A program made the position numbers and the translations under genes. This document shows positions 1 through 64,000 of a stretch of 64,000 nucleotides of DNA, piece after piece. How positions within the stretch are numbered: the first letter of the stretch is position 1; the number at the start of each line of letters is the position of its first letter. The DNA is from an uncultured Planctomycetales bacterium (GTDB taxonomy: Bacteria > Planctomycetota > MHYJ01 > JACPRB01), in contig CAZGKV010000002.1 in assembly GCA_964526305.1 (NCBI GenBank), positions 9,599 to 73,598 of the forward strand. Reading direction: 5' to 3'. The notes beneath the pieces were generated by a model. That model was not told where the DNA came from. It saw nothing but the letters and a program-made list of their open reading frames with translations, and ran no database searches.

Positions 1-167
1 CATTGTGTCGGCATCTTGGGAAGCGCCTCCCGCTCGCGGGCTTGGATTCCGAGGAGTCGCTCGAATCGACTTTGATGATCCGATTCCTCGGCCTCTTGCC
101 GGCGCAAGAAGTCGGCGACCTCCGGAGGCGCGTCGGGGAGAGCCGCCCGGAGGGCGTACTTAGCCAT
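1..167 (-). CDS. hypothetical protein (5' part only; gene runs off the window start)
   Basis: Minus-strand ATG at 167 opens a frame (MAKYALRAALPDAPPEVADFLRRQEAEESDHQSRFERLLGIQAREREALPKMPTQ...) that continues past position 1. It is absent from the ORF track because there is no stop inside the window. No family recognised. Confidence 0.25.
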   Translation of the reverse strand, partial: MAKYALRAALPDAPPEVADFLRRQEAEESDHQSRFERLLGIQAREREALPKMPTQ

Positions 168-830
168 GGACTCGGCGCGAAGGAAGCGCTCGAGGATGGC
201 GCGGGTCAGGTCGGTTCCAGGTTCCAAGTTTCAGGTTCCACAGTAAAGCGGGCGGCTCTGTCGTCCTCATCCCTGCGAGAAGGGGGAACGTGAGTATACC
301 GTTCCGCCTCCCGGTACGCTTCTGCGAGAAGATCTGGGATCGTGCGCAATGGCAGAAGCGAGCCCCCCGGAATCCGGCGCCATCCGCAGAGCGGGGATGG
401 AGTCATGATGATGCGCCAAGCCTCCGTGGGGGAGGTTTTATCGCCAGGCAATGCCGCGGGAAGCGCCCTGGCGCTGCGCATGGATTCGAAGGAGGAATCC
501 CGATGAGCAATCGAAGCGGCATTCGCTCCGGGACGATCGACGGATGCAGCAATGCTCCAGACTCCAGCTAGACGGACAAGGTAGTCTTCCGTTGCTCCGT
601 TCAAGCAAACTTCCATCGATGAGTCGAGGAAGGGGACAACAAAAGTGAAACTGCGAACCGACCTCCGGGCCGGGAAAAGCAAGCATGATGCCAAGATGAA
701 TCAGCCGAGAAGGAGAACCCGCCGTGAAGATTCGAAGCGCGATTCCATGCGGAGATACAAGCAAGGGCATCATCGATTCGATTGGGAGATGACGTTTGAC
801 CAAGGAGTGCCGCAACTCAACTTCTCGCGT

Positions 831-847
831 TTCGTGCTAGACTGTCT
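831..847 (+). promoter_or_regulatory. 17-nt motif TTCGTGCTAGACTGTCT, copy 1 (second copy at 1369-1385)
   Basis: The same 17-mer with one mismatch (TTCGTGCTAGACTATCT) recurs at 1369-1385, 8 nt upstream of the kinase ATG at 1394. This copy lies about 52 nt upstream of the lipoprotein ATG at 900. Candidate shared promoter or operator element. Confidence 0.35.
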
Positions 848-899
848 CACGGCCCTAGGAAGATGAGCCCAAAGATCCCCGCGATGGAAGGGAGGCGGA

Positions 900-1310
900 A
901 TGAACCGACCGTGGACATTCTTACTGTTGCTCGTGTCAGGCTGTGCCTCGTCCCCCGAACCCGATCCGGCGACGACCGCGGCGGGGACGAATCGTATCTG
1001 GGTTCAGGTTCAGCAGGGCAGCCGGACGCTCGGCAGCGGCACCGTGGATCGGAACAAGCCCATCACGATCGCACAGACGGAAGGCGCCATCGACGCCGCG
1101 GTCGCGAGCGTCAGCTCCAAGAGCGTCCGAGATGCGGCGAAAACGCCGGCGGAAAACTTGAAGAAGAAAGTCCGCGGGGTGCGCGGCAAGGGGATCTCCA
1201 GCAGTGGCGACGGGGTGTTCCGCGAGACGTTCAAGGCGAAGGAAGACGGGAAGGAGAAAACATTTCGAATCGACTTGGGCAACGCTGGAAAGGACAACTG
1301 CAAGGAGTGA
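900..1310 (+). CDS. small secreted lipoprotein, hypothetical
   Basis: N-terminal signal peptide with lipobox (MNRPWTFLLLLVSGCASS). SD-like GGAGGCGGA 6 nt upstream. Lys/Gly-rich mature part. No family recognised. Confidence 0.45.
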   Translation: MNRPWTFLLLLVSGCASSPEPDPATTAAGTNRIWVQVQQGSRTLGSGTVDRNKPITIAQTEGAIDAAVASVSSKSVRDAAKTPAENLKKKVRGVRGKGISSSGDGVFRETFKAKEDGKEKTFRIDLGNAGKDNCKE

Positions 1311-1368
1311 AGCCACCCCGGCCATCGATTACCCGGATCTATAGGAGGAATTGTCCCTCCCTCCCCCC

Positions 1369-1385
1369 TTCGTGCTAGACTATCT
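1369..1385 (+). promoter_or_regulatory. 17-nt motif TTCGTGCTAGACTATCT, copy 2, immediately upstream of the kinase start
   Basis: Matches 831-847 at 16/17 positions. It ends 8 nt before ATG 1394 with no SD in between, so possibly a -10-containing element of a leaderless or short-leader transcript. Confidence 0.35.
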
Positions 1386-1393
1386 TCAGACCC

Positions 1394-4300
1394 ATGGAAG
1401 ATGCTCCAAAGGAAAACGTCCCGGACGATCTCCGCGCCGCGCGTCGCGCCCTTGAAATGGGGCTCCTCGGCGAAACCGATTTCGAGACGGTCGTCCAGGA
1501 ACTGAAGAAGGGGCCGTCACAACTTCTGGCCACGGTGCTCCGCGAGGTCAAAGCGAATTCGAAGGGAGAGGATACTTCCGACACCACGGTGCCCGCTCGA
1601 TCCCTTCCCCCTCGGATCGGTAAGTACGAGATCCAGTCCGAATTGGGTCGGGGCGGAATGGGGGTCGTCTACAAGGCCTTCGACCCGAGCCTGGGGCGCA
1701 CGGTGGCCGTCAAGTGCCTCCTCGACTCCGCCGAACCCGAAATGGTGAAGAGATTCGAGCGCGAGGCGCGGACGGTCGCGAGACTCTCCCATCCGAACAT
1801 CGTCCCCATTTACGAAGTCGGCGTGGAGGGAGATCGCCGGTTCATCGCCATGGAGTTCGTGGAAGGTACTCCGCTCGATCGGGTGAAGCTCGATTACCAT
1901 CGCGCGGCCGAGGCCATGATCGACGTGAGCCGCGCGGTCCATTTCGCCCACCTTCACGGGATCATCCATCGCGACCTCAAGCCGCAAAACCTCATGCTCT
2001 CCAAGGACGGCCATGTCTGGGTGATGGACTTCGGCATCGCGCACCAACGGGGCGGGAAAGGCACGCTCACGGCGACGGGCGACGTCATGGGGACTCCATC
2101 CTTCATGAGCCCGGAGCAGGCCTCCGGTCGAAGTCACGAAGTGGACGCGCGAAGCGACGTGTGGAGTCTGGGAGCCACGCTCTACGCGCTCACGACCGAC
2201 CGCGCCCCGTTCCGCGGGGACACGTTGCACGCCATCCTCTTCGATATTCTCTCCACCGACCCCGTGCGGCCTCGTGCGGTGCGCGGCGACGTTCCGGTGG
2301 ATCTCGAGACGATCACCCTCAAGTGCCTGGAAAAGGACCCTGCCCGCCGTTACCTCTCGGCCGGGGAGCTTGCGGACGATCTCCGGCGATGGCTCGACGG
2401 CGACTCCATCAAGGCGCGCCCTGCATCCGTGGCGTATCGGATCCGAAAATCGCTCGCGAAACGGAAGGCGGTCGTCGCCGCCTTGGGGCTCGGATTCGTC
2501 GCGCTCGTCGTGGCGCTGGTGTTCCTCCTTCCGAGGCTCTCTGAGACCGAGCGGAAACTCTCGGAAACCGAGCAGCAGCGGCAGGCGGGGCGGGCGAAGC
2601 TCTCGGATGCCGAAGCGGAACTCCAACTGTGGAGTCGCATCGCCACCGTCCAAGCGGAGGCGGAACGACTGGCGCGAGTCGGGGAGACGAAGAGGGGAGC
2701 GAAACGCCTGGAGGAGGGGATCTCGATCTGCCGCGAAGTGCTCGCCCGCCACGAATTCGCCGCCGGGCGCTTCTTCCTCGGGAGGCTGCTCTACCAGCGG
2801 GGAAGCGGAGACGAGGCGCTGGCCGAACTCGATCGGGCTCTCGAGATGGATCCGCAGCTCGGCGAAGCCAGCGTGTGCCGAGGCATTCTGTTGGCGCGAC
2901 AGTACGAGGATCGACTCGGAGGGCTGGAGCGCGGCTTTGTCGCCGCGATCCCCGTGCGCGACGGTCGCGAGCTCGAGGAACTGGATCCCGTTCTCAAGGA
3001 TCTTCGAAGTCGTATCGAGAAGGACCTTTCCGTGTCCGTCGGCCGGAGCGCGTATTTCACGGAGGTGGAGAAGGCGTATCATCGGGGCGAGTTTCATCGG
3101 ATCCGAGGCGAGTGGGACAAGGCGACCAAGCTCTACCGCCGGATGCTCTCCCTGGATCCCGCTCAGACCGGGGCGCGGCTGGCCCTTGCCTGGATCGCCC
3201 GAATGGAGCGACGACTCGACGAGGCGCTGCAGGAACTGGACAAAGCCATCGATCACGATCGCGGTTCCTGGACGGCCTACTACGTCCGGAGCGGCGTGTA
3301 TCACGACCGGGTGGAAGCGGATCCCTATCACGCGGAGTCCGCGACGTGGCGCACGCGCTCGCTCGAAGACATCGAACGCGCCCTGAAGCTCAAGGACGAG
3401 TCCGACCCCGTCCTCCTCAACAATCGAGCCATTCTTCGCTTGGAGATGGGAAACGTGGGGGGAGCGCGGGAAGACCTCCAGCGCGCGCGGGGCCGGAGCC
3501 CCAATCTCGCCCTGGCGCACGGGAATTTCGGAAACGTCGCCAAGCGGCTGGGAGACTCGAGCGCGGCGCGCGGCGATCGTCGCGAAGCGATCGCGCATTG
3601 GAAGGAAGCCGTAGAGAGTTTCGACAAGGCCCTGAGCCTGGAGCCCGGTCTCATCGGCGCCTATCTGAACCGCGCCGACTTGCGGCGCTCCTTCGGCGAT
3701 TTCGCTGGTGCGACCGAAGACGCGCAGCGCGCCATGGCGATCCCCTCGCTGGCTCCCGATGTCCACTTCGTTCTGGGGAAGATCTTCCAGGACCAGGGAG
3801 AATTCACCCGGGCGATCGAACAATTCCGCAAGGCTCTGGCGAAACGGAATCGATTCCCCCATGCCTTGGTAGAGTGCGCTGCGGCCCTCCATCGGCGCGG
3901 AGCCTCCCAAGTCCCCCCTCAAACGGCGTGGGACGACTGGGAGCAAGCGCTCCGGGATTGCGCGGAGGCGCTGTCGATTCGGCCGCGATTCCCCGAAGCG
4001 TTCGGCGTTCGTGGAAACGTCCTCCGCGCGCGGGGCGATCTTCTTCAGGGCTCCAAGCCGGCCGAGGCGCTCCTCGAGCTCGATTCCGCGTTGAAGGACT
4101 ATGGCTCGTCGCTGGAACTGGATCCGAATCTCGTGGATTCCTACAACAATCGCGGGGCTACGTACCACACCCGAGGATTCGTTCTCCAGAAACTCGGCCG
4201 AGGCGAAGATGCGCTGGCCAGTTGGGACGCGGCGATCGAGGACTACGGTCGCGCCCTCGCGAAGGCTCCGGAGCACCGAGGGGCTCTGGAGAATCGGATT

Positions 4301-4762
4301 CGAGCCGCGTACCTTCGTGGGAAGAGAGGCCGGAAGGAGGACTTCAAGACGGCTCTCGAGGACGCTACGCGTTTGATCGGACTCGAACCGAATCTCGAAT
4401 CCGGGTATCTGCTTCGGAGCGTGGTGCGGAAGGACACCGGCGATTCCAAAGGCGCGCTTGAGGATCTCGGAGAAGCGGTCCGGATCAATCCCAAGAACGC
4501 GGCGGCGTTCCACACGCGAGGGGGCCTGCGATACGGGACGGGTGACCTCAAAGGAGCGATCGAGGAGTACACGAAGGCGTTGGAGGCGGACGGCCAGTAC
4601 CATTTCTCCCTCGAGAATCGTGGGATTTGCTACATGAAGCTCCGCCGATTCCCCGAAGCGATCGCCGATTTCGAGAAGGCGCTCGCGATCGGGCCGAAAG
4701 AGTGGGAAGATCGCACTCGCATCCAGGGATGGATCGAGATGCTGAAAAAGGCCTCTCGATGA
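1394..4762 (+). CDS. Ser/Thr protein kinase with single TM helix and long C-terminal TPR-repeat region
   Basis: Hanks kinase motifs GRGGMGVVYKA, VAVK, HRDLKPQNLML, DFG, SPE. TM segment AVVAALGLGFVALVVALVFLL. At least 10 TPR-like repeats downstream (LGEASVCRGILLARQ, AYLNRADLRRSFGDFAGA, SYNNRGATYH, AAFHTRGGLRYGTGDLKGAIEEY, HFSLENRGICYMKL). Confidence 0.9.
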   Translation: MEDAPKENVPDDLRAARRALEMGLLGETDFETVVQELKKGPSQLLATVLREVKANSKGEDTSDTTVPARSLPPRIGKYEIQSELGRGGMGVVYKAFDPSLGRTVAVKCLLDSAEPEMVKRFEREARTVARLSHPNIVPIYEVGVEGDRRFIAMEFVEGTPLDRVKLDYHRAAEAMIDVSRAVHFAHLHGIIHRDLKPQNLMLSKDGHVWVMDFGIAHQRGGKGTLTATGDVMGTPSFMSPEQASGRSHEVDARSDVWSLGATLYALTTDRAPFRGDTLHAILFDILSTDPVRPRAVRGDVPVDLETITLKCLEKDPARRYLSAGELADDLRRWLDGDSIKARPASVAYRIRKSLAKRKAVVAALGLGFVALVVALVFLLPRLSETERKLSETEQQRQAGRAKLSDAEAELQLWSRIATVQAEAERLARVGETKRGAKRLEEGISICREVLARHEFAAGRFFLGRLLYQRGSGDEALAELDRALEMDPQLGEASVCRGILLARQYEDRLGGLERGFVAAIPVRDGRELEELDPVLKDLRSRIEKDLSVSVGRSAYFTEVEKAYHRGEFHRIRGEWDKATKLYRRMLSLDPAQTGARLALAWIARMERRLDEALQELDKAIDHDRGSWTAYYVRSGVYHDRVEADPYHAESATWRTRSLEDIERALKLKDESDPVLLNNRAILRLEMGNVGGAREDLQRARGRSPNLALAHGNFGNVAKRLGDSSAARGDRREAIAHWKEAVESFDKALSLEPGLIGAYLNRADLRRSFGDFAGATEDAQRAMAIPSLAPDVHFVLGKIFQDQGEFTRAIEQFRKALAKRNRFPHALVECAAALHRRGASQVPPQTAWDDWEQALRDCAEALSIRPRFPEAFGVRGNVLRARGDLLQGSKPAEALLELDSALKDYGSSLELDPNLVDSYNNRGATYHTRGFVLQKLGRGEDALASWDAAIEDYGRALAKAPEHRGALENRIRAAYLRGKRGRKEDFKTALEDATRLIGLEPNLESGYLLRSVVRKDTGDSKGALEDLGEAVRINPKNAAAFHTRGGLRYGTGDLKGAIEEYTKALEADGQYHFSLENRGICYMKLRRFPEAIADFEKALAIGPKEWEDRTRIQGWIEMLKKASR

Positions 4763-5640
4763 GCGAGTTCGCCTTCACGGTGGTCGAGCCCAACGGCCGG
4801 CAGTCGGCGCAACTTCTCGATGTCATGGTCCCCGTCGCGGAGATCGTTCGTCGCCTGGTCGCGCTCTTGGGTTGGCCCGAGGAACTCCACTACCGGCTCG
4901 TGTCCGATGCCACGGGTGAAGAGCTTGAAGGCGGAGTCGCCTTGGCCGCGGCCGGAGTCGGACCCGGCGAGGTCCTCCATCTGGAGGTAATCCGGGACGC
5001 CTGGCTAAAGAAGCTCCTGGATCGGCTCAGGGACGAAGCTCGGGACTACGCGCGCGACCAGGTCTGGGACATGGTCCAGGAACGGTTGGACCGGATCGAG
5101 AGCATCGAGCCGGATTATCCAGGCTTGGAGGACTTGCGCGGAGGGATCGGATCTTCTCCAGCCGCGCCGTTGCCTCCGGCGAAAACGTCCCCCGCGGGTG
5201 TGGGGGGATGTTTCGTCCTCTTGGCCGTCGGGGCGGTCATCGCGGTGGCGACGCAGTGGAAGCCGATCTCCGGGTGGGTGAAGAAGTTGTGGGGGACCCA
5301 CGAGCCGGTGAAGGGGGCGGAGGGAACAATCTCGGCTGGAGCCGGGGGACGCATCGAAATCGTCGATCACAACTCGGTCCTCGATTTCGCGTACCGGCTC
5401 TATCTCAACGGCAAGCTCGTGGGGGACGTGCGCAATCCCGCTGGGGGAACGACGTCCTACCCGGTGACGTTCGCCGAGGGCAGGAATCTCGTGGAACTGC
5501 GGTATCTGGACGGGAATGCGGCACGGGACACCCGCCTCATCATCCGGATCAACGCCGGAGAATTCGCGCGAGAGTTCTCCGATAACGGCACGGGGGAGCG
5601 CAAGTCGTTCCAATGGTTGCTCGAAGGGATGCGGAAGTAA
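4759..5640 (+). CDS. membrane protein with N-terminal ubiquitin-like (YukD/EsaB/EccD-N-like beta-grasp) domain, TM helix and C-terminal beta-rich domain
   Basis: ATGA overlap with the kinase stop (ATG 4759 chosen rather than the out-of-context ATG 4627 of the track). N-terminus FAFTVVEPNGRQSAQLLDVMVPVAEIVRRLVALLGWP...GEVLHLEV resembles YukD-type Ubl folds (inference). TM GGCFVLLAVGAVIAVATQW. Confidence 0.6.
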   Translation: MSEFAFTVVEPNGRQSAQLLDVMVPVAEIVRRLVALLGWPEELHYRLVSDATGEELEGGVALAAAGVGPGEVLHLEVIRDAWLKKLLDRLRDEARDYARDQVWDMVQERLDRIESIEPDYPGLEDLRGGIGSSPAAPLPPAKTSPAGVGGCFVLLAVGAVIAVATQWKPISGWVKKLWGTHEPVKGAEGTISAGAGGRIEIVDHNSVLDFAYRLYLNGKLVGDVRNPAGGTTSYPVTFAEGRNLVELRYLDGNAARDTRLIIRINAGEFAREFSDNGTGERKSFQWLLEGMRK

Positions 5641-5811
5641 TCACTCCGGCTCGACCGACACCTCGACCGTTCCGTCGCGACGAGATCGAATCCGAACCCG
5701 CCACGGGCGGCAGCACACCGGGCAATCCATCGAGAATTCCCCGTTCTCGACCGCGACGGTACTGGGCTCGCCGCAGTACGGACATACGACTTCGACCTCG
5801 TCGTCGATCAT
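5641..5811 (-). CDS. CPXCG-motif cysteine-rich small protein (56 aa)
   Basis: Not in the ORF track (<60 aa). Minus-strand ATG at 5811 gives MIDDEVEVVCPYCGEPSTVAVENGEFSMDCPVCCRPWRVRIRSRRDGTVEVSVEPE* with stop at 5641-5643. C-P-Y-C-G and C-P-V-C-C pairs are typical of the conserved CPXCG small zinc-ribbon family. Convergent with the upstream gene. Confidence 0.55.
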   Translation of the reverse strand: MIDDEVEVVCPYCGEPSTVAVENGEFSMDCPVCCRPWRVRIRSRRDGTVEVSVEPE

Positions 5812-5834
5812 CCGCTGAAAGTGTACAATAGGGC

Positions 5835-6554
5835 GTGATCCCTGTTTGGCTGATGCTGGCTCTCCTCCAAGGGCAGGAGGAGGATCACATTCAGATCGTC
5901 CTCTCCGGGTACGCCGGTCTTGCCGTTACCCCGAGGGCCGATCTTACGCTGGAGCGCGCGGGCGGCACAAATCTGACCTTCCGCGACGTGGCCTGGGAAG
6001 ACGCGTCGTTTCGATCGCCTCAATACTACGGATTGCGGCTCGGCGTATTCCTCGGGCGGCGCTCCCCGTGGGGACTGATGCTCGATTTCACGCACGCGAA
6101 GATCATCGCGGAGGATGACGAGGAAGTAGCGGTCGTCGGAACCAGGGACGGCGCGGCGGTCGACGCGGACGAGCGAATCGATCGGACGCTGGAGTCGCTC
6201 GACATCACTCATGGCCTGAACTTTCTTACCGTGAATATCGTGCACCGGTGGCTGTTCGATCCCGAGACGTTTTTGGGCAGATTTGAGCCCTATGTGGGAG
6301 CCGGCGGCGGAATCGCCATTCCTCACGTCGAAGCCTCCATCGGCGGAGAGTCCGACCACGGCTATCAAACCGACGGCCCCGCGTTCCAGGCGCTCGCGGG
6401 TCTGTCCGCGACGCTCGTCGGTCCGCTGGCGGTGTTCGTGGAATACAAGATCTCCGTCGCTTTTCTGAATCGTCTCGAGGTGCCCGGCGGAACGATCTCG
6501 CTGGAGCCATGGACGCATCACCTTGTGGTGGGGATTTCCCTGCGGATCTGGTAG
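5835..6554 (+). CDS. outer-membrane beta-barrel protein (OmpW/PagL-like)
   Basis: N-terminal hydrophobic signal-like segment MIPVWLMLALLQ, alternating amphipathic beta-strand pattern, and a C-terminal aromatic residue (…VGISLRIW). Family assignment is inference. Confidence 0.55.
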   Translation: MIPVWLMLALLQGQEEDHIQIVLSGYAGLAVTPRADLTLERAGGTNLTFRDVAWEDASFRSPQYYGLRLGVFLGRRSPWGLMLDFTHAKIIAEDDEEVAVVGTRDGAAVDADERIDRTLESLDITHGLNFLTVNIVHRWLFDPETFLGRFEPYVGAGGGIAIPHVEASIGGESDHGYQTDGPAFQALAGLSATLVGPLAVFVEYKISVAFLNRLEVPGGTISLEPWTHHLVVGISLRIW

Positions 6555-6578
6555 GCGGAACGGCCGATACTTCCTACG

Positions 6579-7301
6579 ATGGTGCTGGCCCTTGTCTGGA
6601 TGCTCCTCGGAGACGAGGAGGAATTGGCCAAACTCCTCTCGGAAAAGGACGACGCGGTCCGGGCCCGCAATGAGGCGGCGATTCTCGCACGCGGATCGGA
6701 GGCCCTCCCCGCTCTCGACTCGATTGCGCTCAAGGGAGAGGACACCATTCGCGGCCGCGCGTCGGCGCTCAAAGGCAGGATCGCCGAGAACGGCGCCGAG
6801 GCGGGGCTCTCCGAACGAGAGCGGCTCCATCGCGTCCGGGTCTACTTGTACCCGTCCTCGTGCCTCTGTTGCGAATCTCGGCTCCGAGGATTGGAGGCGG
6901 CCGCGCGGCGCCTGAGCGACATGGGGGATGTCCTGGCCGTGCACGCGGGACGCGCGCGTCTTCCCCCGCGCCGGGAGGGCGAGGCCTACGTCCTCTCCGT
7001 CTTCGTACGGCAGGGCGCGCCCGTCGTCCTTCGACCGATCGCGAGGATCTTGGGAGAAACGCTCCGACACGGGGGAGTCGGCGCCGGAGACGCCGCGCTT
7101 CCGGCATCGATCTTTGCGGAGGCGGACGTGCTGGTCGAGGCTTGGGGTGCCGCGCAAGCCCGATTCGTGGAGACCCCGGCGGGACAGCGGTTCCCGACGT
7201 CGGATCCGGATGCGAGAGGATCGGCTCGCGTGCTTCTTCGACTGCGCGGATTCGACCGGGAACCCGGGGGAAAACCGCCTATTCCGCGGCCCCGTTCTTG
7301 A
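6579..7301 (+). CDS. hypothetical protein (HEAT-like N-terminal repeats)
   Basis: Long ORF in a coding-like frame (DDAVRARNEAAILARGSEALPAL). No motif recognised. Convergent 22-bp overlap with the next gene. Confidence 0.4.
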   Translation: MVLALVWMLLGDEEELAKLLSEKDDAVRARNEAAILARGSEALPALDSIALKGEDTIRGRASALKGRIAENGAEAGLSERERLHRVRVYLYPSSCLCCESRLRGLEAAARRLSDMGDVLAVHAGRARLPPRREGEAYVLSVFVRQGAPVVLRPIARILGETLRHGGVGAGDAALPASIFAEADVLVEAWGAAQARFVETPAGQRFPTSDPDARGSARVLLRLRGFDREPGGKPPIPRPRS

Positions 7302-8205
7302 GGATGTCGAAGGGGGTCATCTCGCGGAGCCGGCAATTCCCCAGCGGAACAATGAACGTATCCACGAAGGCGTGCTGTCCCGAGACGCATGCGTGGCTAA
7401 CCATGTCGGTAAACACCATCCACGCGGAGAAGGGCTTGAAATCGAATTGCCGGTGACCATCGGGCGTCTCTTGGAATTCCCGGCTCTCCTTCATGAAGTT
7501 GTGGAATTTCCGCATGAGCCGGTCGTAGGGAGAGGTGTCCGCCATTTTGGCGAGCGGGAAGGCGGAGGCGACCGTATCTACAAGTCCGCTATACAGTCGG
7601 TCCACCGTACCTTCCCTCAGGCGATCGGGCAACGGCCGATCCGGGCGGATGCCCGCGACCTTGCCGTACTTTCGGTAGAGTTCGGGGAACGCCCCCTTGG
7701 AGATCCAGACGCGGTCTTCGCTCGGATTGATGTTGACGAAAAACCGGAGCACCCGGTCGCCGTGCGTCGCTCCGTAGGCGCCGGCGTCGACGTGGACCAA
7801 CTCGTTGCTGGCACGTACGGACAGATTCCGGCCGCGCTCCTGGAGCGGACGGTAACTCGATGTCCCGATGAGCCACTTGTTCGCGAGCGTCGGAATCCGC
7901 TGCCGGAGGAAGGCCTGCGCCCGATCGCTGTGGGCTCGCAGGATTCGCTCCACTCTCGCGATAGCCGCGAGATCGCCCTTGGCGCCGATGATCCGTCCGG
8001 CTTCCGGATGGTAGCTGATGTTCTTGAGCTTGACGGACTTGGGCATTTCCTGCCGAAGGAACGCGAGCTCGGTTCCTTCGGGAAGTTCGATCGGACATTC
8101 CGGAAAGTAGACGATCTTTCCGTTCTCGAGCTCGTCGGAAACGGCCGTGGGTCCCGCGGATGCGAGATCGGCCGGGGTGAGCGTCGCGAGCATACGGGCG
8201 ACCAT
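7279..8205 (-). CDS. Kdo hydroxylase (KdoO)-like Fe(II)/2-oxoglutarate dioxygenase family protein
   Basis: 308 aa with a GKIVYFPECP-type N-terminus and an HVD...H candidate 2-His-1-carboxylate motif (HVDAGAYGATHGDRVLRFFVNINP), as remembered for KdoO family proteins. Family call from memory, not computed. Confidence 0.5.
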   Translation of the reverse strand: MVARMLATLTPADLASAGPTAVSDELENGKIVYFPECPIELPEGTELAFLRQEMPKSVKLKNISYHPEAGRIIGAKGDLAAIARVERILRAHSDRAQAFLRQRIPTLANKWLIGTSSYRPLQERGRNLSVRASNELVHVDAGAYGATHGDRVLRFFVNINPSEDRVWISKGAFPELYRKYGKVAGIRPDRPLPDRLREGTVDRLYSGLVDTVASAFPLAKMADTSPYDRLMRKFHNFMKESREFQETPDGHRQFDFKPFSAWMVFTDMVSHACVSGQHAFVDTFIVPLGNCRLREMTPFDILKNGAAE

Positions 8206-8260
8206 GGTAGTGAGTCCGGAGCCCGGAGTCCAGAGCGGCGACCGCCGCTTAGTTGTCGCG

Positions 8261-9022
8261 TCAGCCTTCCTTCGCGTCCTCGCGCGTGCACTTCAGCCGG
8301 AGATGGTAGTGGTTGTCGTGGTCGTTTTTCGTCGTGAAGTACTTCTCGGCGAGCTTGAGATGCTTCTCCAGGTATTCCCGTTCCGCCGGAATCCGCGATT
8401 TCAGCATCCGATCTCGAGCGTACTTGGTCAGGAGATCCTGAACCCACTCGGCCAGGATGATGAAGCGGATGTTCTCGCCGAAATACGGATTGTCGATCAT
8501 CGTGCAGACGAAGGTCCAATTGCGCTCCAGATCGAATCGGAGGTTGCCGGACTTGGCCTTTCCTTCCTTGTCGATGTCGACGATCCGGTTCCCCTGCGAG
8601 CGCCCTTTGTCGTCGCAGATGTAGAATCCGAGGTCGACATCGCGTCCTCCCTGATGGCTGATGTGGGGGCTGAGCTTGCCTCCCTCCTTGTGACCGATGT
8701 CGTACACGTGGAAGGTGCCGTCGGTCCCGTAGCGCTCCGCCATTTCGGCGCCCTGGAGCATCAGACCAAACACCATCTCGTCGGTGCCGAAGTTGGTCTT
8801 TCGGTCGGGATTGGCGACTTTGTAGCCCCAACCCTTCTTGGGCAACTCGGCCGCGTCGCGGAGCGCGGCCCTATTCGGCTCTCCCGTCGAGCAGCTCGGC
8901 GGCTTCGTTTTCCGCATCTGCTCGATCTGGCGGACGACGGCGAGATACTCGGCCGAGACCCGCCGCCTGGGGGTGTCCTGCGCGAAGGTCGCCGCGCAGA
9001 GGAGGGCGATCAGCGATTTCAT
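8261..9022 (-). CDS. mepA: penicillin-insensitive murein endopeptidase (peptidase M74, MepA family)
   Basis: Signal peptide MKSLIALLCAATFA. Metal-binding motifs HQGGRDVDL and HDNHYHLRL characteristic of MepA. Confidence 0.8.
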   Translation of the reverse strand: MKSLIALLCAATFAQDTPRRRVSAEYLAVVRQIEQMRKTKPPSCSTGEPNRAALRDAAELPKKGWGYKVANPDRKTNFGTDEMVFGLMLQGAEMAERYGTDGTFHVYDIGHKEGGKLSPHISHQGGRDVDLGFYICDDKGRSQGNRIVDIDKEGKAKSGNLRFDLERNWTFVCTMIDNPYFGENIRFIILAEWVQDLLTKYARDRMLKSRIPAEREYLEKHLKLAEKYFTTKNDHDNHYHLRLKCTREDAKEG

Positions 9023-9090
9023 GCTTTCTACGTAACGAGGGCGGAGGTTGTAACGTACATTTGGTGTCGAATCAAGAGGGAATATCCACG

Positions 9091-10692
9091 ATGAAACAGC
9101 TCCGCTTCTTCGCGCTCCTCTGGCTCGCTCCGCTCCTCGCCGCCCGCCAAGAACGCGACCCCGTCGTCGAGACGGTGGTCCGGGAGGGACGCGAGAACCC
9201 CAAGGTGATGGAGCACCTGGATCACCTCGTGAACAAGATCGGACCGCGCCTGACCGGTTCCGACAGTCTCACGAAGGCCTGCGAATGGACGCGGGACCAA
9301 TTCAAGAGTTTCGGGATCGAGAACGCCCGGCTCGAGGAGTGGGGGACGTTTCCCGTCGCGTTCAACCGGGGTCCGTGGTCCGGGGAGATGACGGCGCCGG
9401 AGAAGAAGAAGCTGACGTGCGGCACGATGGCCTGGACTCCCGGGACCGACGGGCCGGTCGAAGGCCCGGCCATGCTGGCTCCCGCAGGGTCGGAAGACCT
9501 CAAGGCGGAGTACAAGGGAGCGTGGATCGTGTCCCCGCCCCGACTTTCCGATGCGGTAACCAAGGCGCTGGACGAGGCCGGGGTCGCGGGCTACGTGCGG
9601 GGTTCTCGGAACGAGCTCCTGGTCACCGATGGGAATCATCGAATTCGTTGGGAGAATCTGCCGAAGCGGGTGAACGTGCAGGTGGTCTCGTCCGAGTTCA
9701 AAGATTTGGTCGCGCGACTGGAGAAGGGAGAGTCGGTTCGGCTCCGGTTCGACATCAAGAACGAGTTCAAGCAGGGACCGGTGAAACTGTTCAACGTCAT
9801 CGCCGACATCCCCGGCACGGAGAAGCCGGAGGAGATGGTCATCGTCGGCGGACACATCGATTCCTGGGACGGCGCGACCGGGACGAACGACAACGGCACC
9901 GGCGTGTCGACGACGCTTGAGGCCGCTCGTCTGCTCATGAAGGCGGGAGCGAAGCCGAAAAGGACGATTCGCTTCATGCTTTGGAGCGGGGAGGAGCAGG
10001 GACTCTTGGGATCGGCCGGCTGGATCCAGAAGCACCGGGACGATCTCAAGAACATCTCTTGTGTTCTCGTCCACGACGGCGGCACCAATTACGTGTCCGG
10101 TATCGTCGCGACGAACAAGATGGTGCCGATGTTCGAGAAGGCATTCGCCCCCGCACGGGAGCTGGACGGCGCGATGAAGTTCAAGATCCGAGAGGTCCAG
10201 AGACTTCCCTACGGGATCGGGAGCGATCACGACTCGTTCCTCGGCGCGGGCGTCCCGGGATTCTTCTGGGCGCAGTCGGGCCGGTCGAACTATGTCCACG
10301 TCCATCACACGCAGCACGACACCTACGACTCCGCGATTCCCGAGTACCAGAAGCACTCGGCGGTGGTGATCGCGTTGGGGGCCTGGGGACTCGCCAATGC
10401 GGAGGGCCTGGTGCCTCGCGACGGCCTTCCGACCGGGGGAGGCGGCGGGCACGGCCGAATGCTCGGCGTGAATCTCGACGAGGACGGCGTCACGGTTACC
10501 GGTCTGATGGAGGGGTACCCCGCGGAGAAAGCGGGCATCAAGGTCGGGGACAAGATCGTGAAGGTCGGCGACCGGACAGTCGCCAGCCGTGAGGATCTCA
10601 TCAACGCGATTCGCAAAGCGCCGAAGAAAACGAAGGTCGTCGTTCTGCGAGGGGGGAAGGAGATCTCGGTGGCCGTGGAGTTTACCGAGTAG
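9091..10692 (+). CDS. M28 family Zn aminopeptidase with PA and C-terminal PDZ domain, secreted
   Basis: Signal peptide MKQLRFFALLWLAPLLAA. M28 motifs (VGGHIDSWDGATGTNDNGTGV, WSGEEQGLLGS, GSDHDSF). C-terminal PDZ (GVNLDEDGVTVTGLMEGYPAEKAGIKVGDKIVKVGD). Confidence 0.85.
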   Translation: MKQLRFFALLWLAPLLAARQERDPVVETVVREGRENPKVMEHLDHLVNKIGPRLTGSDSLTKACEWTRDQFKSFGIENARLEEWGTFPVAFNRGPWSGEMTAPEKKKLTCGTMAWTPGTDGPVEGPAMLAPAGSEDLKAEYKGAWIVSPPRLSDAVTKALDEAGVAGYVRGSRNELLVTDGNHRIRWENLPKRVNVQVVSSEFKDLVARLEKGESVRLRFDIKNEFKQGPVKLFNVIADIPGTEKPEEMVIVGGHIDSWDGATGTNDNGTGVSTTLEAARLLMKAGAKPKRTIRFMLWSGEEQGLLGSAGWIQKHRDDLKNISCVLVHDGGTNYVSGIVATNKMVPMFEKAFAPARELDGAMKFKIREVQRLPYGIGSDHDSFLGAGVPGFFWAQSGRSNYVHVHHTQHDTYDSAIPEYQKHSAVVIALGAWGLANAEGLVPRDGLPTGGGGGHGRMLGVNLDEDGVTVTGLMEGYPAEKAGIKVGDKIVKVGDRTVASREDLINAIRKAPKKTKVVVLRGGKEISVAVEFTE

Positions 10693-11524
10693 GGAGGAGA
10701 CGCTCGGCGTTGGCGTGGCCAATCTTCGCCGCCGTCTCCGCCTTGAGCTGTCCGAGGACCGAGCGGTAGTACTTGACCACGTCGGGTAGGAGGGGGACGC
10801 GGTCCGCATTCTGCCCGCCGACGTCGCTGCCGAAAAGGAAGCGGTCCGGGAATTCCTCGAAGAGTTCCTTCCACTCGGGCTTGAGCGTCCCTCCGTTCTC
10901 CGTGATCGATTGCTCCGACATCGGATGGCCCCGCTTGAAATAGGGGTTGCGGCAGGACAAGTCCGCGTAGAGGTTTCCGTGCTTCCTCATCAGGGTGCGG
11001 AGGGTCGGCGGCGAGGCATCGCCCGCGTGCGCCCAAATCACCTTGGCGTCCTTGTTGTGACCGAGCGCTCGATCCAATTCCGCCGAATACGACTTCTCGA
11101 CGTGGAGGTTCACGGGCGCTCCGTACTTGGCCGCGACGTCCAAGATCTTGAGCAGGATGGGGTGGTCGGCCGGGTAGTTCACCGCGGCGCGCTTGTGGCG
11201 GAGCGGGATTTCGCCCACGCCCCGCGCCGCACCCGACTTGAGTTGCTCTTCCACATGCGCGACGGAGGTCTCGTCCAGGATCATCTTCTTGGTGTCGGGT
11301 TCGAATCGAAGGGGCGTGAATCGCACGGCGAACTTCGGATCCAACTTGAGATTCGGCTGACCGGCCATCAGACAGACGCGAGTGATTCCCGCCTCTTTCG
11401 CCTGATCCAGGAGCTTGGGATCGAAGGGACGGGCCGTATGGAGATGGACGTCATAGAGCTCGCCCTCGTAGGGATTCTGGACCATCCAGCCGGCCACGAG
11501 GAGGAGTGCGGAGATCATTCCCAT
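10682..11524 (-). CDS. amidohydrolase-2 (TIM-barrel metal-dependent hydrolase) family protein
   Basis: N-terminal TM/signal segment, then YDVHLHT metal-binding motif and later H/D residues typical of PF04909-like amidohydrolases. Confidence 0.7.
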   Translation of the reverse strand: MGMISALLLVAGWMVQNPYEGELYDVHLHTARPFDPKLLDQAKEAGITRVCLMAGQPNLKLDPKFAVRFTPLRFEPDTKKMILDETSVAHVEEQLKSGAARGVGEIPLRHKRAAVNYPADHPILLKILDVAAKYGAPVNLHVEKSYSAELDRALGHNKDAKVIWAHAGDASPPTLRTLMRKHGNLYADLSCRNPYFKRGHPMSEQSITENGGTLKPEWKELFEEFPDRFLFGSDVGGQNADRVPLLPDVVKYYRSVLGQLKAETAAKIGHANAERLLPTR

Positions 11525-12263
11525 CTATGATACCTCTCGATTCAAACGGGACACAGGTAGGAAAAAGAAGAACCACGGGACGGTTTGGGGAAACTTGGAG
11601 TATACGCCTCACGTCGCTTCCGTTCCATCCGGTCGGTTTTCGAAGCTGGGGAGGAAATCTCATGGGGCGGGGGGATCTTGGTATTACGATGCAGACAAGG
11701 CCCGCGGCTCCCGCCGGGCCGGAAGCGTCGAGGACAAGAGAAACAGCACGTTTGGCATTCGTGTGGCGCTTCAGGCCTCCCTGGGAGTGAGAGTACCCCA
11801 TCCCTCTTTTCCCGCTGCTTCGACGGGGGGCGCTCGAGGTGCATTTTATATGTGTTACGGAGTGCGCCCTCCCTCGTCCTACTGTGGGATCAAAGGAGGA
11901 CGCAACATGGTACGACGAACAAGCGTAAGGTCCGGACTGATTTCCGCCGATCGGTCAAGGATCCAAGTGGAGCGCCCGAGGGGGAGTATTGCCTAACTCG
12001 GGGTGGTTCTTGGTACCCGGACGCAGATAAGACCCGTCTCCTTCGGAGGGGCTCCGAAGAATCCTGACGCGGCGCGACCCCAACCGATTCTCCTGCGGAA
12101 GACCCATCGAGCGAAAACTCTAAAGAGGTGATTGTGTGGGCTGCAGGAGGAGGATATGTCTTTCCTTCCACACCTTGCGCCGTTCGAGGTCGATTTTCTG
12201 AGTGTTTCGGAAGGAGCGTGCGGAAGCTTGATGCCCGAGGCTCGATGCCGCTACTCTCTTCCC

Positions 12264-13532
12264 ATGCCTTCCGTCGTCCTCCTGAACGTCGTCGGCCTCA
12301 CGCCTCGCCTCGTTCCGCACGCGCCCTCCATCGCGTCGGTGGGCCGAATCATGCCGATGCGAGGACCCCTGCCGGCCGTGACCAGCACGGCCCAGGCGAC
12401 GATGCTCACGGGGACGCCGCCATCGCGACATGGCATCGTCGGGAACGGATGGCTCTTCCGAGACACCATGGAGGTCCGATTCTGGCCGCAGTCGAACCGA
12501 CTGATCCAGACGGAGACTCTGTACGCTCCTCGACGATTCACCTGCGCGAAGATGTTTTGGTGGTTCAACCAGGGGGCACCGGTGGATTGGTTCGCGACCC
12601 CGAAGCCGCACTACGGCGCGGACGGCTCGAAGGTGTTCGCGATCGTGGACGGCACCGGGTGCGATCTGGAACGCGCGCTGGGGCCGTTTCCCTTCCCGGC
12701 CTTCTGGGGACCCGCCGCCGGACTCGCCTCCAGTGACTGGATCGCCCGCGCCTCCGCGATCGTGATCGAGAAGAATCGCCCTCAACTGACGCTCGTGTAT
12801 CTGCCGCATCTCGATTACGACTATCAGCGGTGCGGCCCGGGCGATCTGGAACGCGTCCGAGAAGTCGATGCCTGCGCGAAGCTCGTGATCGACGCCGCCC
12901 GATCCATCGGCGCGAAGGTCGTGGCGGTCTCGGAGTACGGATTGGTTCCGGTGAAGCGCGCGGCGTACTTGAACCGCGAGCTTCGGCGTGCCGGCTGGCT
13001 TGCGGTTCGGGATGGCCCGTTCGGCGAGCAGCTCGACACGTTTGCGTCGAAAGCCTTCGCTGTCGTCGATCACCAGGCGGCGCATCTCTACGTTCGCGAT
13101 CTGCCGCTCGAGGCGGTCTGCGACCGCCTGGCGCCGCTGGCGGATCGGATCGTCGCTCCCGGCGAGGTCGGGCTCGACCACCCGCGCTCGGGCGATCTCA
13201 TCGCCCTAGCCCGACCGGACGAGTGGTTCGCCTATCCGTATTGGCTCGAGGATTCGCGCGCTCCGGACTTCGCGCGGACGGTCGACATCCACCGAAAGCC
13301 GGGCTACGACCCCTGCGAGCTCTTCCTGACCTCAAAGTTTCGCGCGGCGCGGAAGCTGGCCCGGAAGAAGCTTGGATTCCGCTATCTCATGGACGTGATT
13401 CCGCTCGACGCCGGGATCGTGCGAGGCAGCCACGGCCTGATGACGGATCCCGCCGACGGTGCGGTGTGCGTCGCGGAAACGCCGGTCCCGGACATGCTGG
13501 ACGTCCGGAAGTTGGTGTTGGGGTTGCTGTGA
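12264..13532 (+). CDS. alkaline-phosphatase superfamily protein (type I phosphodiesterase/nucleotide pyrophosphatase-like)
   Basis: VVLLNVVGLTP...SVGRIMPMRGPLPAVTSTAQATMLTGTPPSRHGIVGN (metal-ligand Thr/Asp region) and later HLDYDYQRCGP, VVAVSEYGL: typical AP/NPP core motifs. Start at ATG 12264 chosen over the track's upstream ATGs (12132/12231), which add a non-conserved leader. Confidence 0.8.
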   Translation: MPSVVLLNVVGLTPRLVPHAPSIASVGRIMPMRGPLPAVTSTAQATMLTGTPPSRHGIVGNGWLFRDTMEVRFWPQSNRLIQTETLYAPRRFTCAKMFWWFNQGAPVDWFATPKPHYGADGSKVFAIVDGTGCDLERALGPFPFPAFWGPAAGLASSDWIARASAIVIEKNRPQLTLVYLPHLDYDYQRCGPGDLERVREVDACAKLVIDAARSIGAKVVAVSEYGLVPVKRAAYLNRELRRAGWLAVRDGPFGEQLDTFASKAFAVVDHQAAHLYVRDLPLEAVCDRLAPLADRIVAPGEVGLDHPRSGDLIALARPDEWFAYPYWLEDSRAPDFARTVDIHRKPGYDPCELFLTSKFRAARKLARKKLGFRYLMDVIPLDAGIVRGSHGLMTDPADGAVCVAETPVPDMLDVRKLVLGLL

Positions 13533-13608
13533 ACCATGCTCGGCGCGGTAGAGATGTAGCGATTTGCGGCTTCGAAATCCACCGCAAAGGCGCGAGGGCG
13601 CAGAGAGA

Positions 13609-13995
13609 TCATCGGTTGTTCACGAGTCTGCGAATCCCCTGTCGCAGCACCGGTACGTTGAAGTTGAGGATCAAGCCCAGAGGATTCCCCGTCATCCTCA
13701 AGTCGGTCAGCAATGGAGCCTCATGCACCGGTACGACTCTCTCGATGGCTTTCACCTCGACTATCACGGTTTCTTCCACGAGCACGTCCACACGATATCC
13801 GCAAGCGAGTCTCACTCCCTTGTACTCGACCGGAATCTCCAGTTGACGTCGGAAACGCAGATCCCTGAGACTGAGTTCGCGGCACAAACATTCCTCGTAC
13901 GCGGACTCCAGCAGACCCGGCCCAAGCGCGCGGTGCACCTCGATCGCGGCACCGATCACCTCATTGCTGATCCTGTTGATCTCCGACACCTCCAT
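13609..13995 (-). CDS. GxxExxY family protein (PD-(D/E)XK-like)
   Basis: [31 protein letters not shown] matches the GxxExxY signature. 128 aa, typical size. Confidence 0.85.
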
Positions 13996-14115
13996 CCATC
14001 CTCATCGTGCCTTCAGCCATCCTCTTGTCGACGCCGAAAACGACATGGAAATCTCGGCGTCTCAGCGTTTTGAAAAAGCGCAACTTGTCCCCGCAGCGAG
14101 TATACTTGGGCCGAT

Positions 14116-14916
14116 ATGGCGTTTCTGCTCCTCATCATCCTTGCGCCTCAGGACTACGAGAAGAAGGCCCTCGAGAGAATCAACACCCATCGACGCCTCG
14201 CGGGTCTGGATCCGGTCACCCTGGATTCCGCGCTCTCGAAGGGGTGTTCGGCGCACGCGGCATACCTGGTGAGGAACGAGGGGCATCCCTCCACCGACGG
14301 CCTCGGCGCGCACGACGAGAATCCAAAGCTTCCCGGCTACTCTCCGGAAGGAAAGAAGGCGGCCGGCGCCTCCGACATCGGTTATCAGGATCCGGTGACC
14401 TCGGTCGATGCCTGGATGTCCGGCCTCTTCCATCGAGTTCCGATTTTGGATCCGCTACTCAAGAAGGTGGGTGTCGGCTATGCGAAGGGGGGAAAGTGGG
14501 GTTGGGTCTCGGTCTTGGACGTGGTCAGCGGTCGAGGGCCCGGGAAGCCGAGAGACCCCGTCCTCTATCCGGCGCCCAAGCAGAAGGACGTTCCCTTGAC
14601 CTTGGGAAACGAACTTCCGTCGCCGGTGCCGGACGATTCCGACAAGCGCGCCGGGTATCCGGTCACCATCACGTTCAGAGAGGAAGTGATGGTGAAGGGC
14701 GTGATCGCCACGATGCAGGACGAGACGGGGAAGGGATTGGATGTGTGGCTCTCCACTCCCGAGCACCCGGCAGACTCGCGCTATCAACGAAACACGATCT
14801 GTCTCATCGCGAAGGATCCCTTGCGCGCCCGGACGACCTATACGATTACCGCGCAGGGAAACGTCGCCGGCAAGCGATGGACGAAGACATGGACCTTTAC
14901 CACGGGCGGGCGGTAG
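14116..14916 (+). CDS. CAP (SCP/PR-1-like, YkwD-type) domain protein
   Basis: ALERINTHRRLAGLDPVTLDSALSKGCSAHAAYL...DAWMSGLFHRVPILDPLLKKVGVGYA: CAP domain hallmark residues. N-terminal hydrophobic segment. Confidence 0.75.
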   Translation: MAFLLLIILAPQDYEKKALERINTHRRLAGLDPVTLDSALSKGCSAHAAYLVRNEGHPSTDGLGAHDENPKLPGYSPEGKKAAGASDIGYQDPVTSVDAWMSGLFHRVPILDPLLKKVGVGYAKGGKWGWVSVLDVVSGRGPGKPRDPVLYPAPKQKDVPLTLGNELPSPVPDDSDKRAGYPVTITFREEVMVKGVIATMQDETGKGLDVWLSTPEHPADSRYQRNTICLIAKDPLRARTTYTITAQGNVAGKRWTKTWTFTTGGR

Positions 14917-14954
14917 GGATTCCTCTTCGATTTGGGGCGTGATACGATACCGGC

Positions 14955-15218
14955 ATGACGATCGAGAGTCGCCGAGCGGAGTGCTTGCGGCGGAAGGACA
15001 CCTTGGCCGACCTCATGGAGGAGGTCCGGCCTTATGTCGGGATGTCGCCGGAACGCAGGGACGAGCTGATCCAGCAGATCTCTCGGTGGGTCCTCCAGTT
15101 GTTTCTCGATCTCGGCAGCCGGCCTTGTTTGGCCACGCCGGACGCGCTGCCCGAATCCAGTCGGCGGATCTGGAGCCGACTGATGGAAGAACACCGGCGT
15201 GCCGGAAGCTCCCATTGA
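14955..15218 (+). CDS. small hypothetical protein (87 aa), candidate partner/antitoxin of the downstream nucleotidyltransferase
   Basis: ORF with 20-nt overlap into the next gene. No family recognised. Confidence 0.45.
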   Translation: MTIESRRAECLRRKDTLADLMEEVRPYVGMSPERRDELIQQISRWVLQLFLDLGSRPCLATPDALPESSRRIWSRLMEEHRRAGSSH

Positions 15219-15768
15219 TCTCGCCACGTTGGCCAGGCGCCTGGCCGACGCGCTGGAAGCGGCGGGAGTTCCCTATGCCATAGGCGGTGCGTTGGCCTAT
15301 GGACAGTGGGCGGTTCCCCGCGCCACGGCCGACGTCGACATTACGCTCTTTCTCGACGAACCGGAGTGGCCGAAGGCACTGGATCTTCTCCAGCGGGAGG
15401 GAGTGGAGGGGGACGGTCGGGTCGCCCTCACGGAGCTTCAGGACCGCGGTTCATGCAGATTGAAGGGGGGGGCGTTCTATGTCGATCTGTTCGTCCCGTC
15501 CATTCCCTTCTATTCCGCCGCAAGGAGTCGAATCGTCTTGCGTCCTCTCGTAGGTCGCCCCGCCGGCTTTCTCACCGCGGAAGATCTTTCCGTATTCAAG
15601 ATGCTCTTCTTTCGCCCGAAGGACTTGGTCGACATCCGATACATGCTCGCGGTGCAGGGGGGGGCATTCGATCGATTCTACGTGCGGCATTGGTTGGCCG
15701 AGATGGTCGGCGAGTCCGACGAGCGTGTCCTCCGTTGGGACGAACTATGCCGCGAGGTGCCTGCCTGA
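15199..15768 (+). CDS. Pol-beta superfamily nucleotidyltransferase (AbiEii/MenT/DUF1814-like)
   Basis: hG[GS]x9-13Dh[DE] NTase motif: YAIGGALAYGQWAVPRATADVDITLF. 189 aa. Overlaps the upstream small ORF and overlaps the hemE start by 22 nt. Confidence 0.6.
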   Translation: MPEAPIDLATLARRLADALEAAGVPYAIGGALAYGQWAVPRATADVDITLFLDEPEWPKALDLLQREGVEGDGRVALTELQDRGSCRLKGGAFYVDLFVPSIPFYSAARSRIVLRPLVGRPAGFLTAEDLSVFKMLFFRPKDLVDIRYMLAVQGGAFDRFYVRHWLAEMVGESDERVLRWDELCREVPA

Positions 15769-16787
15769 GCCCAGACGAATCGCGTCTGCTTCGCGCCGCT
15801 CGACGATTGCCGGTGGACCGAACCCCCGTCTGGTTCATGCGCCAGGCGGGCCGTTTCCTGCCGGAGTACCGCGACCTCCGCAAGCGCTACTCGATGCTCG
15901 AACTTTGTACGAACGCGGATCTTGCGGCGCAGGTCACGATGCTTCCGATCCGTCTTCTGCCGGGTCTCGATGCCGCCATCGTCTTCTCGGATCTCCTGCT
16001 GCCGCTTCAGCCGATGGGGCTCGAGATCCGGTTCGCTGCGTCCGAGGGGCCGCAGGTCCTGAATCCGATCGCCCACGAGTCCGATGTCGAGCGCCTGCGT
16101 CCCCTGGAACCCGAGCAGGATCTTCGCCCGGTTCTCGACGCCATTCGGATTCTTCGCCGCGAACTCCAGGTTCCGCTCATCGGTTTCGCGGGCGCGCCGT
16201 TCACCCTCGCGAGTTACGCCATCGAGGGCGGCTCGTCCCGCCATTACCTCAAGACGAAGGGCTTGATGACGAGCCATTCTCCCGTGTGGTCGAGACTCAT
16301 GACCAAGCTGGCGGAGGCTGCGCTTCGCCATCTTCGCGCGCAAATCGAGGCCGGGGCGCAGATGGTCCAGCTCTTCGACAGCTGGGTGGGGGCCTTGGGG
16401 CCCCGCGACTACGAGGAGTTCGTCCTTCCGTATTCGCGAATCGTCTTCGAAGGCCTTCGAGACACCGGTGCTCCCACCATTCACTTCGGGACCGGGACGG
16501 CCTCGCTTCTCGAACTCATGAAGCGGGCCGGTGGGGACGTGATCGGACTGGACTGGCGCGTGAATCTGGCCGAGGCATGGCTGCGCCTTGGAGAGGTCGC
16601 CGTGATGGGGAACCTCGACCCCGCGATGCTTCTGGCTCCCCGGGAGGCGCTCGTGAGTCGGGTGGATTCGATCTTGGATTCGGCGGGGAGGAGGGCCGGA
16701 CACATATTCAACCTGGGGCATGGCGTGCTCCCCGAGACGCCGGTGGAGAATCTCCTGGCCGTCCTTGAGCGGGTCCACTCGCGATGA
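15747..16787 (+). CDS. hemE: uroporphyrinogen decarboxylase
   Basis: DRTPVWFMRQAGRFLPEY signature. Full-length similarity pattern. Start at ATG 15747 rather than the track's 15306 extension, which reads through the previous gene. Confidence 0.9.
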   Translation: MPRGACLSPDESRLLRAARRLPVDRTPVWFMRQAGRFLPEYRDLRKRYSMLELCTNADLAAQVTMLPIRLLPGLDAAIVFSDLLLPLQPMGLEIRFAASEGPQVLNPIAHESDVERLRPLEPEQDLRPVLDAIRILRRELQVPLIGFAGAPFTLASYAIEGGSSRHYLKTKGLMTSHSPVWSRLMTKLAEAALRHLRAQIEAGAQMVQLFDSWVGALGPRDYEEFVLPYSRIVFEGLRDTGAPTIHFGTGTASLLELMKRAGGDVIGLDWRVNLAEAWLRLGEVAVMGNLDPAMLLAPREALVSRVDSILDSAGRRAGHIFNLGHGVLPETPVENLLAVLERVHSR

Positions 16788-17617
16788 AGACGGCGGTTCT
16801 TCTGATGGCGCATGGATCCCCGGACTCCCCGGACCAGATGGAGGAGTACCTCCGGCGGGTGATGGCCCCCCGCGTTCCGAAGCCGGAGTTCGTGGGGGAG
16901 ATGGCGGAGAGATACCGGAAGATCGGCGGCCGGTCACCCCTCCTGGAGATCACTCGCGCCCAGGCTCATGCGCTGGCATCGAGGATCGGCCTGCCGGTCT
17001 ACGTGGGGATGAGGCATTGGCATCCCCTCATCCGGGAGGCGGTGGAGGAAGTTCGGCGCGATGGGGCACGCAAGATCGTCGGACTCGCGCTCGCCCCCCA
17101 GTACTGCCCGGTCAGCGTCGGGGCGTATCACCGCGCCCTCATCGATTCGCGGGAGGATTTGGAGGTGGTGCTTGTCGGCAGTTGGGCGACCGAGCCCGGC
17201 CTCCTCGACTGCTGGGCAGCTCGGTTGCGACCGGGGGCGAACGTCCTGTTCACCGCGCACAGCGTCCCGGTCGATCAGGCGGGTCCATACCCCCAGGAGG
17301 TCCGGGAGACGATTCGCGGGATCCTGGACCGAGTCGAGGTGCGAGCCCATTTCGCCTGGCAGAGCCGGAGTCCCTCTCCGAATCCGTGGTTGGGACCGGA
17401 GATCCAGGAGATTCTCCCCTCCTTGAAGGGGCAAGAGGTGACGGTCGCCCCGATCGGTTTTGTCGCCGAACATGTGGAGACGCTCTACGACCTGGACATT
17501 CTGCACCGGGCGCAGGCGGAGCGGCTCGGGATTCGCTGGAAGCGGGTAGCGATGCCGAACGCCGATCCGATGCTGATCGAGGCGATGGCCTCGGCCTTGA
17601 AGTTTCATCTGAGCTGA
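16784..17617 (+). CDS. hemH: ferrochelatase
   Basis: ATGA overlap with hemE. MAHGSPDSPDQMEEYL, RHWHP, FTAHSVP, GFVAEHVETLYDLDI: ferrochelatase motifs. Confidence 0.9.
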   Translation: MKTAVLLMAHGSPDSPDQMEEYLRRVMAPRVPKPEFVGEMAERYRKIGGRSPLLEITRAQAHALASRIGLPVYVGMRHWHPLIREAVEEVRRDGARKIVGLALAPQYCPVSVGAYHRALIDSREDLEVVLVGSWATEPGLLDCWAARLRPGANVLFTAHSVPVDQAGPYPQEVRETIRGILDRVEVRAHFAWQSRSPSPNPWLGPEIQEILPSLKGQEVTVAPIGFVAEHVETLYDLDILHRAQAERLGIRWKRVAMPNADPMLIEAMASALKFHLS

Positions 17618-17721
17618 ACGACCCTCCATGGGCCTATTGACTCGCTCCGGTTCCGGCCGATATCATTGAAGGCGCTTTTTGCCATGCCCAAGACAACGAT
17701 GATAACAGAAACGAGAATAAG

Positions 17722-18414
17722 ATGCAGCTCTCCGTACGCGAAACGGCTCGTCTACTGAAGGTATCCGAAACTACCGTATATAGATGGATTCGCAAGGGGT
17801 CGATCCCGGCCAGCCAAATCAACGACCAAGTTCGGCTCAGCAGGGCTGAGCTGCTCGAATGGGCGTCCTCGCACAATATCCCCGTCTCCCCCGAGATGTT
17901 CCAGGAACCGGAAGGCGCTGACGGCCAAGTCAGTGGCTTGTTCCAGGCGCTGAAGGCGGGGGGAATCCTCTACGGAATCAAGGGAGCGGACAAACCCGCT
18001 GTCCTTCATGGGGTTGTCGCGGCCATCCCGTTTCCCGAGGATATGGACCGCCAGTTCCTTTGCCAAATTTTATTGGCACGGGAGGCACTGGGATCGACCG
18101 CCATCGGGAACGGAATCGCGATCCCACACGTCCGTCATCCGATCGTGATGCAACTGACGGAGCCGATGATTACCCTCTGCTTCCTGCAGCGGGCCATAGA
18201 TTTCGGTGCTCCGGACGGGAAGCCCGTGGACAAGCTATTCATGCTTTTCAGCCCGACGGTCAAACTGCATCTTCAACTTCTGTCCAAGCTCATTTTCCTA
18301 CTTCGAAGTCCGGAGTTCTGGGGCGCCTTGGTGCGAGCGGCGCCGGCTGAGGAGCTCCTATCCATCGTCCAGAGGACGGAGGGCTCGGTCCCGCGCACCG
18401 GCAAGGCCTCCTAG
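17722..18414 (+). CDS. fusion regulator: N-terminal MerR/excisionase-type HTH + C-terminal PTS EIIA(Ntr)/PtsN-like domain
   Basis: HTH: LSVRETARLLKVSETTVYRWIRKGSIPAS. EIIA type-2 domain with the phosphorylatable His context GNGIAIPHVRH. Stop 18414 lies 4 nt before the next gene. Confidence 0.8.
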   Translation: MQLSVRETARLLKVSETTVYRWIRKGSIPASQINDQVRLSRAELLEWASSHNIPVSPEMFQEPEGADGQVSGLFQALKAGGILYGIKGADKPAVLHGVVAAIPFPEDMDRQFLCQILLAREALGSTAIGNGIAIPHVRHPIVMQLTEPMITLCFLQRAIDFGAPDGKPVDKLFMLFSPTVKLHLQLLSKLIFLLRSPEFWGALVRAAPAEELLSIVQRTEGSVPRTGKAS

Positions 18415-18417
18415 GCC

Positions 18418-20415
18418 ATGCCCCTGAGCCTGGTTCTCCTGGCCGCCGGGGCGATGGCGTTCAGCGGCATCCCCGGGCTCCTCTTCCACTGGCGCTCAAG
18501 AATCGGCCAGTGGATTGCAATGGTCTTCGCAGTCGGCGCGGCCGGGGCCGGGCTCATGGGAGCGTTCGGAGGGATCTTCCAGGCTGAGGCGAGTCTCCGC
18601 GTGCCGTGGCCACTCCCTGGCGCAGAACTGAACGTCCGACTCGATGCCTTGAGCGGTTTTTTCCTCGTCCCCATCTTCCTCATCGGAGGCCTGGGCTCAA
18701 TCTATAGCTTGGGGTATTGGAGCCAACAGGATCGGCCTCGGACCGGCAGGCAGGTGCGGTTCTTCTACGGAGTCCTCGTCGCGGGGATGGCGGTCCTCGT
18801 CGTTGCGAAGAACGGCATTCTCTTCCTCTTCGGTTGGGAGGCAATGGCGCTTGCCTCCTTCTTCCTCATTACCGCCGAATCCCACGATCCCGAGGTGCGC
18901 AAAGCGGGATGGCTCTACTTGATGCTGACCCATGTCGGGACGCTTACTCTCTTCGCGGTGTTCGCGCTGCTGCGGAAGGCGACTGGGTCCTTCCTGCTGA
19001 GACCACTCGGGGTCGAAGAGGCCGGACTCGGGACGTTGATGCTCCTGTTCCTCCTCATGCTCATTGGATTCGGCATGAAGGCGGGCTTGATGCCTCTCCA
19101 TGTCTGGCTTCCGAGCGCGCACGCCAGCGCCCCGAGCCACGTTTCCGCCCTCATGTCCGGGGTGGTGATCAAGATGGGCATCTACGGATTGGTTCGATTC
19201 CTGGGGATGATGCCGCAGCCGCCCGTGAGCTGGGGGGCGATCCTCCTGCTCCTGGGGACGATCAGTGGAGTCGTCGGCGTCTTGTTCGCGATCGGACAGC
19301 ACGACCTCAAGCGTCTCTTGGCCTATCACAGCGTCGAGAATGTCGGCATCATCGTCATGGGGTTGGGTGTCGCGATGCTCGGTCGGTCGTTGGGACGACC
19401 GGATTGGGTAATCCTGGGGTTGGCCGGTTGTCTCCTCCATGTTTGGAACCATGGGTTGTTCAAGGCCCTCCTCTTCCTGGGGGCGGGCTCGGTCATTCAC
19501 GCAGTTCATACTCGTGAAATCGATCGGATGGGCGGCTTGGCCAAGTCGATGCCTCGAACCGCACTCCTGTTCTTGATCGGAGCGGTTGCGATTTGCGGGT
19601 TACCTCCCCTCAACGGGTTCGTGAGCGAACTGCTCGTGTACATGGGATTGTTCCGAACGCTGGGCATCGGCGCGGGGCCGTCCTGGGTCCAGGCGGCGCC
19701 GGCCGCTCCCGCATTGGCTCTGATCGGCGCTCTGGCCGTGGCGTGTTTCGTCAAGGTCTTCGGTGCGGTTTTCCTCGGGAGCGCTCGAAGCCACGATGCG
19801 GAGGGCGCCCGCGAGTCTTCCTGGCCTATGGTCGGAGCCATGGGTGTTCTGGCCGTCTGCTGCGTCGCCATCGGGGTGGCGCCCGTCCTCGTGGGGCCTG
19901 TCCTCGACCGAGCCGCTGCGGCATGGACGAATCAGCCGTTACCCGGCGTCGGCTCGCTCGCCCCGTTCCGGCCGCTGACCTTTCTCGGCGTTGGACTCCT
20001 CGGAGCCATCGCGGCGGGGTGGGCGCTTCTCTCTCGTGTCCGCACTTCGGGCGGAGTGGGAACCTGGGATTGCGGATATGCGGCACCGACCGCGAGGATC
20101 CAATACACGTCCTCCTCCTTCGCCGACACGTTGGTGGGCCTGTTCCGCTGGGTGCTGCGTCCGCGCGTCCATCGTCCTCATCTCGAGGGAATCTTCCCCG
20201 GGGGCACCCGATTCGCGAGTCGCGTGGACGACACGGTTCTCGACGGCCTACTGGCGCCGGCGGCGCGCGCGGCCGAGAAGGCCGTCGGGCGTGTGAAGGT
20301 ATTCCAACAGGGGAGTTCGCAGCGATACATCCTGTACGTTCTCGTCGCGCTCGTTGGGCTGCTGCTTTGGTCTTTCCCGCTGGAGCGCCTGTTCCTCAAG
20401 CTTTTTTCGAGGTGA
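18418..20415 (+). CDS. NuoL/MrpA/HyfB-like antiporter-type membrane subunit of hydrogenase-4/Ehr-like complex
   Basis: 665 aa, about 16 TM helices. WLPSAHASAPSHVSALMSGVVIK and HSVENVGIIV motifs typical of NuoL/HyfB proton-translocating subunits. Confidence 0.85.
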   Translation: MPLSLVLLAAGAMAFSGIPGLLFHWRSRIGQWIAMVFAVGAAGAGLMGAFGGIFQAEASLRVPWPLPGAELNVRLDALSGFFLVPIFLIGGLGSIYSLGYWSQQDRPRTGRQVRFFYGVLVAGMAVLVVAKNGILFLFGWEAMALASFFLITAESHDPEVRKAGWLYLMLTHVGTLTLFAVFALLRKATGSFLLRPLGVEEAGLGTLMLLFLLMLIGFGMKAGLMPLHVWLPSAHASAPSHVSALMSGVVIKMGIYGLVRFLGMMPQPPVSWGAILLLLGTISGVVGVLFAIGQHDLKRLLAYHSVENVGIIVMGLGVAMLGRSLGRPDWVILGLAGCLLHVWNHGLFKALLFLGAGSVIHAVHTREIDRMGGLAKSMPRTALLFLIGAVAICGLPPLNGFVSELLVYMGLFRTLGIGAGPSWVQAAPAAPALALIGALAVACFVKVFGAVFLGSARSHDAEGARESSWPMVGAMGVLAVCCVAIGVAPVLVGPVLDRAAAAWTNQPLPGVGSLAPFRPLTFLGVGLLGAIAAGWALLSRVRTSGGVGTWDCGYAAPTARIQYTSSSFADTLVGLFRWVLRPRVHRPHLEGIFPGGTRFASRVDDTVLDGLLAPAARAAEKAVGRVKVFQQGSSQRYILYVLVALVGLLLWSFPLERLFLKLFSR

Positions 20416-20419
20416 GAGG

Positions 20420-21328
20420 GTGGTCGAGAGGATCGTTCACGTCGTCTTGTTCTTGACGATGCCTCCGCTCTTGCTCGGAGTCATCCACAAGACGAAAGCT
20501 CTCTTCGCCGGTCGGGTCGGGCCTCCCGTTCTTCAGCCGTACTTCGATCTCATCAAGTTGATGCGGAAGGGCATGGTGTTGAGCTCGACCACCACCTGGA
20601 TCTTCCGCGCGAGCCCGGTGGTCACGGTGGCGACCGTCCTCCTGGCGGGCCTCCTGATTCCACTCGGTCGATTCGACGCTCCGATCGTATTCGCCGGGGA
20701 TCTGATTCTCTTCGCGTACCTGTTCGCCCTCGCCCGATTCTTCACCACCGCGGCGGCGCTGGACACCGGATCTCCCTTCGAGGGGATGGGAGCGGCGCGG
20801 GAAGTCACCTTCGCCTGCTTCTCGGAACCCGCGCTCTTCTTCGCGCTTCTTTCGCTCGCCAGACTCAGCGGCTCGGTGAGTCTCACGGCCATGCTCCACT
20901 CGGCGCAGTTCGGCGGCGCAGGGCTCTCGAGCGCGGCCCTCCTTCTCGTCGCCGTCGGGCTCTTCCTCTTCCTTCTCTCCGAGAATTGTCGGATACCGGT
21001 GGACGATCCGAACACGCACCTCGAGCTCACGATGATCCACGAGGTCATGGTGCTCGATCACGGCGGGCCCTTGTTCGGGATGATCCTCTACGGGGCGTCG
21101 CTGAAGCTCTTCGTGCTGAGCGCGCTCTTTGTCCACGTGGTGGCCCCCATTCGGACGACTCGTCCTTGGCTCGACACGGGGATCTTCGTCGCCCTCATGA
21201 TCGGCGTGGCCGTGCTGGTGGGAGTCGTCGAGTCGGTGATGGCCCGTCTCCGGATGCGGCACGTGCCGACGCTCCTCATCGCGTCGTGCCTTCTGTGCGG
21301 CTTCGGATTTCTCCTCCTGGTGAGATGA
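20420..21328 (+). CDS. NuoH/HycD/HyfC-like membrane subunit
   Basis: GTG start 5 nt after the previous stop. Multi-TM protein with the NuoH-family region (DPNTHLELTMIHEVMVLDHGGPLFG). Confidence 0.8.
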   Translation: MVERIVHVVLFLTMPPLLLGVIHKTKALFAGRVGPPVLQPYFDLIKLMRKGMVLSSTTTWIFRASPVVTVATVLLAGLLIPLGRFDAPIVFAGDLILFAYLFALARFFTTAAALDTGSPFEGMGAAREVTFACFSEPALFFALLSLARLSGSVSLTAMLHSAQFGGAGLSSAALLLVAVGLFLFLLSENCRIPVDDPNTHLELTMIHEVMVLDHGGPLFGMILYGASLKLFVLSALFVHVVAPIRTTRPWLDTGIFVALMIGVAVLVGVVESVMARLRMRHVPTLLIASCLLCGFGFLLLVR

Positions 21329-21329
21329 C

Positions 21330-21974
21330 ATGCTGACGACGGCGGCCGACGCGATCCTCATCGTGGTTCTCCTGATGAATCTCTTCATGCTGGGGACGAG
21401 TCGGATCAACTCGGTGATCCGGATCGTCGCGGCCCAGGGGGTGGCGCTCGGGGTGATGGCCCTGATCCAGCACGGGGAATTGGGATTGCGGACCGTCCTC
21501 CTCGCCGGTGCGACGATCGCCGTCAAGGGGGCCGTCATTCCCTGGATGCTGACCCGCGCGATGCGTCAGGTGCAGATCAAAAGGGAGGTGGAGCCGCTCG
21601 TCGGCTTGGTACCTTCGATGCTCTTGGGGGCCGCCGGAACGGGTCTGGCCGTGCTCTTCGCGGCGCAGCTTCCCATCGTTCGGGGACACGGCTCGTCGCT
21701 GATCGTGCCCGCTTCGCTCGCAACCGTATTGACCGGATTCGTTCTTCTGACCACGCGGATCAAGGCCATCAGCCAGGTCCTGGGATACCTCGCGCTCGAG
21801 AACGGAATCTTCACCTTCGGTCTCCTGCTCCTCGAGGCGATGCCGTTCTTGGTGGAGATCGGGGCGTTGCTGGATCTCTTCGTGGGCGTCTTCGTGATCA
21901 GCATCATCATCCACCACATCAATCGGGAGTTTGCGACCTTGGATACGCGGAAGCTCTCCACGCTCAAGGACTGA
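21330..21974 (+). CDS. HyfE-like (hydrogenase-4 component E) small membrane subunit
   Basis: 214 aa with 6-7 TM helices, directly abutting the previous gene. Size, hydropathy and position match HyfE of hyf operons. Confidence 0.7.
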   Translation: MLTTAADAILIVVLLMNLFMLGTSRINSVIRIVAAQGVALGVMALIQHGELGLRTVLLAGATIAVKGAVIPWMLTRAMRQVQIKREVEPLVGLVPSMLLGAAGTGLAVLFAAQLPIVRGHGSSLIVPASLATVLTGFVLLTTRIKAISQVLGYLALENGIFTFGLLLLEAMPFLVEIGALLDLFVGVFVISIIIHHINREFATLDTRKLSTLKD

Positions 21975-21978
21975 CGCC

Positions 21979-23412
21979 ATGGCTCTCGCGATGGTTCTCG
22001 CCCCGATGGCGCTGGCGCTCGTCGCCTGGGCCGTTCCCAGCGACCGCCTTCGAGTCTGGGCGCTTCCGCTCGGAGGCGTCGCCCAGATTGCGGCCACGGG
22101 GATCAGTTTGTGGCGTCCCGGCCTTCCCACCGGCGGAAGTTGGCTCGTCCTCGACGCCCCCGGCCGCGTCGTTCTCGTCACGATCAGCGCGCTCTTCTTC
22201 TTGTGCAGCCTGTACGGGGTCGGCTACTTGCGCTACCGGACCGAGAGGCCCAACCGCGTGTTCTGCAGCTGCCTCCTGCTCCTGCTGGGGATCATGAATC
22301 TGGTCGTCTGGTCCCATCATTTGGGGTTGATGTGGGTGGGGATCGAGGCGACGGCCCTGGCTACGGCGCCGCTCCTCTATTTCAATCGGACCCCGCAATC
22401 CATCGAGGCGACGTGGAAGTATCTCCTCGTCGGCTCGGTCGGAATCGCCCTGGCCCTCTTCGGTTCCTACTTCCTGGCGTATTCCTCGCTGCACGCCGGC
22501 CATGCGTCGTCCCTCATGTTCGACGATCTCCTTCGAATCGCTCCGCATCTCTCCAAGCCGTGGCTGCACGTCGCGTTCGTTCTGCTCCTGGTGGGATACG
22601 GGACGAAGATGGGAATCGCGCCGCTCCACACCTGGAAACCCGACGCGTACGGCGAGGCTCCGGGACTCGTGGGCGCGATCTTGGCCGGAGGGGTCACGAA
22701 CTGCGCGTTCCTCTCGCTCCTGCGCGTCTATCGCATCTGCGTCGCGGCGGGGGAGGGACCGTTCGCGGGGCGCATGATGATCTTCCTGGGACTCCTCTCG
22801 ATGGCGGTGGCGGGCGCGTTCATGATCGGGCAACGCGATCTGAAGCGGATGCTCGCCTACTCGAGCGTCGAGCACATGGGGATCCTCACCTTGGGCGTCG
22901 GGATCGGCGGCGGGGCTCTCTTCGGTGCGATGCTCCATCTCGTCAACAACGGAATGACGAAGGGGATCACGTTTCTGGCCGCGGCGAACATCCATCGGGC
23001 CTTCGGGAGTAAGGCCACCGGAGCCGTAGCCGGAGCCATGCGGCGCCTCCCCGTTTCGGGGACCCTCTTCCTGGCCGGATTCCTTGCGATCACCGGGTCG
23101 CCTCCTTTCGGACCGTTCGTGAGCCAGTTCGCGATCTTCAATGGAGCCGTCGCCGGCGGACGCGCCTGGATCGCGTTTCTCTTTCTGGCCTTCCTCGCCG
23201 TGGTGTTCCTGGGGATGGGAACGACGGTGCTGCGGGCGGTGCAGGGACGGCCCTCCGCAGCGGCCATGGCATCGCCATACCGGGATGGAGTCCTCACCAC
23301 GGTTCCCCTGCTCGTTTTCCTCGGGGTCGTTCTGATGTTGGGGGTGTACATTCCCGAACCGTTGCGGCGAATGCTGACGGAGGCGGTGGCCTTCGTGGAG
23401 GGCCGGCCATGA
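21979..23412 (+). CDS. NuoN/NuoM/HyfF-like antiporter-type membrane subunit
   Basis: ATG 21979 starts 5 nt after HyfE stop. WKYLLVGSVGIALALFG, PLHTWKPDAYGEAP, YSSVEHMGILTLGVG: NuoN/HyfF motifs. Confidence 0.85.
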   Translation: MALAMVLAPMALALVAWAVPSDRLRVWALPLGGVAQIAATGISLWRPGLPTGGSWLVLDAPGRVVLVTISALFFLCSLYGVGYLRYRTERPNRVFCSCLLLLLGIMNLVVWSHHLGLMWVGIEATALATAPLLYFNRTPQSIEATWKYLLVGSVGIALALFGSYFLAYSSLHAGHASSLMFDDLLRIAPHLSKPWLHVAFVLLLVGYGTKMGIAPLHTWKPDAYGEAPGLVGAILAGGVTNCAFLSLLRVYRICVAAGEGPFAGRMMIFLGLLSMAVAGAFMIGQRDLKRMLAYSSVEHMGILTLGVGIGGGALFGAMLHLVNNGMTKGITFLAAANIHRAFGSKATGAVAGAMRRLPVSGTLFLAGFLAITGSPPFGPFVSQFAIFNGAVAGGRAWIAFLFLAFLAVVFLGMGTTVLRAVQGRPSAAAMASPYRDGVLTTVPLLVFLGVVLMLGVYIPEPLRRMLTEAVAFVEGRP

Positions 23413-24908
23413 ATCGGTTTCGGCCGATGTTCCCCGGCAAGGCCGTGGAATTGGACGAGGTGCCTCGACTGGGCCTCGCCGAATTTCAGCAGTCGATCGT
23501 CGAGGGGGTGAGCGCGGGGGCGAGGATCTCGGCGCTGTTCGGCGCGGGTTCCCAGGTCGTCACCCTCTACGGCGTCCTGGCGGACGATCCGGAGAGCCGA
23601 CTCCTGGTGGCAAGGAGCGAGGTGGAGGGAGATTCGTTCGAATCCATTACGCCTCGATGCCCCCAAGCGCATCTTTTCGAGCGGGAGATTGCGGAACAAT
23701 TCGGACTGATGCCCCGAGGCCATCCCTGGCTGAAGCCCGTTCGGTTTCATCCTTCCTACCGGCCGGGACACGCCGTCTGGCCGGATCCGACGATCGGCGT
23801 CACCGACTTTTACCGGGTCGAAGGCGAGGAGATCCACGAGGTGGGAGTCGGCCCCGTCCACGCGGGAGTGATCGAGCCGGGGCACTTTCGGTTCCAATGT
23901 CACGGCGAGGAAGTCTTCCACCTGGAGATTTCCCTGGGATACCAGCACCGGGGAGTGGAGCCGGCCCTGGTGGGGGGACCGAACCGCAGAACGATCCACC
24001 TCATGGAAACGACGGCGGGCGACACCACCGTGGGGCACGCGACGGCCTACTGCGAGGTCATGGAAGCCCTGACCCGCTGCCAGAAATCGGCCCGCGCGCA
24101 GGTCCTGAGGGGGATCGCCCTCGAGCTGGAGCGGCTGGCGAATCACGTGGGGGATCTGGGGGCGTTGGCGAACGACGTCGGGTTTCTCCCGACGGCCTCC
24201 TACTGCGGTCGCATTCGGGGCGACTTCCTCAACATGACCGCACTTCTGTGCGGGAGCCGCTTCGGACGGGGATTCCTTCGGCCGGGCGGCGTAGGGTTCG
24301 ACGTGGACGATGTGCGAGTCGGGACGCTCCTGGAGCGGCTGGCCGCGGCGCAGAAGGACACGAGGGTGGCGGTCGATCTGTTGTGGGCGAGCCCCTCGGT
24401 GATGGCACGGTTCGAGGAGACCGGTGCCATACCAAAAGAGGTATGTACACAGTTGGGACTCGTCGGGCCCGCCGCACGGGCGTGCGGCGTCGAATTGGAC
24501 GTGCGTCGCGATCAGCCGTCGGGAATCTACCGGTTCAGTCACATCCCGGTTGCGAGTTGGCCGAGCGGAGATGTGTTCGCGCGGGCGTACGTGCGGTGGC
24601 TCGAGATCGAGCGATCGATCCTCTTCATCCGGGAGCAGCTCAAGGCGCTGCCGTCAGGATCGGTGGGGGTGGATGCCGGGAGTCCGCAGCCCGACCGCAT
24701 CGCGGTCTCGTTGGTGGAGGGATGGCGGGGGGAAATCTGCCATGTTGCGCTGACCGATGCGGAGGGCCGGTTCTTGCGGTACAAGATCGTCGATCCCTCC
24801 TTCCACAACTGGACCGGCCTGGCGTACGCGCTACGAAATCAACAGATCTCCGATTTTCCGCTGTGCAACAAGAGCTTTAATCTCTCGTACTGCGGGCACG
24901 ACCTATGA
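23409..24908 (+). CDS. [NiFe]-hydrogenase large-subunit homolog (fused NuoC-NuoD/HycE-like) that apparently lacks the N-terminal Ni-binding CxxC
   Basis: ATGA overlap. GPVHAGVIEPGHFRF...HRG...TVGHATAY aligns to the HycE GPLHVTSDEPGHFRL...RVCGICGFAHSTAY region (HycE recalled from memory), but with AGDTTVG in place of CGICGFA. C-terminal ISDFPLC...SYCGHD retains one Cys of the DPCxxC L2 motif with aberrant spacing. Confidence 0.8.
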   Translation: MNRFRPMFPGKAVELDEVPRLGLAEFQQSIVEGVSAGARISALFGAGSQVVTLYGVLADDPESRLLVARSEVEGDSFESITPRCPQAHLFEREIAEQFGLMPRGHPWLKPVRFHPSYRPGHAVWPDPTIGVTDFYRVEGEEIHEVGVGPVHAGVIEPGHFRFQCHGEEVFHLEISLGYQHRGVEPALVGGPNRRTIHLMETTAGDTTVGHATAYCEVMEALTRCQKSARAQVLRGIALELERLANHVGDLGALANDVGFLPTASYCGRIRGDFLNMTALLCGSRFGRGFLRPGGVGFDVDDVRVGTLLERLAAAQKDTRVAVDLLWASPSVMARFEETGAIPKEVCTQLGLVGPAARACGVELDVRRDQPSGIYRFSHIPVASWPSGDVFARAYVRWLEIERSILFIREQLKALPSGSVGVDAGSPQPDRIAVSLVEGWRGEICHVALTDAEGRFLRYKIVDPSFHNWTGLAYALRNQQISDFPLCNKSFNLSYCGHDL

Positions 24909-25660
24909 TCGATGTCTTTCTCGCGCGGCTTCAGCAGAAGCACCGGACGATTCCGTTTCCCGGTCACGAGCCGACGCTTCCCGATCTGTTCCGAGGGAGG
25001 CCGGAGATCGACGGCTCGAAGTGTCCCGAGGGGTGTCGCGATTGTGTGGAGGCTTGTCCGACCGGCGCGGTGAAGCTGGAAGGAGGAGTCTCCGTGGATC
25101 TGGGGCGCTGCCTCTTCTGCGCGGAGTGTTCGCGGGCATGTCCGCAGGGGGCGATCACCCATACGCGGGATTATCGGATGGCGACCCGCGCACGCGAGGA
25201 CTTGGTCCTGTCTGGAAAGGCGATGGAGCTGGCGAAGGCCCTCGACGGGAAGATGCGATCGCTCTTCGGGCGATCCCTCAAGCTGCGTCAGGTCAGCGCC
25301 GCAGGTTGCAACGCCTGCGAGGCGGACGTCAACGTCCTGAACACCGTCGTCTTCGACCTCGGGCGATTCGGAATCCAGATCGTCGCTTCGCCACGCCATG
25401 CGGACGGCCTTCTCATCACGGGTCCGGTATCGCGGAACATGAAGCTCGCGCTCGAAAAAACTTACGCCGCGGTCCCGCCTCCCAAGCTCGTGATCGCGGT
25501 GGGGGCATGCGCGATCAGCGGCGGGCCCTTCGTCGATTCCCCCGAGGTCTGCAATGGAGCGGGCGGAATCGTGCCGGTGGATCTCTACATTCCGGGATGC
25601 CCTCCTCATCCGATCACCATTCTCGACGGACTCCTCCGGTTGTTGGGGCGCATCTCATGA
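24905..25660 (+). CDS. fusion of 2x[4Fe-4S] ferredoxin (NuoI/HycF-like) and NuoB/HycG-like hydrogenase small subunit
   Basis: ATGA overlap. CPEGCRDCVEACP and CLFCAECSRACP ferredoxin motifs. Then NuoB-type cluster ligands GCNACE, GACAISGGP, PGCPPHP. Confidence 0.8.
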   Translation: MIDVFLARLQQKHRTIPFPGHEPTLPDLFRGRPEIDGSKCPEGCRDCVEACPTGAVKLEGGVSVDLGRCLFCAECSRACPQGAITHTRDYRMATRAREDLVLSGKAMELAKALDGKMRSLFGRSLKLRQVSAAGCNACEADVNVLNTVVFDLGRFGIQIVASPRHADGLLITGPVSRNMKLALEKTYAAVPPPKLVIAVGACAISGGPFVDSPEVCNGAGGIVPVDLYIPGCPPHPITILDGLLRLLGRIS

Positions 25661-25705
25661 GTCGAGAACTGGCGCCGGTCGCGAGATTCTGGTAGCGTCC
25701 CGCCG

Positions 25706-26017
25706 ATGTGGCCGTGGATCATCCTGGCGGCCGTATGGGCTGCCGCGGGGTATCAGGCGTGGCACGCGTATCGCCAGGCGCGGATGGCGGAGCCCGCGAA
25801 TCCGCTCGCGGCGATCGCGGCGCGGGTGAAGGTGGGGCTCGGTTTCCTCTGGGCGATCCTCATGCTCTTGGCCGGAGCGATCGCGTCGTTGACGGTGGCC
25901 TCGGCCGAGAAGAATCGCGTCGCCTCCTGGGCGGCCGGGGGGACGATGGCGCTGGCGGTCTTGGGCGGGATGGGAGCGTGGAAGTGGTTCTGGAGGCGTC
26001 GACGAACGGCGTCGTGA
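25706..26017 (+). CDS. small membrane protein, hypothetical (3 TM)
   Basis: 103 aa hydrophobic ORF between the Ehr-like operon and the ion-channel gene. Stop 26017 lies 8 nt before the channel ATG. Confidence 0.4.
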   Translation: MWPWIILAAVWAAAGYQAWHAYRQARMAEPANPLAAIAARVKVGLGFLWAILMLLAGAIASLTVASAEKNRVASWAAGGTMALAVLGGMGAWKWFWRRRRTAS

Positions 26018-26025
26018 CACCGGGA

Positions 26026-26787
26026 ATGGAACTCAAGAACGTCGTAGAATCGAAGTGGTTCCGCACTACGGTGGCGCTGCTCATCGGCCTGAATGCGCTG
26101 GTGGTAGGGGCCGAGACGTATCCCCAAGTTACAAGCCGCTTCGGGAAATGGCTTGAGGCGACCGATCGCATCATTCTCGTCCTCTTCGCGGTGGAACTGG
26201 TGCTTCGGTTCATCGCCACGCCGCCTCGGTATCGGTTTTTCCTCAACGGATGGAATCTCTTCGACATCGTGATCGTGAGTGCCGGATTCGTGCCGGCAAC
26301 CGAATACCTCTCGGTCCTGCGGTTGCTGCGGATCATCCGAATCCTCCGCGCCGTGACGGTGATGCCCCATCTGCAGAAACTGGTCCTGGCGCTCTTGAGG
26401 AGTCTCCCTTCTCTGGGGCACATCGCCTTCCTACTCGGCCTTCTCTTCTTCGCGTTCGGGGCGACGGGTACCTATCTCTTCCGGGACGTGGATCCGAACA
26501 ACTTCGGCTCCCTTCACCGATCGATGCTGACGCTCTTCGGCGTCGTCACGCTGGAGGGATGGGTCAGCGTGATGGAGGGGCTGCTGAAGCACAAACCATG
26601 GGCGTGGCTGTACTTCGTCAGCTTCATCCTCCTCGGAACGTTCATCTCCATGAACCTGTTCGTCGGCGTCCTCGTGAACAACCTCCAATCCGCCGAGGCG
26701 GAAGACAAGGAGGCTCACGACAAGGCCGTACGCGATCGCCTGGCCCGGATCGAAGAGAAACTCGACGCCCTCCTCCCTCCCCGATGA
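26026..26787 (+). CDS. voltage-gated cation channel (NaChBac/NavAb-like single-domain ion transport protein)
   Basis: S4 voltage sensor with Arg every third residue (LSVLRLLRIIRILRAV). Pore/selectivity region FGVVTLEGWVSVM (TLESW-like). 6-TM architecture. ATG 26026 chosen rather than the upstream in-frame 25708. Confidence 0.8.
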   Translation: MELKNVVESKWFRTTVALLIGLNALVVGAETYPQVTSRFGKWLEATDRIILVLFAVELVLRFIATPPRYRFFLNGWNLFDIVIVSAGFVPATEYLSVLRLLRIIRILRAVTVMPHLQKLVLALLRSLPSLGHIAFLLGLLFFAFGATGTYLFRDVDPNNFGSLHRSMLTLFGVVTLEGWVSVMEGLLKHKPWAWLYFVSFILLGTFISMNLFVGVLVNNLQSAEAEDKEAHDKAVRDRLARIEEKLDALLPPR

Positions 26788-26852
26788 TATAGAAATAGCC
26801 AGGCTTCTTTTATATCATGATATAAAAGAAGCCTGGCTATTTCTATATCATC
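26783..26852. repeat. perfect 70-bp AT-rich palindrome (35-bp arms, no spacer)
   Basis: GATGATATAGAAATAGCCAGGCTTCTTTTATATCAT|GATATAAAAGAAGCCTGGCTATTTCTATATCATC is exactly self-reverse-complementary. It starts inside the channel stop codon (TGA 26785-26787). About 30% GC in a ~67% GC context. No T-tract follows. Confidence 0.9.
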
Positions 26853-26927
26853 GAGACAAAGGGGGGCGCCGACTCCATGCGGCCGGGTGTTGACGGCGAG
26901 GCCTCAACCCGCTATGAATCTCCCTTG

Positions 26928-27653
26928 ATGGACGCGGTACCGATGATCGAGGCCCAGGGCCTCTGCAAGTATTACGGCTCCTTTGCCGCACTTCGGGACG
27001 TCAGCTTCTCGGTTCCGCAGGGCCAGGTCGCCGCCTTCTTGGGGCCAAACGGGGCGGGGAAGTCCACCACGATGAAAATCCTGACGGGCTTTCTTGCACC
27101 CAGCTCCGGCACCGCCCGCATCGCGGGTTGCGACGTATCGACCCAACGACTCGCGGCCGCGAAGCACCTCGGATACCTGCCCGAGAACGGGCCTCTCTAC
27201 CTCGACATGACTCCCATCGCCTTGCTCCAGTTCTTTGGGAAGGCGCGCGGGATGGGCGGCGCGCTCCTGCAGCAGCGGATCGGAGAGCTCGCGGGACGAT
27301 GCGGCATCGAACCGGTTCTCTACAAGCCGATATTCAAACTCTCCAAAGGATACCGCCAACGCGTAGGAATGGCCCAAGTCCTCCTCCACGATCCGAGCGT
27401 CCTGATCATGGACGAACCGACGTCCGGCCTCGACCCCAATCAGATCCGAGACGTGCGCGCCACCATCCGAGAACTTGGCAAAACCAAGACGATTCTGCTT
27501 TCGACCCATATCCTTCAGGAGGTCCCCGCGATGGCGGACCGCGTGATCTTCATCCACGACGGCCGGATCGTCTTCGACGGGACGCCGAAGGAGATGTGCG
27601 CGGAGAGCGAATCCTTGGAAGTATTCTTCCACCAGAAAACGGGGGCCCTCTAG
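26928..27653 (+). CDS. ABC transporter ATP-binding protein (GldA-like)
   Basis: Walker A GPNGAGKST, signature LSKGYRQRV, Walker B LIMDEPTSGLD, H-loop. Start at ATG 26928 (the track's 26877 ATG lies just after the palindrome and is equally possible). Confidence 0.85.
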   Translation: MDAVPMIEAQGLCKYYGSFAALRDVSFSVPQGQVAAFLGPNGAGKSTTMKILTGFLAPSSGTARIAGCDVSTQRLAAAKHLGYLPENGPLYLDMTPIALLQFFGKARGMGGALLQQRIGELAGRCGIEPVLYKPIFKLSKGYRQRVGMAQVLLHDPSVLIMDEPTSGLDPNQIRDVRATIRELGKTKTILLSTHILQEVPAMADRVIFIHDGRIVFDGTPKEMCAESESLEVFFHQKTGAL

Positions 27654-27655
27654 CG

Positions 27656-30646
27656 ATGCGAGCGTTCGTCATCCGAGCCATCTTCTGGCGGAACTTCGTC
27701 GCCTATTTCTCCAAGCCCACCGGATACGTTTTCATCACCGTCTTCCTGTTCTTGGGCGCGCTCCTCGCCTTCTTCCGGGCCGAGTTCTTCAAAAACAACC
27801 TCGCGACCCTCGACACCCTGAGCGAATACTTTCCCTGGCTGCTCGTTCTATTCGTTCCCATGGTCACGATGAGCGCCTGGGCGGAGGAGCGACTTCACGG
27901 AACCGACGAACTCCTGCTGACCTTGCCCGTCCGCGATCTGGAAGTCGTCTTGGGAAAGTACCTGGCCTGTCTTGGCATCTATACGGTCGCTCTCGCTTTT
28001 TCCGTCAGCCACCTCTTCGTGCTGGCGTTCCTGGGACAACCCGATGCCGGATTGATGGTGTCGACCTATTTCTCCTATTGGCTCCTGGGAGCCGCGCTCC
28101 TTGCGGCCGGAATGGTGGGATCGTCCCTGACTTCCAGCCTCCCGATCGCTTTCATCCTGGGACTGATTCACTGCGCTGTCCTAGTGGGATTGGGATTCGG
28201 CGACCTAGTCCTTCCTCCAACCTGGGAAGGGATCGTCGCTCCGGTGGGCATCACCGCCTATTTCACGGAAGTCAATTCCGGCGTGCTCAGCCTCCGAGCC
28301 GTCCTCTACTTTTCCTCGCTCACCGGTGTGTTGCTCTACCTCAATCTCCTGTTGCTCTCGAGGCGCCGTTGGACAGGGGGAGGGTTCTCCTTCTCCCTTT
28401 TCATCGTCCTATGCCTCAGCGTGACGGTCGGATTCCTGGTGACGCGGAGTCCTCTCAAGAGCCCCTGGCCCTGGGTACCTCTCGCTGCCGCGCTCGGCGC
28501 CGCTCTGTGGCAGTTCATTCTGGGAGGATCCTGGGATCCGCGAGCCGGCCTGGCCGGCGCGCGGTGGGGACTGCTGGCGGCCGCTCTGGTGGGAGTGAAC
28601 GCTCTGGTCGGTCGCGCCCGGGCGGGAATGGACGCCACCGCCGAAAAACTCCACACGCTCTCGCCGGAAACGCGCGGCGTTCTCTCCAGGATCTCTCCCG
28701 ACGAGCCTGTCTACGTCCATGCCTATGTCAGCCCGGAGGTTCCGAAGGAGTGGGTCCAGCGTCGCGCGACCCTCATCGCCCTCCTGCGCGACTTCGAGGC
28801 TTTGGGAGGCGGTCAGGTCCAAGTCAAGGTGTACGAGACCGAGAAGTACACCCCGGTCGCGAGGGACGCGAAGGAGAAGTTCGGGATCGAGCCTCAAGCG
28901 GTGGGGAATCGCGACGAGGGAGAGAGCGCCAAGAAGGAAATCTATCTCGGGGTGGCCGTCGTCTCCGGCGCCCGCGAAACGGTCGTTCCGTTCCTGTACA
29001 AGGGACTCTCGGTCGAGTACGAACTGACTCGGTCGATTCGCGCGGTTTCGGGACAGGCAAGGCGTAAGATCGGAATCCTCTCCACCGACGCCCGGCTCTT
29101 CGGCGGCATCACCAACTTCCAGACGTTTCAGCAGGCTCCTGAATGGCAATTCGTCGCCGAATTGCGAAGACAGTATGAAGTCGTCCAAGTCATGCCGGGG
29201 GAAGCGGTCCCCGACACGATCGATGCCTTGGTTCTTCCGCTTCCCTCCTCGCTCACCGACCCTCAACTCACCCAAATCGAGACCTTCCTGAAAACCGATC
29301 CGCCCTCGTTGGTGCCGATCGCTCCGTGTCCCGACTTGGGAGCCAAGTGCAAAGAGGCGACCGACAAGCTGAAAAAGGAGGGACAGCGCTGGATCGTGGC
29401 GAAGGGCAAGATCGAGGGACTCTGCGCGAAGTGCGCCGAACGCTTCCATCAATTCGAGAGATACGAATGGCCCGTGTTGGTCTTGGAGGACCCGCTGCCT
29501 TGGTTCGATCCGTCGCTCGCTCCGTGGCAGCAGAAGCGCCCTCCCGGCGGAATGATGTTCGGAAACATGCAGCGGCCCGAGCCCAAGGGAGACGTCGGCC
29601 GACTCTTCCGGCAGCTCGGCGTCCAACTCGACACCCAGAACGTCGTTTGGCACACCTACAATCCCTACCCAGATCTTCGGATGCTCCCCTTCGAGTTCGT
29701 ATTCGTCGGAAGTTCCGATTCCGGGGGGGCGGCTCTGCTGCGCGGGATGGGCGGCGTCGCAGCCGCGACGGACGGTCTGGTCGCGCCCTCCGGCGAACCC
29801 TTCGCCGCGAAAGACCCGATCAGTTCGGGACTCCAGAGCATGGTGTTCCTCTATACGGGAATGGTGCGCCCGTTGTCGGCCACCGGCGGTCCGGTCTTCA
29901 CTCCGCTGGTCCGTACGTCCCGTCATTCCGGAATCCGCATCGCATCGCGCATTCGCTCGCGCGAAGACGGAGAGGAGGCCCGGGGAAAGCCCACCAACGT
30001 GGAATACACTCTGGCCGCCCGCGTTAAGGGAAAGGGCGTGAATGCGGTCGTCATCGCCGATCTCGATTTGATCGGAGACGTGTTCTTCAACCTCCGGCGA
30101 GACAAATGGGAGAACAAAGAGTTCGACAACATCACGTTCGTCCTGAATTGCGTGGACGCCCTCTTGGGGGACGAGTCGACGATCGGCTTGCGCAAACGGC
30201 GTCCCAAGCATCGCGTGCTCGAGCTCATCGAGACCGAGATTCTCGCCCACGATCAGATCGCCCTTTTCCAGGAGGAGAAGGCGGAAGAAAACGCCCGCAC
30301 TCGTCTCCGAGAAGCGCAGGATCATCTGGATGCCGAGGTTCGCAAAGTCGAACAGCGTCCCAACCTCGACGACAAAGAGAAAGAGCGCCTCAAGTCCGCC
30401 AAACAGGAAGAGGAGCAGCGCAAATTCAACCGTACCAAGCGAGAAATCGAGGATGAGAAAGAAGCGGCCATCGAGGCGAGCAAGACGAGCAAGGATCGCG
30501 AAATCAAACGGATCCAGCGGACGATCCGTACCCTTGCTGTGGTGCTGCCGCCCTTGCCGGCTCTTCTCATCGGAGTCATCGTCTTCTTCTTCCGGTTCGG
30601 TCGGGAGCGTCAGGCGATCCCGAAGGAACGGTGGGTAAAACCGTGA
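27656..30646 (+). CDS. ABC-2 type permease fused to GldG-like periplasmic domain (GldF/GldG-like), C-terminal coiled coil and TM anchor
   Basis: ATG 27656 lies 3 nt after the ATPase stop (the track's 27128 extension is out of context). N-terminal 6-TM ABC-2 domain. Long extracytoplasmic GldG-like region. Charged coiled coil (EEKAEENARTRLREAQDHLDAEVRK...). Terminal TM LPALLIGVIVFFF. Confidence 0.8.
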   Translation: MRAFVIRAIFWRNFVAYFSKPTGYVFITVFLFLGALLAFFRAEFFKNNLATLDTLSEYFPWLLVLFVPMVTMSAWAEERLHGTDELLLTLPVRDLEVVLGKYLACLGIYTVALAFSVSHLFVLAFLGQPDAGLMVSTYFSYWLLGAALLAAGMVGSSLTSSLPIAFILGLIHCAVLVGLGFGDLVLPPTWEGIVAPVGITAYFTEVNSGVLSLRAVLYFSSLTGVLLYLNLLLLSRRRWTGGGFSFSLFIVLCLSVTVGFLVTRSPLKSPWPWVPLAAALGAALWQFILGGSWDPRAGLAGARWGLLAAALVGVNALVGRARAGMDATAEKLHTLSPETRGVLSRISPDEPVYVHAYVSPEVPKEWVQRRATLIALLRDFEALGGGQVQVKVYETEKYTPVARDAKEKFGIEPQAVGNRDEGESAKKEIYLGVAVVSGARETVVPFLYKGLSVEYELTRSIRAVSGQARRKIGILSTDARLFGGITNFQTFQQAPEWQFVAELRRQYEVVQVMPGEAVPDTIDALVLPLPSSLTDPQLTQIETFLKTDPPSLVPIAPCPDLGAKCKEATDKLKKEGQRWIVAKGKIEGLCAKCAERFHQFERYEWPVLVLEDPLPWFDPSLAPWQQKRPPGGMMFGNMQRPEPKGDVGRLFRQLGVQLDTQNVVWHTYNPYPDLRMLPFEFVFVGSSDSGGAALLRGMGGVAAATDGLVAPSGEPFAAKDPISSGLQSMVFLYTGMVRPLSATGGPVFTPLVRTSRHSGIRIASRIRSREDGEEARGKPTNVEYTLAARVKGKGVNAVVIADLDLIGDVFFNLRRDKWENKEFDNITFVLNCVDALLGDESTIGLRKRRPKHRVLELIETEILAHDQIALFQEEKAEENARTRLREAQDHLDAEVRKVEQRPNLDDKEKERLKSAKQEEEQRKFNRTKREIEDEKEAAIEASKTSKDREIKRIQRTIRTLAVVLPPLPALLIGVIVFFFRFGRERQAIPKERWVKP

Positions 30647-32202
30647 ACGAGTGGGTCAAGACCGGAATCTTCGGAGGAGTCGCCGCGATCGCCGTCCTGG
30701 CCGCGGTCTTCACGCAACCTCGGCGAAAGGACCCCGAGATCTTCAAGGAGGAGGGAAAACCCTTCTTCCCGAACCTGACCGATTCGCTCCAGGTCGCGTC
30801 GATGGAGGTGGTGGAGTACGACGAACTCCGTAGCCGTCCGCGGCCCTTCAAGGTCGAGGTGAAGAACGGGGCCTGGGTGCTCCCGACGCATCACGACCAT
30901 CCGGCGGACGCCGCGGAGCGGTTGAAGAAGACGGTCGCGCAAGTGGTGGACCTGCAGCGGGACTCTCTCCGGAGCGATCGGGCGAGCGATCACGAGAGCC
31001 TGGGCGTCGTCGATCCGCTGGACGATCAGGCGAAGGCGACTCGCGGACGAGGAAAGCGCATCACGCTTCGGGATCCCGAAGGCAGCGTGCTCGCCGATTT
31101 CATTCTCGGCAACGACGTCCCCGGCGGCCGCGAAATGAAGTACGTCCGCCTGCCCGGCCAAAAGTGGGTCTACGGAGTGAAGACGAAGGCGGAGTTCTCG
31201 GCGAAATTCTCCGATTGGATCGAGACGGACTTCCTGAAGGTGGACACCTACGACATCCGCCGCTTGCGCTTCGACTACTACCGAATCGAGGAGCGCATGG
31301 TCGATGCCGTGATGCGCACCGAGACGGGAGAGCAGGTGATCGTGAAGCTCCCGGTCCCGCGCCTTCATCGCGCCGACACCTTCCTCGTGGAAAAGGGAGA
31401 AGACTACCGCTGGAAAATCGACGGCAAGGAAGCCGAGGACGCCAAGGTCACCGAAGTCACCGGCGCTCTGGACAAGCTGTCGATCGTGAGCGTGCGCCCG
31501 AAGCCCGCCGGGATCGCCGCGGATCTGACGTTGGGTCGCGACGTGGTCGTGAGCGGAGAGGCGATCTCGTCGCTCTTGGGGAAGGGATACTTCCTTCGCG
31601 TTCCGAACGGCACGAGCATCGTTTCCATGGAGGCGCTTCAGCTGCTCTACGCCAAGGGAGCCTCGAAGATCTCGGTCGGTCAACTGGTCAAGGACCTCAA
31701 GAAGTACGAGGTCATCGAGAAGAACGAAGGGGAGGACCTGACGCTCGAGGTGGCCTCGAAAGCGGGCCAGATCGATCTCATCACCGAGAAGGGAGTCGTC
31801 TACACCCTGCGGTTCGGCGACATCGCTACCGGCATCGAAGAGGCGGGAGGAGAGAAGCCTGCGGGCGAGCACCGATGGATTCTGGTTACGGTCAAGTTCG
31901 ATCCTCAGTGGATTCCGGCTCCGAAGCCGGATCCCCGTCCCGAACCGACGGACGGCGATCCGCTCCTGGACTGGGACTCGCAGCGGTCGGCCTTCGAAAA
32001 GCGACAGAAGGAAGACGAGGAGTGGGAGAAAAAGTCCCAGGAGACGATGAAGCGGCGCAAGGAGGAGTGGGACCAGAAGGTGAAGGACGGCGAGAAGGCG
32101 GCGAAGGAGCTGAATCGCCGCTTCGCGAATTGGTATTACGTCATTTCCGGCGAGAATTTCGACAAGCTGCAGGCCTCGCGCGAGAAGCTCCAGAAGAAGT
32201 AG
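30631..32202 (+). CDS. DUF4340-like protein associated with GldG-type ABC systems; N-terminal TM anchor, C-terminal charged coiled coil
   Basis: 16-nt overlap with the previous gene. N-terminal TM GIFGGVAAIAVLAAVF. Family assignment by gene context and memory of the DUF4340 pattern. Lys/Glu-rich tail. Confidence 0.6.
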   Translation: MGKTVNEWVKTGIFGGVAAIAVLAAVFTQPRRKDPEIFKEEGKPFFPNLTDSLQVASMEVVEYDELRSRPRPFKVEVKNGAWVLPTHHDHPADAAERLKKTVAQVVDLQRDSLRSDRASDHESLGVVDPLDDQAKATRGRGKRITLRDPEGSVLADFILGNDVPGGREMKYVRLPGQKWVYGVKTKAEFSAKFSDWIETDFLKVDTYDIRRLRFDYYRIEERMVDAVMRTETGEQVIVKLPVPRLHRADTFLVEKGEDYRWKIDGKEAEDAKVTEVTGALDKLSIVSVRPKPAGIAADLTLGRDVVVSGEAISSLLGKGYFLRVPNGTSIVSMEALQLLYAKGASKISVGQLVKDLKKYEVIEKNEGEDLTLEVASKAGQIDLITEKGVVYTLRFGDIATGIEEAGGEKPAGEHRWILVTVKFDPQWIPAPKPDPRPEPTDGDPLLDWDSQRSAFEKRQKEDEEWEKKSQETMKRRKEEWDQKVKDGEKAAKELNRRFANWYYVISGENFDKLQASREKLQKK

Positions 32203-32206
32203 CCCG

Positions 32207-32635
32207 CTATCGGCTCCCCAGGGTCGCTTCGAGCGTGAGTTCTACGCCGTCCCGACTGACCGAGATCCATATCCTGCTTCCGGGTTGAAGCCTGCCGATG
32301 TGTCCCCGGATCCCTCGCTCGTTCATACCCCCGATTCCGTCGAAACGGATAATCACATCCCCCTCCCGAAGTCCGGCCTGACTTGCTGCGGAGTCGGATT
32401 GAACGGAGCCGATTCGGGCTCCGTGACCGTCCTCCTCGAGCGTCACGCCGAGGTAGGCCCGCGGAGGCTCTTCCGAATTCCCGTCGGTCTCGTACTTCGA
32501 GCGCTGAGAGGAGTCCAGCCGCGAGAGGAGCGCTTGTTCGAGAAACTGGAATTGCTCGTCGCTGAGTCCCAGGGTGGAGCGAAGCGACCCGAGGAGATCT
32601 TTCGGGGAGTCGACAAGTCTCTGGTTGTCCATCAT
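32207..32635 (-). CDS. PDZ domain protein
   Basis: C-terminal half LGVTLEEDGHGARIGSVQSDSAASQAGLREGDVIIRFDG is a canonical PDZ GLGF-type region. Confidence 0.6.
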   Translation of the reverse strand: MMDNQRLVDSPKDLLGSLRSTLGLSDEQFQFLEQALLSRLDSSQRSKYETDGNSEEPPRAYLGVTLEEDGHGARIGSVQSDSAASQAGLREGDVIIRFDGIGGMNERGIRGHIGRLQPGSRIWISVSRDGVELTLEATLGSR

Positions 32636-32650
32636 GAGCTCGCGCCGGGT

Positions 32651-32902
32651 CTACTCGGTGGCGGTCAGGACTTCCGCGTCCTCGCTCTCAGGCTGATGGG
32701 CCGGCGGCGTCGAATCTGTTTTGGGCTCGGGGGTGATTGCAGGAGACGCCGCCAGGACGGTGACCGTTCCCTCCGGGGCAATCGGGTACGGTGTCCTGCG
32801 GACAAGGATAGTGAGAGCCTCCTCGCGGCTGAGGCGGGCGAGCAAGAAGACGTTCGCGAGAATCGAAAAGGCCGCCAAGATTCGCCAATTCCATGAGCGC
32901 AT
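32651..32902 (-). CDS. small membrane protein, hypothetical
   Basis: Internal ATG at 32902 of the long Arg-rich track ORF 32651..33910 gives MRSWNWRILAAFSILANVFLLARL... (one TM). The upstream part of that track ORF looks non-coding. Confidence 0.25.
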   Translation of the reverse strand: MRSWNWRILAAFSILANVFLLARLSREEALTILVRRTPYPIAPEGTVTVLAASPAITPEPKTDSTPPAHQPESEDAEVLTATE

Positions 32903-32974
32903 GAGGCCCTCCTGGGAGGAATGGTATCCCAGGAAGGTGTTCGATCGACGGAATTCTGATATACACTTGTCTGG

Positions 32975-33712
32975 ATGCCGACCCTCATCCTCCCGCCGAT
33001 GTACAACGAGGACAATGTCCGATTGGCGCAGGCGGCGGCACGGGCGGGTTGGGACCTCCAGCGGTTGGAGTCGTGGGAGGTGCCCGAGGGGAAGAAGTGG
33101 CCGGACCCTGTGCTCTATGGGGAAACCGGATTCGCCGAGACGGTCGCGCCCAAGATGGGAATCCGCCTTCTCGAGCCGCATCCGACGGTGCTGGCGCGGA
33201 TGCCGCGGCGATTCGTCCGGCGCGTGGTCGAACTCGCGCCTCTGGGCGAGGCCCGAAAGAAGAAAGGGCGCTGGCTCATCAAGCCGGCGACCCCCAAGAG
33301 GATCTTCGTGAAGAAGATCTACTACGACGGACAGGGCCTGCCGGATCCTCGGGCGCTTCCGGATGCAACCCCGGTACTGATGAGCGAAGTCGTGCCCTAC
33401 GATCGCGAGCATCGCTTTTTCGTCGCGGACGGGTCCCTGGCGACGTTTTCCCCGTATCGTCGAGGCACGGCTCTGGCGAAGGAGGACGACCGCTGGCTCT
33501 TCGACGATTCGATCGACCGCGGCGCCCAGGAATTCGCGCGGGAACTTCTCCTCGAGTGCGTCGGCTTCGTTCCGGCGGCGGCCGTGGTGGACGCCGGTTT
33601 TCGCGACGGCGCCTGGGAGGTCAGCGAGATCCTCTGTCCGGCCGAGGCTCCGCTCCTCGGATGCTCGGAAGACAAAGCCCTCCCGGTGGTGGGGCGGGCG
33701 AGCCAATCCTAG
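32975..33712 (+). CDS. ATP-grasp domain protein (short, R2K/DUF4343-like)
   Basis: WLIKPATPKRIFVKKIYY (ATP-grasp Lys region) and AAVVDAGFRDGAWEVSEI (C-terminal Mg/ATP-binding E/D region). 245 aa without a pre-ATP-grasp domain. Classification from motifs, not computed. Confidence 0.5.
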   Translation: MPTLILPPMYNEDNVRLAQAAARAGWDLQRLESWEVPEGKKWPDPVLYGETGFAETVAPKMGIRLLEPHPTVLARMPRRFVRRVVELAPLGEARKKKGRWLIKPATPKRIFVKKIYYDGQGLPDPRALPDATPVLMSEVVPYDREHRFFVADGSLATFSPYRRGTALAKEDDRWLFDDSIDRGAQEFARELLLECVGFVPAAAVVDAGFRDGAWEVSEILCPAEAPLLGCSEDKALPVVGRASQS

Positions 33713-34213
33713 TGTCGCGGGTGACACCCTCCCCTCTGGATTCCCGCAACCGGACCTCGCGTAAGCTACATCGGCTCCGGGTCCGAGGGTGCACTCCGCT
33801 GGGGCGTTCGTAGGCCCCGCTCGGTGATGATCCCGTGGACGAGATGGCCGGGAACGGGTTCGAAACCGCGCAAGCCTTACCCGTTTCCATTTCGATGCTA
33901 CGGTGAACACCGCCGAGCGCGTGGAGGACGGCCTCGAGGGTACCGCTCGATCCGAACGATAGGATCATGCCGCGATCAGGAAGGATCCGACAAGCCTGTC
34001 GAACAACGCTTCTCGAGCTCTGACGAAGCCGTTTTCGGGCGTGGGGAACGCCGCGCCGGAGGGCGAGGCGCACGACGGCATCGCGCGCAGTCCGATCAAT
34101 CGCGGCACGACGGACCGCGAAAACGCGAGGGCGTCCAGCGCTCGTTCCGCCAGGGCGGTGGCTCCCCGCCGGCGGTCTCGCGCGATCTCACGAACGATTC
34201 TCTCGGCGCTCAT
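33712..34213 (-). pseudogene. possible frameshifted/truncated remnant of an eIF-2B-family (MtnA-like) isomerase gene
   Basis: Minus-strand frame A (33965-34213) encodes IVREIARDRRRGATALAERALDALA (RGAxAIxxAA-like N-terminal motif). Frame B (33621-34073) encodes ILSFGSSGTLEAVLHAL (ILTHCNSG-like motif). They are in the right order but in different frames, and only about 500 bp are available versus about 1 kb for an intact gene. Confidence 0.3.
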
Positions 34214-34736
34214 TCCAGTGCCGGCGAAGGAGGCAGACGCGCACCATGTCGTGGAACTCCTCGCGGTGGTAATACTCCTCGAGGAGCACCCCTTCTTGCA
34301 CGAATCCGAGCTTTTCGGTGATGTGCCGCATCCGGAGATTTGTCGTGTAGAAGATCGCCCAGATCTTGTTCAAGCCCAACTGCTCGAAGGCGAGCGGGAC
34401 GAGCTGCTCGATCGCTCGCGAGGCGTGACCGCGTCCCCATTCGCTTCGCTTGCCGATCACGATGCCGAGACGCCCGTTTCGGGCCGGCCAATAAATCTGG
34501 TGAATCCCGATTTGCCCGATGTAGCCACCGCCTTCGTCCTCGATCGAAAAGACACGGTCGGTGGGCGAGGCGAAATGCCGCAGCAAGAACTCGCGCTCCT
34601 CTTCTCGCGAGATCTTTCCGTCGAATCGCGCGAGGTTCTTGGTCACGTCGGGATCGTTCACCCAGGACATCACGTCGTCGAGAAGCCCGTCGACGTCCGA
34701 GGCCGTCAGAGGGCCGCGGAGGCGGGTGGCGCTCAT
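34188..34736 (-). CDS. GNAT family N-acetyltransferase (RimJ/RimL-like)
   Basis: Internal ATG 34736 of track ORF 34188..35546 gives MSATRLRGPLTASDVDGLL... with acetyl-CoA motif IGIVIGKRSEWGRGHASRAIEQLV and LGLNKIWAIFYTTN. Confidence 0.8.
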   Translation of the reverse strand: MSATRLRGPLTASDVDGLLDDVMSWVNDPDVTKNLARFDGKISREEEREFLLRHFASPTDRVFSIEDEGGGYIGQIGIHQIYWPARNGRLGIVIGKRSEWGRGHASRAIEQLVPLAFEQLGLNKIWAIFYTTNLRMRHITEKLGFVQEGVLLEEYYHREEFHDMVRVCLLRRHWNERRENRS

Positions 34737-34862
34737 CGTGAGGCGAGTATACGGATTCGGGCTCGGCGTTCGCTCTTTTTTCCGGGGGGAACCCTCGCGA
34801 AAGGGAGAGGTATTTCTAGAGGAATCGGCTTTCCGTGTGCACAGGAGAGCAAGGAGATCCAC

Positions 34863-35366
34863 ATGATCGCTCAATCGTTCTGGGTGACGTATCCGGTCCG
34901 TCGGGTCCAGCAGACGACGGCGACGGGTTGTTGGGCCGCCGCGGCCGCGATGGTCTTGGGTCGCAACCGACCGGTGTCCGCTCCCCGAGGTGTCCTCGTC
35001 CCGGATTCGATCGGGATCGATTACGCGGCCTGGAATATTTCCCGATTCGCACAGGCCTACGGTTTCGTGGCGCATCATCCTCAAACCTGGACGGTAGAGG
35101 GCTTGTACGAACTCCTGTGCCTGCATGGCCCGCTGTGGGTGGGGGGATGGTTCGGCACGGCGGGGCACGTGAGCGTTCTGGCCGGGATGTGGGGAGACGG
35201 GGGAAACGAAGATACCACCCTCCTTATCATCGACTCCCAGAAGACGCTGCCGCAGCCGATCGAGGTGACCTACCGGGAGGCGATTTCGAAGTTCCCCGAG
35301 TTCTCGGAGTGGATCCTCCATGCTCGGACTTCCAGCTATGAACGGAATCCCGTAGGACTGAGGTGA
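34863..35366 (+). CDS. papain-like (C39/BtrH-like) cysteine peptidase/acyltransferase fold protein
   Basis: SD AGGAGA 7 nt upstream of ATG 34863. Q-x5-C arrangement QQTTATGCWAAAAAMVL (oxyanion Gln + catalytic Cys). Downstream His in TAGHVSVLAG. Fold call is inference. Confidence 0.5.
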   Translation: MIAQSFWVTYPVRRVQQTTATGCWAAAAAMVLGRNRPVSAPRGVLVPDSIGIDYAAWNISRFAQAYGFVAHHPQTWTVEGLYELLCLHGPLWVGGWFGTAGHVSVLAGMWGDGGNEDTTLLIIDSQKTLPQPIEVTYREAISKFPEFSEWILHARTSSYERNPVGLR

Positions 35367-35403
35367 GAATTCCGCTCCGGCGTAGAAGGCACGCGCGGTA
35401 CGA

Positions 35404-36513
35404 CTATTTGCGTCCGGTGCCGGGGAGAAGCTGGGCTTGCGGGAAGTAGTGCGCGAGAATGCGGTCGAACTTCCATCCCTTCCGGGCCATCTCGATCGTC
35501 CCGGTTTGGCACAGGCCGACGCCATGACCGTAGCCGGCGCCGGCAAACGTGACGACGTCGCCGGCTTGGGAGACGGCGTAGAGGGACGTGGGAAGCGATA
35601 GCGCCTGGTCGACCTCCTTCGCCGAGAGTTGGGCGCGTCCTCCGGCGAGCTCGAGCGTGAGCGCCGATGGTCGCCCGCTCGAGGTCGCCTCCTTGACCAG
35701 GAGGCGCACCACCGGCTTGCCCGCGGTCTTCGACTTGAACTTGGTCCCCAGATCGGCGAGGGAAAACTTTCTCGACCATTCGTGCGATCCCGCGCACCAT
35801 CCGCACTTCACTCCGGCGAGAGGGGGAATCTCCGCGGCGCCCGTCCATTCGCGAACGCCCATCGTATGGCCGCCGCACGCGCTCGAGAAATAGGTCCGAA
35901 CGATCCGACTGCGGTAGAAGATCATGAGCCCGGAGGTCTCGCGGACGGCCCTCTCGACGTTGGAGTTCTTCGCCGGAACCCCGACGTACACTTGACTGCG
36001 CGTGTCGTCGTAGACGTCCCACGCCGGACGGGCGATTCCCGGCGACGGGAAACCGTCCACGCTCGCCGCCGCGTACCCGCGGGCCGCCACCGACTGCGCC
36101 TTGATCGCCTCGATCGGCGAGCCGCTTCCGATCTCGGCTCCTACCACCCCGAGGAGGTAGGTCTCGAGATCCACCTCGTTCACGACCTTCAGCGTCGCGC
36201 CGCCGCGGTGGACATGAAGGCGTCCCCGATAGTGGCGAGCTCCCAATTTCAAAGGCTCCTGTCGCGACTCCAGCGTGATCCGATTCTCCGCGAAGGTCCG
36301 CTCGAGAATCCGGAGTCTTCCCTCGACTAGGTCGATCCGGGTCGCGGACAATCGCGCCATCTGGAGGAGGGGGCGTGGTTGGGGGGGAATCCAGAGGTCC
36401 ACCGGCCCCGCGCACTCCACGTTCAGGGAGGACACTCCCTCCTGAAGGAGGACGCGAATGGTGGGACCCTCTCCGCTCTGAGCGAGAATCGCCGACAGCA
36501 GGACGAGAATCAT
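35404..36513 (-). CDS. SpoIID/LytB domain protein (secreted)
   Basis: Start at ATG 36513 (MILVLLSAILAQSGEG signal peptide) rather than the track's 36774. SpoIID region YFSSACGGHTMGVREW and C-terminal GYGHGVGLCQTG. Confidence 0.8.
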   Translation of the reverse strand: MILVLLSAILAQSGEGPTIRVLLQEGVSSLNVECAGPVDLWIPPQPRPLLQMARLSATRIDLVEGRLRILERTFAENRITLESRQEPLKLGARHYRGRLHVHRGGATLKVVNEVDLETYLLGVVGAEIGSGSPIEAIKAQSVAARGYAAASVDGFPSPGIARPAWDVYDDTRSQVYVGVPAKNSNVERAVRETSGLMIFYRSRIVRTYFSSACGGHTMGVREWTGAAEIPPLAGVKCGWCAGSHEWSRKFSLADLGTKFKSKTAGKPVVRLLVKEATSSGRPSALTLELAGGRAQLSAKEVDQALSLPTSLYAVSQAGDVVTFAGAGYGHGVGLCQTGTIEMARKGWKFDRILAHYFPQAQLLPGTGRK

Positions 36514-36586
36514 CGCATCACCCAACGCTCGAGGGGGCGGAATCGTACATTGACTGGTTTCGGACGTCAAGGTAGGATTCCCGCCC

Positions 36587-37090
36587 ATGCGCTGGTTGGC
36601 GATTCTGCTCGTGGTGGCGGTCGGTTGTACCAAGAAGAAACCCAAGACGCCGCCGCCCGAGATCAAGCCCCCTCCGCGCGACGAACAGAAACTGAAGCGG
36701 GCGCCCGGCGAACCGGATCGCGTCGAGATCAGTTTCATTCTCTTGTGTTTCAAGGGGAGCCACCCGGCGACCAAGGCGACTCGGAGTCGGGACGAAGCGC
36801 GCGGGCTTGCGGAGGAATTGCTCGAGTCCGCCCGGAAGCCCGGATCGGATTTCCAGGGACTCGTCGATCAGTATTCGGAGCCTCAGTTCCACAATCCGGG
36901 CGTCCTGGGCATCGTCAATTACGAGGTACAGCGGCAAGGGAACGAACAAGCGCGATTGCAGTTGCGATCCGCCTGGGGGAGTTCCGTGACCGACGCGCTC
37001 TTCCGGATGAAGGAGGGAGAGGTCGTGTTGGTCCCGCACGACGCCCGTACGGCCAAGTTCGGCTTCTGGCTCGTCAAGCGGATGAAGTAG
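36587..37090 (+). CDS. lipoprotein with PpiC/parvulin-like PPIase fold (putative)
   Basis: Lipobox LLVVAVGCT. ISFILLCFKGS and C-terminal GFWLVKRMK resemble parvulin HILV / G-HIIK elements. Weak, inference. Confidence 0.4.
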   Translation: MRWLAILLVVAVGCTKKKPKTPPPEIKPPPRDEQKLKRAPGEPDRVEISFILLCFKGSHPATKATRSRDEARGLAEELLESARKPGSDFQGLVDQYSEPQFHNPGVLGIVNYEVQRQGNEQARLQLRSAWGSSVTDALFRMKEGEVVLVPHDARTAKFGFWLVKRMK

Positions 37091-37261
37091 CGCATTCGGG
37101 ACTCCGTAGATCGGCACCGATGGCGCCTCCGGGGCACGTCGTTCTGCGCAATCTGGGGGCGCGTCCGTGGGCCCATCGCGTCTCACGGGTCGGTCACGAC
37201 GCGCTTCTGCGAAATCGGTGAGGCCGGCGGGCATCCATCCCTCTGAACCGGTACGAAGTCG

Positions 37262-38302
37262 CTACCGGACGATCTCCAACTCCGGCTGCTCCGACGTCAC
37301 CGCTTCGCCGACAATCCGCGCGTCGCTTACCCCGCGCTCCTGGAGTTTCCGGAGGAGCGCGTCGGCATCCTTGGCCCGCATGGCGATGAGCAGTCCGCCC
37401 GAGGTTTGCGGATCCCAGAACACGGCCTTTTCTTCCTCCGACAGTCCGCCGGCGAATCGAATGGAAGGGCTCGCCATCTTGGCGTTCGACCCCGTGACTC
37501 CTGTCCGGACCCCCTGAGCGATGAGATCGAGCGTCAGCGGGAAACGCGGTATCGCTTCCGCGAAGAACCGGAGAGAAACCCGACTGGCGCGGGCCATGCC
37601 GAGCGCGTGGCCGGAGAGTCCGAATCCGGTGATATCGGTCGCCCCCCGACACTCGAACTCCATCATCGTTTCGCAGGCCACCTTGTTCAGCGTCGCCATG
37701 GCGCGGACGATCGGTTCGAACGCCGCGGGTTCGATGGCTCCGCGCTTCGCCGCCGTGATGTGGACGCCGGTGCCGATGGGTTTCGTCAGGAGGAGTTTGT
37801 CGCCGGCCTTCGCTCCGGAATTCGGGGTATAGCGCCGGGGATGGACAAGGCCGTTCACCGAGAGTCCGTACTTGATTTCCTCGTCCTTGACGGTGTGGCC
37901 TCCGACCAGGAGCGCTCCCGCTTCGTGGATCTTGTCCAGACCGCCCTTGAGGATCTTGCCCAGCGTTTCGATTTCGACGCCCTCCGCCGGGAAGTTGCAC
38001 AGATTCAGAGCGGTGATCGGGCGGCCGCCCATGGCGTATACGTCGCTCAGGGAATTCGCCGCCGCCACCGCGCCGTACCAGTAGGGATCGTCCGTAATCG
38101 GCGTGATGTAGTCGGCGGTGATCACCAGCGCGGTCTCGTCCGACAGCCGATAGATGGCGGCGTCGTCCATGGTGTCGATGCCGACGAGGAGGTTCGCGTC
38201 CTTCCGGGGCTCGATCTGCCGGAACAGGCCCTGTAAGTCCAACGGACTCAGTTTGGCCGCTCAACCCCCGCTTCGAGCGAAGTCGCGGATATCGCACGGC
38301 AT
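37262..38302 (-). CDS. selD: selenide, water dikinase (selenophosphate synthetase) containing in-frame UGA selenocysteine
   Basis: The track ORF (37262..38242) starts at an internal Met. Extending upstream on the minus strand gives ATG(38302) MPCDIRDFARSGG-U(TGA, plus 38261-38263)-AAKLSPLDLQGLFRQ..., matching the SelD N-terminal SHGAG[C/U]GCKISP motif. The rest matches SelD (VGIDTMDDAAIYRL, GGHTVKD, TDITGFGLSGH). Confidence 0.85.
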
Positions 38303-38670
38303 GGGAGCTCTCCTGAATTCGTGGCCGTTCATGATAACGCCCGAGTGGGGAGAGTCCACTCCTTTCGCGTCCACATTTTTCTTGGATTCTGCGGCCGAAA
38401 GGATGCTAGAATTTCCACAGGTTCCGGGGAACACGAGATCAGCGCATACGAGAGGTCCGGCGGCAAGGTCCGGCAGACCGGCGGCGACGCCCCGCTTACG
38501 GGAGCCTACGCTCGTTCTACAAATCCGTCACCAATGATCTTCTGTCTCCGGTTTCGTTCTTCTTGGGACCCGGCAGGAAGGGAGGGGGTGAGGATCGCCG
38601 GAACTCGCTCGGAGTTTTTCGCAGGACCGCAGCTGGATACAAAGATTGGCTTAAAGGAAAGGGTCAAGGC

Positions 38671-39048
38671 ATGCCGTTCGCAGACAAGCAATTGACGTGC
38701 GTCGAGTGCGGGGGCGGGTTCACGTACACCGCCTCGGAACAGGAACTCCACTCGTCGCTGGGCTACCAGAACGAACCCAAGCGTTGCCAGCCGTGTCGCG
38801 ACGCCAAGAAAGCCCGCATGGGCACCGGCGGAGGAGGCGGCGGTCGAGGCGGCGGAATGGGAGGCGGAGGTAGGGGAGGCGGAGGAGGACGAGGCGGCTT
38901 CGGCGGTGGGGGCGGCGGAGGCGGCGGAGGAGTCCGCGAGATGCATACCGCCCAGTGCGCCGATTGCGGCAAGGAAGCTCGCGTCCCCTTCAAGCCGCGG
39001 TTCGACCGTCCCATCTACTGCAGCGACTGCTACGAACGACATCGGTAA
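38671..39048 (+). CDS. double zinc-ribbon (zf-trcl-like CxxC..CxxC) protein with central Gly/Arg-rich (RGG-box) low-complexity spacer
   Basis: SD AAGGAAAGGG upstream of ATG 38671. N-terminal ribbon CVECGGGF...CQPCRDAKKA. Spacer GGGGGGRGGGMGGGGRGGGGGRGGFGGGGGGGGGG. C-terminal ribbon CADCGKEARVPFKPRFDRPIYCSDCYERHR. Confidence 0.6.
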   Translation: MPFADKQLTCVECGGGFTYTASEQELHSSLGYQNEPKRCQPCRDAKKARMGTGGGGGGRGGGMGGGGRGGGGGRGGFGGGGGGGGGGVREMHTAQCADCGKEARVPFKPRFDRPIYCSDCYERHR

Positions 39049-39106
39049 CGGTCGGCGATAATCGAGACGGCCTCCGCTCCCCTCGAGCGGGGGCCGTCTA
39101 TTCTCC

Positions 39107-39442
39107 ATGGACGACTTCGGACCGGCCCAGATCCTTCGAATCCTCGCCGTCACCGATTCTCTCGGGATTCATCGCGAGGCCGTACGAATCCCCCTTGCGA
39201 CGGAAGGGGAAGGGATCGTTCGCCTCGTCTCTTCCGGCCGGATCCTGGAGATCGTCGCGCCGGAGACGGCAGCTTTGGAGACTTGGCTTCGCGACTTGCC
39301 GCGCCGGATCCGTCCCCTGGATCTGTCGGCGATCAAACGCTCGCAGCCCATTTGCGTTCTCTGCGGGTCTCCCGCCGAAGAGCGACAATGTAAGCTGGTC
39401 TGCACCACCTGCGGGGCCGTGGTCGATTGTTCGGATCCGTAG
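39107..39442 (+). CDS. hypothetical protein with C-terminal CxxC...CxxC pair
   Basis: 111-aa ORF with coding-like composition. C-terminus ICVLCGSPAEERQCKLVCTTCG. No family recognised. Confidence 0.35.
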   Translation: MDDFGPAQILRILAVTDSLGIHREAVRIPLATEGEGIVRLVSSGRILEIVAPETAALETWLRDLPRRIRPLDLSAIKRSQPICVLCGSPAEERQCKLVCTTCGAVVDCSDP

Positions 39443-39443
39443 C

Positions 39444-41897
39444 CTACCGTCGGACGCGCGCGGAAAACTTTTCGTACAGACGCGTCTGCTTGGTCTCGAG
39501 CGCAACCGGCTTGCCTTCGATCATCAGATAGACCACGGAACTCACGATCTCCAGTGGGTCTCCCGTCGTGATCATGAGATCGGCCGGTCGTCCTTCCTCG
39601 AGCGTCCCGCGCTCCAGTCCCAGGATCTGCGACGGGGAGAGCGTAATCGCCTTAAGAGCCTCGTCGCGGGGAAGGCCGTACGCCGCCGCCATGGCGGCCT
39701 GATAGGGGAGGTTGCGTACGTCTGAGGAGGAAGAGGACCGGATCGCGAAGCGGACACCCGCCCGATGGAGTCGAGCCGCGTTGAAGTACGCGGAGTCGTA
39801 CGGATCGTGCTTCTTCGCGGGCAAATCCAAGACCGAGAGGAGCACGGGAATCTTCTTGGCCGCCAGGACCGACGCCATCTTCCAGGCCTCTTCGCCCCCG
39901 GAAATAATGGCGCGAAGGTTCAGGTCCTCCATGAGCTTGATCGCGGCGCGAATCTGCAGGAGGGAGTCCGCCGAAAAGACCACGGGCCGCTCGCCGCGGA
40001 CGTAGGGAAGGAGCGCCTCCAAGCGCAGGTCGCGGCGGCCCGCAGGATCGTAGCGCCGGGCCGACTGAAGAAGCTCCCGCAGGTCTTTCAGCGGCTTCGG
40101 CTCCTCCTTTTGCTCTTTGTCCTCGGGAAGGGAGGGGATCTCGACGTGAAGGGCGACCGTTTCGCGCACGACAAGCTCGCGGGTCGTCCAGCCGACGAGT
40201 CGGATGTAGGAGCTCTGCCCCGCGACGAGTCCACCGGAAGGAGCGACGATGGCGCTCGTGATCCCGTTGGCCCGCGCGACCGGCAGGTGTTCGCTGTCGG
40301 CCTTCACGGCCGCGATGGCCCGCAGGTCGGGCTGCACCTCTCCGATCTCCGAGTAGTCCTTCGTTCCCGCGATCGATCCGATTTCGCTCAGCCCGAGCGA
40401 GGTTTCGGCATCGATCAAACCGGGATAGACGCGGAGTCCCGTCGCATCCACGATTCTCGCGCCGGGAGGTACGTCGACGTTCGATCCAAGCTTTGCGATC
40501 TTTCCGTCGCGAACGAGAATGACTCCTCGGAACGGCGCGGCCGTCACCGGATAAACGGTCCCGCCGATAATCGCCGTCCACTCGCTCTTGGTCTCTTCGA
40601 TTCTGGGTGCGCGGATCTCGGGGATGCGGAATTCGGGCGCCGGCTCGCGATCCCCGCGCCGCTCGAAGAACACTTCACCATCAACGAGCGTCATCACGCA
40701 GCGGGCGGCGGTGCTCAGGGGATGGCCCCGGAAGATCGCGAGATCCGCGTCCTTTCCGATCTCGATGCTGCCGACGCGGGCGTCGATTCCAAGTTGTTTC
40801 GCGGGATGGAGGGTGACGAGCCGAAGGGCTTCGTCTTCCGACAATCCGCCGTACTTGATCGCCTTGGCGGCCTCGAGATTCAGTCGCCGAATGTGGTTGG
40901 AACTATCCGAGTTGATCGAAGTCAGGACGCCCGACCGGGTCAAGAGCGCGGCGTTGTAGGGGATGGCATCGTACGCCTCGATCTTGAACGCCCACCAGTC
41001 GGCAAAGGTGGAAACGCCCACGCCTGCTTCGGCGATCTCGGGAGCGACCTTGTAGGCCTCCAGCGCGTGCTGAAGAGTGGCGATCCGGAATCCGAATTCC
41101 TTCGCCAGACGCAGGATCATCAGGATTTCATCCGCGCGATAGCAATGGCAATGCACCCGGATCTCTCCGCGAAGAATATCCGCAAGCGCCTCCAGGCGAA
41201 GGTCCTTGCGCGGCGGAGCTCCCTTCTTCGAGCGGTTCCACTCCTCCCACCCCGCGAGGTACTCGCGTGCCTCCGTGAAGGCGCGGCGGAGCGTCGCCTC
41301 GACTCCGAGCCTCGTGTTGGGGAAGCGCTTGCCCCGATTCGAGGGGTGGTTCGCCTGAACGACGTTTTCTCCGAGGGCGAACTTCACTCCTCGAGGCGCG
41401 CCCTCTAAGAGCATCTCTCGTGCGGTCTTGCCCCAGCGCAATTTGACCACCGCATCCTGCCCTCCGATGGTGTTCGCGCTTCCGTGGAGGAGATGGGCCG
41501 TCGTACATCCCCCCGCAAGGGCGCGGTAGATCGCGACATCCTTGGAATCGATCACGTCCGCGACCCGCACTTCGGGGGTGACGGACTGCGTTCCCTCGTT
41601 GATGGAGTCCAAGGCGATGTGCGAATGGCAGTCGATGATGCCCGGCATGACATGGAGATCCGTCCCGTCGATGACGGAGATGCCTTCCGGCGATTTCAGA
41701 TCGGATCCGATCTCGGCGATCTTCCCGCCGCGAACGAGCAGGTCTCCCCGAATCGTGCCTCGCGCGGAGACCGTGTGCAGCGTGGCGTTTCGAATGAGAC
41801 ACTGGCCGCTCGTGCGCGTCTTCGGTACTCGGTCGGCGTCGAGCTCGACATCCGCGTCCTGGAGCAGGAGAACGAGCGCAAGGAGGAGCCTAGTCAT
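39444..41897 (-). CDS. secreted amidohydrolase family protein (two tandem amidohydrolase domains)
   Basis: Signal peptide MTRLLLALVLLL. Two copies of the metal-dependent hydrolase pattern (VMPGIIDCHSHIAL... and VYPGLIDAETSLGL...). 817 aa. Confidence 0.8.
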   Translation of the reverse strand: MTRLLLALVLLLQDADVELDADRVPKTRTSGQCLIRNATLHTVSARGTIRGDLLVRGGKIAEIGSDLKSPEGISVIDGTDLHVMPGIIDCHSHIALDSINEGTQSVTPEVRVADVIDSKDVAIYRALAGGCTTAHLLHGSANTIGGQDAVVKLRWGKTAREMLLEGAPRGVKFALGENVVQANHPSNRGKRFPNTRLGVEATLRRAFTEAREYLAGWEEWNRSKKGAPPRKDLRLEALADILRGEIRVHCHCYRADEILMILRLAKEFGFRIATLQHALEAYKVAPEIAEAGVGVSTFADWWAFKIEAYDAIPYNAALLTRSGVLTSINSDSSNHIRRLNLEAAKAIKYGGLSEDEALRLVTLHPAKQLGIDARVGSIEIGKDADLAIFRGHPLSTAARCVMTLVDGEVFFERRGDREPAPEFRIPEIRAPRIEETKSEWTAIIGGTVYPVTAAPFRGVILVRDGKIAKLGSNVDVPPGARIVDATGLRVYPGLIDAETSLGLSEIGSIAGTKDYSEIGEVQPDLRAIAAVKADSEHLPVARANGITSAIVAPSGGLVAGQSSYIRLVGWTTRELVVRETVALHVEIPSLPEDKEQKEEPKPLKDLRELLQSARRYDPAGRRDLRLEALLPYVRGERPVVFSADSLLQIRAAIKLMEDLNLRAIISGGEEAWKMASVLAAKKIPVLLSVLDLPAKKHDPYDSAYFNAARLHRAGVRFAIRSSSSSDVRNLPYQAAMAAAYGLPRDEALKAITLSPSQILGLERGTLEEGRPADLMITTGDPLEIVSSVVYLMIEGKPVALETKQTRLYEKFSARVRR

Positions 41898-43479
41898 GAT
41901 TTCCCTCCGGCTTCGCGGTGAATTCGCTTTCTCCCATGAAGGTGCTTACCTTCCCCGAGAGCTTGCCCTCTTTCCACTCTCCTTCCACGGTGAACGCGCT
42001 TCCGTGAAATTGACCGGTGAGAGAAAACTTCTTTCCCGAAACGGAACCCGTGAGTTCGGTCTCCCCGTGATCGGTGACGAGTTTTCCCGAGAGTTCGGCG
42101 TCCTTTTGCGACAGCTCCAGTGTCGCCTCGAGTTTCATCGGCGGCTCCACCGTCACGGCCCACTTTCCCGTCAGATCGGCCTCTGCGGGCGCCCCTCCCT
42201 TCCGGACGTCGAATTCGAACATGCGGCCGTCCGCGAAGACGTATCGCACCTTCGCCTTCTTGGCGCCGAGGGGGGCCGTCAAGACCGTCAGATTCGCGAT
42301 CTTCCCCTGTTCGACCGTGCCGATTTCGGACGCCTCCAGAATCTCCGCCGCGGATTGGGTCAGCGCCGCCAACGCCTCGTCGCGGGTCAGCCCTCGAGCC
42401 ATCATCTTGACGAGGTGGTCGAGGAGATCGGACGGGTTCGCGCCGTGGGAGGCGAACGCGAACCGGACCTTGGCCTCCGCGAGTCGGTGGGCGCACGCAA
42501 CCCGTTCCTCCCACAGCCGCTTCTCTTCCTCGAGGAGTCGTTTGGGCCGGTCGTCCTTCTTTCGCGGTTTGGGTTCCCTCGGGAGGTCGAGGTGGAGAAG
42601 CACCGGCACTTCCCGGAGCCGATCCGCCACTTTCCACGATTCGCCGCCTCCCTCGATGACGAGACGGATCTCGAATTCCGACGCGAAGGCGAGGGCGCGA
42701 TGGATTTGGATCTCGGTATCGGCCTCGAAGACGAGAGGCGACTTGCGGTCGAGGACGGGGAGGATGGACTCCAGCGAAGGATCGAACGGAGGTCGGGTCT
42801 TTCCGCGCGGCGCGGCCCGGTAGTCTTTCCAGCGTTCCCGATAGGCTTTCGCGTCGTGGAGGAACTGGCGCACGTGGGCGAGCGCTCCCATCGGAGTCCG
42901 CGGGTATCCCTCTCCGGAAGCGCGGAAGGCGGCGTGCATTCCCCAGCGAGGGGTCAGGATGGATCCGCGCCGGGTTCCCTCGTTCAGGGAGAGCAGCGCG
43001 GAAGTGCCGCTGAGGAATTCCTCGTCTGCCGCGGTGACGACGAACGCGAAACCGGCGGCGTGCCACTTCTTGGTGTCGCTCTCGCTCGGGGCGACGAATT
43101 CGCACGCATTCAGGTCCGGGCGCAATCCACGCCGGTTGGCATCCTGCATTCCGAACAGAGGTCCGCGCGTGAAATCCGGGGGCGCTCCTTCCCGCGACCG
43201 AACCTGATCCGAAGACTGCTTGGTCTCCGGGAGGCCGAATCGTGCGCGAGCGTCGATGAACCCCGCGTAGACATGCAGACCCTTTCCGTCGACGATTCGG
43301 GCGTCCGGGGGAACGGCGATATCGACCCCCACCGCTTCGATGAGGCCGCGTCGAAGAACGACGGTCGCGTTTTCGAGCACGCGTCCGGGCTCGACCGCGA
43401 CGGTCGCGCCTCTCACGGCTACCGGCGGCGGAGGGTCGGACTGCACCCAAAGGGCGATCAAAAGCGATAGCACGGGCAC
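41890..43479 (-). CDS. secreted amidohydrolase family protein
   Basis: 8-nt overlap with the downstream paralog. Signal peptide MPVLSLLIALWV. VYAGFIDARARFGL-type metal-binding start. Paralogous to the previous gene. Confidence 0.8.
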   Translation of the reverse strand: MPVLSLLIALWVQSDPPPPVAVRGATVAVEPGRVLENATVVLRRGLIEAVGVDIAVPPDARIVDGKGLHVYAGFIDARARFGLPETKQSSDQVRSREGAPPDFTRGPLFGMQDANRRGLRPDLNACEFVAPSESDTKKWHAAGFAFVVTAADEEFLSGTSALLSLNEGTRRGSILTPRWGMHAAFRASGEGYPRTPMGALAHVRQFLHDAKAYRERWKDYRAAPRGKTRPPFDPSLESILPVLDRKSPLVFEADTEIQIHRALAFASEFEIRLVIEGGGESWKVADRLREVPVLLHLDLPREPKPRKKDDRPKRLLEEEKRLWEERVACAHRLAEAKVRFAFASHGANPSDLLDHLVKMMARGLTRDEALAALTQSAAEILEASEIGTVEQGKIANLTVLTAPLGAKKAKVRYVFADGRMFEFDVRKGGAPAEADLTGKWAVTVEPPMKLEATLELSQKDAELSGKLVTDHGETELTGSVSGKKFSLTGQFHGSAFTVEGEWKEGKLSGKVSTFMGESEFTAKPEGNHD

Positions 43480-43571
43480 CTCCGATTGGGATGCGGGATT
43501 CTACGGCCCTTCGAGTCGCTTGGCAACGATGCTTGCAAGTCCGGGGTCCGAATGGTAGCACAGGTACGCCC

Positions 43572-44300
43572 ATGTGCATTCTCGCGTTGATCTCCGACCC
43601 GACTCCCGGCGTGGCTCTCGTCGTAGCGGCGAACCGCGACGAGTATTTGCACCGGCTCTCCGTGCCGCCGACGGAGTTGGGCCCCGGCATTTTCGGCGGT
43701 AAGGACCTCGAGGCGGGGGGCACCTGGCTCGGACTCAACAGCTTCGGCCTCTTGGTGGCGGTGACGAATCGGCGGATTCCGCCGAAACTCCGTGCCTGCA
43801 CCTCTCGCGGCCTTCTCTGCCTCGAAGCGCTCAAGATGGAAACGCCGGACCAGGTGGAGCGCTTGGTGCAGGAACGAACGGCCTCGGGACGCTATGCCGG
43901 CTTCAATCTCGTGGCGTTGCACGGCGGAAAGGGGATCTGTCTTCAGTTCGACGGGCGAATCCGACCGGTCCGGATCGAGGGAGGGATCCACATCGTTTCC
44001 TCGCACCGAGACATGGACGACCTCCGGATGCCGGAACGGAAGGTCCTCCTCGGCAGGATCTCCGGTTGGGATCGGCTGGACACCCTGCTCGACCGACTCA
44101 GGGCGTCGCTCGCGGATCACGAAGAGACGGACGGATGGGCCGTGTGCAAGCACGGCAACGGGTACGGGACCGTCTCCTCGACGCTGCTCGTCGTTCCTTC
44201 CGGCGAGCGGTCCAGCCTCAAGTACTGGTATTCCGCGGGCCCCGCATGCCGGAATCCGATCCAGGATATCACGCCGGCCGCGCTTCGAGTCTTGGGGTAG
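43572..44300 (+). CDS. NRDE family protein (DUF833/TANGO2-like)
   Basis: MCILALI...VVAANRDEYLHRLSVPP...GGTWLGLN: NRDE signature and overall pattern. Start at ATG 43572 rather than the track's 43491. Confidence 0.75.
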   Translation: MCILALISDPTPGVALVVAANRDEYLHRLSVPPTELGPGIFGGKDLEAGGTWLGLNSFGLLVAVTNRRIPPKLRACTSRGLLCLEALKMETPDQVERLVQERTASGRYAGFNLVALHGGKGICLQFDGRIRPVRIEGGIHIVSSHRDMDDLRMPERKVLLGRISGWDRLDTLLDRLRASLADHEETDGWAVCKHGNGYGTVSSTLLVVPSGERSSLKYWYSAGPACRNPIQDITPAALRVLG

Positions 44301-44303
44301 TCC

Positions 44304-45086
44304 TTGGCGGACCTCTATTCGCGGCCCGACATCTATCGTCTTCTCTTCGGGGGATGGAGCGCGGACCTTCCGTTTTACCGGGCTCTCGCGGCACGTGTCG
44401 GCGGACCGATCCTCGAGTGCGGCGTCGGTGCCGGTCGAGTGGCGATCGCGCTGGCTCGCGAGGGACACGCGGTGCACGGCGTGGATACCGAAGGCGCGAT
44501 GCTCGACGAGTTGGCCCTCAACGTGAAGTCGGAGGCGGAGGACATCCGCGCGCGGGTTACGATGGAGCGCTCGGATGTGCGCGACTTGGAGTTGGGAAGG
44601 CGGTTTCCCCTCGTCATCGCTCCGTTCAACCTGGTCTCGCGTCTGGTCGAGGATCGGGACGTAGAGTCGTTCCTCGGTCGCGTTCGGAGACACTTGGATG
44701 CCGGAGGAACGTTCGCGTTCGACCGTTGGATTCCGGATGAAGCGCTTCTGGCCGGGTTCGTCGGCGAGTCGCCCCGGTTTCCCCATCCCCGGAACGGCCG
44801 ACCGGTGCGCTGCGAGGAACGATACGCCTTCGATCCCCGGCGACGGGTGTTGACGATGGAGATCACGCTGACGCCGGTGGAGGACTCGGAAGCCTGCGAG
44901 CGCGTCGTGAACCGATACCGCGTGTTCGCTCCGGAAGAGATCGAGCGATTCCTCTCCACGGCAGGCTTGGAGGTCGTGCACCGAACGGATCGCTTCGATC
45001 CTTGGGGCGGCGGAACAGCCACCGAGCCGGGGGATATCGTCGCGTACGTGTGCCGCGCTACCGATTCGGTTGCGCCCCGGGGATGA
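44304..45086 (+). CDS. class I SAM-dependent methyltransferase
   Basis: Motif I ILECGVGAGRVAIALA. Post I D-region. Motif II/III (LVIAPFN, LDAGGTFAFD). Confidence 0.8.
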   Translation: MADLYSRPDIYRLLFGGWSADLPFYRALAARVGGPILECGVGAGRVAIALAREGHAVHGVDTEGAMLDELALNVKSEAEDIRARVTMERSDVRDLELGRRFPLVIAPFNLVSRLVEDRDVESFLGRVRRHLDAGGTFAFDRWIPDEALLAGFVGESPRFPHPRNGRPVRCEERYAFDPRRRVLTMEITLTPVEDSEACERVVNRYRVFAPEEIERFLSTAGLEVVHRTDRFDPWGGGTATEPGDIVAYVCRATDSVAPRG

Positions 45087-45504
45087 TCCCTTCGGAGCGC
45101 TGTCGCTGGTACCTCAGCCGATCGGCCGGCGGGAGGACGGCGGCGATCGCGAGGTCGGTGCGCTCGTCCAGTCGCGCCAACTCCGCCTCCAGGCGCAGTT
45201 GATCGACCTCGCTCAGGCGACCGCCCGAGGCGTCGAGGAATTCATCTTCGATCCGATCCGCTTCCGCGTCGCGATTCGCCAGAAGTCGTTCCAGTTCTCC
45301 CGCCATAGAGAGGGACGGATTGGAGAACCCCCGAGCGGAGGAGGAATCGACTCTCGACTCTCGATGTGCGCCGATCGTTGCCGCCTGAAGGGAGCCGCTT
45401 TTCTCGGCGGACCGCCGCGAGGCGGCCTTCCGTGCGGGGCGGAAGGCCGTCGCGACAGCGACCACGCCGATCACCATGCACAGCGCGATCGAGGACTTGC
45501 TCAT
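45058..45504 (-). CDS. hypothetical membrane-anchored protein
   Basis: Internal ATG 45504 of track ORF 45058..45678: MSKSSIALCMVIGVVAVATAF (TM), then a charged coiled-coil-like region. Convergent overlap with the methyltransferase. Confidence 0.4.
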   Translation of the reverse strand: MSKSSIALCMVIGVVAVATAFRPARKAASRRSAEKSGSLQAATIGAHRESRVDSSSARGFSNPSLSMAGELERLLANRDAEADRIEDEFLDASGGRLSEVDQLRLEAELARLDERTDLAIAAVLPPADRLRYQRQRSEGIIPGAQPNR

Positions 45505-46502
45505 GGAGCTACCAGATTCGGGTCCGCAACGATGTAGTTGGTGCCGAGGAAGCCGAGAGATGCGCCGTTCGGATTCCAGTAGGTGTTGCTGTTCGCGTTT
45601 GCGTTTCCGTATCCGGGCGATACGTAGAAACACCAGGATCCTGGCCCCGCGTGGTTGGAGAACGTGTTGTGCCTCCATCGGGTGCTGCCGGCGGTCCCAT
45701 GACTGGCAAGGATCGGCCAGGCGGAATAACCGGAACCCGCCGCGGGAAGGTAGAGGAAGGTACAGTTATCGACGGTTCCCCCGCCGTTGTTGATGTGGCA
45801 GGCGCGATAGTCCCAGTTGTAGAAGGTGCAGTGATTGATCGTCACGCGCGAGCCGGAGCAATAGAGACCGTCGTCGGCCCCCGGCCCTTGCCCGTAGAAG
45901 AGCGTCGAGAGGAATGTTCCGCTGGAGCCCAAAAAGGCCCCCTTGCATTGACCGGCGGGGTTCTCTGCCGAAACGCGGATCACGCAACCCTGAACCCGAA
46001 GATTGTGGTCGGACCAACTCGTGGTGAGGGCAGCGGTACTGCCCCCGTTCGTCGACGTGAGGGTGAGCCGGCAGTTCAGGATCGAATTGTCCCGCGCGCC
46101 GTTCTTGAATTCGAAGCAGGAGACGTTTTCGCCTTCGATCTTCAGCCCGCTGAAGACGCACCAGTCCGCGCCATCACAGACGACGACGGAACTTAGGGAC
46201 GACCGAAGGATTACCTCCCCGCACATCGCGGGGTTCTTCTCGAAGCGGATTCGTCTGTTGGATCGCCCGGTCGCCCTTCCATACAGCCGGACTTGGCCTT
46301 CGTAGCCGGCGGGATTCGGGGCGATTCGGACGGTGATTCCTCCGGACCCGACCCCCCTCACGCTGATCGCGTTGGCTGCGGCCGCGGGTGTGGGATAGTC
46401 GTCCGATGGGACGTAGATCGTCCCCTGCAGCGGAGCGCTCGATTGGGCGGACGCCGCGGACCCGAGCAGGGCGAAGAACAGGATTGCCGGGAGACCTCTC
46501 AT
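45501..46502 (-). CDS. secreted right-handed parallel beta-helix repeat protein (pectate-lyase-like fold)
   Basis: Signal peptide MRGLPAILFFALLGSAASAQ. Repeated NxxxxNC/N-G beta-helix rungs (ILNCRLTLTSTNGG, VQGCVIRVSAEN, INHCTFYNWDYRACHINNGGGTVDNCTF). Confidence 0.7.
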   Translation of the reverse strand: MRGLPAILFFALLGSAASAQSSAPLQGTIYVPSDDYPTPAAAANAISVRGVGSGGITVRIAPNPAGYEGQVRLYGRATGRSNRRIRFEKNPAMCGEVILRSSLSSVVVCDGADWCVFSGLKIEGENVSCFEFKNGARDNSILNCRLTLTSTNGGSTAALTTSWSDHNLRVQGCVIRVSAENPAGQCKGAFLGSSGTFLSTLFYGQGPGADDGLYCSGSRVTINHCTFYNWDYRACHINNGGGTVDNCTFLYLPAAGSGYSAWPILASHGTAGSTRWRHNTFSNHAGPGSWCFYVSPGYGNANANSNTYWNPNGASLGFLGTNYIVADPNLVAP

Positions 46503-46657
46503 GCCAAGTTTCCTTTCCTGAATGGGTAACGATCCGGGAGGACTCTCCCGGATCCGGTCGCATCAAAATGCAGTACCGTACATGCACGAGAACCCGCCCA
46601 CCGTCTGGGAAAAAAAGAGCGGGGAATGCGGAAGGGGAGACTGGCGCGGCGGGAGAT

Positions 46658-49321
46658 CTACCCACCGATTTTCAGGATCACGCCCTCGCCGGCTTCCAGA
46701 TCGAAGCGGATCTCCAGCCGACCGTCTGGAAGGGCTTGCCAAACCAACGTCGCCTGGCCGAACGCCACCATCGGTGTCGGAGCCCCTTCCATTCCGAGGG
46801 GAGCGAGGTCCACCGTCAGTCGGACCGATTGAGCGGAGGTGGTCGGGTCGTTCAGCACTCCCGTCCGATTGTTGAGGACGGCGAAGTACACCGAGGCGCC
46901 CGATCCGAAACGCTCGACACGTAACGCCTCGGATCCGGCCGCGTCACCCGAGGCGTTGACGAACTCCGCGTACGGGATTACTTGCCATCCCGCTGCGTGC
47001 ATCGCGTCCAGGACCGGGATGACCTCTCGATAGAGAGACCGATACCAATCCTGCTGCGCGCCATCCATCAGCGGCGGAGGCGGCGTGTGCGACTCGATGA
47101 TGTTGGGATACACGCCCAGCAATGCCGCGCTCTCGAAGAACCGTCGAAGCGCATCCTGATGCCCCGGAACATTCCACCATTCCCCTTTGAAGATCACGGC
47201 GAGCGGCTTGCCCGGGAGCATCATCCTTCGGAGGTTGAATTCTCGATGGTCGAAATTCACTCCCATCGCGGGACTGCTCTCCCAACCGGCCTGATCCAGC
47301 AACGGCATTCCGAAGATCGAGGGGCCACTGGCCGTAAGATTTCCGGACATCCGTTTGTCCCCGTGTCCGCTTGCGTCCAAGCGCGCCCGCAGCGCGTTCA
47401 AGAAGGAGAGATTCCCATCGGCCAGATGCGCCACCGGCTCACCGGTATCGGGATCGTACGTGAGGGGAGAATCGCCGGCCGCCTCCGACCGATCGTCCAA
47501 CACCTTGGACTCCTTCATGAATCCGTCGAAATTCGCCCCGACGATCCTCTGTTCCGGCATCGCGGCTCCGGCGTCAAAGGCGGGGAGGAATTTCTCGGTG
47601 AGCGTCGTCTCGAGATACTCGGACTGATCCGGACGGAGGTTCGTCGGAATCCGCAAGAGCCACCGGCCACCGGAGAAGGAAGGCGCGAAGTTCCGATTGA
47701 TCCGGAGATCGCCTCGGGAGTCCCGAAGCGCCTTCTGTGCCTGGATCTTCCTCAATTTTCCGAACGTGCTCGTCGGGGTGCCGGCTACGAGGGCGGCCAC
47801 CGTCGCCTCGGCTCCTTCATAGGAAGCGGGCGGAGCCGTCGCATCGCCCGCCTCCGTCTCGAGGATCCAGGGGTAGTCGTAGTTCAGGGCCTCCAGATTG
47901 TACGTCTGCAGGCGATCGAGGAGACCGGCCGAGATTGGGGGAAGCGATCCTATCCGTTCGAGCACGGTGCGCAGCCCGAAGTCCTGGATCATTCCCGCGA
48001 GGTCGGGATAGAAGGGCGGCACCCCCGGCTGGGTCGTATCGAAGAGCGCGGCATAGAAGGCACCCGTGCCGCCCGGTGCGGGCCGCCGAATCGACGAAAC
48101 GACGGGTTCGATCTCCGTCACATACCTGCGCCACAACTCTCGGTACTTCCAGGAACTCTCCGAGCGCAGCACATGGACGGAGAACGAGGCGCGATCGTGA
48201 AGGCCGGTACCGCGAAGACCGAATCGATGCACCGCCTCAAAACTTCGCAATCGGGCGTCGTATCGAAAGAGGACGATCCGGAGAGGGGAGAGGGGAATCG
48301 CCAGGCCCGTGGTGGAGCCGGAAGGACTCGTCACCGACCCAAGGGGAACGGGACTCATCGTGAGGTCCGAATACCAGTCCGCGGAGACAGGGTCGGAGTA
48401 ATACCGGGTCGCACCCGCGACGACGCTGCCCCGGGAGATGTCATAGTCCACTCGCGCGGCCTCCAGCTCGAGGGCGTAGAGAAGATCCACGGCGACGTTC
48501 TTGCCGGTGAGGTTGACGAGATCCCCGCTTACGTTGCCGCCGGTGGAGGTCGCTTCCAAGCGGAATCCGGGGATGGAACCGGAGAAGAGAAGGGATCCGT
48601 CTGGGGCACGGGACGCGCTCCCCTCGATGCGACGCGGGAGCAACGAAGCGGGCTCGGGGAAGAACCGCACGTTGTCCAGAAAAGTCTCGTGCGGCTCGGA
48701 GGTCTCGTTCGGAACGTTTCCGGCAACGGTGAAACGCACCTGCGCCGTCACGGCGCCCCCGGGGACCGTCACCTCGCTCAAGTGAGGTCGCCAAGTATGG
48801 AGCGCGTGGTGGACTCGACGGGCGATTGTCTCCGTGAATGTCCCTCCCGCGAAGCCCCACCGGATGGCGGCCTGGACCGCGATGCTGGACGACCCGGCTC
48901 CCTGCTCTTCGGTTCCCACTCCGCCCCATCCCTCATCGAGCATGCCGAAGTCCGTTCTCGCCTCGAACGACAAGTAGTACCGCTCCACTTCGCTCGATAG
49001 AGAGAGGGACGGAGAGACGACCGTCATCCGGTCGTTTCCCGTGACGGTGGTGACGCGAAGGGCATAGCCCGTGCCGTCGGGGACTCGATCTGCGACCGGG
49101 GCGCCTCCGGGGCCTGCGAGGAACTGCCAATCGGTCGGGATGCCCCCGCTGTCGGATTCGAATCCGCCGTTGGAGAGAAGAGTGTGCGCGGGATCGTACA
49201 GGGCTCCCCGATCGATCAGCCAGAATACGCCGGGGAACTGGACCGGGCTTTCTTGGGTTCCGCCGCTTCCGCCCCCGCCGCACGAGGCGAGGAGGAGGAA
49301 GGCCATCCGGAGATTTCTCAT
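46658..49321 (-). CDS. large secreted lipoprotein, hypothetical (possible N-terminal carbohydrate-binding-like domain)
   Basis: Lipobox AFLLLASCGGG. 887 aa with coding-like composition throughout. No catalytic motif recognised. Confidence 0.65.
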   Translation of the reverse strand: MRNLRMAFLLLASCGGGGSGGTQESPVQFPGVFWLIDRGALYDPAHTLLSNGGFESDSGGIPTDWQFLAGPGGAPVADRVPDGTGYALRVTTVTGNDRMTVVSPSLSLSSEVERYYLSFEARTDFGMLDEGWGGVGTEEQGAGSSSIAVQAAIRWGFAGGTFTETIARRVHHALHTWRPHLSEVTVPGGAVTAQVRFTVAGNVPNETSEPHETFLDNVRFFPEPASLLPRRIEGSASRAPDGSLLFSGSIPGFRLEATSTGGNVSGDLVNLTGKNVAVDLLYALELEAARVDYDISRGSVVAGATRYYSDPVSADWYSDLTMSPVPLGSVTSPSGSTTGLAIPLSPLRIVLFRYDARLRSFEAVHRFGLRGTGLHDRASFSVHVLRSESSWKYRELWRRYVTEIEPVVSSIRRPAPGGTGAFYAALFDTTQPGVPPFYPDLAGMIQDFGLRTVLERIGSLPPISAGLLDRLQTYNLEALNYDYPWILETEAGDATAPPASYEGAEATVAALVAGTPTSTFGKLRKIQAQKALRDSRGDLRINRNFAPSFSGGRWLLRIPTNLRPDQSEYLETTLTEKFLPAFDAGAAMPEQRIVGANFDGFMKESKVLDDRSEAAGDSPLTYDPDTGEPVAHLADGNLSFLNALRARLDASGHGDKRMSGNLTASGPSIFGMPLLDQAGWESSPAMGVNFDHREFNLRRMMLPGKPLAVIFKGEWWNVPGHQDALRRFFESAALLGVYPNIIESHTPPPPLMDGAQQDWYRSLYREVIPVLDAMHAAGWQVIPYAEFVNASGDAAGSEALRVERFGSGASVYFAVLNNRTGVLNDPTTSAQSVRLTVDLAPLGMEGAPTPMVAFGQATLVWQALPDGRLEIRFDLEAGEGVILKIGG

Positions 49322-49396
49322 GCCCTACCCGTACCGACGCGAGAAGAATCCGTTTAGGGGAAACTGCATTTTTCATGGAACTGATTCGTCGGAGAT

Positions 49397-50059
49397 GTGT
49401 TCCATGAGGGAATGGGATCGTCGGACACGAGTCTCGTGCGGGGGTTCCCGACGACGCGGTGGTCGGCCGTCTTCGCGGCGGGAGAGTCGTCCGATCGCGC
49501 GGCGCTCGACCGACTGTGCCGGACCTACTGGAAGCCGGTGTACACGTTCATCCTCTTGGTGTGGCGGGCACGGGAAGAGGATGCGCGAGACCTGGCCCAA
49601 GGTTTCTTCGTCCGATTGTTGGAACAGAACCCTTGGTCGCGCCTTCGGCCGGAGTGCGGAAGCTTTCGCCGCTACGTGAAGAGGGCCCTTCGGAACTTTC
49701 TCATTTCCGCACAGGACCGCGTCGGCGTCATCCCCCCTCCGATGGCGACGGATCCTCCCGAGAGAGCGTTCGATCGCGAGTGGTTCCGGATCCTCCTCGA
49801 CGAGGCCATGGCCGAAACGACCCAACGATTGGAACGGGAGCACAAGCCGCTCTACGCCGAGGCATTCCGGATGTACGCGATCGACTCCGAAGGCACATAC
49901 CGGGAAGTCGCGGACCGACTGGGGATTCGGGAGTCGGACGTGAGGAATCATCTCACCCACGTACGCCGTCTCCTGCGGGAAGCTCTTCGCCGGAAGATCC
50001 GAGCCTATGTCGCAAGCGATGGGGAAGTCGAGGAGGAACTCAAGGAGGCGATGGCGTGA
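49397..50059 (+). CDS. ECF-type RNA polymerase sigma factor (TIGR02999/Sig70_X6-like)
   Basis: RWSAVFAAGESSDRAALDRLCRTYWKPVYTFI...DLAQGFFVRL (region 2-like) and C-terminal YREVADRLGIRESDVRNHLTHVRRLLREAL (region 4 HTH). Stop overlaps the kinase start. Confidence 0.8.
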   Translation: MFHEGMGSSDTSLVRGFPTTRWSAVFAAGESSDRAALDRLCRTYWKPVYTFILLVWRAREEDARDLAQGFFVRLLEQNPWSRLRPECGSFRRYVKRALRNFLISAQDRVGVIPPPMATDPPERAFDREWFRILLDEAMAETTQRLEREHKPLYAEAFRMYAIDSEGTYREVADRLGIRESDVRNHLTHVRRLLREALRRKIRAYVASDGEVEEELKEAMA

Positions 50060-51240
50060 ACGATCTCGCTTTCCCGGTCTGGAGCTTCTTGGCGGAATCT
50101 CCCACGATCTCCCGCTACGAGATCGAAGGGCCTCTGGGGGAAGGGGGAATGGCCGTCGTCTACCGCGCGTGGGATTCCGAGCTCCGCCGTCCCGTCGCCC
50201 TCAAGATTCTCAAGGACGATCGGAGCGCTCATGAGGAGGTGCGATGCCGCTTTCGGCGCGAGGCGCAGGCGGCCGCAACGCTGTCCCATCGGAACGTCGT
50301 CGCCGTCCATGATGCGGGCGAAGAGGCAGGCCGGATGTACCTCGTACTGGAACTCGTCGAGGGTTCCTCCCTCGCCGCACTCATGGTCGAGCATCGGAGG
50401 GATCTCCCGCAAATGCTTGCCTGGCTCGAACAGGCGGCGCGGGGAGTCGGGGAAGCGCACGCCCGGGGAATCGTCCATCGAGATGTGAAGCCGGCCAACA
50501 TTTTGGTGCCCCCCACCGGACAGGCAAAGGTGGGGGACTTCGGACTGGCCCACCGGATGGAATCCCCGACGGCACTCACCCGGACCGGAATGGCGATGGG
50601 GACGCCGGCGTACATGGCTCCGGAGCAAGTGCGCGGGTGTACCGGCGCGATCGGTCCACACACGGACGTCTACGCCCTGGGGGCGATCCTGTACGAGATG
50701 CTGACGGATCATCCCCCTCACGCGGGCCCGACGATCGCCGAGATCCTTTCGAAGACCCTGAACGAAGATCCGGCCCCTCCTCGGAAGGCGAATCCGGCGG
50801 TTTCCCGCGATTTGGAAAACGTCTGTCTGAAGGCCCTCGAGAAGGATCCCTCCCGACGCTATCGGACCGCGACCGAATTCGCGGAAGAGTTGAAGCGGTG
50901 TCGGATCGGGGAACCGGCTCTGGCGCGGCCCCCAGGCCGGTTCCGGCGCGGACTCCGATGGCTCAATCGCCACCGCTTCGGGACAGCTCTTCTCCTGGCC
51001 CCCATCCTGGCTTCGGCGATGGTCTGCGCCTTATGGACCTACCGAACGGAACGTCTGAAGCGACGCATCGAGACGCTCGTGCAACGGGCCGGAGAATCGG
51101 AACGAGCCGGACGCTTCGGAGAAGCCCGAGACTTGTACTCCCAGGTCCGCGCGCTCGCCGCGGATCATCCGGCGGTCGGAGAAGGGTATGCCAGGGCGGA
51201 GGCCGCGGAGCGTCGGCGGATTTCCGCTGGACCGAGATAG
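50056..51240 (+). CDS. Ser/Thr protein kinase with C-terminal TM segment
   Basis: GTG 50056 overlaps the sigma-factor stop (GTGA). GEGGMAVVYRA, VALK, HRDVKPANILV, DFG, APE kinase motifs. TM ALLLAPILASAMVCALW. Confidence 0.85.
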   Translation: MNDLAFPVWSFLAESPTISRYEIEGPLGEGGMAVVYRAWDSELRRPVALKILKDDRSAHEEVRCRFRREAQAAATLSHRNVVAVHDAGEEAGRMYLVLELVEGSSLAALMVEHRRDLPQMLAWLEQAARGVGEAHARGIVHRDVKPANILVPPTGQAKVGDFGLAHRMESPTALTRTGMAMGTPAYMAPEQVRGCTGAIGPHTDVYALGAILYEMLTDHPPHAGPTIAEILSKTLNEDPAPPRKANPAVSRDLENVCLKALEKDPSRRYRTATEFAEELKRCRIGEPALARPPGRFRRGLRWLNRHRFGTALLLAPILASAMVCALWTYRTERLKRRIETLVQRAGESERAGRFGEARDLYSQVRALAADHPAVGEGYARAEAAERRRISAGPR

Positions 51241-51257
51241 GGCGGCCGCGCAGGCCA

Positions 51258-52700
51258 CTACTTGTCGCGTTCCAAGGTCTCCGGATTCGGGAGCGGGACG
51301 TTCTTCACCGGCCCGAAGTCGGACAACGTCGCAGAGTGCTTGCCGTCGCCCTTGACCATGACGCCGATGTTGCCCACGCAGACGACGACGAGCTTGTCGG
51401 GCTTCATGTGCTGTTTGGCGACGCGGAGAACGTCCTCCGGCCGGACCGCCGCGATCTTTTCGCGATAGGTTTGGTAGTAGTCCTTCGGGTAGCCGTTCAA
51501 CTCCGCGGCCGCGAAGGTCTGAACCGTCTTCGACTTCGAAGCGAAGAAAAACGCGGGGAAGCCGTCGATGAAGTACTTCTTCGCCTCCTCGACGACTTTC
51601 GCGTCGGGAGCCTTTTCTTGCATCTTGCGGAGCTCCTCGAGGCACAGCTGCATCGCGTAGGCGCAGGACTCGTTCTTGCTTTGAAACTTGATTCGGAACG
51701 TGCCCGTATATCGAATCCCGGGTTGGAACTCCGACCGGACGTCGTAGGCGAGGCCCTCGTCGGTGCGCACGCGTTGCATCAGCCTCGAGCTGAAGCCACC
51801 CCCTCCGTAGATGTAGTTCATGATCCGGATGGCGTGAAGATCGGGATTGTCGAGGCGGATTCCGAGATGGGCCATCGTCACCCGTCCCTGCGTCACGTTC
51901 TTGTCGTCTTTGTTGAAGCAAAAGACTCCCGGAGCCGGATCGTGCGCCGCGATGCCGTTTCTCTCGTTCGCACCCTGGAACCATCCGTCGAAGGCGGCGA
52001 GCTTCTTGAGCAACGCCTCCCGGGAGAATCCTCCGGCCGCGGCGATGAGAAGCGAACTCTGCTCCAGAACGTCACGGTGAAATCGAAGTAGGTCCTCGCG
52101 GGTAATGGACTCGATGGACTGGAGCGTGGCATGGACGTTCATCGGGTGCCGCGGACCGTAGAGGAGCAAACCGGCCTCGCGCGCCTCGATCGACGCGGTC
52201 GAGTCGTTCCGCGCCTTGATTCGGTCGAGCAATTGCGCCTTCGCCAAGTCCAGCTTCTCTTGGCGGAATTCGGGGTTCTTGAGAACGTCCTCGAGGATCT
52301 CGAGTCCGCGATCCAGGTCCTTGGCCAAGAGCGATAGCGTCGCGGAGCTGTCGAGTTCGTCGGGCGAGAATCCCAGGGACGCCGCCAGGAAGTCCAGCTC
52401 CTCGTCGAGCTGTTGCGGCTTCAGGCTTTTCGTCCCGCCGGTTCGAAGCACCTCCGCCCAGAGCTGCGCGAGGCCGGCCTTTCCGGTCGGCTCGTCGAAC
52501 GATCCCCGGCGGAAGTGGAACTGAAGGTGGACGAGGGGCAAGCCCGGATCCTCGAGGGCATAGACGGTCGTTCCTCCCTTGAGGGTGCTCCGCATCGCCG
52601 CCGGGTCCGGTACGGAGAACTGAAGGGCCGGATACCGGAGTTTGTCGGGATGGTCCGGAAGATCCTGCGAGGCGAGGAAAAGGAGGAGCAGTGGCGTCAT
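51258..52700 (-). CDS. M16 family peptidase (non-catalytic/second subunit type), secreted
   Basis: Signal peptide MTPLLLLFLASQ. M16 fold pattern without HxxEH. 4-nt overlap with the upstream catalytic paralog. Confidence 0.75.
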   Translation of the reverse strand: MTPLLLLFLASQDLPDHPDKLRYPALQFSVPDPAAMRSTLKGGTTVYALEDPGLPLVHLQFHFRRGSFDEPTGKAGLAQLWAEVLRTGGTKSLKPQQLDEELDFLAASLGFSPDELDSSATLSLLAKDLDRGLEILEDVLKNPEFRQEKLDLAKAQLLDRIKARNDSTASIEAREAGLLLYGPRHPMNVHATLQSIESITREDLLRFHRDVLEQSSLLIAAAGGFSREALLKKLAAFDGWFQGANERNGIAAHDPAPGVFCFNKDDKNVTQGRVTMAHLGIRLDNPDLHAIRIMNYIYGGGGFSSRLMQRVRTDEGLAYDVRSEFQPGIRYTGTFRIKFQSKNESCAYAMQLCLEELRKMQEKAPDAKVVEEAKKYFIDGFPAFFFASKSKTVQTFAAAELNGYPKDYYQTYREKIAAVRPEDVLRVAKQHMKPDKLVVVCVGNIGVMVKGDGKHSATLSDFGPVKNVPLPNPETLERDK

Positions 52701-54196
52701 GGGTTCTTCTCCTTGCGCTTGACGATGAGGACGTTCCGGCCCTGGGGCGTCAGATACTTCACGGCCGCTTCGCGCACCTGACTCGCCGTCACCGCCATGA
52801 CGCGCTTGAGGTAGTCGAAGGCTTCGTGCCAGTCGGCGTTGATTTCGGCGTATCCGAGCGCGTCGCCGATTCCTTTGTTCGACTGAAGCTGGCGGGCCGT
52901 GGTCGCCAGCGATTGGTTCTTCACTTTCTGCAGTTCACGCTCGGTCACTCCGTCCTTTTTCAGCCCCTCGACGATCTCCTCGATTCCCCTCTCCAGGTCG
53001 GAGAAGGAGACTCCCTCCTTGGGGCGCGCGTCGACATCCGCCATTCCGCCGTACCGCAGCGCCCAATACGAGGATCCCGCGGCGAGAGCGAGGTTTTTCT
53101 CCTCGACGAGAATGCGATGGAGGCGGCCGGAGGGACCGTCGAGGATCATCATCGCGAGGTCCAGCGCGGCGGTATCGCTGTGGGCGGCGCCGGGCGCGTG
53201 CCATCGAACGGTCAAGGAGGGCTGCGATTTCGCTTCGGCATGCATGCGCCGTTCCGCGACCTGCTCGGATTCTCGGGTTACGATCGCCGGCGGTTCGTCC
53301 TTGTTTCGCGGGATGCGCCCGAAATAACGCGTGGCGAGATCCCGGATCTTGGCGGGCTCCACGTCTCCGACGAAGATCGCGGTACACCGATGAGGGGAGT
53401 AGTAGATCCGGAAGTACTCCAGCGCATCGGCCAGAGTGTACATCTCGATATCGCTCATCCATCCGATGACGGGCCAACTGTATGGGTGGGACTGCCAAAA
53501 CATGGCCCGAAAGGCTTCGTGGATGAGTCCCGTGGGCGTCGAGTCGTACCGCATCCGCCGTTCTTCCTTGACGACGTCCCGCTCCGGATAGAACTCGCGG
53601 AAGACGGGTCGGAGGAAGCGGTCCGATTCCAACCAGAAAAAGAGTTCGACCTTGTTCGAAGGAAGCTCGATGAAGTAGCGGGTCCAATCGTAGTAGGTCG
53701 AGGCGTTGAGGCCGGTCCCACCGGCTCCCATGTAGAGTTTCGAGATGTGCTCGCTCACCGTGATCTTCTTCTGCTCGGCGATCAACTCTTCGTATCGCGC
53801 CGTGTGTTTCCGGAGAGCCTGGCTGAGCCTCGTCTGCTCCTCCATGTTCGGCTTCGATCCCCGGCGTTCGAATTCCCGGTGGAGAAGCTGGATCTCACGG
53901 ACTCGACCCATGACCTGGTCCACCTCGGCGTTGATCTCCGCATCGCGCTTCGCGTCTGTGGTGCCGATGGTGGCCGTTCCCTTGAACATCATGTGTTCGA
54001 AGAAATGCGAGAGTCCCGTGATGCCGGGACGTTCGTCGACCGATCCGACTTTCCAGTACAGGGCGCAGAAAACCCGGGGGGTGTCCCGCCGAGGAACCGC
54101 CAGAATCTTCATCCCGTTCTCGAGGCGAAACTCCTCGACAGGGAGGCGGAGCTCGGTGTCTTGCGCCGCGACGAGAACGCACAGCAGGGCGATCAT
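52697..54196 (-). CDS. M16 family Zn peptidase (catalytic subunit)
   Basis: Signal peptide MIALLCVLVAAQ. Inverted zinc motif GLSHFFEHMMFKGT (HxxEH). Downstream E residues. Confidence 0.85.
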   Translation of the reverse strand: MIALLCVLVAAQDTELRLPVEEFRLENGMKILAVPRRDTPRVFCALYWKVGSVDERPGITGLSHFFEHMMFKGTATIGTTDAKRDAEINAEVDQVMGRVREIQLLHREFERRGSKPNMEEQTRLSQALRKHTARYEELIAEQKKITVSEHISKLYMGAGGTGLNASTYYDWTRYFIELPSNKVELFFWLESDRFLRPVFREFYPERDVVKEERRMRYDSTPTGLIHEAFRAMFWQSHPYSWPVIGWMSDIEMYTLADALEYFRIYYSPHRCTAIFVGDVEPAKIRDLATRYFGRIPRNKDEPPAIVTRESEQVAERRMHAEAKSQPSLTVRWHAPGAAHSDTAALDLAMMILDGPSGRLHRILVEEKNLALAAGSSYWALRYGGMADVDARPKEGVSFSDLERGIEEIVEGLKKDGVTERELQKVKNQSLATTARQLQSNKGIGDALGYAEINADWHEAFDYLKRVMAVTASQVREAAVKYLTPQGRNVLIVKRKEKNP

Positions 54197-54300
54197 GGGA
54201 TCCCTCCTACGAATCGGCCCATTCTAGGGCGGATCGGAGGGCGGTCAATGAAATCCAAGTGCGTTTGACTTCCGCATGCCCGACCGAGTACCCTTCCCCC

Positions 54301-55710
54301 ATGAACAGATTCGCCTCCGCTCTTGCCGTTTCGCTCGTCGTGATGTGCAAACCGGCCCCGGTCCCCTCGGTGACGCCTCACGAGCCCGGGGTCCAGGACG
54401 AGAAGGACTTGCCGAACGTCGCCGGGATCGACTTCTCGAAATTCCCCAAGTGGCCGGTACTTCCCCGAAAGGGGAGGTCGGTCGTCGTGAAGCCCGGCTC
54501 CGGGCCTTCCCTTGCCGAAGCGGTCGAGAAAGCGGAAGGCGGCGATACGATCTTGCTGACGGAAGGAAAACACACGATCCCCGAGGAGATTCTGGTCGCC
54601 AAGTCGGGAATCTCGATTCGATCCGAGGCCGCGAAGGCGACGTTGGCTCCGGCCTCCGCGGAAGTGCGCCAGTGCCTCGTGTTGACCGGCGACGATCTCT
54701 GGATCGACGGGATCACGTTCGACGGTTTCGGAGGGATGCCGATTCAAGTGGGGAGACGGGACGGCTCGACGCAGAAGAATGTGGTCCTCTCGCGCGTCGT
54801 CGTCCGGGGAGGGGAGGACGGCATTCGGACGGCGCCCATCGGAGGAAAGGCCGCGAAGCCTCAGATCAGCGGGCTCCTGGTGCGCGACGTTCGTCTGGAA
54901 GGCCAGCGCTTGGCCGGGTTCAACATCGGCGAGGGTCCGGCGACGGACGTGCGACTGGAGAACGTGACGATCGAGATGAAGGGAGCCGATCCGGGGAATT
55001 CGGGAGCCGACGCCATCGCGGCGGAGAACGGCGACAACATTCTGGTCAACCGATGCACCGTCAGCGGCGCCTCCGGCGATGGGATCGACTTCAAGGCGAC
55101 TCGCGTGTGCGTCTACAACACGGTGGTCCACGATCTCGGACGCAACGGCGTGAAGTTCTGGCGCGGCGGCGATCTCGTGAATTCGCTGGTGTACAACACC
55201 GGCGCGGATGCGGCCCTCGTGTTCGAGGGAGAAGGGACGTATCGGATTCTCCATACCATCGTCGCCTTCCACGTTTCGTACTCGCTCACCTGCGGATACG
55301 GGAACAAGGAGCCCATCAAGCTGACGATCGCGAACTCGATCTTCTACAACAACGCGAGCGCCGTGTGGGTCTCGGCCACGACGGAGCTCGCCGTCCTTCA
55401 TTCCCTCTTCACGGGCTCCAAGAGCGGGTATGAACTCGCCGTCCAACAGAAGAACGGCGAAGAGCTGTATGTCACTCGAGAGGAGGGATGGGGTCCCCTG
55501 GCCAAGGATCCGAAGATTCGCGGGAATCTCCCGCTGGGGACCGATCCGAAGTTTCTGGATCCGGCCAAGGGGGATTTCGGATTCGCCTCGGGGAGTCCCG
55601 CCCTCGATGCGGGGACGGTCGAGGTGAGACCCTATCCGCCGGCGGATCGGCGGGGTTCTCGCCGAAACCTCGGGCGGGCTCCCGATCTTGGACCGGACGA
55701 GCGGAAATAA
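54301..55710 (+). CDS. secreted right-handed parallel beta-helix repeat protein (pectin-lyase fold)
   Basis: Start at ATG 54301 (MNRFASALAVSLVVMC) within track ORF 54259. Repeated N/G-rich rungs (VVRGGEDGIRTAP, VSGASGDGIDFKA, NTVVHDLGRNGVKFW, NSIFYNNASAVWV). Confidence 0.7.
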   Translation: MNRFASALAVSLVVMCKPAPVPSVTPHEPGVQDEKDLPNVAGIDFSKFPKWPVLPRKGRSVVVKPGSGPSLAEAVEKAEGGDTILLTEGKHTIPEEILVAKSGISIRSEAAKATLAPASAEVRQCLVLTGDDLWIDGITFDGFGGMPIQVGRRDGSTQKNVVLSRVVVRGGEDGIRTAPIGGKAAKPQISGLLVRDVRLEGQRLAGFNIGEGPATDVRLENVTIEMKGADPGNSGADAIAAENGDNILVNRCTVSGASGDGIDFKATRVCVYNTVVHDLGRNGVKFWRGGDLVNSLVYNTGADAALVFEGEGTYRILHTIVAFHVSYSLTCGYGNKEPIKLTIANSIFYNNASAVWVSATTELAVLHSLFTGSKSGYELAVQQKNGEELYVTREEGWGPLAKDPKIRGNLPLGTDPKFLDPAKGDFGFASGSPALDAGTVEVRPYPPADRRGSRRNLGRAPDLGPDERK

Positions 55711-55804
55711 TCCGCGACAATTCCGGTTGTCGGGCGACGTTGAATCCATAGGGCGACTGGAGGAGGACTTCCGACATTCGACATCTTTTATTGGAGGACT
55801 GGCG

Positions 55805-56344
55805 ATGAAATCGTGGATCGTTTTGGGCGCGCTCCTGCTTCTTCCAGTCGCGGCTGCCGCGCAGGAGGATCAGGACCGCAAGGTTGCAGAAATGCGCCGC
55901 TCGTTCGAGCAGCGCCGCCAGGAGATGGAGAAGAAATTCCGGGAGGAGATGGCAAAGCTCGACGCGGAGTTCAAGGCGCGCATGGAGGAACTTCGCCGCC
56001 AGCACGACAAGAGGGGAGGGGAAGAGAAGCAGCGTCGGGAACACGACAAGCGGGGCGGCGAAACGCCCGGTTGGGAGAACGCCCTCCGGCGGATCGCCAA
56101 CGCCTTGGAACAGCTCCAGCAACGAGTGGAGCGACTCGAGCACGGCCAGCGGCAGGAGAATCCTCGCGAGCGGTCCGATCCACGGGGCCAGGATCGAGGC
56201 CCGGACGGCGCCGACCGGTGCCCGTGCCAGGGCCGGTGTCAGCATTGCCATCCGCGCCGAGACGACCGGCGTCCTTCGGACGATCGCCGTCCGGAGCGCC
56301 GGCGACCCCAGGAAAACCACGACGAACGGGAAGACTATCTGTAG
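55805..56344 (+). CDS. secreted charged coiled-coil protein (Spy/CpxP-like periplasmic protein?), His/Arg/Cys-rich C-terminus
   Basis: Signal peptide MKSWIVLGALLLLPVAAAAQ. Repeated RRQHDKRGGEEKQRREHDKRGGE. C-terminal CPCQGRCQHCHPRRDDRR. Start ATG 55805 inside track ORF 55688. Confidence 0.45.
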   Translation: MKSWIVLGALLLLPVAAAAQEDQDRKVAEMRRSFEQRRQEMEKKFREEMAKLDAEFKARMEELRRQHDKRGGEEKQRREHDKRGGETPGWENALRRIANALEQLQQRVERLEHGQRQENPRERSDPRGQDRGPDGADRCPCQGRCQHCHPRRDDRRPSDDRRPERRRPQENHDEREDYL

Positions 56345-56393
56345 GCTGGAGTCGTCGGCTTTCGGCCTTCGTGACGCGAGGGCCGATCGCCGA

Positions 56394-56813
56394 CTACTCT
56401 CCGATCACCTTGACGAGGATGCGTTTGCGGCGCTGTCCGTCGAACTCGCCGTAGAAGATCTGCTCCCACGGGCCGAAATCGAGTCTTCCCTGAGTAATGG
56501 CCACGACGACCTCCCGGCCGAAGAGCTGTCGTCGAAGGTGGGCGGCCGCGTTGTCCTCGCCCGTGTCGTTGTGGCGGTACTGCCCGACCGGCTCCCAGGG
56601 TACGAGCCTCTCGAGGAACGCTTGGAAATCGTGATGGAGCCCGTGCTCGTCGTCGTTGATGAAAACACTGGCGCTGATGTGCATCGCATTGGCGAGGACG
56701 AGACCCTCACGCACTCCGCTCCGGTGGACGATTTCTTCCACCTGCGGCGTGATGTTGACAAACTCCGTGCGGTCCTTCGTCTCGAACCAGAGATAGTCCG
56801 TGAGCGATTTCAG
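56394..56813 (-). CDS. YjbQ/UPF0047 family protein (secondary thiamine-phosphate synthase-like)
   Basis: [27 protein letters not shown]...[19 protein letters not shown]...AAAHLRRQL: YjbQ family pattern. No in-frame ATG/GTG/TTG after the kbl stop. Nearest start is CTG at 56813 overlapping the kbl stop. Start uncertain. Confidence 0.6.
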
Positions 56814-57997
56814 CGGATCACCCCGAGGTTCCGTCCCACCTTTTCGAAGGCCCCGAGCGCGATGTCGATGTCCGAGTCTTCGTGAGCGGCGCTGATCTGG
56901 ACGCGGATTCGCGCTTGCCCTTGGGGGACGACCGGATAGCTGAAGCCGATGACGTAGATGCCTTCGTCCAGCATTGTTCGAGCGAATTCCTGGGCGAGTT
57001 TGGCCTCGTGGAGCATGATGGGGACGATGGGCGTCTGGCCCGGCTTGACGGAGAACCCGCGCCCGACGATCCCCTCGCGAAACCGTTTCGTGTTCCGCTC
57101 CAGCTTGTCGCGAAGTTCCGTAGACCGTCCGAGGAGTTCGAGGGCCCGGGTCGCCGCTCCGACGATCGGAGGCGGCAGGGTATTGGAGAACAGGTAGGGT
57201 CGCGAGCGCTGCCGTAGGATTTCCACGATCTCGCGCCGCGCGGCCGTGAATCCGCCCGCCGCGCCGCCCAGGGCCTTTCCCAAGGTGCTCGTGACGACGT
57301 CGATCTTCCCCTGAACGCCGTGATGCTCCGGCGTTCCACGCCCGGTCTTTCCGATGAACCCGGTCGCGTGGGAATCGTCGACCATGACGAGAGCGCGGTA
57401 GCGCTCGGCCAGTTCGCAAATCTCGGGGAGCTTCGCGATGTCGCCGTCCATGGAGAAGACGCCGTCCGTGGCGACGAGTCGGACCCGTTGCGCCTGGGCC
57501 TTCTTGAGACACTCTTCCAGTTGCGTCATGTCGGCATGGGCATACCGGTACCGCACCGCCTTGCACAGGCGGATCCCGTCGATGATGCTCGCGTGGTTGA
57601 GGGCGTCGCTGATCACGGCGTCCGATTCGCCCAAGAGCGTCTCGAACAGTCCGCCGTTGGCGTCGAAGCAACTCGTGTACAGGATCGCGTCGTCGGTGCC
57701 GAGGAAGCCGGCGAGCGTCCGCTCCAAATTCTGATGGATGTCCTGAGTGCCGCAGATGAATCGAACGGACGAGAGCCCGTATCCGTGCGAGTCGAGGGCG
57801 GCGCGCGCCGCGGCGACGATTTCCGGATGGGAGGAGAGACCGAGGTAGTTGTTCGCGCAGAAGTTCAGGACCGGCCCGCGAGGCACTCGAATGCGGGCTC
57901 CCTGCGGCCCGAGAATCGTACGCTCCTCCTTGTAGAGGCCCGCCTCGCGGATGGCGCGGAGTTCCTCGTCGAGAATGGGTTTGATCGTATGAGTCAT
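56810..57997 (-). CDS. kbl: 2-amino-3-ketobutyrate CoA ligase (glycine C-acetyltransferase)
   Basis: 395 aa. PLP-Lys region [26 protein letters not shown] and full-length AONS-family pattern. Confidence 0.9.
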
Positions 57998-58077
57998 GGG
58001 GCGGATTCTACGCCCTCGAGCGGGGGCGTCAATGAAATCTCTTTGCTGTCGGGAGGGAGGGACTATACTGGCCCATC

Positions 58078-59517
58078 ATGGCGGAGCGCGCGGGCCTCCC
58101 CTTCGTATTCGGACTCTACGGTATCGAACCTCTTCCGGACACGGTCCAGCTCCTGCGCGATTCGGGGGCCTGCGGCGTCCTGCTCCTGCGCCGAAACATC
58201 GAGAGCGGCGAGCAGGTACGAGCGCTGTTGAGGTCCTTGGAGGAGGCCGTCGGCCATCCTCTCCTCGCGGCCGTCGAGCAAGAGGGGGGAATGGCCTCGC
58301 TCTTTCCGCGGGACGTGACCCCATTTCCCGGGAATCTCGCTCTCGGTCGGACGGAAACGCCGTCCCTCGCCTACGAGGTGGGGAAGGGGATGGCTCGAGA
58401 GCTCCGTCCCTTCGGAATCCACGTCGACCTCGCTCCTGTCCTGGATGCGGACGAGTCTCTGACCCTTCGCGCCTTCGGGGAGAATCCGGAGCTGTGCGCC
58501 GTGATGGGAACGGAGATGATCCGGGGAATGCAGGAGGTCGGCCTGTCGGCGGGAGCCAAGTACTTTCCCGGGCGCGGGAAGGGCGGCCACGCGACCGAGC
58601 ATCTGATGCCTTTTCGCGCCGCCATCGAGAAGGGAGTCGACGTGGTCGTCCCTTCGTCGAGCGCGTGTCCGACGCTCGACGGGAAGCCGGCGGTGTTCTC
58701 GCGGAGAATCGTCCACGATCTTCTCCGGATCGAGTGCGGTTTTCGGGGCATCGCTTGGAGTCCGGATCTCGCTTCGCTTCCCGATCGTCCCGCGGAGGAG
58801 GCCGCCGTCGAGGCCGCGCGCGCGGGCAACGACATCCTCGTCGTCGCCCACCACACCGAGGTGATGCGCCGGGCCTTCGAAGCCTATCGAACGGCGAGGG
58901 ACGCGGGCCGCCTCGATCCGACGCACCTGGAGGAATCTCAGGCCCGCATCGAGTCCCTCGTTCGCAAGCACGCCGAGACCTGGACGCCGGCCGGTGCGGA
59001 CGACGACTCTGATCCGCGCGCCCTTTCGGAGATCATCGCCGGGGCGTCCGTTCGAGTCGAGAAGGACCCGCAGAAACTCGTGCCGATTCCCCGGGGGCGT
59101 CGAGTCGGGATCCTGTTTCCGCGTCTGACCGATGTCGGAGACCGGATCGTGATCGACGACGATCTCCGGCATGGGATGGAGCTGTTGCGCTCCTGGGTTC
59201 AGGAGGTTTCGAAATCCGTGGATGTCCTCGAGATTCCGATCGAGCCGAAGGCGGATCTTTTCGCGATGACGCTGGAGTGGTGTTGCTCGCTGGAAATCGT
59301 CATCGTCTTCGCCTTCGACGCGACGACCCATGCCGGCCATCGGCGGGTGATCCAAGAGGTTCAACGCCAGTGTCCCCGGGTGGTCCTGGTCCCGATCCGA
59401 AATCCCGAGGACCGCGCACTGGCGGATGCTAAGAGCACGATCGTCCAGGCGTACGGGTTCCGAATTCCCCAACTCGCGGCGGCGACCGACGTCATCTTCC
59501 GGGGAGCGGGAGGATGA
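58078..59517 (+). CDS. glycoside hydrolase family 3 N-terminal domain protein (NagZ-like beta-N-acetylhexosaminidase)
   Basis: LLAAVEQEGGMASLFP, FGIHVDLAPVLD, KYFPGRGKGGHATEH: GH3 signature motifs. Confidence 0.85.
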   Translation: MAERAGLPFVFGLYGIEPLPDTVQLLRDSGACGVLLLRRNIESGEQVRALLRSLEEAVGHPLLAAVEQEGGMASLFPRDVTPFPGNLALGRTETPSLAYEVGKGMARELRPFGIHVDLAPVLDADESLTLRAFGENPELCAVMGTEMIRGMQEVGLSAGAKYFPGRGKGGHATEHLMPFRAAIEKGVDVVVPSSSACPTLDGKPAVFSRRIVHDLLRIECGFRGIAWSPDLASLPDRPAEEAAVEAARAGNDILVVAHHTEVMRRAFEAYRTARDAGRLDPTHLEESQARIESLVRKHAETWTPAGADDDSDPRALSEIIAGASVRVEKDPQKLVPIPRGRRVGILFPRLTDVGDRIVIDDDLRHGMELLRSWVQEVSKSVDVLEIPIEPKADLFAMTLEWCCSLEIVIVFAFDATTHAGHRRVIQEVQRQCPRVVLVPIRNPEDRALADAKSTIVQAYGFRIPQLAAATDVIFRGAGG

Positions 59518-61029
59518 TCACGGCACCCGTTTCCATCCCTCGGACTCAGGCTGGCCCGGCCAGGCCCTGACGGCCTTTCCCTTCAGATCCTGGCCGTACA
59601 CCTCGCCGACCGCGTTGATGATCAAGGTGCGCTCTCCGCTGACGCCATGACGCTCGGGGAAGGCGCAGAAGGCGAACGTGGAGAGGTGATGGACCGCCCA
59701 CCCGCTGCGATCGGTGTCTATCGCAAAGGGCTCGCCGGAGGCTCCCCGGTTCAGAACGGCGAAGAAGTACCCGCGGTGAGGTCGGGCGTGGAGAGGGGGC
59801 CCGAGGCGGGCCTCGTCCGATAGCGGCGCCGCATCGGCGCACGCGATCCCTTCCTCGATCAGAGCGAGGGGCGCACCCGCCACCCGGAGGCGATGGAGAC
59901 CCGACACGTCCCCGGTCCAAAAATCCCGCACGCCGTTCCGGTCGCGATCGTGTTCTTGGAACTCGTATTCGGAACGGAGGAGGGCACGGAGAGCCCCGAC
60001 CGCCTCGGCTTCGTTGACTCGGCATTCCACGAGAGAGCGGCGAAGACGTCCGGTGGCCGAGGCGACGCGACCGCGACAATCGATCCGCAGATTCTCCAGC
60101 CACTCCTCGAATCCTCCCAGAGCGGCCCGAGTCCGCGGTTCGTCGTCTCCCGCACCGTATCCAACGACATAGGAAAAGGCCGCTTCTTCCGGAGAGGTCG
60201 ACCGAAGACTCGCTCCCGCTCCCTGGGACCCCGCGGGAGCCGAAGCGAGGAGCCCGCGCGTCATCGTCGACATGCGCGTCCGCTCCTCGACTCCCGGCGA
60301 TTTCGAGAGCCACATCCAATTTCCCCGCGGAAGCCGACCGAGAGTCCTCCTCTGCGCCGGGGTCAGCCCTTGGAGAAAACGCTTTGCGCGACCTTCGCGC
60401 GCCTCCAGAGCTTCGAGGACAAGGGGGGGTGGGCCGGAGAGGATTCGGGTCCGAGAAACCCAGACCGCCTCTTCCGATCGCGGGTAGACGTAGAGCCGCT
60501 CGACCTTGGACGAGTCGACGACGTACCCGCGCGAGAGAAGATCGCTGCCGATCGAGGGCGGTGTGAAGTCTCCGGCGTGCACGGTCAACGATTTCCCCGC
60601 ACGGAAGACCGTGGCCGTCTCCTTCGTGTCGCCGAAGGGAAGAGCTTCCGGGGGAAAGAACGAGATGCCCTTGGAGGTGCGATAGACCACGAAGTCTCCA
60701 TCGGGAAGTTCGCTCACGAGTTCGGGGATCGGGGAGGAGGGGAACAGATAGAACCAGCCGACGATTCCGACGGCGACAACGACGATGCCGGCGGCGACCC
60801 GAATTCCGATCTTGCGGCCGAGCCGGCGGCCGGAGGGGCGCGGCGCGAGAAGCGCTCCGAGCGCCTCGGGGTCGGGTTCGCGTTCGACGATCCGGAATCC
60901 AGGATCGGAGGACTCGATCGGCGCGATGACCACTTCGGTGCATGCGCGGCATCGGACACGGCGGCCGGCCAGGGCGTCGTCGATCCGGAGTCGCGCGGAG
61001 CAGCGGGGACAGGCGAACGCTACGGGCAC
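59518..61029 (-). CDS. zinc-ribbon (MJ0042-type CxxC..CxxC) membrane protein, hypothetical
   Basis: N-terminal ACPRCSARLRIDDALAGRRVRCRAC. TM VAAGIVVVAVGIVGWFYLF. Large C-terminal domain of unknown function. Start uncertain: GTG 61029 (MPVAFACPRC...) preferred over the track's GTG 61074; both lie inside the 43-bp palindrome. Confidence 0.55.
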   Translation of the reverse strand: MPVAFACPRCSARLRIDDALAGRRVRCRACTEVVIAPIESSDPGFRIVEREPDPEALGALLAPRPSGRRLGRKIGIRVAAGIVVVAVGIVGWFYLFPSSPIPELVSELPDGDFVVYRTSKGISFFPPEALPFGDTKETATVFRAGKSLTVHAGDFTPPSIGSDLLSRGYVVDSSKVERLYVYPRSEEAVWVSRTRILSGPPPLVLEALEAREGRAKRFLQGLTPAQRRTLGRLPRGNWMWLSKSPGVEERTRMSTMTRGLLASAPAGSQGAGASLRSTSPEEAAFSYVVGYGAGDDEPRTRAALGGFEEWLENLRIDCRGRVASATGRLRRSLVECRVNEAEAVGALRALLRSEYEFQEHDRDRNGVRDFWTGDVSGLHRLRVAGAPLALIEEGIACADAAPLSDEARLGPPLHARPHRGYFFAVLNRGASGEPFAIDTDRSGWAVHHLSTFAFCAFPERHGVSGERTLIINAVGEVYGQDLKGKAVRAWPGQPESEGWKRVP

Positions 61030-61068
61030 TGGTAAAAGGTAGCCCGTGCGGCTATCTTTTACCAGTGC
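61026..61068. repeat. 43-bp near-perfect palindrome (19-bp arms, 5-bp spacer) covering the divergent start-codon region
   Basis: GCACTGGTAAAAGGTAGCC-CGTGC-GGCTATCTTTTACCAGTGC, with 1 mismatch between arms. Both strands therefore encode similar peptides (…ALVKGSPCGYLLPV… / …ALVKDSRTGYLLPV…). Confidence 0.9.
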
Positions 61069-62255
61069 GCGCACGCACCATTCGAGGCCGCCTCCTGACT
61101 CCCACGTCCCGCGGCCGTTGGCGCGAAGAGAGGGATGCGACGATCCTGGTCGCTCCCGACGGTCGCATCGAGGCGGTGAGGCCGGGGGGAACGTCGGATC
61201 ACGATTGGCGTCCCCATCTGCTGTTCCCGGGATTGATCGACACCCATGCCCATGTGCCTCAGCACTCGGTATGCGGCGTTCGGCGGGGCCGACTCCTGGA
61301 TTGGCTGCGCGAGCTGGTCTTTCCGCTCGAGGCGAAGTGCCGGGGAGAGAATGCGGAGGCGTTCTTCCGGGAAGCGCTTCGGAACGGAACCGTTGCGGGG
61401 GCGTTCTATTCTTCGGCGTGGCCCGAATCCGCCGACGCGAGCCGAGCGACGATGCGCAAGCTCGGAGTGCGTGGCTGGATCGGGATGCCTCTGATGGACC
61501 TTCAGGTGTACCGGGACGATTTGCGAAGCCTCCCTCTCCGCGAGCGCACGAGGAGGGTGATCCGGGAGCTGGAGGAGCAGGTACGGCGCGATGGTTCGAT
61601 TCGCACCGCGATCACGCCGCGGTTCGCGCTCTCCTGCTCGGACGAGTTGCTGGAGGCGGCGGGATCGTTCTCGCTGCCGGTCCAAACGCATATCGCGGAG
61701 CAGCCGGCGGAGGTCCGCCTCGCGCGCCGTAGAGGAAAAGACTATCTCGCCATCTACGAGCGGGCGCGACTGGTTCGTTCGGAGTCGATATTCGCTCACG
61801 GAGTGTGGCTCTCTGCTTCGGAGTGGACTCGGTTGCGGCGGGCGGGGGCGACGATCTCTCATTGCCCGACGTCGAATCTCTTCCTGGGGAGCGGAGTAAT
61901 GGATTGGCGGATCGCCCGGCGGGGACACGTGACGCTGGGATCGGACGTGGGCGCGGGTCCGACGCTGTCGATGTACGAGGTGATGCGATGCGCATGGGCG
62001 GCGCAGGCGTCGCGGGGGAGGGAGGCGCCGGCGGCGCGCGAGCTCCTCGAGGCCGCCACCGTCGGAGGCGCGGCCGCCCTGGGAGAACCTCTGGGTTGTC
62101 TCGAGCCGGGGTGTCGCGCGACGCTTCAGGTTCTCGATCGAGACGCGCTTCTTCTCTCCGAGGAGGACTCGCTCGACGACGTCTTGTCGCGCATCGTCCA
62201 CCGCGGCGGACTCCAGGCGATCCGGGCCGTCTACGTCGACGGAAAGCGGCGGTAG
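61063..62255 (+). CDS. amidohydrolase superfamily deaminase (guanine deaminase / MTA-SAH deaminase-like)
   Basis: GRIEAV...HLLFPGLIDTHAHVPQ (HxH metal site), later HIAE, HGVWL, GSDVGAG (metal/catalytic residues). GTG 61063 chosen as start. The track's ATG 60942 would overlap the divergent gene by more than 100 nt. Confidence 0.7.
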
Positions 62256-62294
62256 TTCTTGGGCGGCGTTCGCCTCCCTGCTATAGTGGGCGCC

Positions 62295-62576
62295 ATGACG
62301 GCGACCTTCTCCATCGATGCGACGCCGAATCCCAACGCGAGGAAGATCACCGTCTCCGCTCCGATCTCTCCGGGAACCCCATTGACGTTCAATTCCGCCG
62401 TAGAAGCGGAGAAGCATCCCCTGGTTCGCGCACTCTTCGCGATCCCGGGAGTGCGAAGCGTTTTCGTCGTGAACAATTTCGCCACCGTCACCAAGGAACC
62501 CGATGCCGATTGGAACGCCATCGAGCCCCGGCTGAGGGACGCCGTGACGCAGCAGCTCCAGGGAAAGGCGCCGTGA
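62295..62576 (+). CDS. Nfu_N (scaffold protein Nfu/NifU N-terminal) domain protein
   Basis: FSIDATPNPNARKITVSAPI...LVRALFAIPGVRSVFVVNNFATVTKEPDADWNAIEP matches the Nfu_N pattern (TPNPN...GV.SVF...FITVTK) remembered from NFU1/NfuA. No Cys, so not a cluster-binding NifU C-domain. Confidence 0.65.
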   Translation: MTATFSIDATPNPNARKITVSAPISPGTPLTFNSAVEAEKHPLVRALFAIPGVRSVFVVNNFATVTKEPDADWNAIEPRLRDAVTQQLQGKAP

Positions 62577-63550
62577 CGCTCTGGCGGAACATCGCGGGTC
62601 GCTCGATCGAAGGACGGTGTCCCACGAGGGACGAAGGGCGCGCCGTTCTCGACTGTTCCGACTCCGAGTTCCTCGGTCTCCTGGACGCGGCCTACCGGGT
62701 GCGATTTCGCTTCCACGGAAATCGCGTGAAGGTGCATGTCCTCCTGAATGCCATGAGCGGACTATGTCCGGAGGACTGCGGCTTCTGCTCCCAATCCCGC
62801 GTCGCCCACGGAGACATCCCGCGGTATCGGCTCCTCTCGAAGGAGGAAATCGTCTCGGCGGCTCGTCGCGCTAAGGAAGCCAAGGCGTGGAAATTCTGCA
62901 TCGTCACTTCCACGCGAGGTCCGAACGAGAAGCAGCTCGATGTCCTCTGCGACGCCGTGCGGGAGATCAAGTCCTCGGTCGGGATTCGGGTCTGCACCTC
63001 CCTGGGCCTCTTGAACGGCGGGCAGGCGCGGCGACTCAAGGAGGCGGGGGTCGATCGATTCAATCACAATCTGGAAACCAGCCGGCGACACTTTCCCAGG
63101 ATCTGCACGACGCACGGATACGACGATCGAGTCCGGACCCTGGAGCGGGTGCACGAGGCGGGAATGGAGGCGTGCGCGGGGGGAATCGTCGGGATGGGGG
63201 AAGACGACGAGGACGTCCTCGATTGGGCCTTCGCTCTCCGCGAACTCGAAGTCGAGTCGATCCCCGTCAACTTTCTCGATCCGAGGCCGGGAACGCCTTT
63301 GGGAGAAGTCCCGCGCCCGGAACCGCGGCGCTGTCTGCGCATCCTGTGCCTCGTCCGATTCGTGAATCCCACCCGAGACATCCGGGCCGCGGGAGGGCGG
63401 GAAACGGCGCTTCGGATGCTGCAACCATTGGCGCTGTACCCCTGCAATTCCATCTTCACGAACGGGTATCTGACGACTCCGGGAAATGAGTCCTCCGAGG
63501 ACATCCGCATGATCGAAGATCTCGGGTTCGAAGTCGAGGTGGAGTCGTGA
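62573..63550 (+). CDS. bioB: biotin synthase (radical SAM)
   Basis: GTG 62573 overlaps the previous stop. Radical-SAM CPEDCGFCSQS. BioB pattern (KFCIVTSTRGP, NHNLETS, GGIVGMGE). Confidence 0.9.
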   Translation: MTLWRNIAGRSIEGRCPTRDEGRAVLDCSDSEFLGLLDAAYRVRFRFHGNRVKVHVLLNAMSGLCPEDCGFCSQSRVAHGDIPRYRLLSKEEIVSAARRAKEAKAWKFCIVTSTRGPNEKQLDVLCDAVREIKSSVGIRVCTSLGLLNGGQARRLKEAGVDRFNHNLETSRRHFPRICTTHGYDDRVRTLERVHEAGMEACAGGIVGMGEDDEDVLDWAFALRELEVESIPVNFLDPRPGTPLGEVPRPEPRRCLRILCLVRFVNPTRDIRAAGGRETALRMLQPLALYPCNSIFTNGYLTTPGNESSEDIRMIEDLGFEVEVES

Positions 63551-63816
63551 CGAAGGCGCAGGCGGCCGGATTGGCCTTGCTCAATGTGCTCGCGTGCGTC
63601 GTCGCCGCGGCCATTTCCTTCCAATTCACCTGGAAAAAATGGTGGCTGCCCCTTCTCCTTGTCGGGGGCGTTTGTGCCCTCGTTTCCTCCCTCCATCTGG
63701 AGTTCGTCCAGCGGAAGTTGGAGGAGTCGCCGGAGAAGACGAAGGTCACGTGGGCGGGGTACGTCCTTTTCGCCGTCGGCATTCTTCTCGCCATCGGGGC
63801 GTTCCGGATTCAGTGA
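63547..63816 (+). CDS. small membrane protein, hypothetical (2-3 TM)
   Basis: GTG 63547 overlaps the bioB stop. Hydrophobic 89-aa ORF. Stop overlaps the next gene start. Confidence 0.4.
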   Translation: MTKAQAAGLALLNVLACVVAAAISFQFTWKKWWLPLLLVGGVCALVSSLHLEFVQRKLEESPEKTKVTWAGYVLFAVGILLAIGAFRIQ

Positions 63817-64000
63817 GCCTCCTGATCGGCGCGCACATGTCGGTCGCGGGCGGATTTCATCTCGCCTGCGAGCGCGCCCGCGAGGTCGACTGCGCCGCAA
63901 TCCAGGTTTTCACCAAGAGCGAGCGCCAATGGAAATCGAAGCCCATCGCCGACGAGGAGGCGGCCGCGTTTCGCCGCGCCCGGAAGACCCATGGAATCGA
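63813..64000 (+). CDS. nfo: endonuclease IV (AP endonuclease family 2), 5' part; continues beyond window
   Basis: GTG 63813 (overlapping stop). LIGAHMSVAGGFHLACERAREVDCAAIQVFTKS matches the Nfo N-terminus (xGAHxSxAGG). Not in the ORF track because there is no stop in the window. Confidence 0.75.
   Translation, partial: MSLLIGAHMSVAGGFHLACERAREVDCAAIQVFTKSERQWKSKPIADEEAAAFRRARKTHGI

What the first reader, a model, noticed from the sequence alone, without database searches (positions are those of the whole stretch)
11525..12263. 740-bp low-GC divergent intergenic region with a duplicated element whose differences are mostly third-codon-position, plus a perfect-SD 29-codon mini-ORF
Two copies of a ~36-nt element (11689-11727, GGGGGGATCTTGGTATTACGATGCAGACAAGGCCCGCGG; 12005-12042, GGTGGTTCTTGGTACCCGGACGCAGATAAGACCCGTCT) lie about 320 bp apart. 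Read in one frame each they encode GGSWYYDADKAR and GGSWYPDADKTR. 7 of the 11 nucleotide differences are synonymous third-position changes, a signature of peptide-level constraint. But the two copies sit in different reading frames of long, junk-looking ORFs and neither has a nearby canonical start. Between them, AAAGGAGGA-N6-ATG (ATG at 11907) opens MVRRTSVRSGLISADRSRIQVERPRGSIA*. A stable hairpin CTCCTTCGGAGGGGCTCCGAAG follows copy 2. Possibilities: a decayed repeat-containing gene, a small-protein/peptide locus, or a structured RNA with tandem modules.
Basis: seen in the sequence. Interest (0 to 1): 0.55.

Follow-up and report, generated by a model that had tools for sequence, protein, structure and literature searches.

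The report
Decayed FGE-sulfatase gene fragments between genes
The duplicated ~36-nt element is real, but it is most likely the fossil of two copies of the last ~50 codons of an FGE-sulfatase-type gene that has since been truncated and frameshifted, so it is ordinary pseudogene debris and not a new peptide or RNA locus.

Summary
The repeat exists, at 11669-11704 and 12001-12036 (75% identical, 332 nt apart). It lies in a 739-bp divergent spacer between an amidohydrolase gene (-) and a type I phosphodiesterase gene (+) of an uncultured Planctomycetota bacterium.

Seven of the 10 differences in the 12-codon core fall at third codon positions (P about 0.02). In those same frames the two copies together reconstruct the C-terminal signature of the FGE-sulfatase domain:
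- Copy 2 keeps DPSG-x3-G-x-Y-x3-RGGSW.
- Copy 1 keeps GGSW-x7-R-x3-R-x12-GIRVA.

A composite of the two gives PF03781 as the only Pfam hit (20-20.7 bits, E about 5e-4, profile positions 204-254 of 255), and shuffled controls give nothing. Only this tail survives. The copies are in different frames, copy 2 carries a stop and a 4-nt indel, and neither has a nearby start codon.

The repeat is the best-kept island of a larger diverged tandem duplication of about 335-350 bp. Rfam finds no RNA family, folding is no better than shuffled sequence, and 80+ related loci show no conservation. The 29-codon mini-ORF has poor codon usage and no homologues. Verdict: gene debris, low interest.

The parts
11525..12263 (.). 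Divergent spacer between the amidohydrolase start and the phosphodiesterase start. It is lineage-specific.
   Evidence: Pfam identifies the flanking genes. Homologues align from the Met at 12264. The spacer is 100% identical in independent metagenome contigs L001 and L086. It is absent from 80+ related loci.
11670..11768 (+). Relic A (frame 2): GGSWYYDADKA-R-GSR-R-AGSVEDKRNSTF-GIRVA. This is the distal half of an FGE-sulfatase C-terminal module, with intact spacing.
   Evidence: It scores 12.7 bits on a custom FGE C-terminal HMM, against 5.8 or less for the 1146 other six-frame peptides. In a shuffle test of its downstream part, 1 of 2000 shuffles reached the observed score. It aligns ungapped to the C-terminus of EgtB 4x8b. 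Codon score is +10.8 over 40 codons.
11954..12067 (+). Relic B (frame 1): VKDPSGAPEGEYCLTRGGSWYPDADKTRLLRRGSEES followed by a stop. This is the proximal half of the same module. It has a stop at 12065-12067 and a 4-nt indel before the position where GFR is expected.
   Evidence: It scores 24.9 bits on the custom HMM and 15.5 bits on an HMM of full FGE domains, at positions 206-244 of 260. The 4-nt gap is seen in the alignment. Codon score is poor, -16.
11669..11704 (+). Repeat core, copy 1 (D1a).
12001..12036 (+). Repeat core, copy 2 (D1b).
11831..11861 (+). Second conserved island of the duplicated unit, copy A (D2a). It contains a weak hairpin followed by a T-run.
   Evidence: It is 77% identical to 12181-12211 and colinear with D1. 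It was flagged as terminator-like.
12181..12211 (+). Second conserved island, copy B (D2b). It lies in the possible N-terminal extension of the phosphodiesterase ORF.
11648..11890 (+). Duplicated unit A (approximate limits).
   Evidence: The chained alignment with unit B scores 104.5, against 62.8 +/- 7.7 in dinucleotide shuffles (0 of 300 reach it). Without the D1 core the z-score is 3.5-4.9.
11981..12290 (+). Duplicated unit B (approximate limits). It may reach the first codons of the phosphodiesterase: 12266-12284 resembles 11866-11884, which is weak evidence.
12041..12059 (+). 8-bp GC-rich hairpin after copy 2, with no T-run. Copy 1 is followed by a different GC hairpin, 11700-11721.
   Evidence: Seen in the fold. 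It was not flagged as a terminator.
11907..11996 (+). 29-codon mini-ORF behind AAAGGAGGA. It is in the same frame as relic A and is probably not a gene.
   Evidence: Codon scores are -11 and -4. It has no homologues. The SD-ATG pattern is common by chance.
10682..11524 (-). Flanking gene: Amidohydro_2 / TatD-like hydrolase, 280 aa.
12264..13532 (+). Flanking gene: type I phosphodiesterase / nucleotide pyrophosphatase, 422 aa. An alternative in-frame start at 12156 sits behind GGAGGAGGA.

Best explanation
The spacer is non-functional debris of a protein-coding gene. An ancestral + strand gene carried two copies of the last ~50 residues of an FGE-sulfatase-type (SUMF1 / EgtB / PvdO-like) domain. 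The copies arose either as two internal repeat modules or through a tandem duplication of about 335-350 bp covering the gene's 3' end and the start region of the neighbouring phosphodiesterase.

While at least one copy was still translated, purifying selection kept the GGSWY.DADK.R core, so changes accumulated mainly at third codon positions. Later the gene lost its body and its start, at the rearrangement that placed the amidohydrolase next to it. It also acquired indels (the spacing of 332 nt is 3n+2, and there is a 4-nt indel after copy 2) and a stop codon.

What remains does nothing as a protein.

Shown: the repeat, the larger duplication, the frame-specific FGE-like signature, the disruption of the frames, and the absence of conservation elsewhere.

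Inferred: the order of events, and that no part has been reused as a regulatory element.
For: 1. The repeat is real and unique in the window.
2. It belongs to a larger colinear duplication. The chained alignment has z = 5.4 (0 of 300 shuffles) and is still z 3.5-4.9 without the core.
3. Seven of 10 differences are at third positions, P = 0.021 over any phase.
4. An HMM of seven FGE C-terminal modules was scanned over all 1148 six-frame peptides of the window. It ranks the two copies first: 24.9 and 12.7 bits, against 5.8 or less for the rest.
5. The part of copy 1 that played no role in choosing those modules adds about 8.5 bits. Only 1 of 2000 shuffles reaches the observed score.
6. A composite peptide (copy 2 upstream part plus copy 1 downstream part) has PF03781 FGE-sulfatase as its only Pfam hit: 20-20.7 bits, E 3.6e-4 to 5.9e-4, profile positions 204-254 of 255. 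Nine flank-shuffled controls and the reciprocal chimera give no such hit.
7. A profile of the two copies aligns ungapped over 45 residues with the C-terminus of EgtB 4x8b: 17.6 bits, independent E 0.027.
8. Proteins built from tandem FGE C-terminal modules exist. P0134 has four Pfam stretches matching profile positions about 200-254.
9. Signs of decay: different frames, a stop at 12065, a 4-nt indel, no nearby start, poor codon scores, no match to any upstream part of the FGE domain, and no protein relatives of the 133-aa ORF.
Against: - Neither natural peptide on its own gives a Pfam hit at E <= 10. The composite stays below Pfam's gathering score (20.7 against 23.3 bits) and was designed after I had seen the resemblance.
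- The FGE proteins used for the custom HMM were found through their similarity to copy 2. Their library E-values are inflated by internal repeats: single stretches score only 8-19 bits.
- Short GGSW-type motifs also give weak matches to unrelated families, namely VCBS/cadherin-like repeats and alpha-lytic protease.
- NCBIfam finds nothing.
- No intact orthologue of the presumed parent gene was found next to either flanking gene in relatives.
- A core kept at 75% identity amid near-random flanks could also reflect present-day constraint of another kind.
Confidence: 0.68

Rival explanations
1. The two units are functional RNA elements. They would be either a duplicated cis-regulatory leader of the phosphodiesterase gene or two tandem paralogous small RNAs. 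Each would have a conserved imperfect hairpin (the D1 core, a 10-bp interrupted stem with a 15-nt loop GUA....G.YGCAGA) and a weak terminator-like hairpin with a U-run (D2) about 160-180 nt downstream.
For: RNAalifold draws the same hairpin on both copies. Four of the changes within it keep pairing: one C-G to G-C swap and three G-C/G-U or U-G/U-A changes. Both D2 islands were flagged as terminator-like on the + strand. The pattern of conserved islands with divergent sequence between them resembles tandem small-RNA paralogues (my own knowledge, not tested here). The region lies upstream of a gene on the same strand.
Against: Only two sequences are available, so covariation carries little weight. 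Minimum-free-energy folds do not prefer this hairpin, and z-scores are +0.4, +0.85, -0.5 and -1.4. No Rfam family reaches threshold in the window. The model finds no further copy in the window or in 560 kb of related loci. No relative has a leader upstream of this gene. This reading explains neither the third-position bias nor the FGE-like reading frames.
Confidence: 0.1
2. The locus encodes live small proteins or peptides. Candidates are the GGSWY.DADK.R peptides themselves, the 29-codon ORF at 11907, and the 42-codon ORFs at 11662 and 12003.
For: The third-position bias suggests peptide-level constraint. Three GGAGG-spacer-ATG sites lie on the + strand of the spacer, at 11662, 11907 and 12156, where about 0.2 would be expected from their density in the window. 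One metagenome annotation called a gene over the frame of copy 2.
Against: The two motif copies are in different frames, have no start within about 25 codons (copy 1) or about 140 codons (copy 2), and copy 2 ends in a stop. Codon scores are negative for the mini-ORF and for the frame of copy 2. The 133-aa ORF that contains both copy 1 and the mini-ORF has no relative in 5.8 billion proteins. Another annotation called no gene in the spacer. About two thirds of SD-ATG sites in the window open short, evidently spurious ORFs. The motif pattern was not found in GTDB species genomes, JGI metagenomes or viral contigs.
Confidence: 0.05
3. The resemblance to FGE-sulfatase is coincidental. The repeat is simply the least-decayed part of a neutral tandem duplication of non-coding DNA or of some other, unidentified coding sequence, and the periodicity is chance.
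For: The duplication is supported independently of any reading frame. P = 0.02 for the periodicity is modest and was assessed after the fact. The D2 island also shows 5 of 7 differences in one phase, yet that frame contains a stop in copy B (read directly from the sequences). Weak matches to several unrelated families show how little information the motif carries.
Against: Pfam reports only FGE-sulfatase for the composite and nothing for ten controls. The shuffle test on the independent part of copy 1 gives 1 of 2000. The spacing GGSW-x7-R-x3-R-x12-G[FI]R is exact and ungapped against P0136 and EgtB.
Confidence: 0.15
4. Copy 2 is a guanidine-III (ykkC-III) riboswitch.
For: A local Rfam match of GUACCCGGACGCAGAUAAGAC to model positions 39-59 of 67.
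Against: The score is 12.7 bits against a gathering score of 36, with E = 9.6. The 5' half of the model is unmatched. Copy 1 lacks the CCCGG element. The downstream gene is a phosphodiesterase, not a guanidine transporter or carboxylase.
Confidence: 0.01

Closest known systems
FGE-sulfatase domain (Pfam PF03781; SUMF1 / EgtB / PvdO-like), C-terminal segment
   Same: The same ungapped signature: DP.G...G.Y.V.RGGSW-x7-R-x3-R-x12-G[FI]R[LV]. It is the only Pfam family matched by the composite peptide, at profile positions 204-254 of 255. The match to the C-terminus of EgtB 4x8b is ungapped.
   Different: Only the last ~50 of ~255 positions are present. The score is below the gathering threshold. 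The two halves of the signature survive in different copies. The frames are broken, so this is a relic and not a member.
Proteins made of tandem FGE C-terminal modules (for example P0134: 234 aa, four modules, period about 57 aa)
   Same: Repetition of the RGGSW...GFR tail alone, without the rest of the domain.
   Different: The period here is about 111 codons and not 57. There are only two modules, they are not in one frame, and no intact ORF exists.
Gene remnants in bacterial intergenic regions produced by rearrangement or partial duplication
   Same: No start codon, frameshifts and stops present, lineage-specific, located at a break in gene order.
   Different: Nothing unusual. The only notable point is that the fossil substitution pattern is still visible.
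Guanidine-III riboswitch (Rfam RF01763)
   Same: 21 nt of copy 2 resemble the conserved 3' half.
   Different: The match fails the Rfam threshold by 23 bits. It lacks the 5' half and the pseudoknot partner, it is absent from copy 1, and the gene context is wrong.

Membership tests
FGE-sulfatase domain (PF03781) | Score at or above Pfam's gathering threshold (23.3 bits) | tested here: not met
   The natural peptides give no hit at E <= 10. The composite of the two copies scores 20-20.7 bits, E 3.6e-4 to 5.9e-4.
FGE-sulfatase domain (PF03781) | Full domain of about 255 positions, including the N-terminal and central parts | tested here: not met
   Only positions about 204-256 match in any of the six frames of 11400-12400.
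FGE-sulfatase domain (PF03781) | C-terminal signature RGGSW-x7-R-x3-R-x12-GFR with a preceding P.G...G.Y.V | tested here: met
   Copy 1 has GGSW-x7-R-x3-R-x12-GIRVA. Copy 2 has DPSGAPEGEYCLTRGGSW-x7-R-x3-R. The signature is met only when the two copies are combined.
FGE-sulfatase domain (PF03781) | Intact ORF with a start codon and no frameshift or premature stop | tested here: not met
   The frames differ (2 and 1), there is a stop at 12065-12067 and a 4-nt indel, and only distant TTG starts exist.
Guanidine-III riboswitch (RF01763) | Covariance-model score at or above the gathering score (36 bits) over the whole model | tested here: not met
   12.7 bits, E 9.6, model positions 39-59 only. 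Nothing in the window reaches a gathering score.
Structured cis-regulatory RNA or small RNA (any, including undescribed) | Structure more stable than shuffled sequence, and covariation across relatives | tested here: inconclusive
   Folding z-scores run from +0.85 to -1.4. The hairpin shared by the two copies has one double and three single pair-preserving changes. No further homologues exist to test it.
Small protein or leader peptide gene (29-codon ORF at 11907) | Codon usage like that of the host's genes, and conservation of the peptide | tested here: not met
   Codon scores are -11 and -4. No relatives were found. The SD-ATG pattern is frequent by chance.
Small protein or leader peptide gene (29-codon ORF at 11907) | Evidence of translation | not testable with these tools
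   This needs ribosome profiling or proteomics of this uncultured organism.

The most novel reading that the evidence does not exclude
The two units are not dead. After the parent gene decayed, the conserved core with its flanking hairpin and the D2 hairpin with its U-run were retained as a duplicated regulatory RNA. This would be a leader or attenuator of the phosphodiesterase gene, or a pair of tandem small RNAs, born from former coding sequence. That would explain why these islands stay 75-77% identical while the rest of the unit has drifted to near-random similarity.
Probability: 0.07. Interest if true: 0.5.

Novelty: already known. Interest (0 to 1): 0.12.

Why it matters
It matters little biologically. 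It is one more gene remnant at a break in gene order in an under-sampled Planctomycetota lineage.

Its value is methodological, in three ways:
- A third-position substitution bias in a short intergenic repeat was a correct clue to coding ancestry, even though no ORF survives.
- Combining the complementary surviving halves of two decayed copies recovered a family assignment that neither copy gives alone.
- Library-wide E-values against internally repetitive proteins (1.6e-8 to 9e-4 here) can be produced by single stretches of only 7-19 bits, so they must be checked stretch by stretch.

Tried and rejected
- **Rfam.** I scanned the region with permissive settings and the whole window at gathering scores. 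Only two noise-level hits appeared, guanidine-III and GHRLOS. Rejected.
- **Motif pattern in public collections.** GGNGGNTCNTGGTAYNNNGAYGCNGAYAAR gave 0 matches in viral, GTDB-species and JGI metagenome contigs. A D2 pattern gave 0 in metagenomes. The metagenome nulls are weak, because an identical JGI contig (L086) exists and neither scan found it.
- **Orthologous spacers.**
  - 80 genome loci with the phosphodiesterase carry no adjacent amidohydrolase, and blastn and tblastx of the spacer find nothing.
  - In the nearest relatives of both flanking genes (71-78% identity), each gene sits directly behind another gene, so no comparable spacer exists.
- **Covariance model.** A model of the core hairpin finds no further copies in the window or in 560 kb of loci.
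- **Protein searches.**
  - Pfam on all long ORFs of the spacer, both strands: nothing meaningful.
  - NCBIfam: nothing.
  - Word-index search with the 133-aa ORF: nothing.
- **Exhaustive search with the 160-aa ORF.** It returned four 'significant' hits from three unrelated families. I rejected these as direct evidence after the per-stretch scores proved tiny.
- **Other checks.**
  - Further FGE modules at half the period, or upstream FGE remains: none.
  - FGE-type genes in the related loci: none.
  - Sigma-70-like promoters in the spacer: none.
  - Protein-level similarity of the D2/D4 frames: E 0.13, not significant.

Full report
**Setting**

The finding lies between two divergently transcribed genes. 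An Amidohydro_2 / TatD-like hydrolase occupies 10682-11524 on the - strand. A type I phosphodiesterase / nucleotide pyrophosphatase lies on the + strand. One metagenome annotation instead used the in-frame ATG at 12156.

The best relatives of the phosphodiesterase are Planctomycetota (Pirellulales-like) genomes, at no more than 78% protein identity. The same DNA, base for base, occurs in independent metagenome assemblies (L001 and L086), so the sequence is not an assembly artefact. GC content is 57.9% in the spacer, against 62.8% and 66.6% in the flanking genes.

**Checking the observation**

The two copies are real but were mislocated. They lie at 11669-11704 and 12001-12036, are 75% identical without gaps, and are 332 nt apart.
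- A degenerate pattern covering both matches only these two sites in 64 kb, against none in shuffles.
- The local alignment scores about four standard deviations above shuffles.
- The peptide readings GGSWYYDADKAR (from 11670) and GGSWYPDADKTR (from 12002) are correct and lie in different frames.
- The 36 nt contain 10 differences. Seven are at third codon positions, and six of those are synonymous single changes. The other differences are a fully replaced codon and one Ala/Thr change.
- The chance of seven or more differences in any one phase is 0.021. It is 0.0076 if the replaced codon is set aside.
- The hairpin after copy 2 and the SD-ATG mini-ORF are present.

**The repeat is part of a larger duplication**

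A second island, 11831-11861 against 12181-12211 (77% identical), is colinear with the first. A weaker third island, 11866-11884 against 12266-12284, overlaps the first codons of the phosphodiesterase.

A chained alignment of 11640-11990 against 11975-12330 scores 104.5. Dinucleotide shuffles give 62.8 +/- 7.7 (0 of 300 reach it), and random segments of the window give 67 +/- 8.6. Without the core the signal remains, at z 3.5-4.9.

**RNA readings**

No Rfam family reaches its gathering score anywhere in the window. A permissive scan gives only a 12.7-bit local match of copy 2 to the 3' half of the guanidine-III model (gathering score 36, E 9.6) and an equally weak lncRNA hit.

Folding energies of the elements and of whole units are no better than shuffles, with z-scores from +0.85 to -1.4. 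RNAalifold can draw a shared interrupted 10-bp hairpin over the core in which four changes keep pairing, but that rests on two sequences only. A covariance model of that hairpin finds no further copy in the window or in 560 kb of related loci.

**Comparative data**

None of 80 genome loci carrying the phosphodiesterase has the amidohydrolase next to it. Neither blastn nor tblastx of the spacer finds anything in them. In the closest relatives of either flanking gene, that gene sits directly behind another gene on the same strand. The spacer is therefore lineage-specific and marks a break in gene order.

Pattern scans for the motif found nothing in viral, GTDB-species or JGI metagenome contigs. 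The metagenome nulls are weak, because an identical JGI contig exists that neither scan returned.

**Coding readings**

Codon-usage scores trained on the window's genes are negative or near zero across the spacer. The exception is +10.8 over the 40 codons that start at copy 1 in its peptide frame. The frame of copy 2 scores -16 and the mini-ORF scores -11 and -4. The 133-aa ORF holding copy 1 and the mini-ORF has no relative among 5.8 billion proteins.

GGAGG-spacer-ATG occurs 27 times in the window, and about two thirds of these sites open short, evidently spurious ORFs. A 'perfect SD' is therefore weak evidence here.

An exhaustive HMMER search with the 160-aa ORF holding copy 2 returned four hits with E from 1.6e-8 to 9e-4. 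Inspection showed that all four targets are internally repetitive proteins, from three unrelated families. The single matched stretches score only 7-19 bits, so these E-values are not evidence of homology by themselves.

**The lead that held up**

Two of those four hits are FGE-sulfatase proteins. Read in their peptide frames, the two copies carry complementary halves of that domain's C-terminal signature:
- Copy 2 reads KDPSGAPEGEYCLTRGGSW, against the family pattern P.G...G.Y.V.RGGSW.
- Copy 1 reads GGSW-YYDADKA-R-GSR-R-AGSVEDKRNSTF-GIRVA, which has exactly the spacing of GGSW-x7-R-x3-R-x12-GFRLV in P0136.

Tests of this lead:
1. An HMM of seven such modules, scanned without filters over all 1148 stop-to-stop peptides of the window, ranks copy 2 (24.9 bits) and copy 1 (12.7 bits) first. 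Every other peptide scores 5.8 bits or less.
2. The modules had been found through copy 2, so I tested the part of copy 1 that lies downstream of the shared core. Shuffling it lowers the score by about 8.5 bits, and 1 of 2000 shuffles reaches the observed value.
3. The curated Pfam library gives nothing for either natural peptide. For a composite of copy 2's upstream half and copy 1's downstream half it reports a single family, PF03781 FGE-sulfatase, at 20-20.7 bits, E 3.6e-4 to 5.9e-4, profile positions 204-254 of 255.
4. Nine controls with shuffled flanks around a fixed RGGSW, and the reciprocal chimera, give no such hit.
5. A profile of the two copies aligns ungapped over 45 residues with the C-terminus of the FGE-fold enzyme EgtB (4x8b): 17.6 bits, independent E 0.027.
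6. No other part of an FGE domain is detectable in any frame, and there is no third module.

**Interpretation**

The most economical account is that the spacer is the remnant of a + strand gene containing two copies of the FGE-type C-terminal module. Proteins made only of such tandem modules exist (P0134). Alternatively, the copies arose when a segment spanning the 3' end of an FGE-domain gene and the start region of the phosphodiesterase was tandemly duplicated. The colinear D2 and D4 islands favour this second version, but weakly.

Selection on the translated module left the third-position pattern. Later events removed the function: loss of the gene body at the rearrangement with the amidohydrolase, a spacing of 3n+2, a 4-nt indel, and a stop at 12065.

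The family assignment is a resemblance and not a membership. The Pfam threshold is not reached, only a fifth of the domain is present, and the composite was designed after the resemblance had been seen. I put this reading at about 0.68. The rivals are:
- neutral duplication with a coincidental motif, about 0.15;
- reuse as an RNA element, about 0.10;
- live small ORFs, about 0.05;
- a guanidine-III riboswitch, about 0.01.

**Verdict**

The object is ordinary gene debris. Interest is low.

Noticed in passing
window 12156-12266: The start of the phosphodiesterase is ambiguous. One annotation uses ATG 12156, behind GGAGGAGGA, giving 458 aa. Another uses ATG 12264, giving 422 aa. A third in-frame ATG lies at 12231. 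Most homologues align from 12264, but codon scores in this frame are already positive from about 12120.
   Followed up: partly
window 11650-12158, + strand: Three GGAGG-spacer-ATG sites (ATG at 11662, 11907 and 12156) lie within the 739-bp spacer, about 245-250 nt apart. About 0.2 would be expected from their density on that strand of the window. The ORFs at 11662 and 12003 (the latter a GTG start with no GGAGG site) are both 42 codons long and both begin at the repeat cores.
   Followed up: partly
L086 1-2632 (JGI 3300009444), equal to window 11563-14194: This JGI contig is identical to the window and contains both repeat copies. Even so, the metagenome contigs pattern scans returned no match, so that collection does not hold every JGI sample and nulls from it are weak.
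   Followed up: yes
L086 2-505, equal to window 11564-12067, + strand: A public annotation called a 167-residue partial gene over the junk-looking frame that contains copy 2. This is a likely false gene call that has entered protein databases.
   Followed up: partly
proteins P0133-P0136 (hits): Whole-library E-values of 1.6e-8 to 9e-4 were produced entirely by summing 3-7 near-identical weak stretches (7-19 bits each) in internally repetitive targets from three unrelated families.
   Followed up: yes
L087 (ERZ27245685), L088, L089: A second organism, with a 71%-identical amidohydrolase in a different gene neighbourhood (BNR-like, then alpha/beta hydrolase, then amidohydrolase on one strand), co-occurs in the same samples as the window's organism.
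   Followed up: no
window 13609-13995 (-) and 14116-14916 (+): Downstream of the phosphodiesterase lie a PDDEXK_3 family gene and a CAP (cysteine-rich secretory protein family) domain protein with a bacterial Ig-like domain. The nearest relatives of the phosphodiesterase have different neighbours, so this stretch looks rearranged as a whole.
   Followed up: no
window 54193-55749 (-): This long ORF has GC1 0.78 and GC3 0.63, the reverse of the window's real genes (GC3 0.71-0.83). It is probably a shadow of the overlapping + strand ORF 54259-55710 and not a gene.
   Followed up: no

Follow-up and report, generated by a model that had tools for sequence, protein, structure and literature searches.

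Do the two small overlapping genes that lie directly in front of hemE and hemH in this Planctomycetales bacterium constitute a toxin-antitoxin (TA) module, and does their position at the head of two heme-biosynthesis genes have a functional meaning? At this locus, the window, i.e., the whole stretch of 64,000 nucleotides that was analyzed, encodes an 87-residue protein followed by a 189-residue nucleotidyltransferase (NTase) of the Pol-beta fold. The first-pass annotation had seen in this pair the architecture of AbiEii/MenT-like TA systems. Our analysis supports that assignment, in that MenT1 of M. tuberculosis is the closest solved relative of the NTase, both by profile comparison and by fold. 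We conclude, with a probability of about 0.68, that the pair is a two-gene TA module of the MenAT1 type, in which the NTase would be the toxin and the small protein the antitoxin. The features of the locus are listed in Table 1.

Table 1. Genes, gene overlaps and NTase sequence motifs at the locus (positions in the window)
Feature	Position	Strand	Description
Small ORF	14955-15218	+	ATG start; 87 aa; predicted all-helical; candidate antitoxin of a family of ~83 aa
NTase ORF	15199-15768	+	GTG start; 189 aa; Pol-beta fold, MenT1-like; candidate toxin
Small ORF/NTase overlap	15199-15218	+	20 nt; 3' end of small ORF and NTase start GTG 15199
NTase motif I	15283-15339	+	G29 G30 ... R41 x T43 x D45 V46 D47; metal-binding DxD
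NTase D96	15484-15486	+	Third carboxylate, in motif II (VDLFV); aligns to VVDLLF of MenT1
NTase motifs III/IV	15598-15633	+	K134 ... R139 x K141 D142 x x D145
NTase/hemE overlap	15747-15768	+	22 nt; first 22 nt of hemE lie inside the NTase gene
hemE (uroporphyrinogen decarboxylase)	15747-16787	+	ATG start; Pfam URO-D E 1e-124, TIGR01464 398 bits; neighbor, outside the module
hemH (ferrochelatase)	16784-17617	+	Neighbor; 4-nt overlap with hemE

The ORF list and the sequence both yield four co-directional genes, joined by overlaps of 20, 22 and 4 nt as the first-pass annotation had described. This layout, with products of 87, 189, 346 and 277 residues, recurs identically in the public annotation of further samples' contigs of the same species (L085/L086); shorter starts appear in the gene calls of one contig, giving 67 residues for the small ORF and 316 for hemE. 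The start of hemE at ATG 15747 is secure, because the URO-D match sets in at residue 11 (profile position 3) of the 346-residue product, the TIGR01464 score is high (Table 1), and the stretch from 15747 to the domain contains no further in-frame ATG, GTG or TTG. The hemH product is short, its 277 residues spanning 314 of the 317 positions in the Pfam profile. It passes TIGR00109 but does not reach the cut-offs that NCBIfam sets for two ferrochelatase subfamilies. These figures indicate internal deletions relative to a typical HemH.

Judged by their conservation, both the small ORF and the NTase ORF are genuine genes rather than chance reading frames, since the NTase has at least 401 homologues (45-73% identity, of very uniform length) and the family of the small ORF occupies the same position, on the same strand, in 80 of 80 genome loci. 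The GC content of the module, 0.58-0.67, does not stand apart from that of its neighbors, and base composition therefore gives no hint of a recent insertion. Co-transcription of the pair with hemE-hemH is likely, since the promoter and terminator scans detected no sigma-70-like promoter or terminator between these genes. The same scans found no promoter upstream of the pair, and the sole sigma-70-like site in the region, at 17637-17666, comes after hemH. That site lies just upstream of a gene (17722-18414) for a fusion of an HTH_17 DNA-binding domain and PTS EIIA-2, which directly precedes a cluster (18418-20415 onward) resembling a group-4 hydrogenase or an Mrp-type complex; its counterpart on the same-species contig L085 shows Proton_antipo_M, NADHdh, Complex1_49kDa and Oxidored_q6.

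On the upstream side, a CAP-domain gene with which the module may share a transcript ends 38 nt before the small ORF. No convincing operator-like inverted repeat was found in or around this 38-nt gap. The CAP/SCP-domain protein (14116-14916, + strand) has a weak C-terminal match to a bacterial Ig-like domain (Big_5, below the Pfam cut-off), and divergent to its gene is one of the PD-(D/E)XK_3 nuclease superfamily (13609-13995, - strand; E 1e-38). An Rfam scan of the whole window (1-64000) at gathering thresholds gave no family match.

The 189-residue NTase, taken alone, matches nothing in Pfam, NCBIfam or PADLOC, even at E ≤ 1, and a single-sequence search of the PDB returned nothing useful. 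Its family is large: an exhaustive profile search recovered, at 50% identity, 197 clusters at E 1e-30, 3,137 at E 1e-10 and 12,109 at E 1e-3. Members of this family straddle the thresholds of the Pfam models AbiEii, DUF6036, DUF2204, NTP_transf_5 and Aminoglyc_resit. Weak matches to AbiEii (PF08843) occur in 24 of 38 NTase relatives; at least two relatives, P0050 and P0078 (26.2 and 25.2 bits), pass the PF08843 gathering cut-off of 22.5 bits, which the NTase of this locus does not reach, and MenT1 itself scores 36.6 bits. Among 38 family members, weak or borderline matches were also seen to DUF6036 (28), NTP_transf_5 (20) and DUF2204 (6). These three (PF19502, PF14907 and PF09970, respectively) are uncharacterized NTases of similar size for which no function or partner is described; the 189-residue NTase matches none of them, and we found no mention of DUF6036 in the literature searched. 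Because its members scatter around the thresholds of several NTase models in this way, the clade is, by these profile comparisons, one without a Pfam model of its own.

The relationship to MenT1 emerges when the family, rather than the single sequence, is used as query. With a 38-member profile, the best solved relative is MenT1 of M. tuberculosis (8AN4, which carries the annotation AbiEii/AbiGii toxin family protein), with an E-value of 1.3e-8 over 145 positions, and alignment of the NTase family to MenT1 with hhalign gives a probability of 86.8%. The AlphaFold model of the NTase is very confident (pLDDT 96.5, pTM 0.91). This predicted structure has the bi-lobed fold of the MenT type, and in a Foldseek comparison it matched MenAT1/MenT1 best, along its entire length (E 6e-10, TM 0.72).

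The catalytic residues of MenT1 are likewise retained. In the profile alignment, G30-A31 of the NTase aligns with the GG of MenT1, and D45 and D47 with D41 and D43; K134 corresponds to K137 and D145 to D152, both in this alignment and in that of hhalign. Thr43, in the segment PRATADVD, aligns with T39 in the segment PRFTRDVD (EPRFTRDVD) of MenT1. The GG-x(13)-DVD motif named in the first-pass annotation is thus present in the protein, with the spacing corrected to GG-x14-DVD (G29 G30 ... D45 V46 D47). It conforms to the metal-binding motif I of MenT/AbiEii toxins, G[GS]-x(9-14)-DxD, and D96 supplies the third acidic residue of motif II, on the beta-strand that follows. In MenT1, the functional residues are the phospho-acceptor T39, the metal-binding D41 and D43, K137 and D152 (PMC10435456, PMC11375011); toxicity is lost in the D41A, K137A and D152A variants (PMC10435456), and T39 is auto-phosphorylated upon binding of MenA1 (PMC11375011). 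Across the genomic loci of the NTase family, T43, D47 and D96 are conserved in 80 of 80 and D45 in 79 of 80; each of the residues of motifs III and IV, namely K134, R139, K141, D142 and D145, is kept in 79, the exception being a truncated copy. At the position of T43, all 80 genome loci have Thr, and the A1 set has Ser or Thr. Two individual copies have altered reading frames: at L057:4004-4315 the NTase ORF is shortened to 103 aa, and at L033:3959-7207 it runs into amidohydrolase and allantoicase genes as a 1082-aa ORF, apparently through a C-terminal frameshift.

An alternative is that the NTase modifies an antibiotic or a metabolite, as do ANT(2'')-Ia and LnuA, which act on small-molecule acceptors; the small protein would then have an accessory or regulatory role, and there would be no TA pair. 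The structural similarity of the NTase to these enzymes is lower than that to MenT1, and their genes lack a conserved small partner. We consider this alternative improbable, albeit the best of those that compete with a TA module.

The putative partner belongs to no known family, as had been anticipated. Alone, the 87-residue protein has no match in Pfam, NCBIfam, PADLOC or the PDB. A profile built from 74 sequences of its family has no match in Pfam or the PDB either, and no consistent helix-turn-helix (HTH) match is found across the 74 members. Four close homologues (54-66% identity) share their contigs with the closest homologues of the NTase. With an HMM derived from these four sequences, 72 of the 80 independent loci in genomes yielded a matching ORF that ends at the NTase start; with a broader HMM, such an ORF lies directly upstream of the NTase in every one of the 80. 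The resulting family comprises at least 215 clusters, with a length of ~83 aa and no Pfam domain in any of them. Nearly all the names attached to these clusters are absent or 'hypothetical', apart from one JGI entry with a YhbP/UPF0306 label. Their consensus approximates LPxW...E...R..(S/T)PE(E)R.....CR.A......RPD..R.L...DPxPxS....L.RLR. In the protein of this locus and its closest relatives, Ser43 stands in place of the family's Cys (72/80) and Ala64 in place of the DP-motif Pro (67/80), which marks them as a divergent sub-clade. An AlphaFold2 model of the 87-residue protein, based on a five-sequence alignment, consists of four helices, one of them long and central, with a modest pLDDT of 70; with a model of this quality, the Foldseek search, which returned nothing below E 4, is uninformative.

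The association of the two genes is strict. The stop codon of the small ORF overlaps the start of the NTase gene in 76 of the 80 loci, most commonly by 4 nt; the 20-nt overlap is common to the close relatives L082, L083, L084, L085 and L086. No NTase without an adjoining small ORF was found among the 80 loci. Pairwise distances in one family co-vary with those in the other (Mantel r 0.79, 0 of 999 permutations), as expected for co-inherited partners; this co-variation may reflect co-inheritance alone and is no proof of contact. The loci come from Myxococcota, Planctomycetota, Binatia, Gammaproteobacteria, Acidobacteriota and other metagenome-assembled genomes (MAGs), two of which carry two copies of the module each. 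No gene family is shared among the flanks of the 80 loci. One copy (L090:2266-5282) directly follows a HicB-like antitoxin gene and has a Tn5-type DDE transposase ~1.2 kb downstream, which suggests a TA or mobile-element island. A tblastn search against sequenced plasmids and phages gave no match to the module. The module is thus an autonomous unit that resides in many unrelated genomic contexts. The possibilities that had been named as fatal to the TA assignment, i.e., an NTase of a housekeeping family or a small ORF that is not conserved beside it, are not borne out by these data: the closest solved relative of the NTase is MenT1, and the small ORF is strictly conserved with it.

The same comparison addresses the linkage to heme biosynthesis, which the first-pass annotation had found odd. 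The linkage is real, and contigs of the same species, taken from different samples, share it. It is nevertheless limited to this lineage. Neither hemE nor hemH was found within 4 kb of the module in any of the 80 module loci in other genomes, nor was any other neighbor from this locus; conservation of the pair is therefore independent of hemE, as that annotation had proposed to check. Conversely, the module was found within 4 kb of none of the 80 nearest hemE genes from metagenomes (51-61% identity), of which 47 have hemH nearby. The closest relatives of the module, whose NTases are 72-73% identical, have convergent folD-fhs genes downstream, and a 58%-identical relative is surrounded by unrelated genes. 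Thus, the hemE/hemH linkage appears incidental. Most simply, one may suppose that hemE and hemH already formed a pair when the module arrived immediately in front of them, and that the start codon used by hemE today lies within the 3' end of the NTase gene. A comparison with an empty site was uninformative, the nearest metagenome hemE being only 51-61% identical.

Two ways of giving the heme linkage a function were weighed. One is that the module has been co-opted in this lineage as the leader of the hemE-hemH operon. Its own, presumably autoregulated, promoter and the hand-over of ribosomes across the three successive overlaps would then make the output of the heme enzymes dependent on the state of the toxin and antitoxin. 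This we regard as very unlikely. The other, to which we give marginally less credence still, is that the pair is not toxic and has a housekeeping or regulatory role in heme biosynthesis, in which case, e.g., the NTase would modify a component of the pathway and the two genes would be leader genes of the operon. The unbroken chain of overlaps from the pair into hemE and hemH, and its retention in same-species contigs from different samples, speak for such a role. However, the absence of hemE and hemH from the other module loci, the absence of the module from the other hemE loci, the folD-fhs or unrelated genes beside its closest relatives, and the lack of any conserved neighbor argue against it, and a heme-pathway function was rejected.

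To our minds, the most telling point in favor of a TA module is the asymmetric decay of the pair. Six homologues of the small ORF were examined from the small-ORF side, and two of them proved to be intact pairs (L090, L092). In two others the small ORF is intact beside a degraded NTase, which is either frameshifted into two fragments (L175:2001-2891) or reduced to profile positions 138-188, i.e., the last ~50 (L174:2001-2512). In the remaining two (L173 and L088/L089), there is no NTase at all. Such a pattern would be expected of an NTase that does harm without its partner and a partner that is harmless alone. The degraded NTases at L174 and L175 could represent genuine pseudogenization or indels in long-read assemblies, such that part of the asymmetry could be assembly error. 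The orphan small ORFs (L088:2501-2755, L089:969-1223 and L173:2001-2264) are followed by convergent unrelated genes; at L173, the orphan is preceded, at a distance of 23 nt, by the end of an unannotated 184-aa gene.

This pattern also bears on whether the roles might be reversed, with the NTase as antitoxin or modifier and the small protein as toxin, or another TA logic of that sort. There is a precedent for this in HEPN-MNT systems, in which the NTase is the antitoxin and nucleotidylylates the toxin. We nonetheless hold this to be the least probable of the alternatives, as the small protein has neither a HEPN domain nor any Pfam match, persists alone or beside decayed NTases, unlike a toxin, and accompanies every NTase in the 80 loci, while the NTase has motifs III and IV of the MenT type and is larger than MNT antitoxins. 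The HEPN-MNT class itself, i.e., a HEPN partner with the motif Rx4-6H plus a small MNT-type NTase, was rejected for the same want of a HEPN match and the same size and motifs of the NTase, and the combination of a cGAS/DncV-like CD-NTase with an adjacent effector gene, as in CBASS, was not found here.

Among known systems, the closest to the proposed TA module is MenA1-MenT1 (Rv0078B-Rv0078A) from M. tuberculosis (PDB 8AN4, 8AN5, 8RR5; PMC10435456, PMC11375011), an AbiEii-family (PF08843) toxin with a small antitoxin encoded upstream. The NTase shares with MenT1 the fold and the set of catalytic residues, though at only ~20% identity and below every Pfam threshold. Like MenA1, its partner is a small helical protein encoded immediately upstream. 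In contrast to MenA1, however, which has 68 aa, with one long and one short helix (PMC10435456), the partner family has ~83 aa, four predicted helices, its own pattern PE(E)R...CR...DPxPxS...RL and no detectable similarity; a search of all PDB chains with the 74-sequence profile gave no match to MenA1 at E ≤ 10. The antitoxin role is assigned to the small protein from its position only, and not from any likeness to MenA1 in sequence or fold. The two families also differ in extent: that of MenA1 is tiny, with 21 homologues in a FlaGs survey (PMC10435456), whereas the partner family has at least 215 clusters, from environmental phyla.

The AbiEi-AbiEii, MenA3-MenT3 and MenA4-MenT4 systems (DUF1814, PF08843; type IV/VII TA, abortive infection) have an NTase of the same superfamily, with the same four motifs, and an antitoxin gene upstream. 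The phospho-acceptor of MenT3, S78, lies two residues before the first catalytic Asp, like T39 of MenT1. Their AbiEi/COG5340 antitoxins, such as MenA3 and MenA4, consist of an N-terminal winged HTH and a C-terminal domain (the AbiEi chain 6y8q_A has 195 residues); the 87-residue partner, with no Pfam, NCBIfam, PADLOC or consistent HTH match, does not belong to them.

How might such a module work? By homology to MenT1, the NTase would add nucleotides to the 3' ends of tRNA and thereby arrest translation; if the pair is a TA module, we give the tRNA 3' end roughly an even chance of being the substrate. The small protein would neutralize the NTase, most likely by direct binding. It may also do so by pushing Thr43 toward a bound NTP, such that the NTase would phosphorylate and inactivate itself. 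This mechanism, which was shown for MenA1 and inferred for MenA3 (PMC11375011), comes into consideration because Thr43 is invariant at the position of T39 in MenT1; even granting a TA module, it is a tentative proposal, well short of an even chance. A bolder form of the idea, that the small protein represents a fourth, structurally unrelated class of MenT antitoxins that likewise induces auto-phosphorylation of Thr43, is doubtful to a similar degree; we rank it above co-option by the heme genes.

Several observations count against the NTase being a toxin. Toxin genes are not usually joined to essential heme genes by an uninterrupted series of overlaps. The absence of a Pfam, NCBIfam or PADLOC match, the low identity to MenT1 and the lack of a plasmid or phage copy among those searched also weigh on this side. 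Caution is further warranted because not every MenT homologue is toxic; overexpression of MenT2 in M. smegmatis had no detectable effect on growth (PMC10435456).

Among the toxins of TA and phage-defense systems, those of the MenT/AbiEii type form a major family, and their antitoxins are diverse. The system proposed here is of a known kind, namely that of the MenAT/AbiE nucleotidyltransferase TA systems. Two things appear to be new: a compact clade of MenT1-like toxins, which escapes the present family models, and a widespread antitoxin-like family, of which the libraries and papers searched give no description. The clade amounts to ~200 clusters (50% identity) at E ≤ 1e-30 and ~3,100 at E ≤ 1e-10; since Pfam, NCBIfam and PADLOC models miss the NTase of this locus, annotation pipelines name it hypothetical. 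The clade is always paired with the ~83-aa antitoxin-like family, across Myxococcota, Planctomycetota, Binatia and other environmental phyla. With an invariant phospho-acceptor Thr in the NTase and a partner unrelated to MenA1, these modules provide a clean test case for whether antitoxin-induced auto-phosphorylation is general for NTases of this kind.

Follow-up and report, generated by a model that had tools for sequence, protein, structure and literature searches.

A predicted HTH-EIIA(Ntr) regulator heads an Ehr operon in a planctomycete and accompanies Ehr genes in about 20 lineages

The window, by which we mean the whole 64-kb stretch of DNA analysed here (64,000 nucleotides from an uncultured Planctomycetales bacterium), carries seven co-directional genes packed on the + strand at 17722-25660. 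All seven open reading frames were verified at the coordinates listed below, and their boundaries are identical in an independent JGI gene call of the same contig, which also agrees on GTG as the start codon of g3.

17722-18414, + strand: g1, regulator, HTH_17 plus PtsN-like EIIA (Pfam, NCBIfam)
18418-20415, + strand: g2, EhrA, HyfB/NuoL-like antiporter-type membrane subunit (NF005086, Proton_antipo_M)
20420-21328, + strand: g3, EhrB, NuoH/HyfC-like membrane subunit (PF00146 NADHdh)
21330-21974, + strand: g4, EhrC, HyfE-like membrane subunit (NF008556)
21979-23412, + strand: g5, EhrD, HyfF/MbhH/NuoN-like antiporter-type subunit (HyfF models)
23409-24908, + strand: g6, EhrL, NuoC+NuoD/HycE-like large subunit (Complex1_30kDa plus Complex1_49kDa)
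24905-25660, + strand: g7, EhrS, HycF+HycG fusion (2x[4Fe-4S] plus Oxidored_q6)

The junctions measure 3 nt (g1-g2), 4 nt (g2-g3), 1 nt (g3-g4) and 4 nt (g4-g5), and g5/g6 and g6/g7 each overlap by 4 nt. The first-pass annotation had proposed a tightly linked operon in the order regulator, HyfB-, HyfC-, HyfE-, HyfF-, HycE/NuoCD-like and HycF+HycG; the order was recovered with Pfam and NCBIfam, and the linkage is indeed tight (-4 to +4 nt). It had also reported that formate dehydrogenase, HycB/HyfA and hyp genes are missing, and this holds for the scanned ORFs of the 64-kb window, none of which is a hyp, formate dehydrogenase, HycB/HyfA or PTS gene. Neither a maturation endopeptidase gene in the 64-kb window nor NuoE/F/G genes among its scanned ORFs were found. 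An AIRS-family gene in the window was considered as a HypE candidate and rejected, as it is SelD.

All six Ehr subunit types lie within this one co-directional cluster. The product of g2 is hydrogenase-4 subunit B-like (NF005086, E 1e-175); EhrA is single-copy in the window and present in two copies in many relatives. The full length of g3 matches PF00146 NADHdh (E 2e-32) and that of g4 the hydrogenase-4 membrane subunit NF008556 (E 1e-17), and g5 matches HyfF models (E 6e-95), with MbhH (6cfw_H) as its best solved match. In an alignment with MbhH read by eye, g5 keeps the helix-5 Glu, helix-7 Lys and helix-12 Lys and has Asn at the helix-8 Lys position. The N-terminal module of g7 (residues ~1-110) is a 2x[4Fe-4S] domain of the HycF/MbhN/NuoI type (PDB 6cfw_N and 7z0s_F, E 2e-12), its C-terminal module (~117-250) is an Oxidored_q6 domain of the HycG/MbhJ/NuoB type (PDB 6cfw_J and 7z0s_G, E ~1e-30), and the cluster cysteines in GCNAC, GAC and GCPP are retained.

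The class of the complex is indicated by its large subunit. The best solved match of g6 is HycE (7z0s_E, E 1e-45), and in this alignment RVCGICGFAH of HycE corresponds to ETTAGDTTVGH and DPCY(SCTDR) to NLSY(CGHDL), all four Ni-Fe cysteine positions being replaced. These cysteines are equally absent from 51 relatives of g6. The replacement motifs AGD(T/S)T..H and DFPLCNKSFNLSYCGHDL are strongly conserved in 52 EhrL sequences, counting that of the window and those of 51 relatives, and together with the iron-sulfur cysteines they are highly conserved across phyla. Since the large subunit lacks the Ni-Fe cysteines, the complex is, as judged from its sequence, Ehr and not a hydrogenase. The earlier description as a Hyf/Ehr-like hydrogenase-related complex is to be narrowed to Ehr; nor is the cluster an ordinary Hyf/FHL operon, as there are no Ni-Fe cysteines and no hyp or formate dehydrogenase genes in the window. 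A group 4 [NiFe]-hydrogenase (Hyf/FHL-2) was rejected for lack of the Ni-Fe cysteines and of formate dehydrogenase and HycB/HyfA in the window or the conserved neighbourhoods. Respiratory complex I (Nuo) was also rejected, as NuoE/F/G are absent from the scanned ORFs of the window and the quinone ligands of NuoD are not kept: the positions of the headgroup ligands, which we take to be His38 and Tyr87 of Thermus thermophilus Nqo4, are Ile155 and Gly204 in g6 (alignment to 2fug_4, read by eye). Public annotations are misleading for both EhrL genes ('Ni,Fe-hydrogenase III large subunit' or 'NADH-quinone oxidoreductase subunit C') and g1-type genes ('PTS sugar transporter subunit IIA').

The Ehr genes of Geobacter sulfurreducens comprise ehrA-2 (GSU0734) and ehrA-1, B, C, D, L and S from GSU0739 onward (PMC7894505 and its supplement). 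They share with the window the subunit types and a large subunit without Ni-Fe cysteines (PMC7894505, PMC6349859, PMC10284858), and recent papers term the function of Ehr unknown (PMC10284858) or the complex non-functional (PMC13194489). The searchable literature on Geobacter Ehr does not mention an HTH-EIIA gene as a member of the cluster. The window differs in having one EhrA rather than two, and in the small membrane ORF and BacNav channel that follow. Among solved complexes, Escherichia coli hydrogenase 4/FHL (hyf, hyc; 7z0s) is the closest relative of the large and small subunits (besides HycE, HycG at E 2e-30 and HycF at E 2e-12), and the HyfB-, C-, E- and F-like membrane subunits are those of E. 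coli hydrogenase 4. However, the window lacks the Ni-Fe ligands, FDH-H, HycB/HyfA, hyp and the maturation protease, its HycF- and HycG-like modules are fused, and its regulator is an HTH-EIIA fusion, whereas hyf and hyc are controlled by a sigma-54 activator (HyfR/FhlA). Pyrococcus Mbh and Mbx (MBS) (6cfw, 6u8y) have the same modular build of Mrp antiporter and hydrogenase-type peripheral arm, and several of the best solved matches are Mbh subunits (MbhH, MbhJ, MbhL and MbhN). MBS provides the precedent, being derived from a hydrogenase yet reducing a substrate other than protons; the Pyrococcus complexes have a different subunit set with more Mrp subunits, Mbh retains Ni-Fe, and we know of no EIIA-type regulator for either.

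The 230-residue product of g1 consists of an HTH_17 domain at residues 3-50 (PF12728, E 6e-15; the excisionase-family model TIGR01764 also scores above its cutoff), a disordered linker at ~61-72 and an EIIA domain at ~73-220 (PF00359 PTS_EIIA_2, E 1e-22); these two are the sole Pfam domains across the 230 residues, and no PRD or EIIB-like domain was detected. The best NCBIfam match of the EIIA domain is PtsN (TIGR01419), though below its cutoff, and its nearest solved proteins are PtsN structures (4gqx, 1a6j and 3urr; profile against PDB, E ~4e-20 to 7e-20). The AF2 model has a pLDDT of 84, and Foldseek gives the EIIA domain a TM-score, normalised to the target, of ~0.8 with 3urr and 2a0j and ~0.7 with 1a6j and 4gqx. 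The motif GIAIPHVRH contains His136, and the phospho-site residues line up with GIAIPH in E. coli PtsN (1a6j). Arg120, Glu121, Thr126, Pro135, His136 and His183 are invariant across 94 homologs of 34-58% identity, as would be expected if phosphotransfer had been kept. We thus classify the domain, by sequence, as PtsN-type with invariant phosphotransfer residues, and the fusion of a MerR/excisionase-type HTH to a PtsN-like EIIA with its histidine, as first proposed, is confirmed. EIIA is fused to HTH_17 in all of the best 120 database matches and in all readable loci, and the two domains are equally conserved. No homolog lacking the HTH was found, two apparent cases being an N-masked stretch and a frameshift.

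PtsN itself (E. coli 1a6j, Burkholderia 4gqx/3urr, Neisseria 2a0j) resembles the g1 domain in fold, sequence family, the GIAIPH motif and the second histidine. However, PtsN is a stand-alone protein of ~160 residues that works by protein-protein contacts and is usually encoded in the rpoN region, whereas the EIIA of g1 is fused to an HTH and heads a respiratory-type operon. The concept of an EIIA_2-family domain inside a DNA-binding regulator is that of MtlR, LicR and ManR of Firmicutes, in which a C-terminal EIIA(Mtl/Fru)-type domain belongs to a regulator whose activity is set by PTS phosphorylation. Those proteins are large, with a DeoR/Mga-type HTH, two PRDs and an EIIB-like domain, and control sugar operons; in contrast, g1 has no PRD, its EIIA is PtsN-type and its target would be a bioenergetic complex. 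We found no paper in the literature describing a coupling between a PtsN-type regulator and Ehr.

In a genome scan for g1 homologs, the best 80 of 596 loci were kept, representing ~20 lineages. An EhrA ORF lies within 600 nt downstream of the g1 homolog in 67/67 of these loci with at least 1.5 kb of downstream sequence, with an estimated median gap of ~4 nt and overlap in 31 of the 67. All six Ehr genes follow in order in 43 of the 44 with at least 9.5 kb downstream. The linkage of g1 to Ehr genes across ~20 lineages is almost obligate, and the recurrence of the HTH-EIIA gene upstream of such operons, which the first-pass annotation had put forward as a check, is borne out; its idea withstands the refuting conditions that it had set. 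Desulfuromonadales loci L061 and L169 also begin with a g1 homolog, which in L061 still adjoins an EhrA gene though the remaining operon is separated. No other conserved gene family flanks the module in 57 downstream and 67 upstream neighbourhoods, and no hyp or maturation genes recur beside related Ehr clusters there. The linkage is one-sided, since about 8 of the 27 Ehr operons with enough upstream DNA (~30%) have neither g1 nor the TGTCCA site described below; Ehr thus does not depend on g1.

Upstream of g1, two features were recognised.

17637-17666, + strand: sigma-70-type promoter TTGACT-18 nt-TATCAT (best promoter-like match)
17677-17683, + strand: TTTTGCC box, candidate clade-specific operator (invariant, ~10 nt after the -10)

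The promoter matches at 10/12 positions, the best score within 15000-27000, and its -35 TTGA and -10 TAnnAT are kept in the four sequences of the window clade (the window, L166, L084 and L167). Apart from the promoter hexamers and the start codon, TTTTGCC is the only block that does not vary in their alignment. It is a single site in four related sequences, lies where other lineages have TGTCCA repeats, and might be the operator of this clade, in which the HTH has diverged as well; TGTCCA repeats are absent from the window itself. Elsewhere, TGTCY-N5-7-TGTCY occurs in 20/75 upstream regions, against 0.25% of background windows, and 26 of the 44 loci with a canonical HTH match TGTCCA-N4-TGTCCA at ≥10/12 positions, mostly at position -49 relative to the ATG, directly next to the -10. 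At least two half-sites are present in 38/44 loci with the canonical HTH SEK[ST][IV]YRW, compared with 4/31 with another HTH (Fisher p 1e-10, uncorrected for phylogeny). The pairing was replicated in independent loci fetched via EhrL (6/6 versus 1/13), where the lone exception is an off-position match at -146. In some Planctomycetota the repeat is in reverse orientation, favouring a site in the DNA over an RNA element. Co-variation of the candidate operator with the HTH speaks for g1 as a DNA-binding autoregulator.

The transcription unit probably extends beyond g7.

25706-26017, + strand: small hydrophobic ORF of 103 aa, tentative eighth gene (JGI gene call)
25984-26787, + strand: BacNav-type voltage-gated cation channel, tentative last gene (Ion_trans, E 7e-51)
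26795-26840, no strand assigned: palindromic hairpin with a 20-bp stem and T-rich tails, putative bidirectional terminator (stem length)

The 103-aa ORF begins 45 nt past g7 with no terminator between; it matches no Pfam family and was not found in other loci. The channel, whose start may be 25984 or 26026, has a single 6-TM Ion_trans domain with the S4 segment LRLLRIIRILR, which has Arg at every third residue, and the pore sequence TLEGW, resembling the TLESW-like selectivity filter of BacNav, and by sequence it qualifies as a BacNav (NaChBac/NavAb-type) channel. It has no tblastn match in any of 160 related loci, and therefore appears lineage-specific. Among the terminator-like sites between 15000 and 27000, that at 26795-26840 has by far the longest stem and is the first one downstream of g7, so that the unit would probably end there and include the small membrane ORF and the channel.

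We propose, as a reading that we hold to be somewhat probable, that the Ehr operon is headed by a dedicated one-component regulator, whose HTH autoregulates at promoter repeats and whose PtsN-type EIIA takes the signal. Ehr would be a membrane iron-sulfur enzyme with an antiporter module, descended from group 4 [NiFe]-hydrogenases with loss of Ni-Fe binding. The excisionase/MerR-like HTH of g1 may bind short repeats next to or overlapping the -10/+1 region of the sigma-70 promoter from which g1 itself would be transcribed; the operon would thereby be autoregulated, most simply with g1 as a repressor. The site would be TGTCCA-N4-TGTCCA in most lineages, with repeats one helical turn apart, and a diverged box around TTTTGCC in the window clade. 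The most likely signal is a phosphoryl group that an NPr/HPr-type protein transfers to His136; this would report PEP/pyruvate and nitrogen status and alter DNA binding. The small membrane protein and the BacNav Na+ channel would fit an ion-cycling (Na+/H+) role of Ehr. A stop/start overlap with EhrA, as seen in some loci, is unusual for a low-copy transcription factor, which counts against an autoregulator; it would also suit a stoichiometric partner of the complex. Counting against the PTS part, no EI, NPr/HPr or HprK gene lies in the window or recurs beside the g1-Ehr module.

This same absence of PTS partners would suit a g1 that is a DNA-binding autoregulator of Ehr but whose EIIA stands outside any phosphorelay and senses a metabolite or protein partner directly, like the EIIA-like domains of non-PTS proteins. 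In Foldseek, the fold also matches regulatory domains on the cytoplasmic side of SLC4 anion exchangers, proteins that carry out no phosphotransfer, and several g1-carrying lineages are probably poor in classical sugar PTS. However, the invariance of Arg120, His136, His183 and their GxGxAxPH context in homologs down to 34% identity argues against direct sensing, as does the fact that the domain matches PtsN (E ~1e-20) far better than it does other EIIA proteins (E 1e-6), and we consider this alternative unlikely. We give even less credence to the idea that g1 is mainly a protein partner that gates or assembles Ehr, as dephospho-PtsN does with TrkA or KdpD, its HTH being secondary or for autoregulation only. 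PtsN does act on ion-transport systems through protein contacts, and the spacing to EhrA resembles translational coupling; moreover, g1 stays by an EhrA gene where the operon is split, as in L061 and in G. sulfurreducens, whose ehrA-2 lies apart. Yet conservation of the HTH equals that of the EIIA, the HTH co-varies with the promoter-proximal repeat, an HTH-less homolog was not found, and Ehr operons without g1 exist.

An ordinary Hyf/FHL-type [NiFe]-hydrogenase operon or a decaying relic, with an unrelated gene upstream, is very improbable and, as far as the sequences tell, already contradicted. The public names of the large subunit would point that way, and in a paper from 2026 Geobacter Ehr counts as non-functional (PMC13194489). 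However, the Ni-Fe cysteines are replaced, hyp, FDH and HyfA genes are absent from the window, the replacement motifs and iron-sulfur cysteines are kept across phyla, gene order and g1 linkage persist in ~20 lineages, and Ehr proteins are abundant in formate-grown G. sulfurreducens (PMC7894505).

It is tempting to go further, to a picture that we regard as possible though short of an even prospect. The HTH_17-EIIA(Ntr) proteins would form a widespread and as yet undescribed family of one-component regulators, turning PTS(Ntr)-type phosphorylation directly into promoter occupancy and dedicated to Ehr in ~20 lineages. Ehr, for its part, would be a working enzyme under regulation that translocates ions and is no hydrogenase, and where its ancestors had Ni-Fe it would have a new conserved site, AGDTT...H / CNKSFNLSYCGHDL.

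Many environmental bacteria carry Ehr, among them Planctomycetota, Verrucomicrobiota, Acidobacteriota, Gemmatimonadota, Desulfuromonadales and comammox Nitrospira, and evolutionary schemes place it between [NiFe]-hydrogenases and complex I. With a dedicated regulator, a recognisable input domain and a predictable operator, when and why Ehr is made becomes testable, and cultured or tractable organisms exist for such study (Fontivita pretiosa and Geobacter relatives). If the wider picture holds, the regulator and its operator would offer a first experimental way into the function of Ehr. The nitrogen PTS, whose reach has been K+ transport via protein-protein contacts, would also be seen to control transcription of a respiratory-type ion pump directly.

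The seven plus-strand genes that the first-pass annotation placed at 17722-25660 are real, since a separate gene call for this metagenomic contig gives matching boundaries, and they are as tightly packed as it had described, with junctions of +4 to -4 nt. Profile searches matched both an HTH_17/excisionase-type and a PTS_EIIA_2 domain in g1, in agreement with the proposed fusion, and assigned each of the six downstream genes to one of the expected Hyf-like subunit types. No hyp, formate dehydrogenase or HycB/HyfA gene occurs among the window ORFs scanned, as had also been noted. A candidate for HypE, an AIRS-family gene at 37262-38242 (minus strand), proved to be SelD (selenide, water dikinase; TIGR00476, E 4e-97); selenoproteins or selenouridine are probably made by the host.

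Features of the module and its flanks (window positions; g2 to g7 typed by profile search)
15306-17617, hemE-hemH (uroporphyrinogen decarboxylase, ferrochelatase), directly upstream of g1
17637-17666, promoter-like TTGACT-18-TATCAT directly upstream of g1, the top such site in 12 kb
17677-17683, TTTTGCC box, ~10 nt past the -10, where other lineages have repeats
17722-18414, plus strand, g1, HTH_17/excisionase-type helix-turn-helix and PTS_EIIA_2, top NCBIfam match PtsN
g2 (EhrA), plus strand, HyfB-like
g3 (EhrB), plus strand, NuoH/HyfC-like
g4 (EhrC), plus strand, HyfE-like
g5 (EhrD), plus strand, HyfF-like
23409-24908, plus strand, g6 (EhrL), NuoC+NuoD/HycE-like
g7 (EhrS), plus strand, two-[4Fe-4S] HycF/NuoI-like module fused to a NuoB/HycG-like module
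25706-26017, hydrophobic ORF of 103 codons, after g7
ending at 26787, Ion_trans channel gene, downstream of g7
26795-26840, palindromic hairpin with a 20-bp stem after the channel gene, the probable end of the unit
26877-32202, GldA/F/G-like export system (ABC ATPase, large ABC-2 permease fused to ABC_transp_aux/DUF7088, DUF4340 protein), directly past the terminator

Classification of the subunits by profile and alignment, which the annotation had left between a group 4 [NiFe]-hydrogenase, Ehr and Mrp-Mbx, gave Ehr, the Ni-Fe ligand positions of g6 being replaced. Among solved structures g6 is nearest to E. coli HycE (7z0s_E, E 1e-45), and in a residue-by-residue alignment RVCGICGFAH of HycE corresponds to ETTAGDTTVGH in g6, and the C-terminal DPCYSCTDR to NLSYCGHDL. 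Because both motifs align with changed sequences, all four Ni-Fe ligand positions are replaced in g6, whereas E. coli HycE has these ligands. Aligned to HycE, g6 has no cleavable C-terminal extension, and as read from the alignment output it also lacks the quinone ligands that Nqo4 has in complex I. The Ni-Fe site is thus lost and a new motif set is kept in its place: in the window EhrL and 51 others taken from related loci (52 in all), the motifs E-T-x-AGD-(T/S)-T-(I/V)-(G/A)-H and DFPLCNKSFNLSYCGHDL are strongly conserved, with invariant columns, and the set with DFPLCNKSFNLSYCGHDL includes two mostly conserved Cys and one His (g6 and its relatives in the related loci L001-L165). The candidate pocket motifs are AGDTT..H and CNKSFNLSYCGHDL. 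This nearly invariant set at the former Ni-Fe positions points to a site for another cofactor or substrate. g7 retains the NuoB/HycG-type cluster cysteines and both ferredoxin-type motifs, and g5, in our reading, retains the Glu of helix 5 and the Lys of helices 7 and 12 that characterise antiporter-like subunits. Judged by its sequence, the complex fits the definition of Ehr and is not a hydrogenase; it is a further member of a kind already known, whose function is unknown in the literature (PMC6349859; PMC10284858; PMC7894505). One recent paper has an Ehr complex as non-functional (PMC13194489). Because the altered EhrL pocket is strongly conserved, we disfavour the view of Ehr as a relic.

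The expectation that the HTH-EIIA fusion would recur upstream of such operons elsewhere was borne out, and the linkage of g1 to Ehr is near-obligate. Database relatives of g1 run into the thousands, and the best 120 all combine HTH_17 with EIIA and have annotations that go no further than 'PTS sugar transporter subunit IIA' or 'nitrogen regulatory IIA component'. Scanning a single genome for each species gave 596 g1 loci, and the best 80 of these, which were analysed, span ~20 lineages: Planctomycetota (several orders), Verrucomicrobiota, Lentisphaerota, Myxococcota, Acidobacteriota, Gemmatimonadota, Spirochaetota, Desulfobacterota/Desulfuromonadales, Elusimicrobia, Latescibacterota, Methylomirabilota, Zixibacteria, Omnitrophota, Goldiibacteriota, Fermentibacteria, Desantisbacteria, Limnocylindrales, Bdellovibrionales, Cytophagia and one MAG labelled Alcaligenaceae. 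Linkage was examined by tblastn with the window proteins at loci where g1 is full-length and the downstream DNA reaches at least 1.5 kb (for EhrA) or at least 9.5 kb (for the full set). An EhrA-like ORF starts within 600 nt after g1 in 67/67 loci (median estimated gap 4 nt, overlap in 31 of the 67), and all six Ehr genes follow in the same order in 43 out of 44. The sole exception, the locus L061, has g1 and a lone EhrA, then unrelated genes. This split parallels G. sulfurreducens, in which ehrA-2 (GSU0734) lies apart from ehrA-1 through ehrS (PMC7894505 supplement), and is best read as an operon insertion rather than as a counter-example. In L061 and G. sulfurreducens the insertions split the operon past the first ehrA, and in another Desulfuromonadales genome (3.7 Mb, L169) a toxin-antitoxin pair is inserted with the Ehr order intact, a PemK-type toxin gene and a small upstream ORF lying between ehrC and ehrD (16439-16980). 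Many relatives have two EhrA paralogs, whereas the window has one.

ORFs within 5 kb of the module were clustered, from 57 loci on the g7 side and 67 on the g1 side, and no conserved flanking partner that could act as electron donor or acceptor emerged, the most recurrent family occurring in at most four and at most seven loci, respectively. Because no other flanking gene is conserved, the conserved module is exactly g1 plus Ehr, in varied contexts. The reverse linkage is incomplete: among EhrL-fetched metagenome loci with enough upstream DNA, 19 have g1 and ~8 do not, with unrelated genes upstream instead. Ahead of one g1-less operon lies a gene for a SulP-family transporter with a STAS domain (L163, 2407-4572), and L089 has two extra antiporter-like genes.

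In 75 loci, the DNA ahead of g1 has in common a sigma-70-like TTGACA(T), in many cases with GGACA after it, and a repeat close to the promoter whose presence varies with the HTH. This direct repeat, TGTCCA-N4-TGTCCA, sits past a -10-like hexamer. A looser pattern was found in 20/75 upstream regions vs 0.25% of 150-nt background windows from the same loci, and a match of at least 10/12 in 26/44 loci, the spacer being N4 in every case and the site usually lying 49 nt ahead of the ATG. At least two half-sites (background 0.30 per 120 nt) occur in 38/44 loci with the canonical HTH, SEK[ST][IV]YRW, vs 4/31 with other HTHs (Fisher p 1e-10, without phylogenetic correction). In an independent EhrL-seeded set, a site lies at -47 to -63 in 6/6 loci with the canonical HTH, vs a match in 1/13 with other HTHs, and that one match (L150) is off-position at -146. 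In Ehr operons lacking g1, the coding strand ahead of EhrA carries no TGTCCA site. In some Planctomycetota, including the cultured Fontivita pretiosa (CP191258.1; g1 homolog at L168, 2175-2900), the direct repeat runs in reverse orientation over the -35 region, which fits a protein-DNA site and not an RNA element; a search of the full window against Rfam with gathering thresholds gave no match, hence no known riboswitch or leader. Diverged clades have other repeats. A gemmatimonadotal locus with a diverged g1 HTH (L064) has three tandem 15-nt direct repeats, CGCCGTTTGGCGTCT, upstream of g1 (locus positions ~9900-10000), and motifs of the GTTGCG type recur in two further loci (L052, L055); such repeats may serve as lineage-specific operators.

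The HTH of the window g1 is itself diverged (SETTVYRW...VRLSR), and the TGTCCA repeat is absent upstream of it, so the window's own clade was footprinted by alignment with its three closest relatives (g1 66-68% identical, all after hemH). Conservation was confined to the start codon, both promoter hexamers and TTTTGCC, which is invariant. We regard TTTTGCC as a likely clade-specific operator candidate, at low confidence. hemH lies directly 5' of g1 in all three relatives (L084, 8107-9941, with hemE upstream as well; L166, 431-1261; L167, 75-908), at a gap of only ~60-100 nt, so that this clade shows synteny between the Ehr module and genes of heme synthesis. Downstream, no terminator-like site lies between g7 and the 103-codon ORF or the channel gene. 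The channel is BacNav-like, because it has the S4 segment LRLLRIIRILR and the pore TLEGW, and it was not found adjoining Ehr in the other 160 related loci searched. Elsewhere in the window are two eukaryote-type Ser/Thr protein kinase genes (1394-4762, fused to a long TPR array, and 49459-51240) and an 887-codon ORF with coding-like GC3 and no Pfam family (46658-49321, minus strand); the closest named relatives are Tepidisphaerales/Planctomycetota.

We propose that g1 binds the repeats and autoregulates the operon. Repression would be the simplest reading, because the sites abut or overlap the -10/+1, and an NPr/HPr-type donor would set whether His136 is phosphorylated and thereby modulate binding. 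The family profile matches PtsN structures at E ~4e-20 and mannitol-type EIIA at 1e-6, and the AlphaFold model of g1 (pLDDT 84; two domains, disordered linker 61-72) superposes on PtsN with target-normalised TM of ~0.8 (3urr, 2a0j) and ~0.7 (1a6j, 4gqx); no solved protein with both HTH and EIIA domains was found. The phosphotransfer residues are invariant, Arg120, Glu121, Thr126, Pro135, His136 and His183 being shared by 94 homologs (34-58% identity) and matching up in alignment with the E. coli PtsN phosphorylation motif. The EIIA domain may instead be a non-phosphorylated sensor, and no PTS genes occur among the window ORFs scanned. It may also be that g1 is a stoichiometric protein partner. 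HTH-less homologs would favour such a purely protein-level role, and the three candidates were an N-masked sequence (L074) and a frameshifted one (L078), both artefacts, and an unrelated EIIA protein (L080).

Ehr itself would be an ion translocator driven by ferredoxin or another low-potential donor, and the Na+ channel in the window hints at Na+ cycling. Such cycling is known for Mrp together with NaChBac-type channels in alkaliphilic Bacillus. PtsN is well studied, and EIIA domains within transcription regulators are known from PRD-type regulators, whereas g1 appears to be a minimal HTH-PtsN fusion with a bioenergetic target. The literature searched, which did not include the 2013 Ehr survey (Marreiros 2013), contains no paper tying EIIA/PtsN or an HTH regulator to Ehr and no mention of GSU0733 or GSU0738. 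Without precedent there, the dedication of such a fusion to a bioenergetic complex, over a broad phyletic range and with a candidate operator, would be new.
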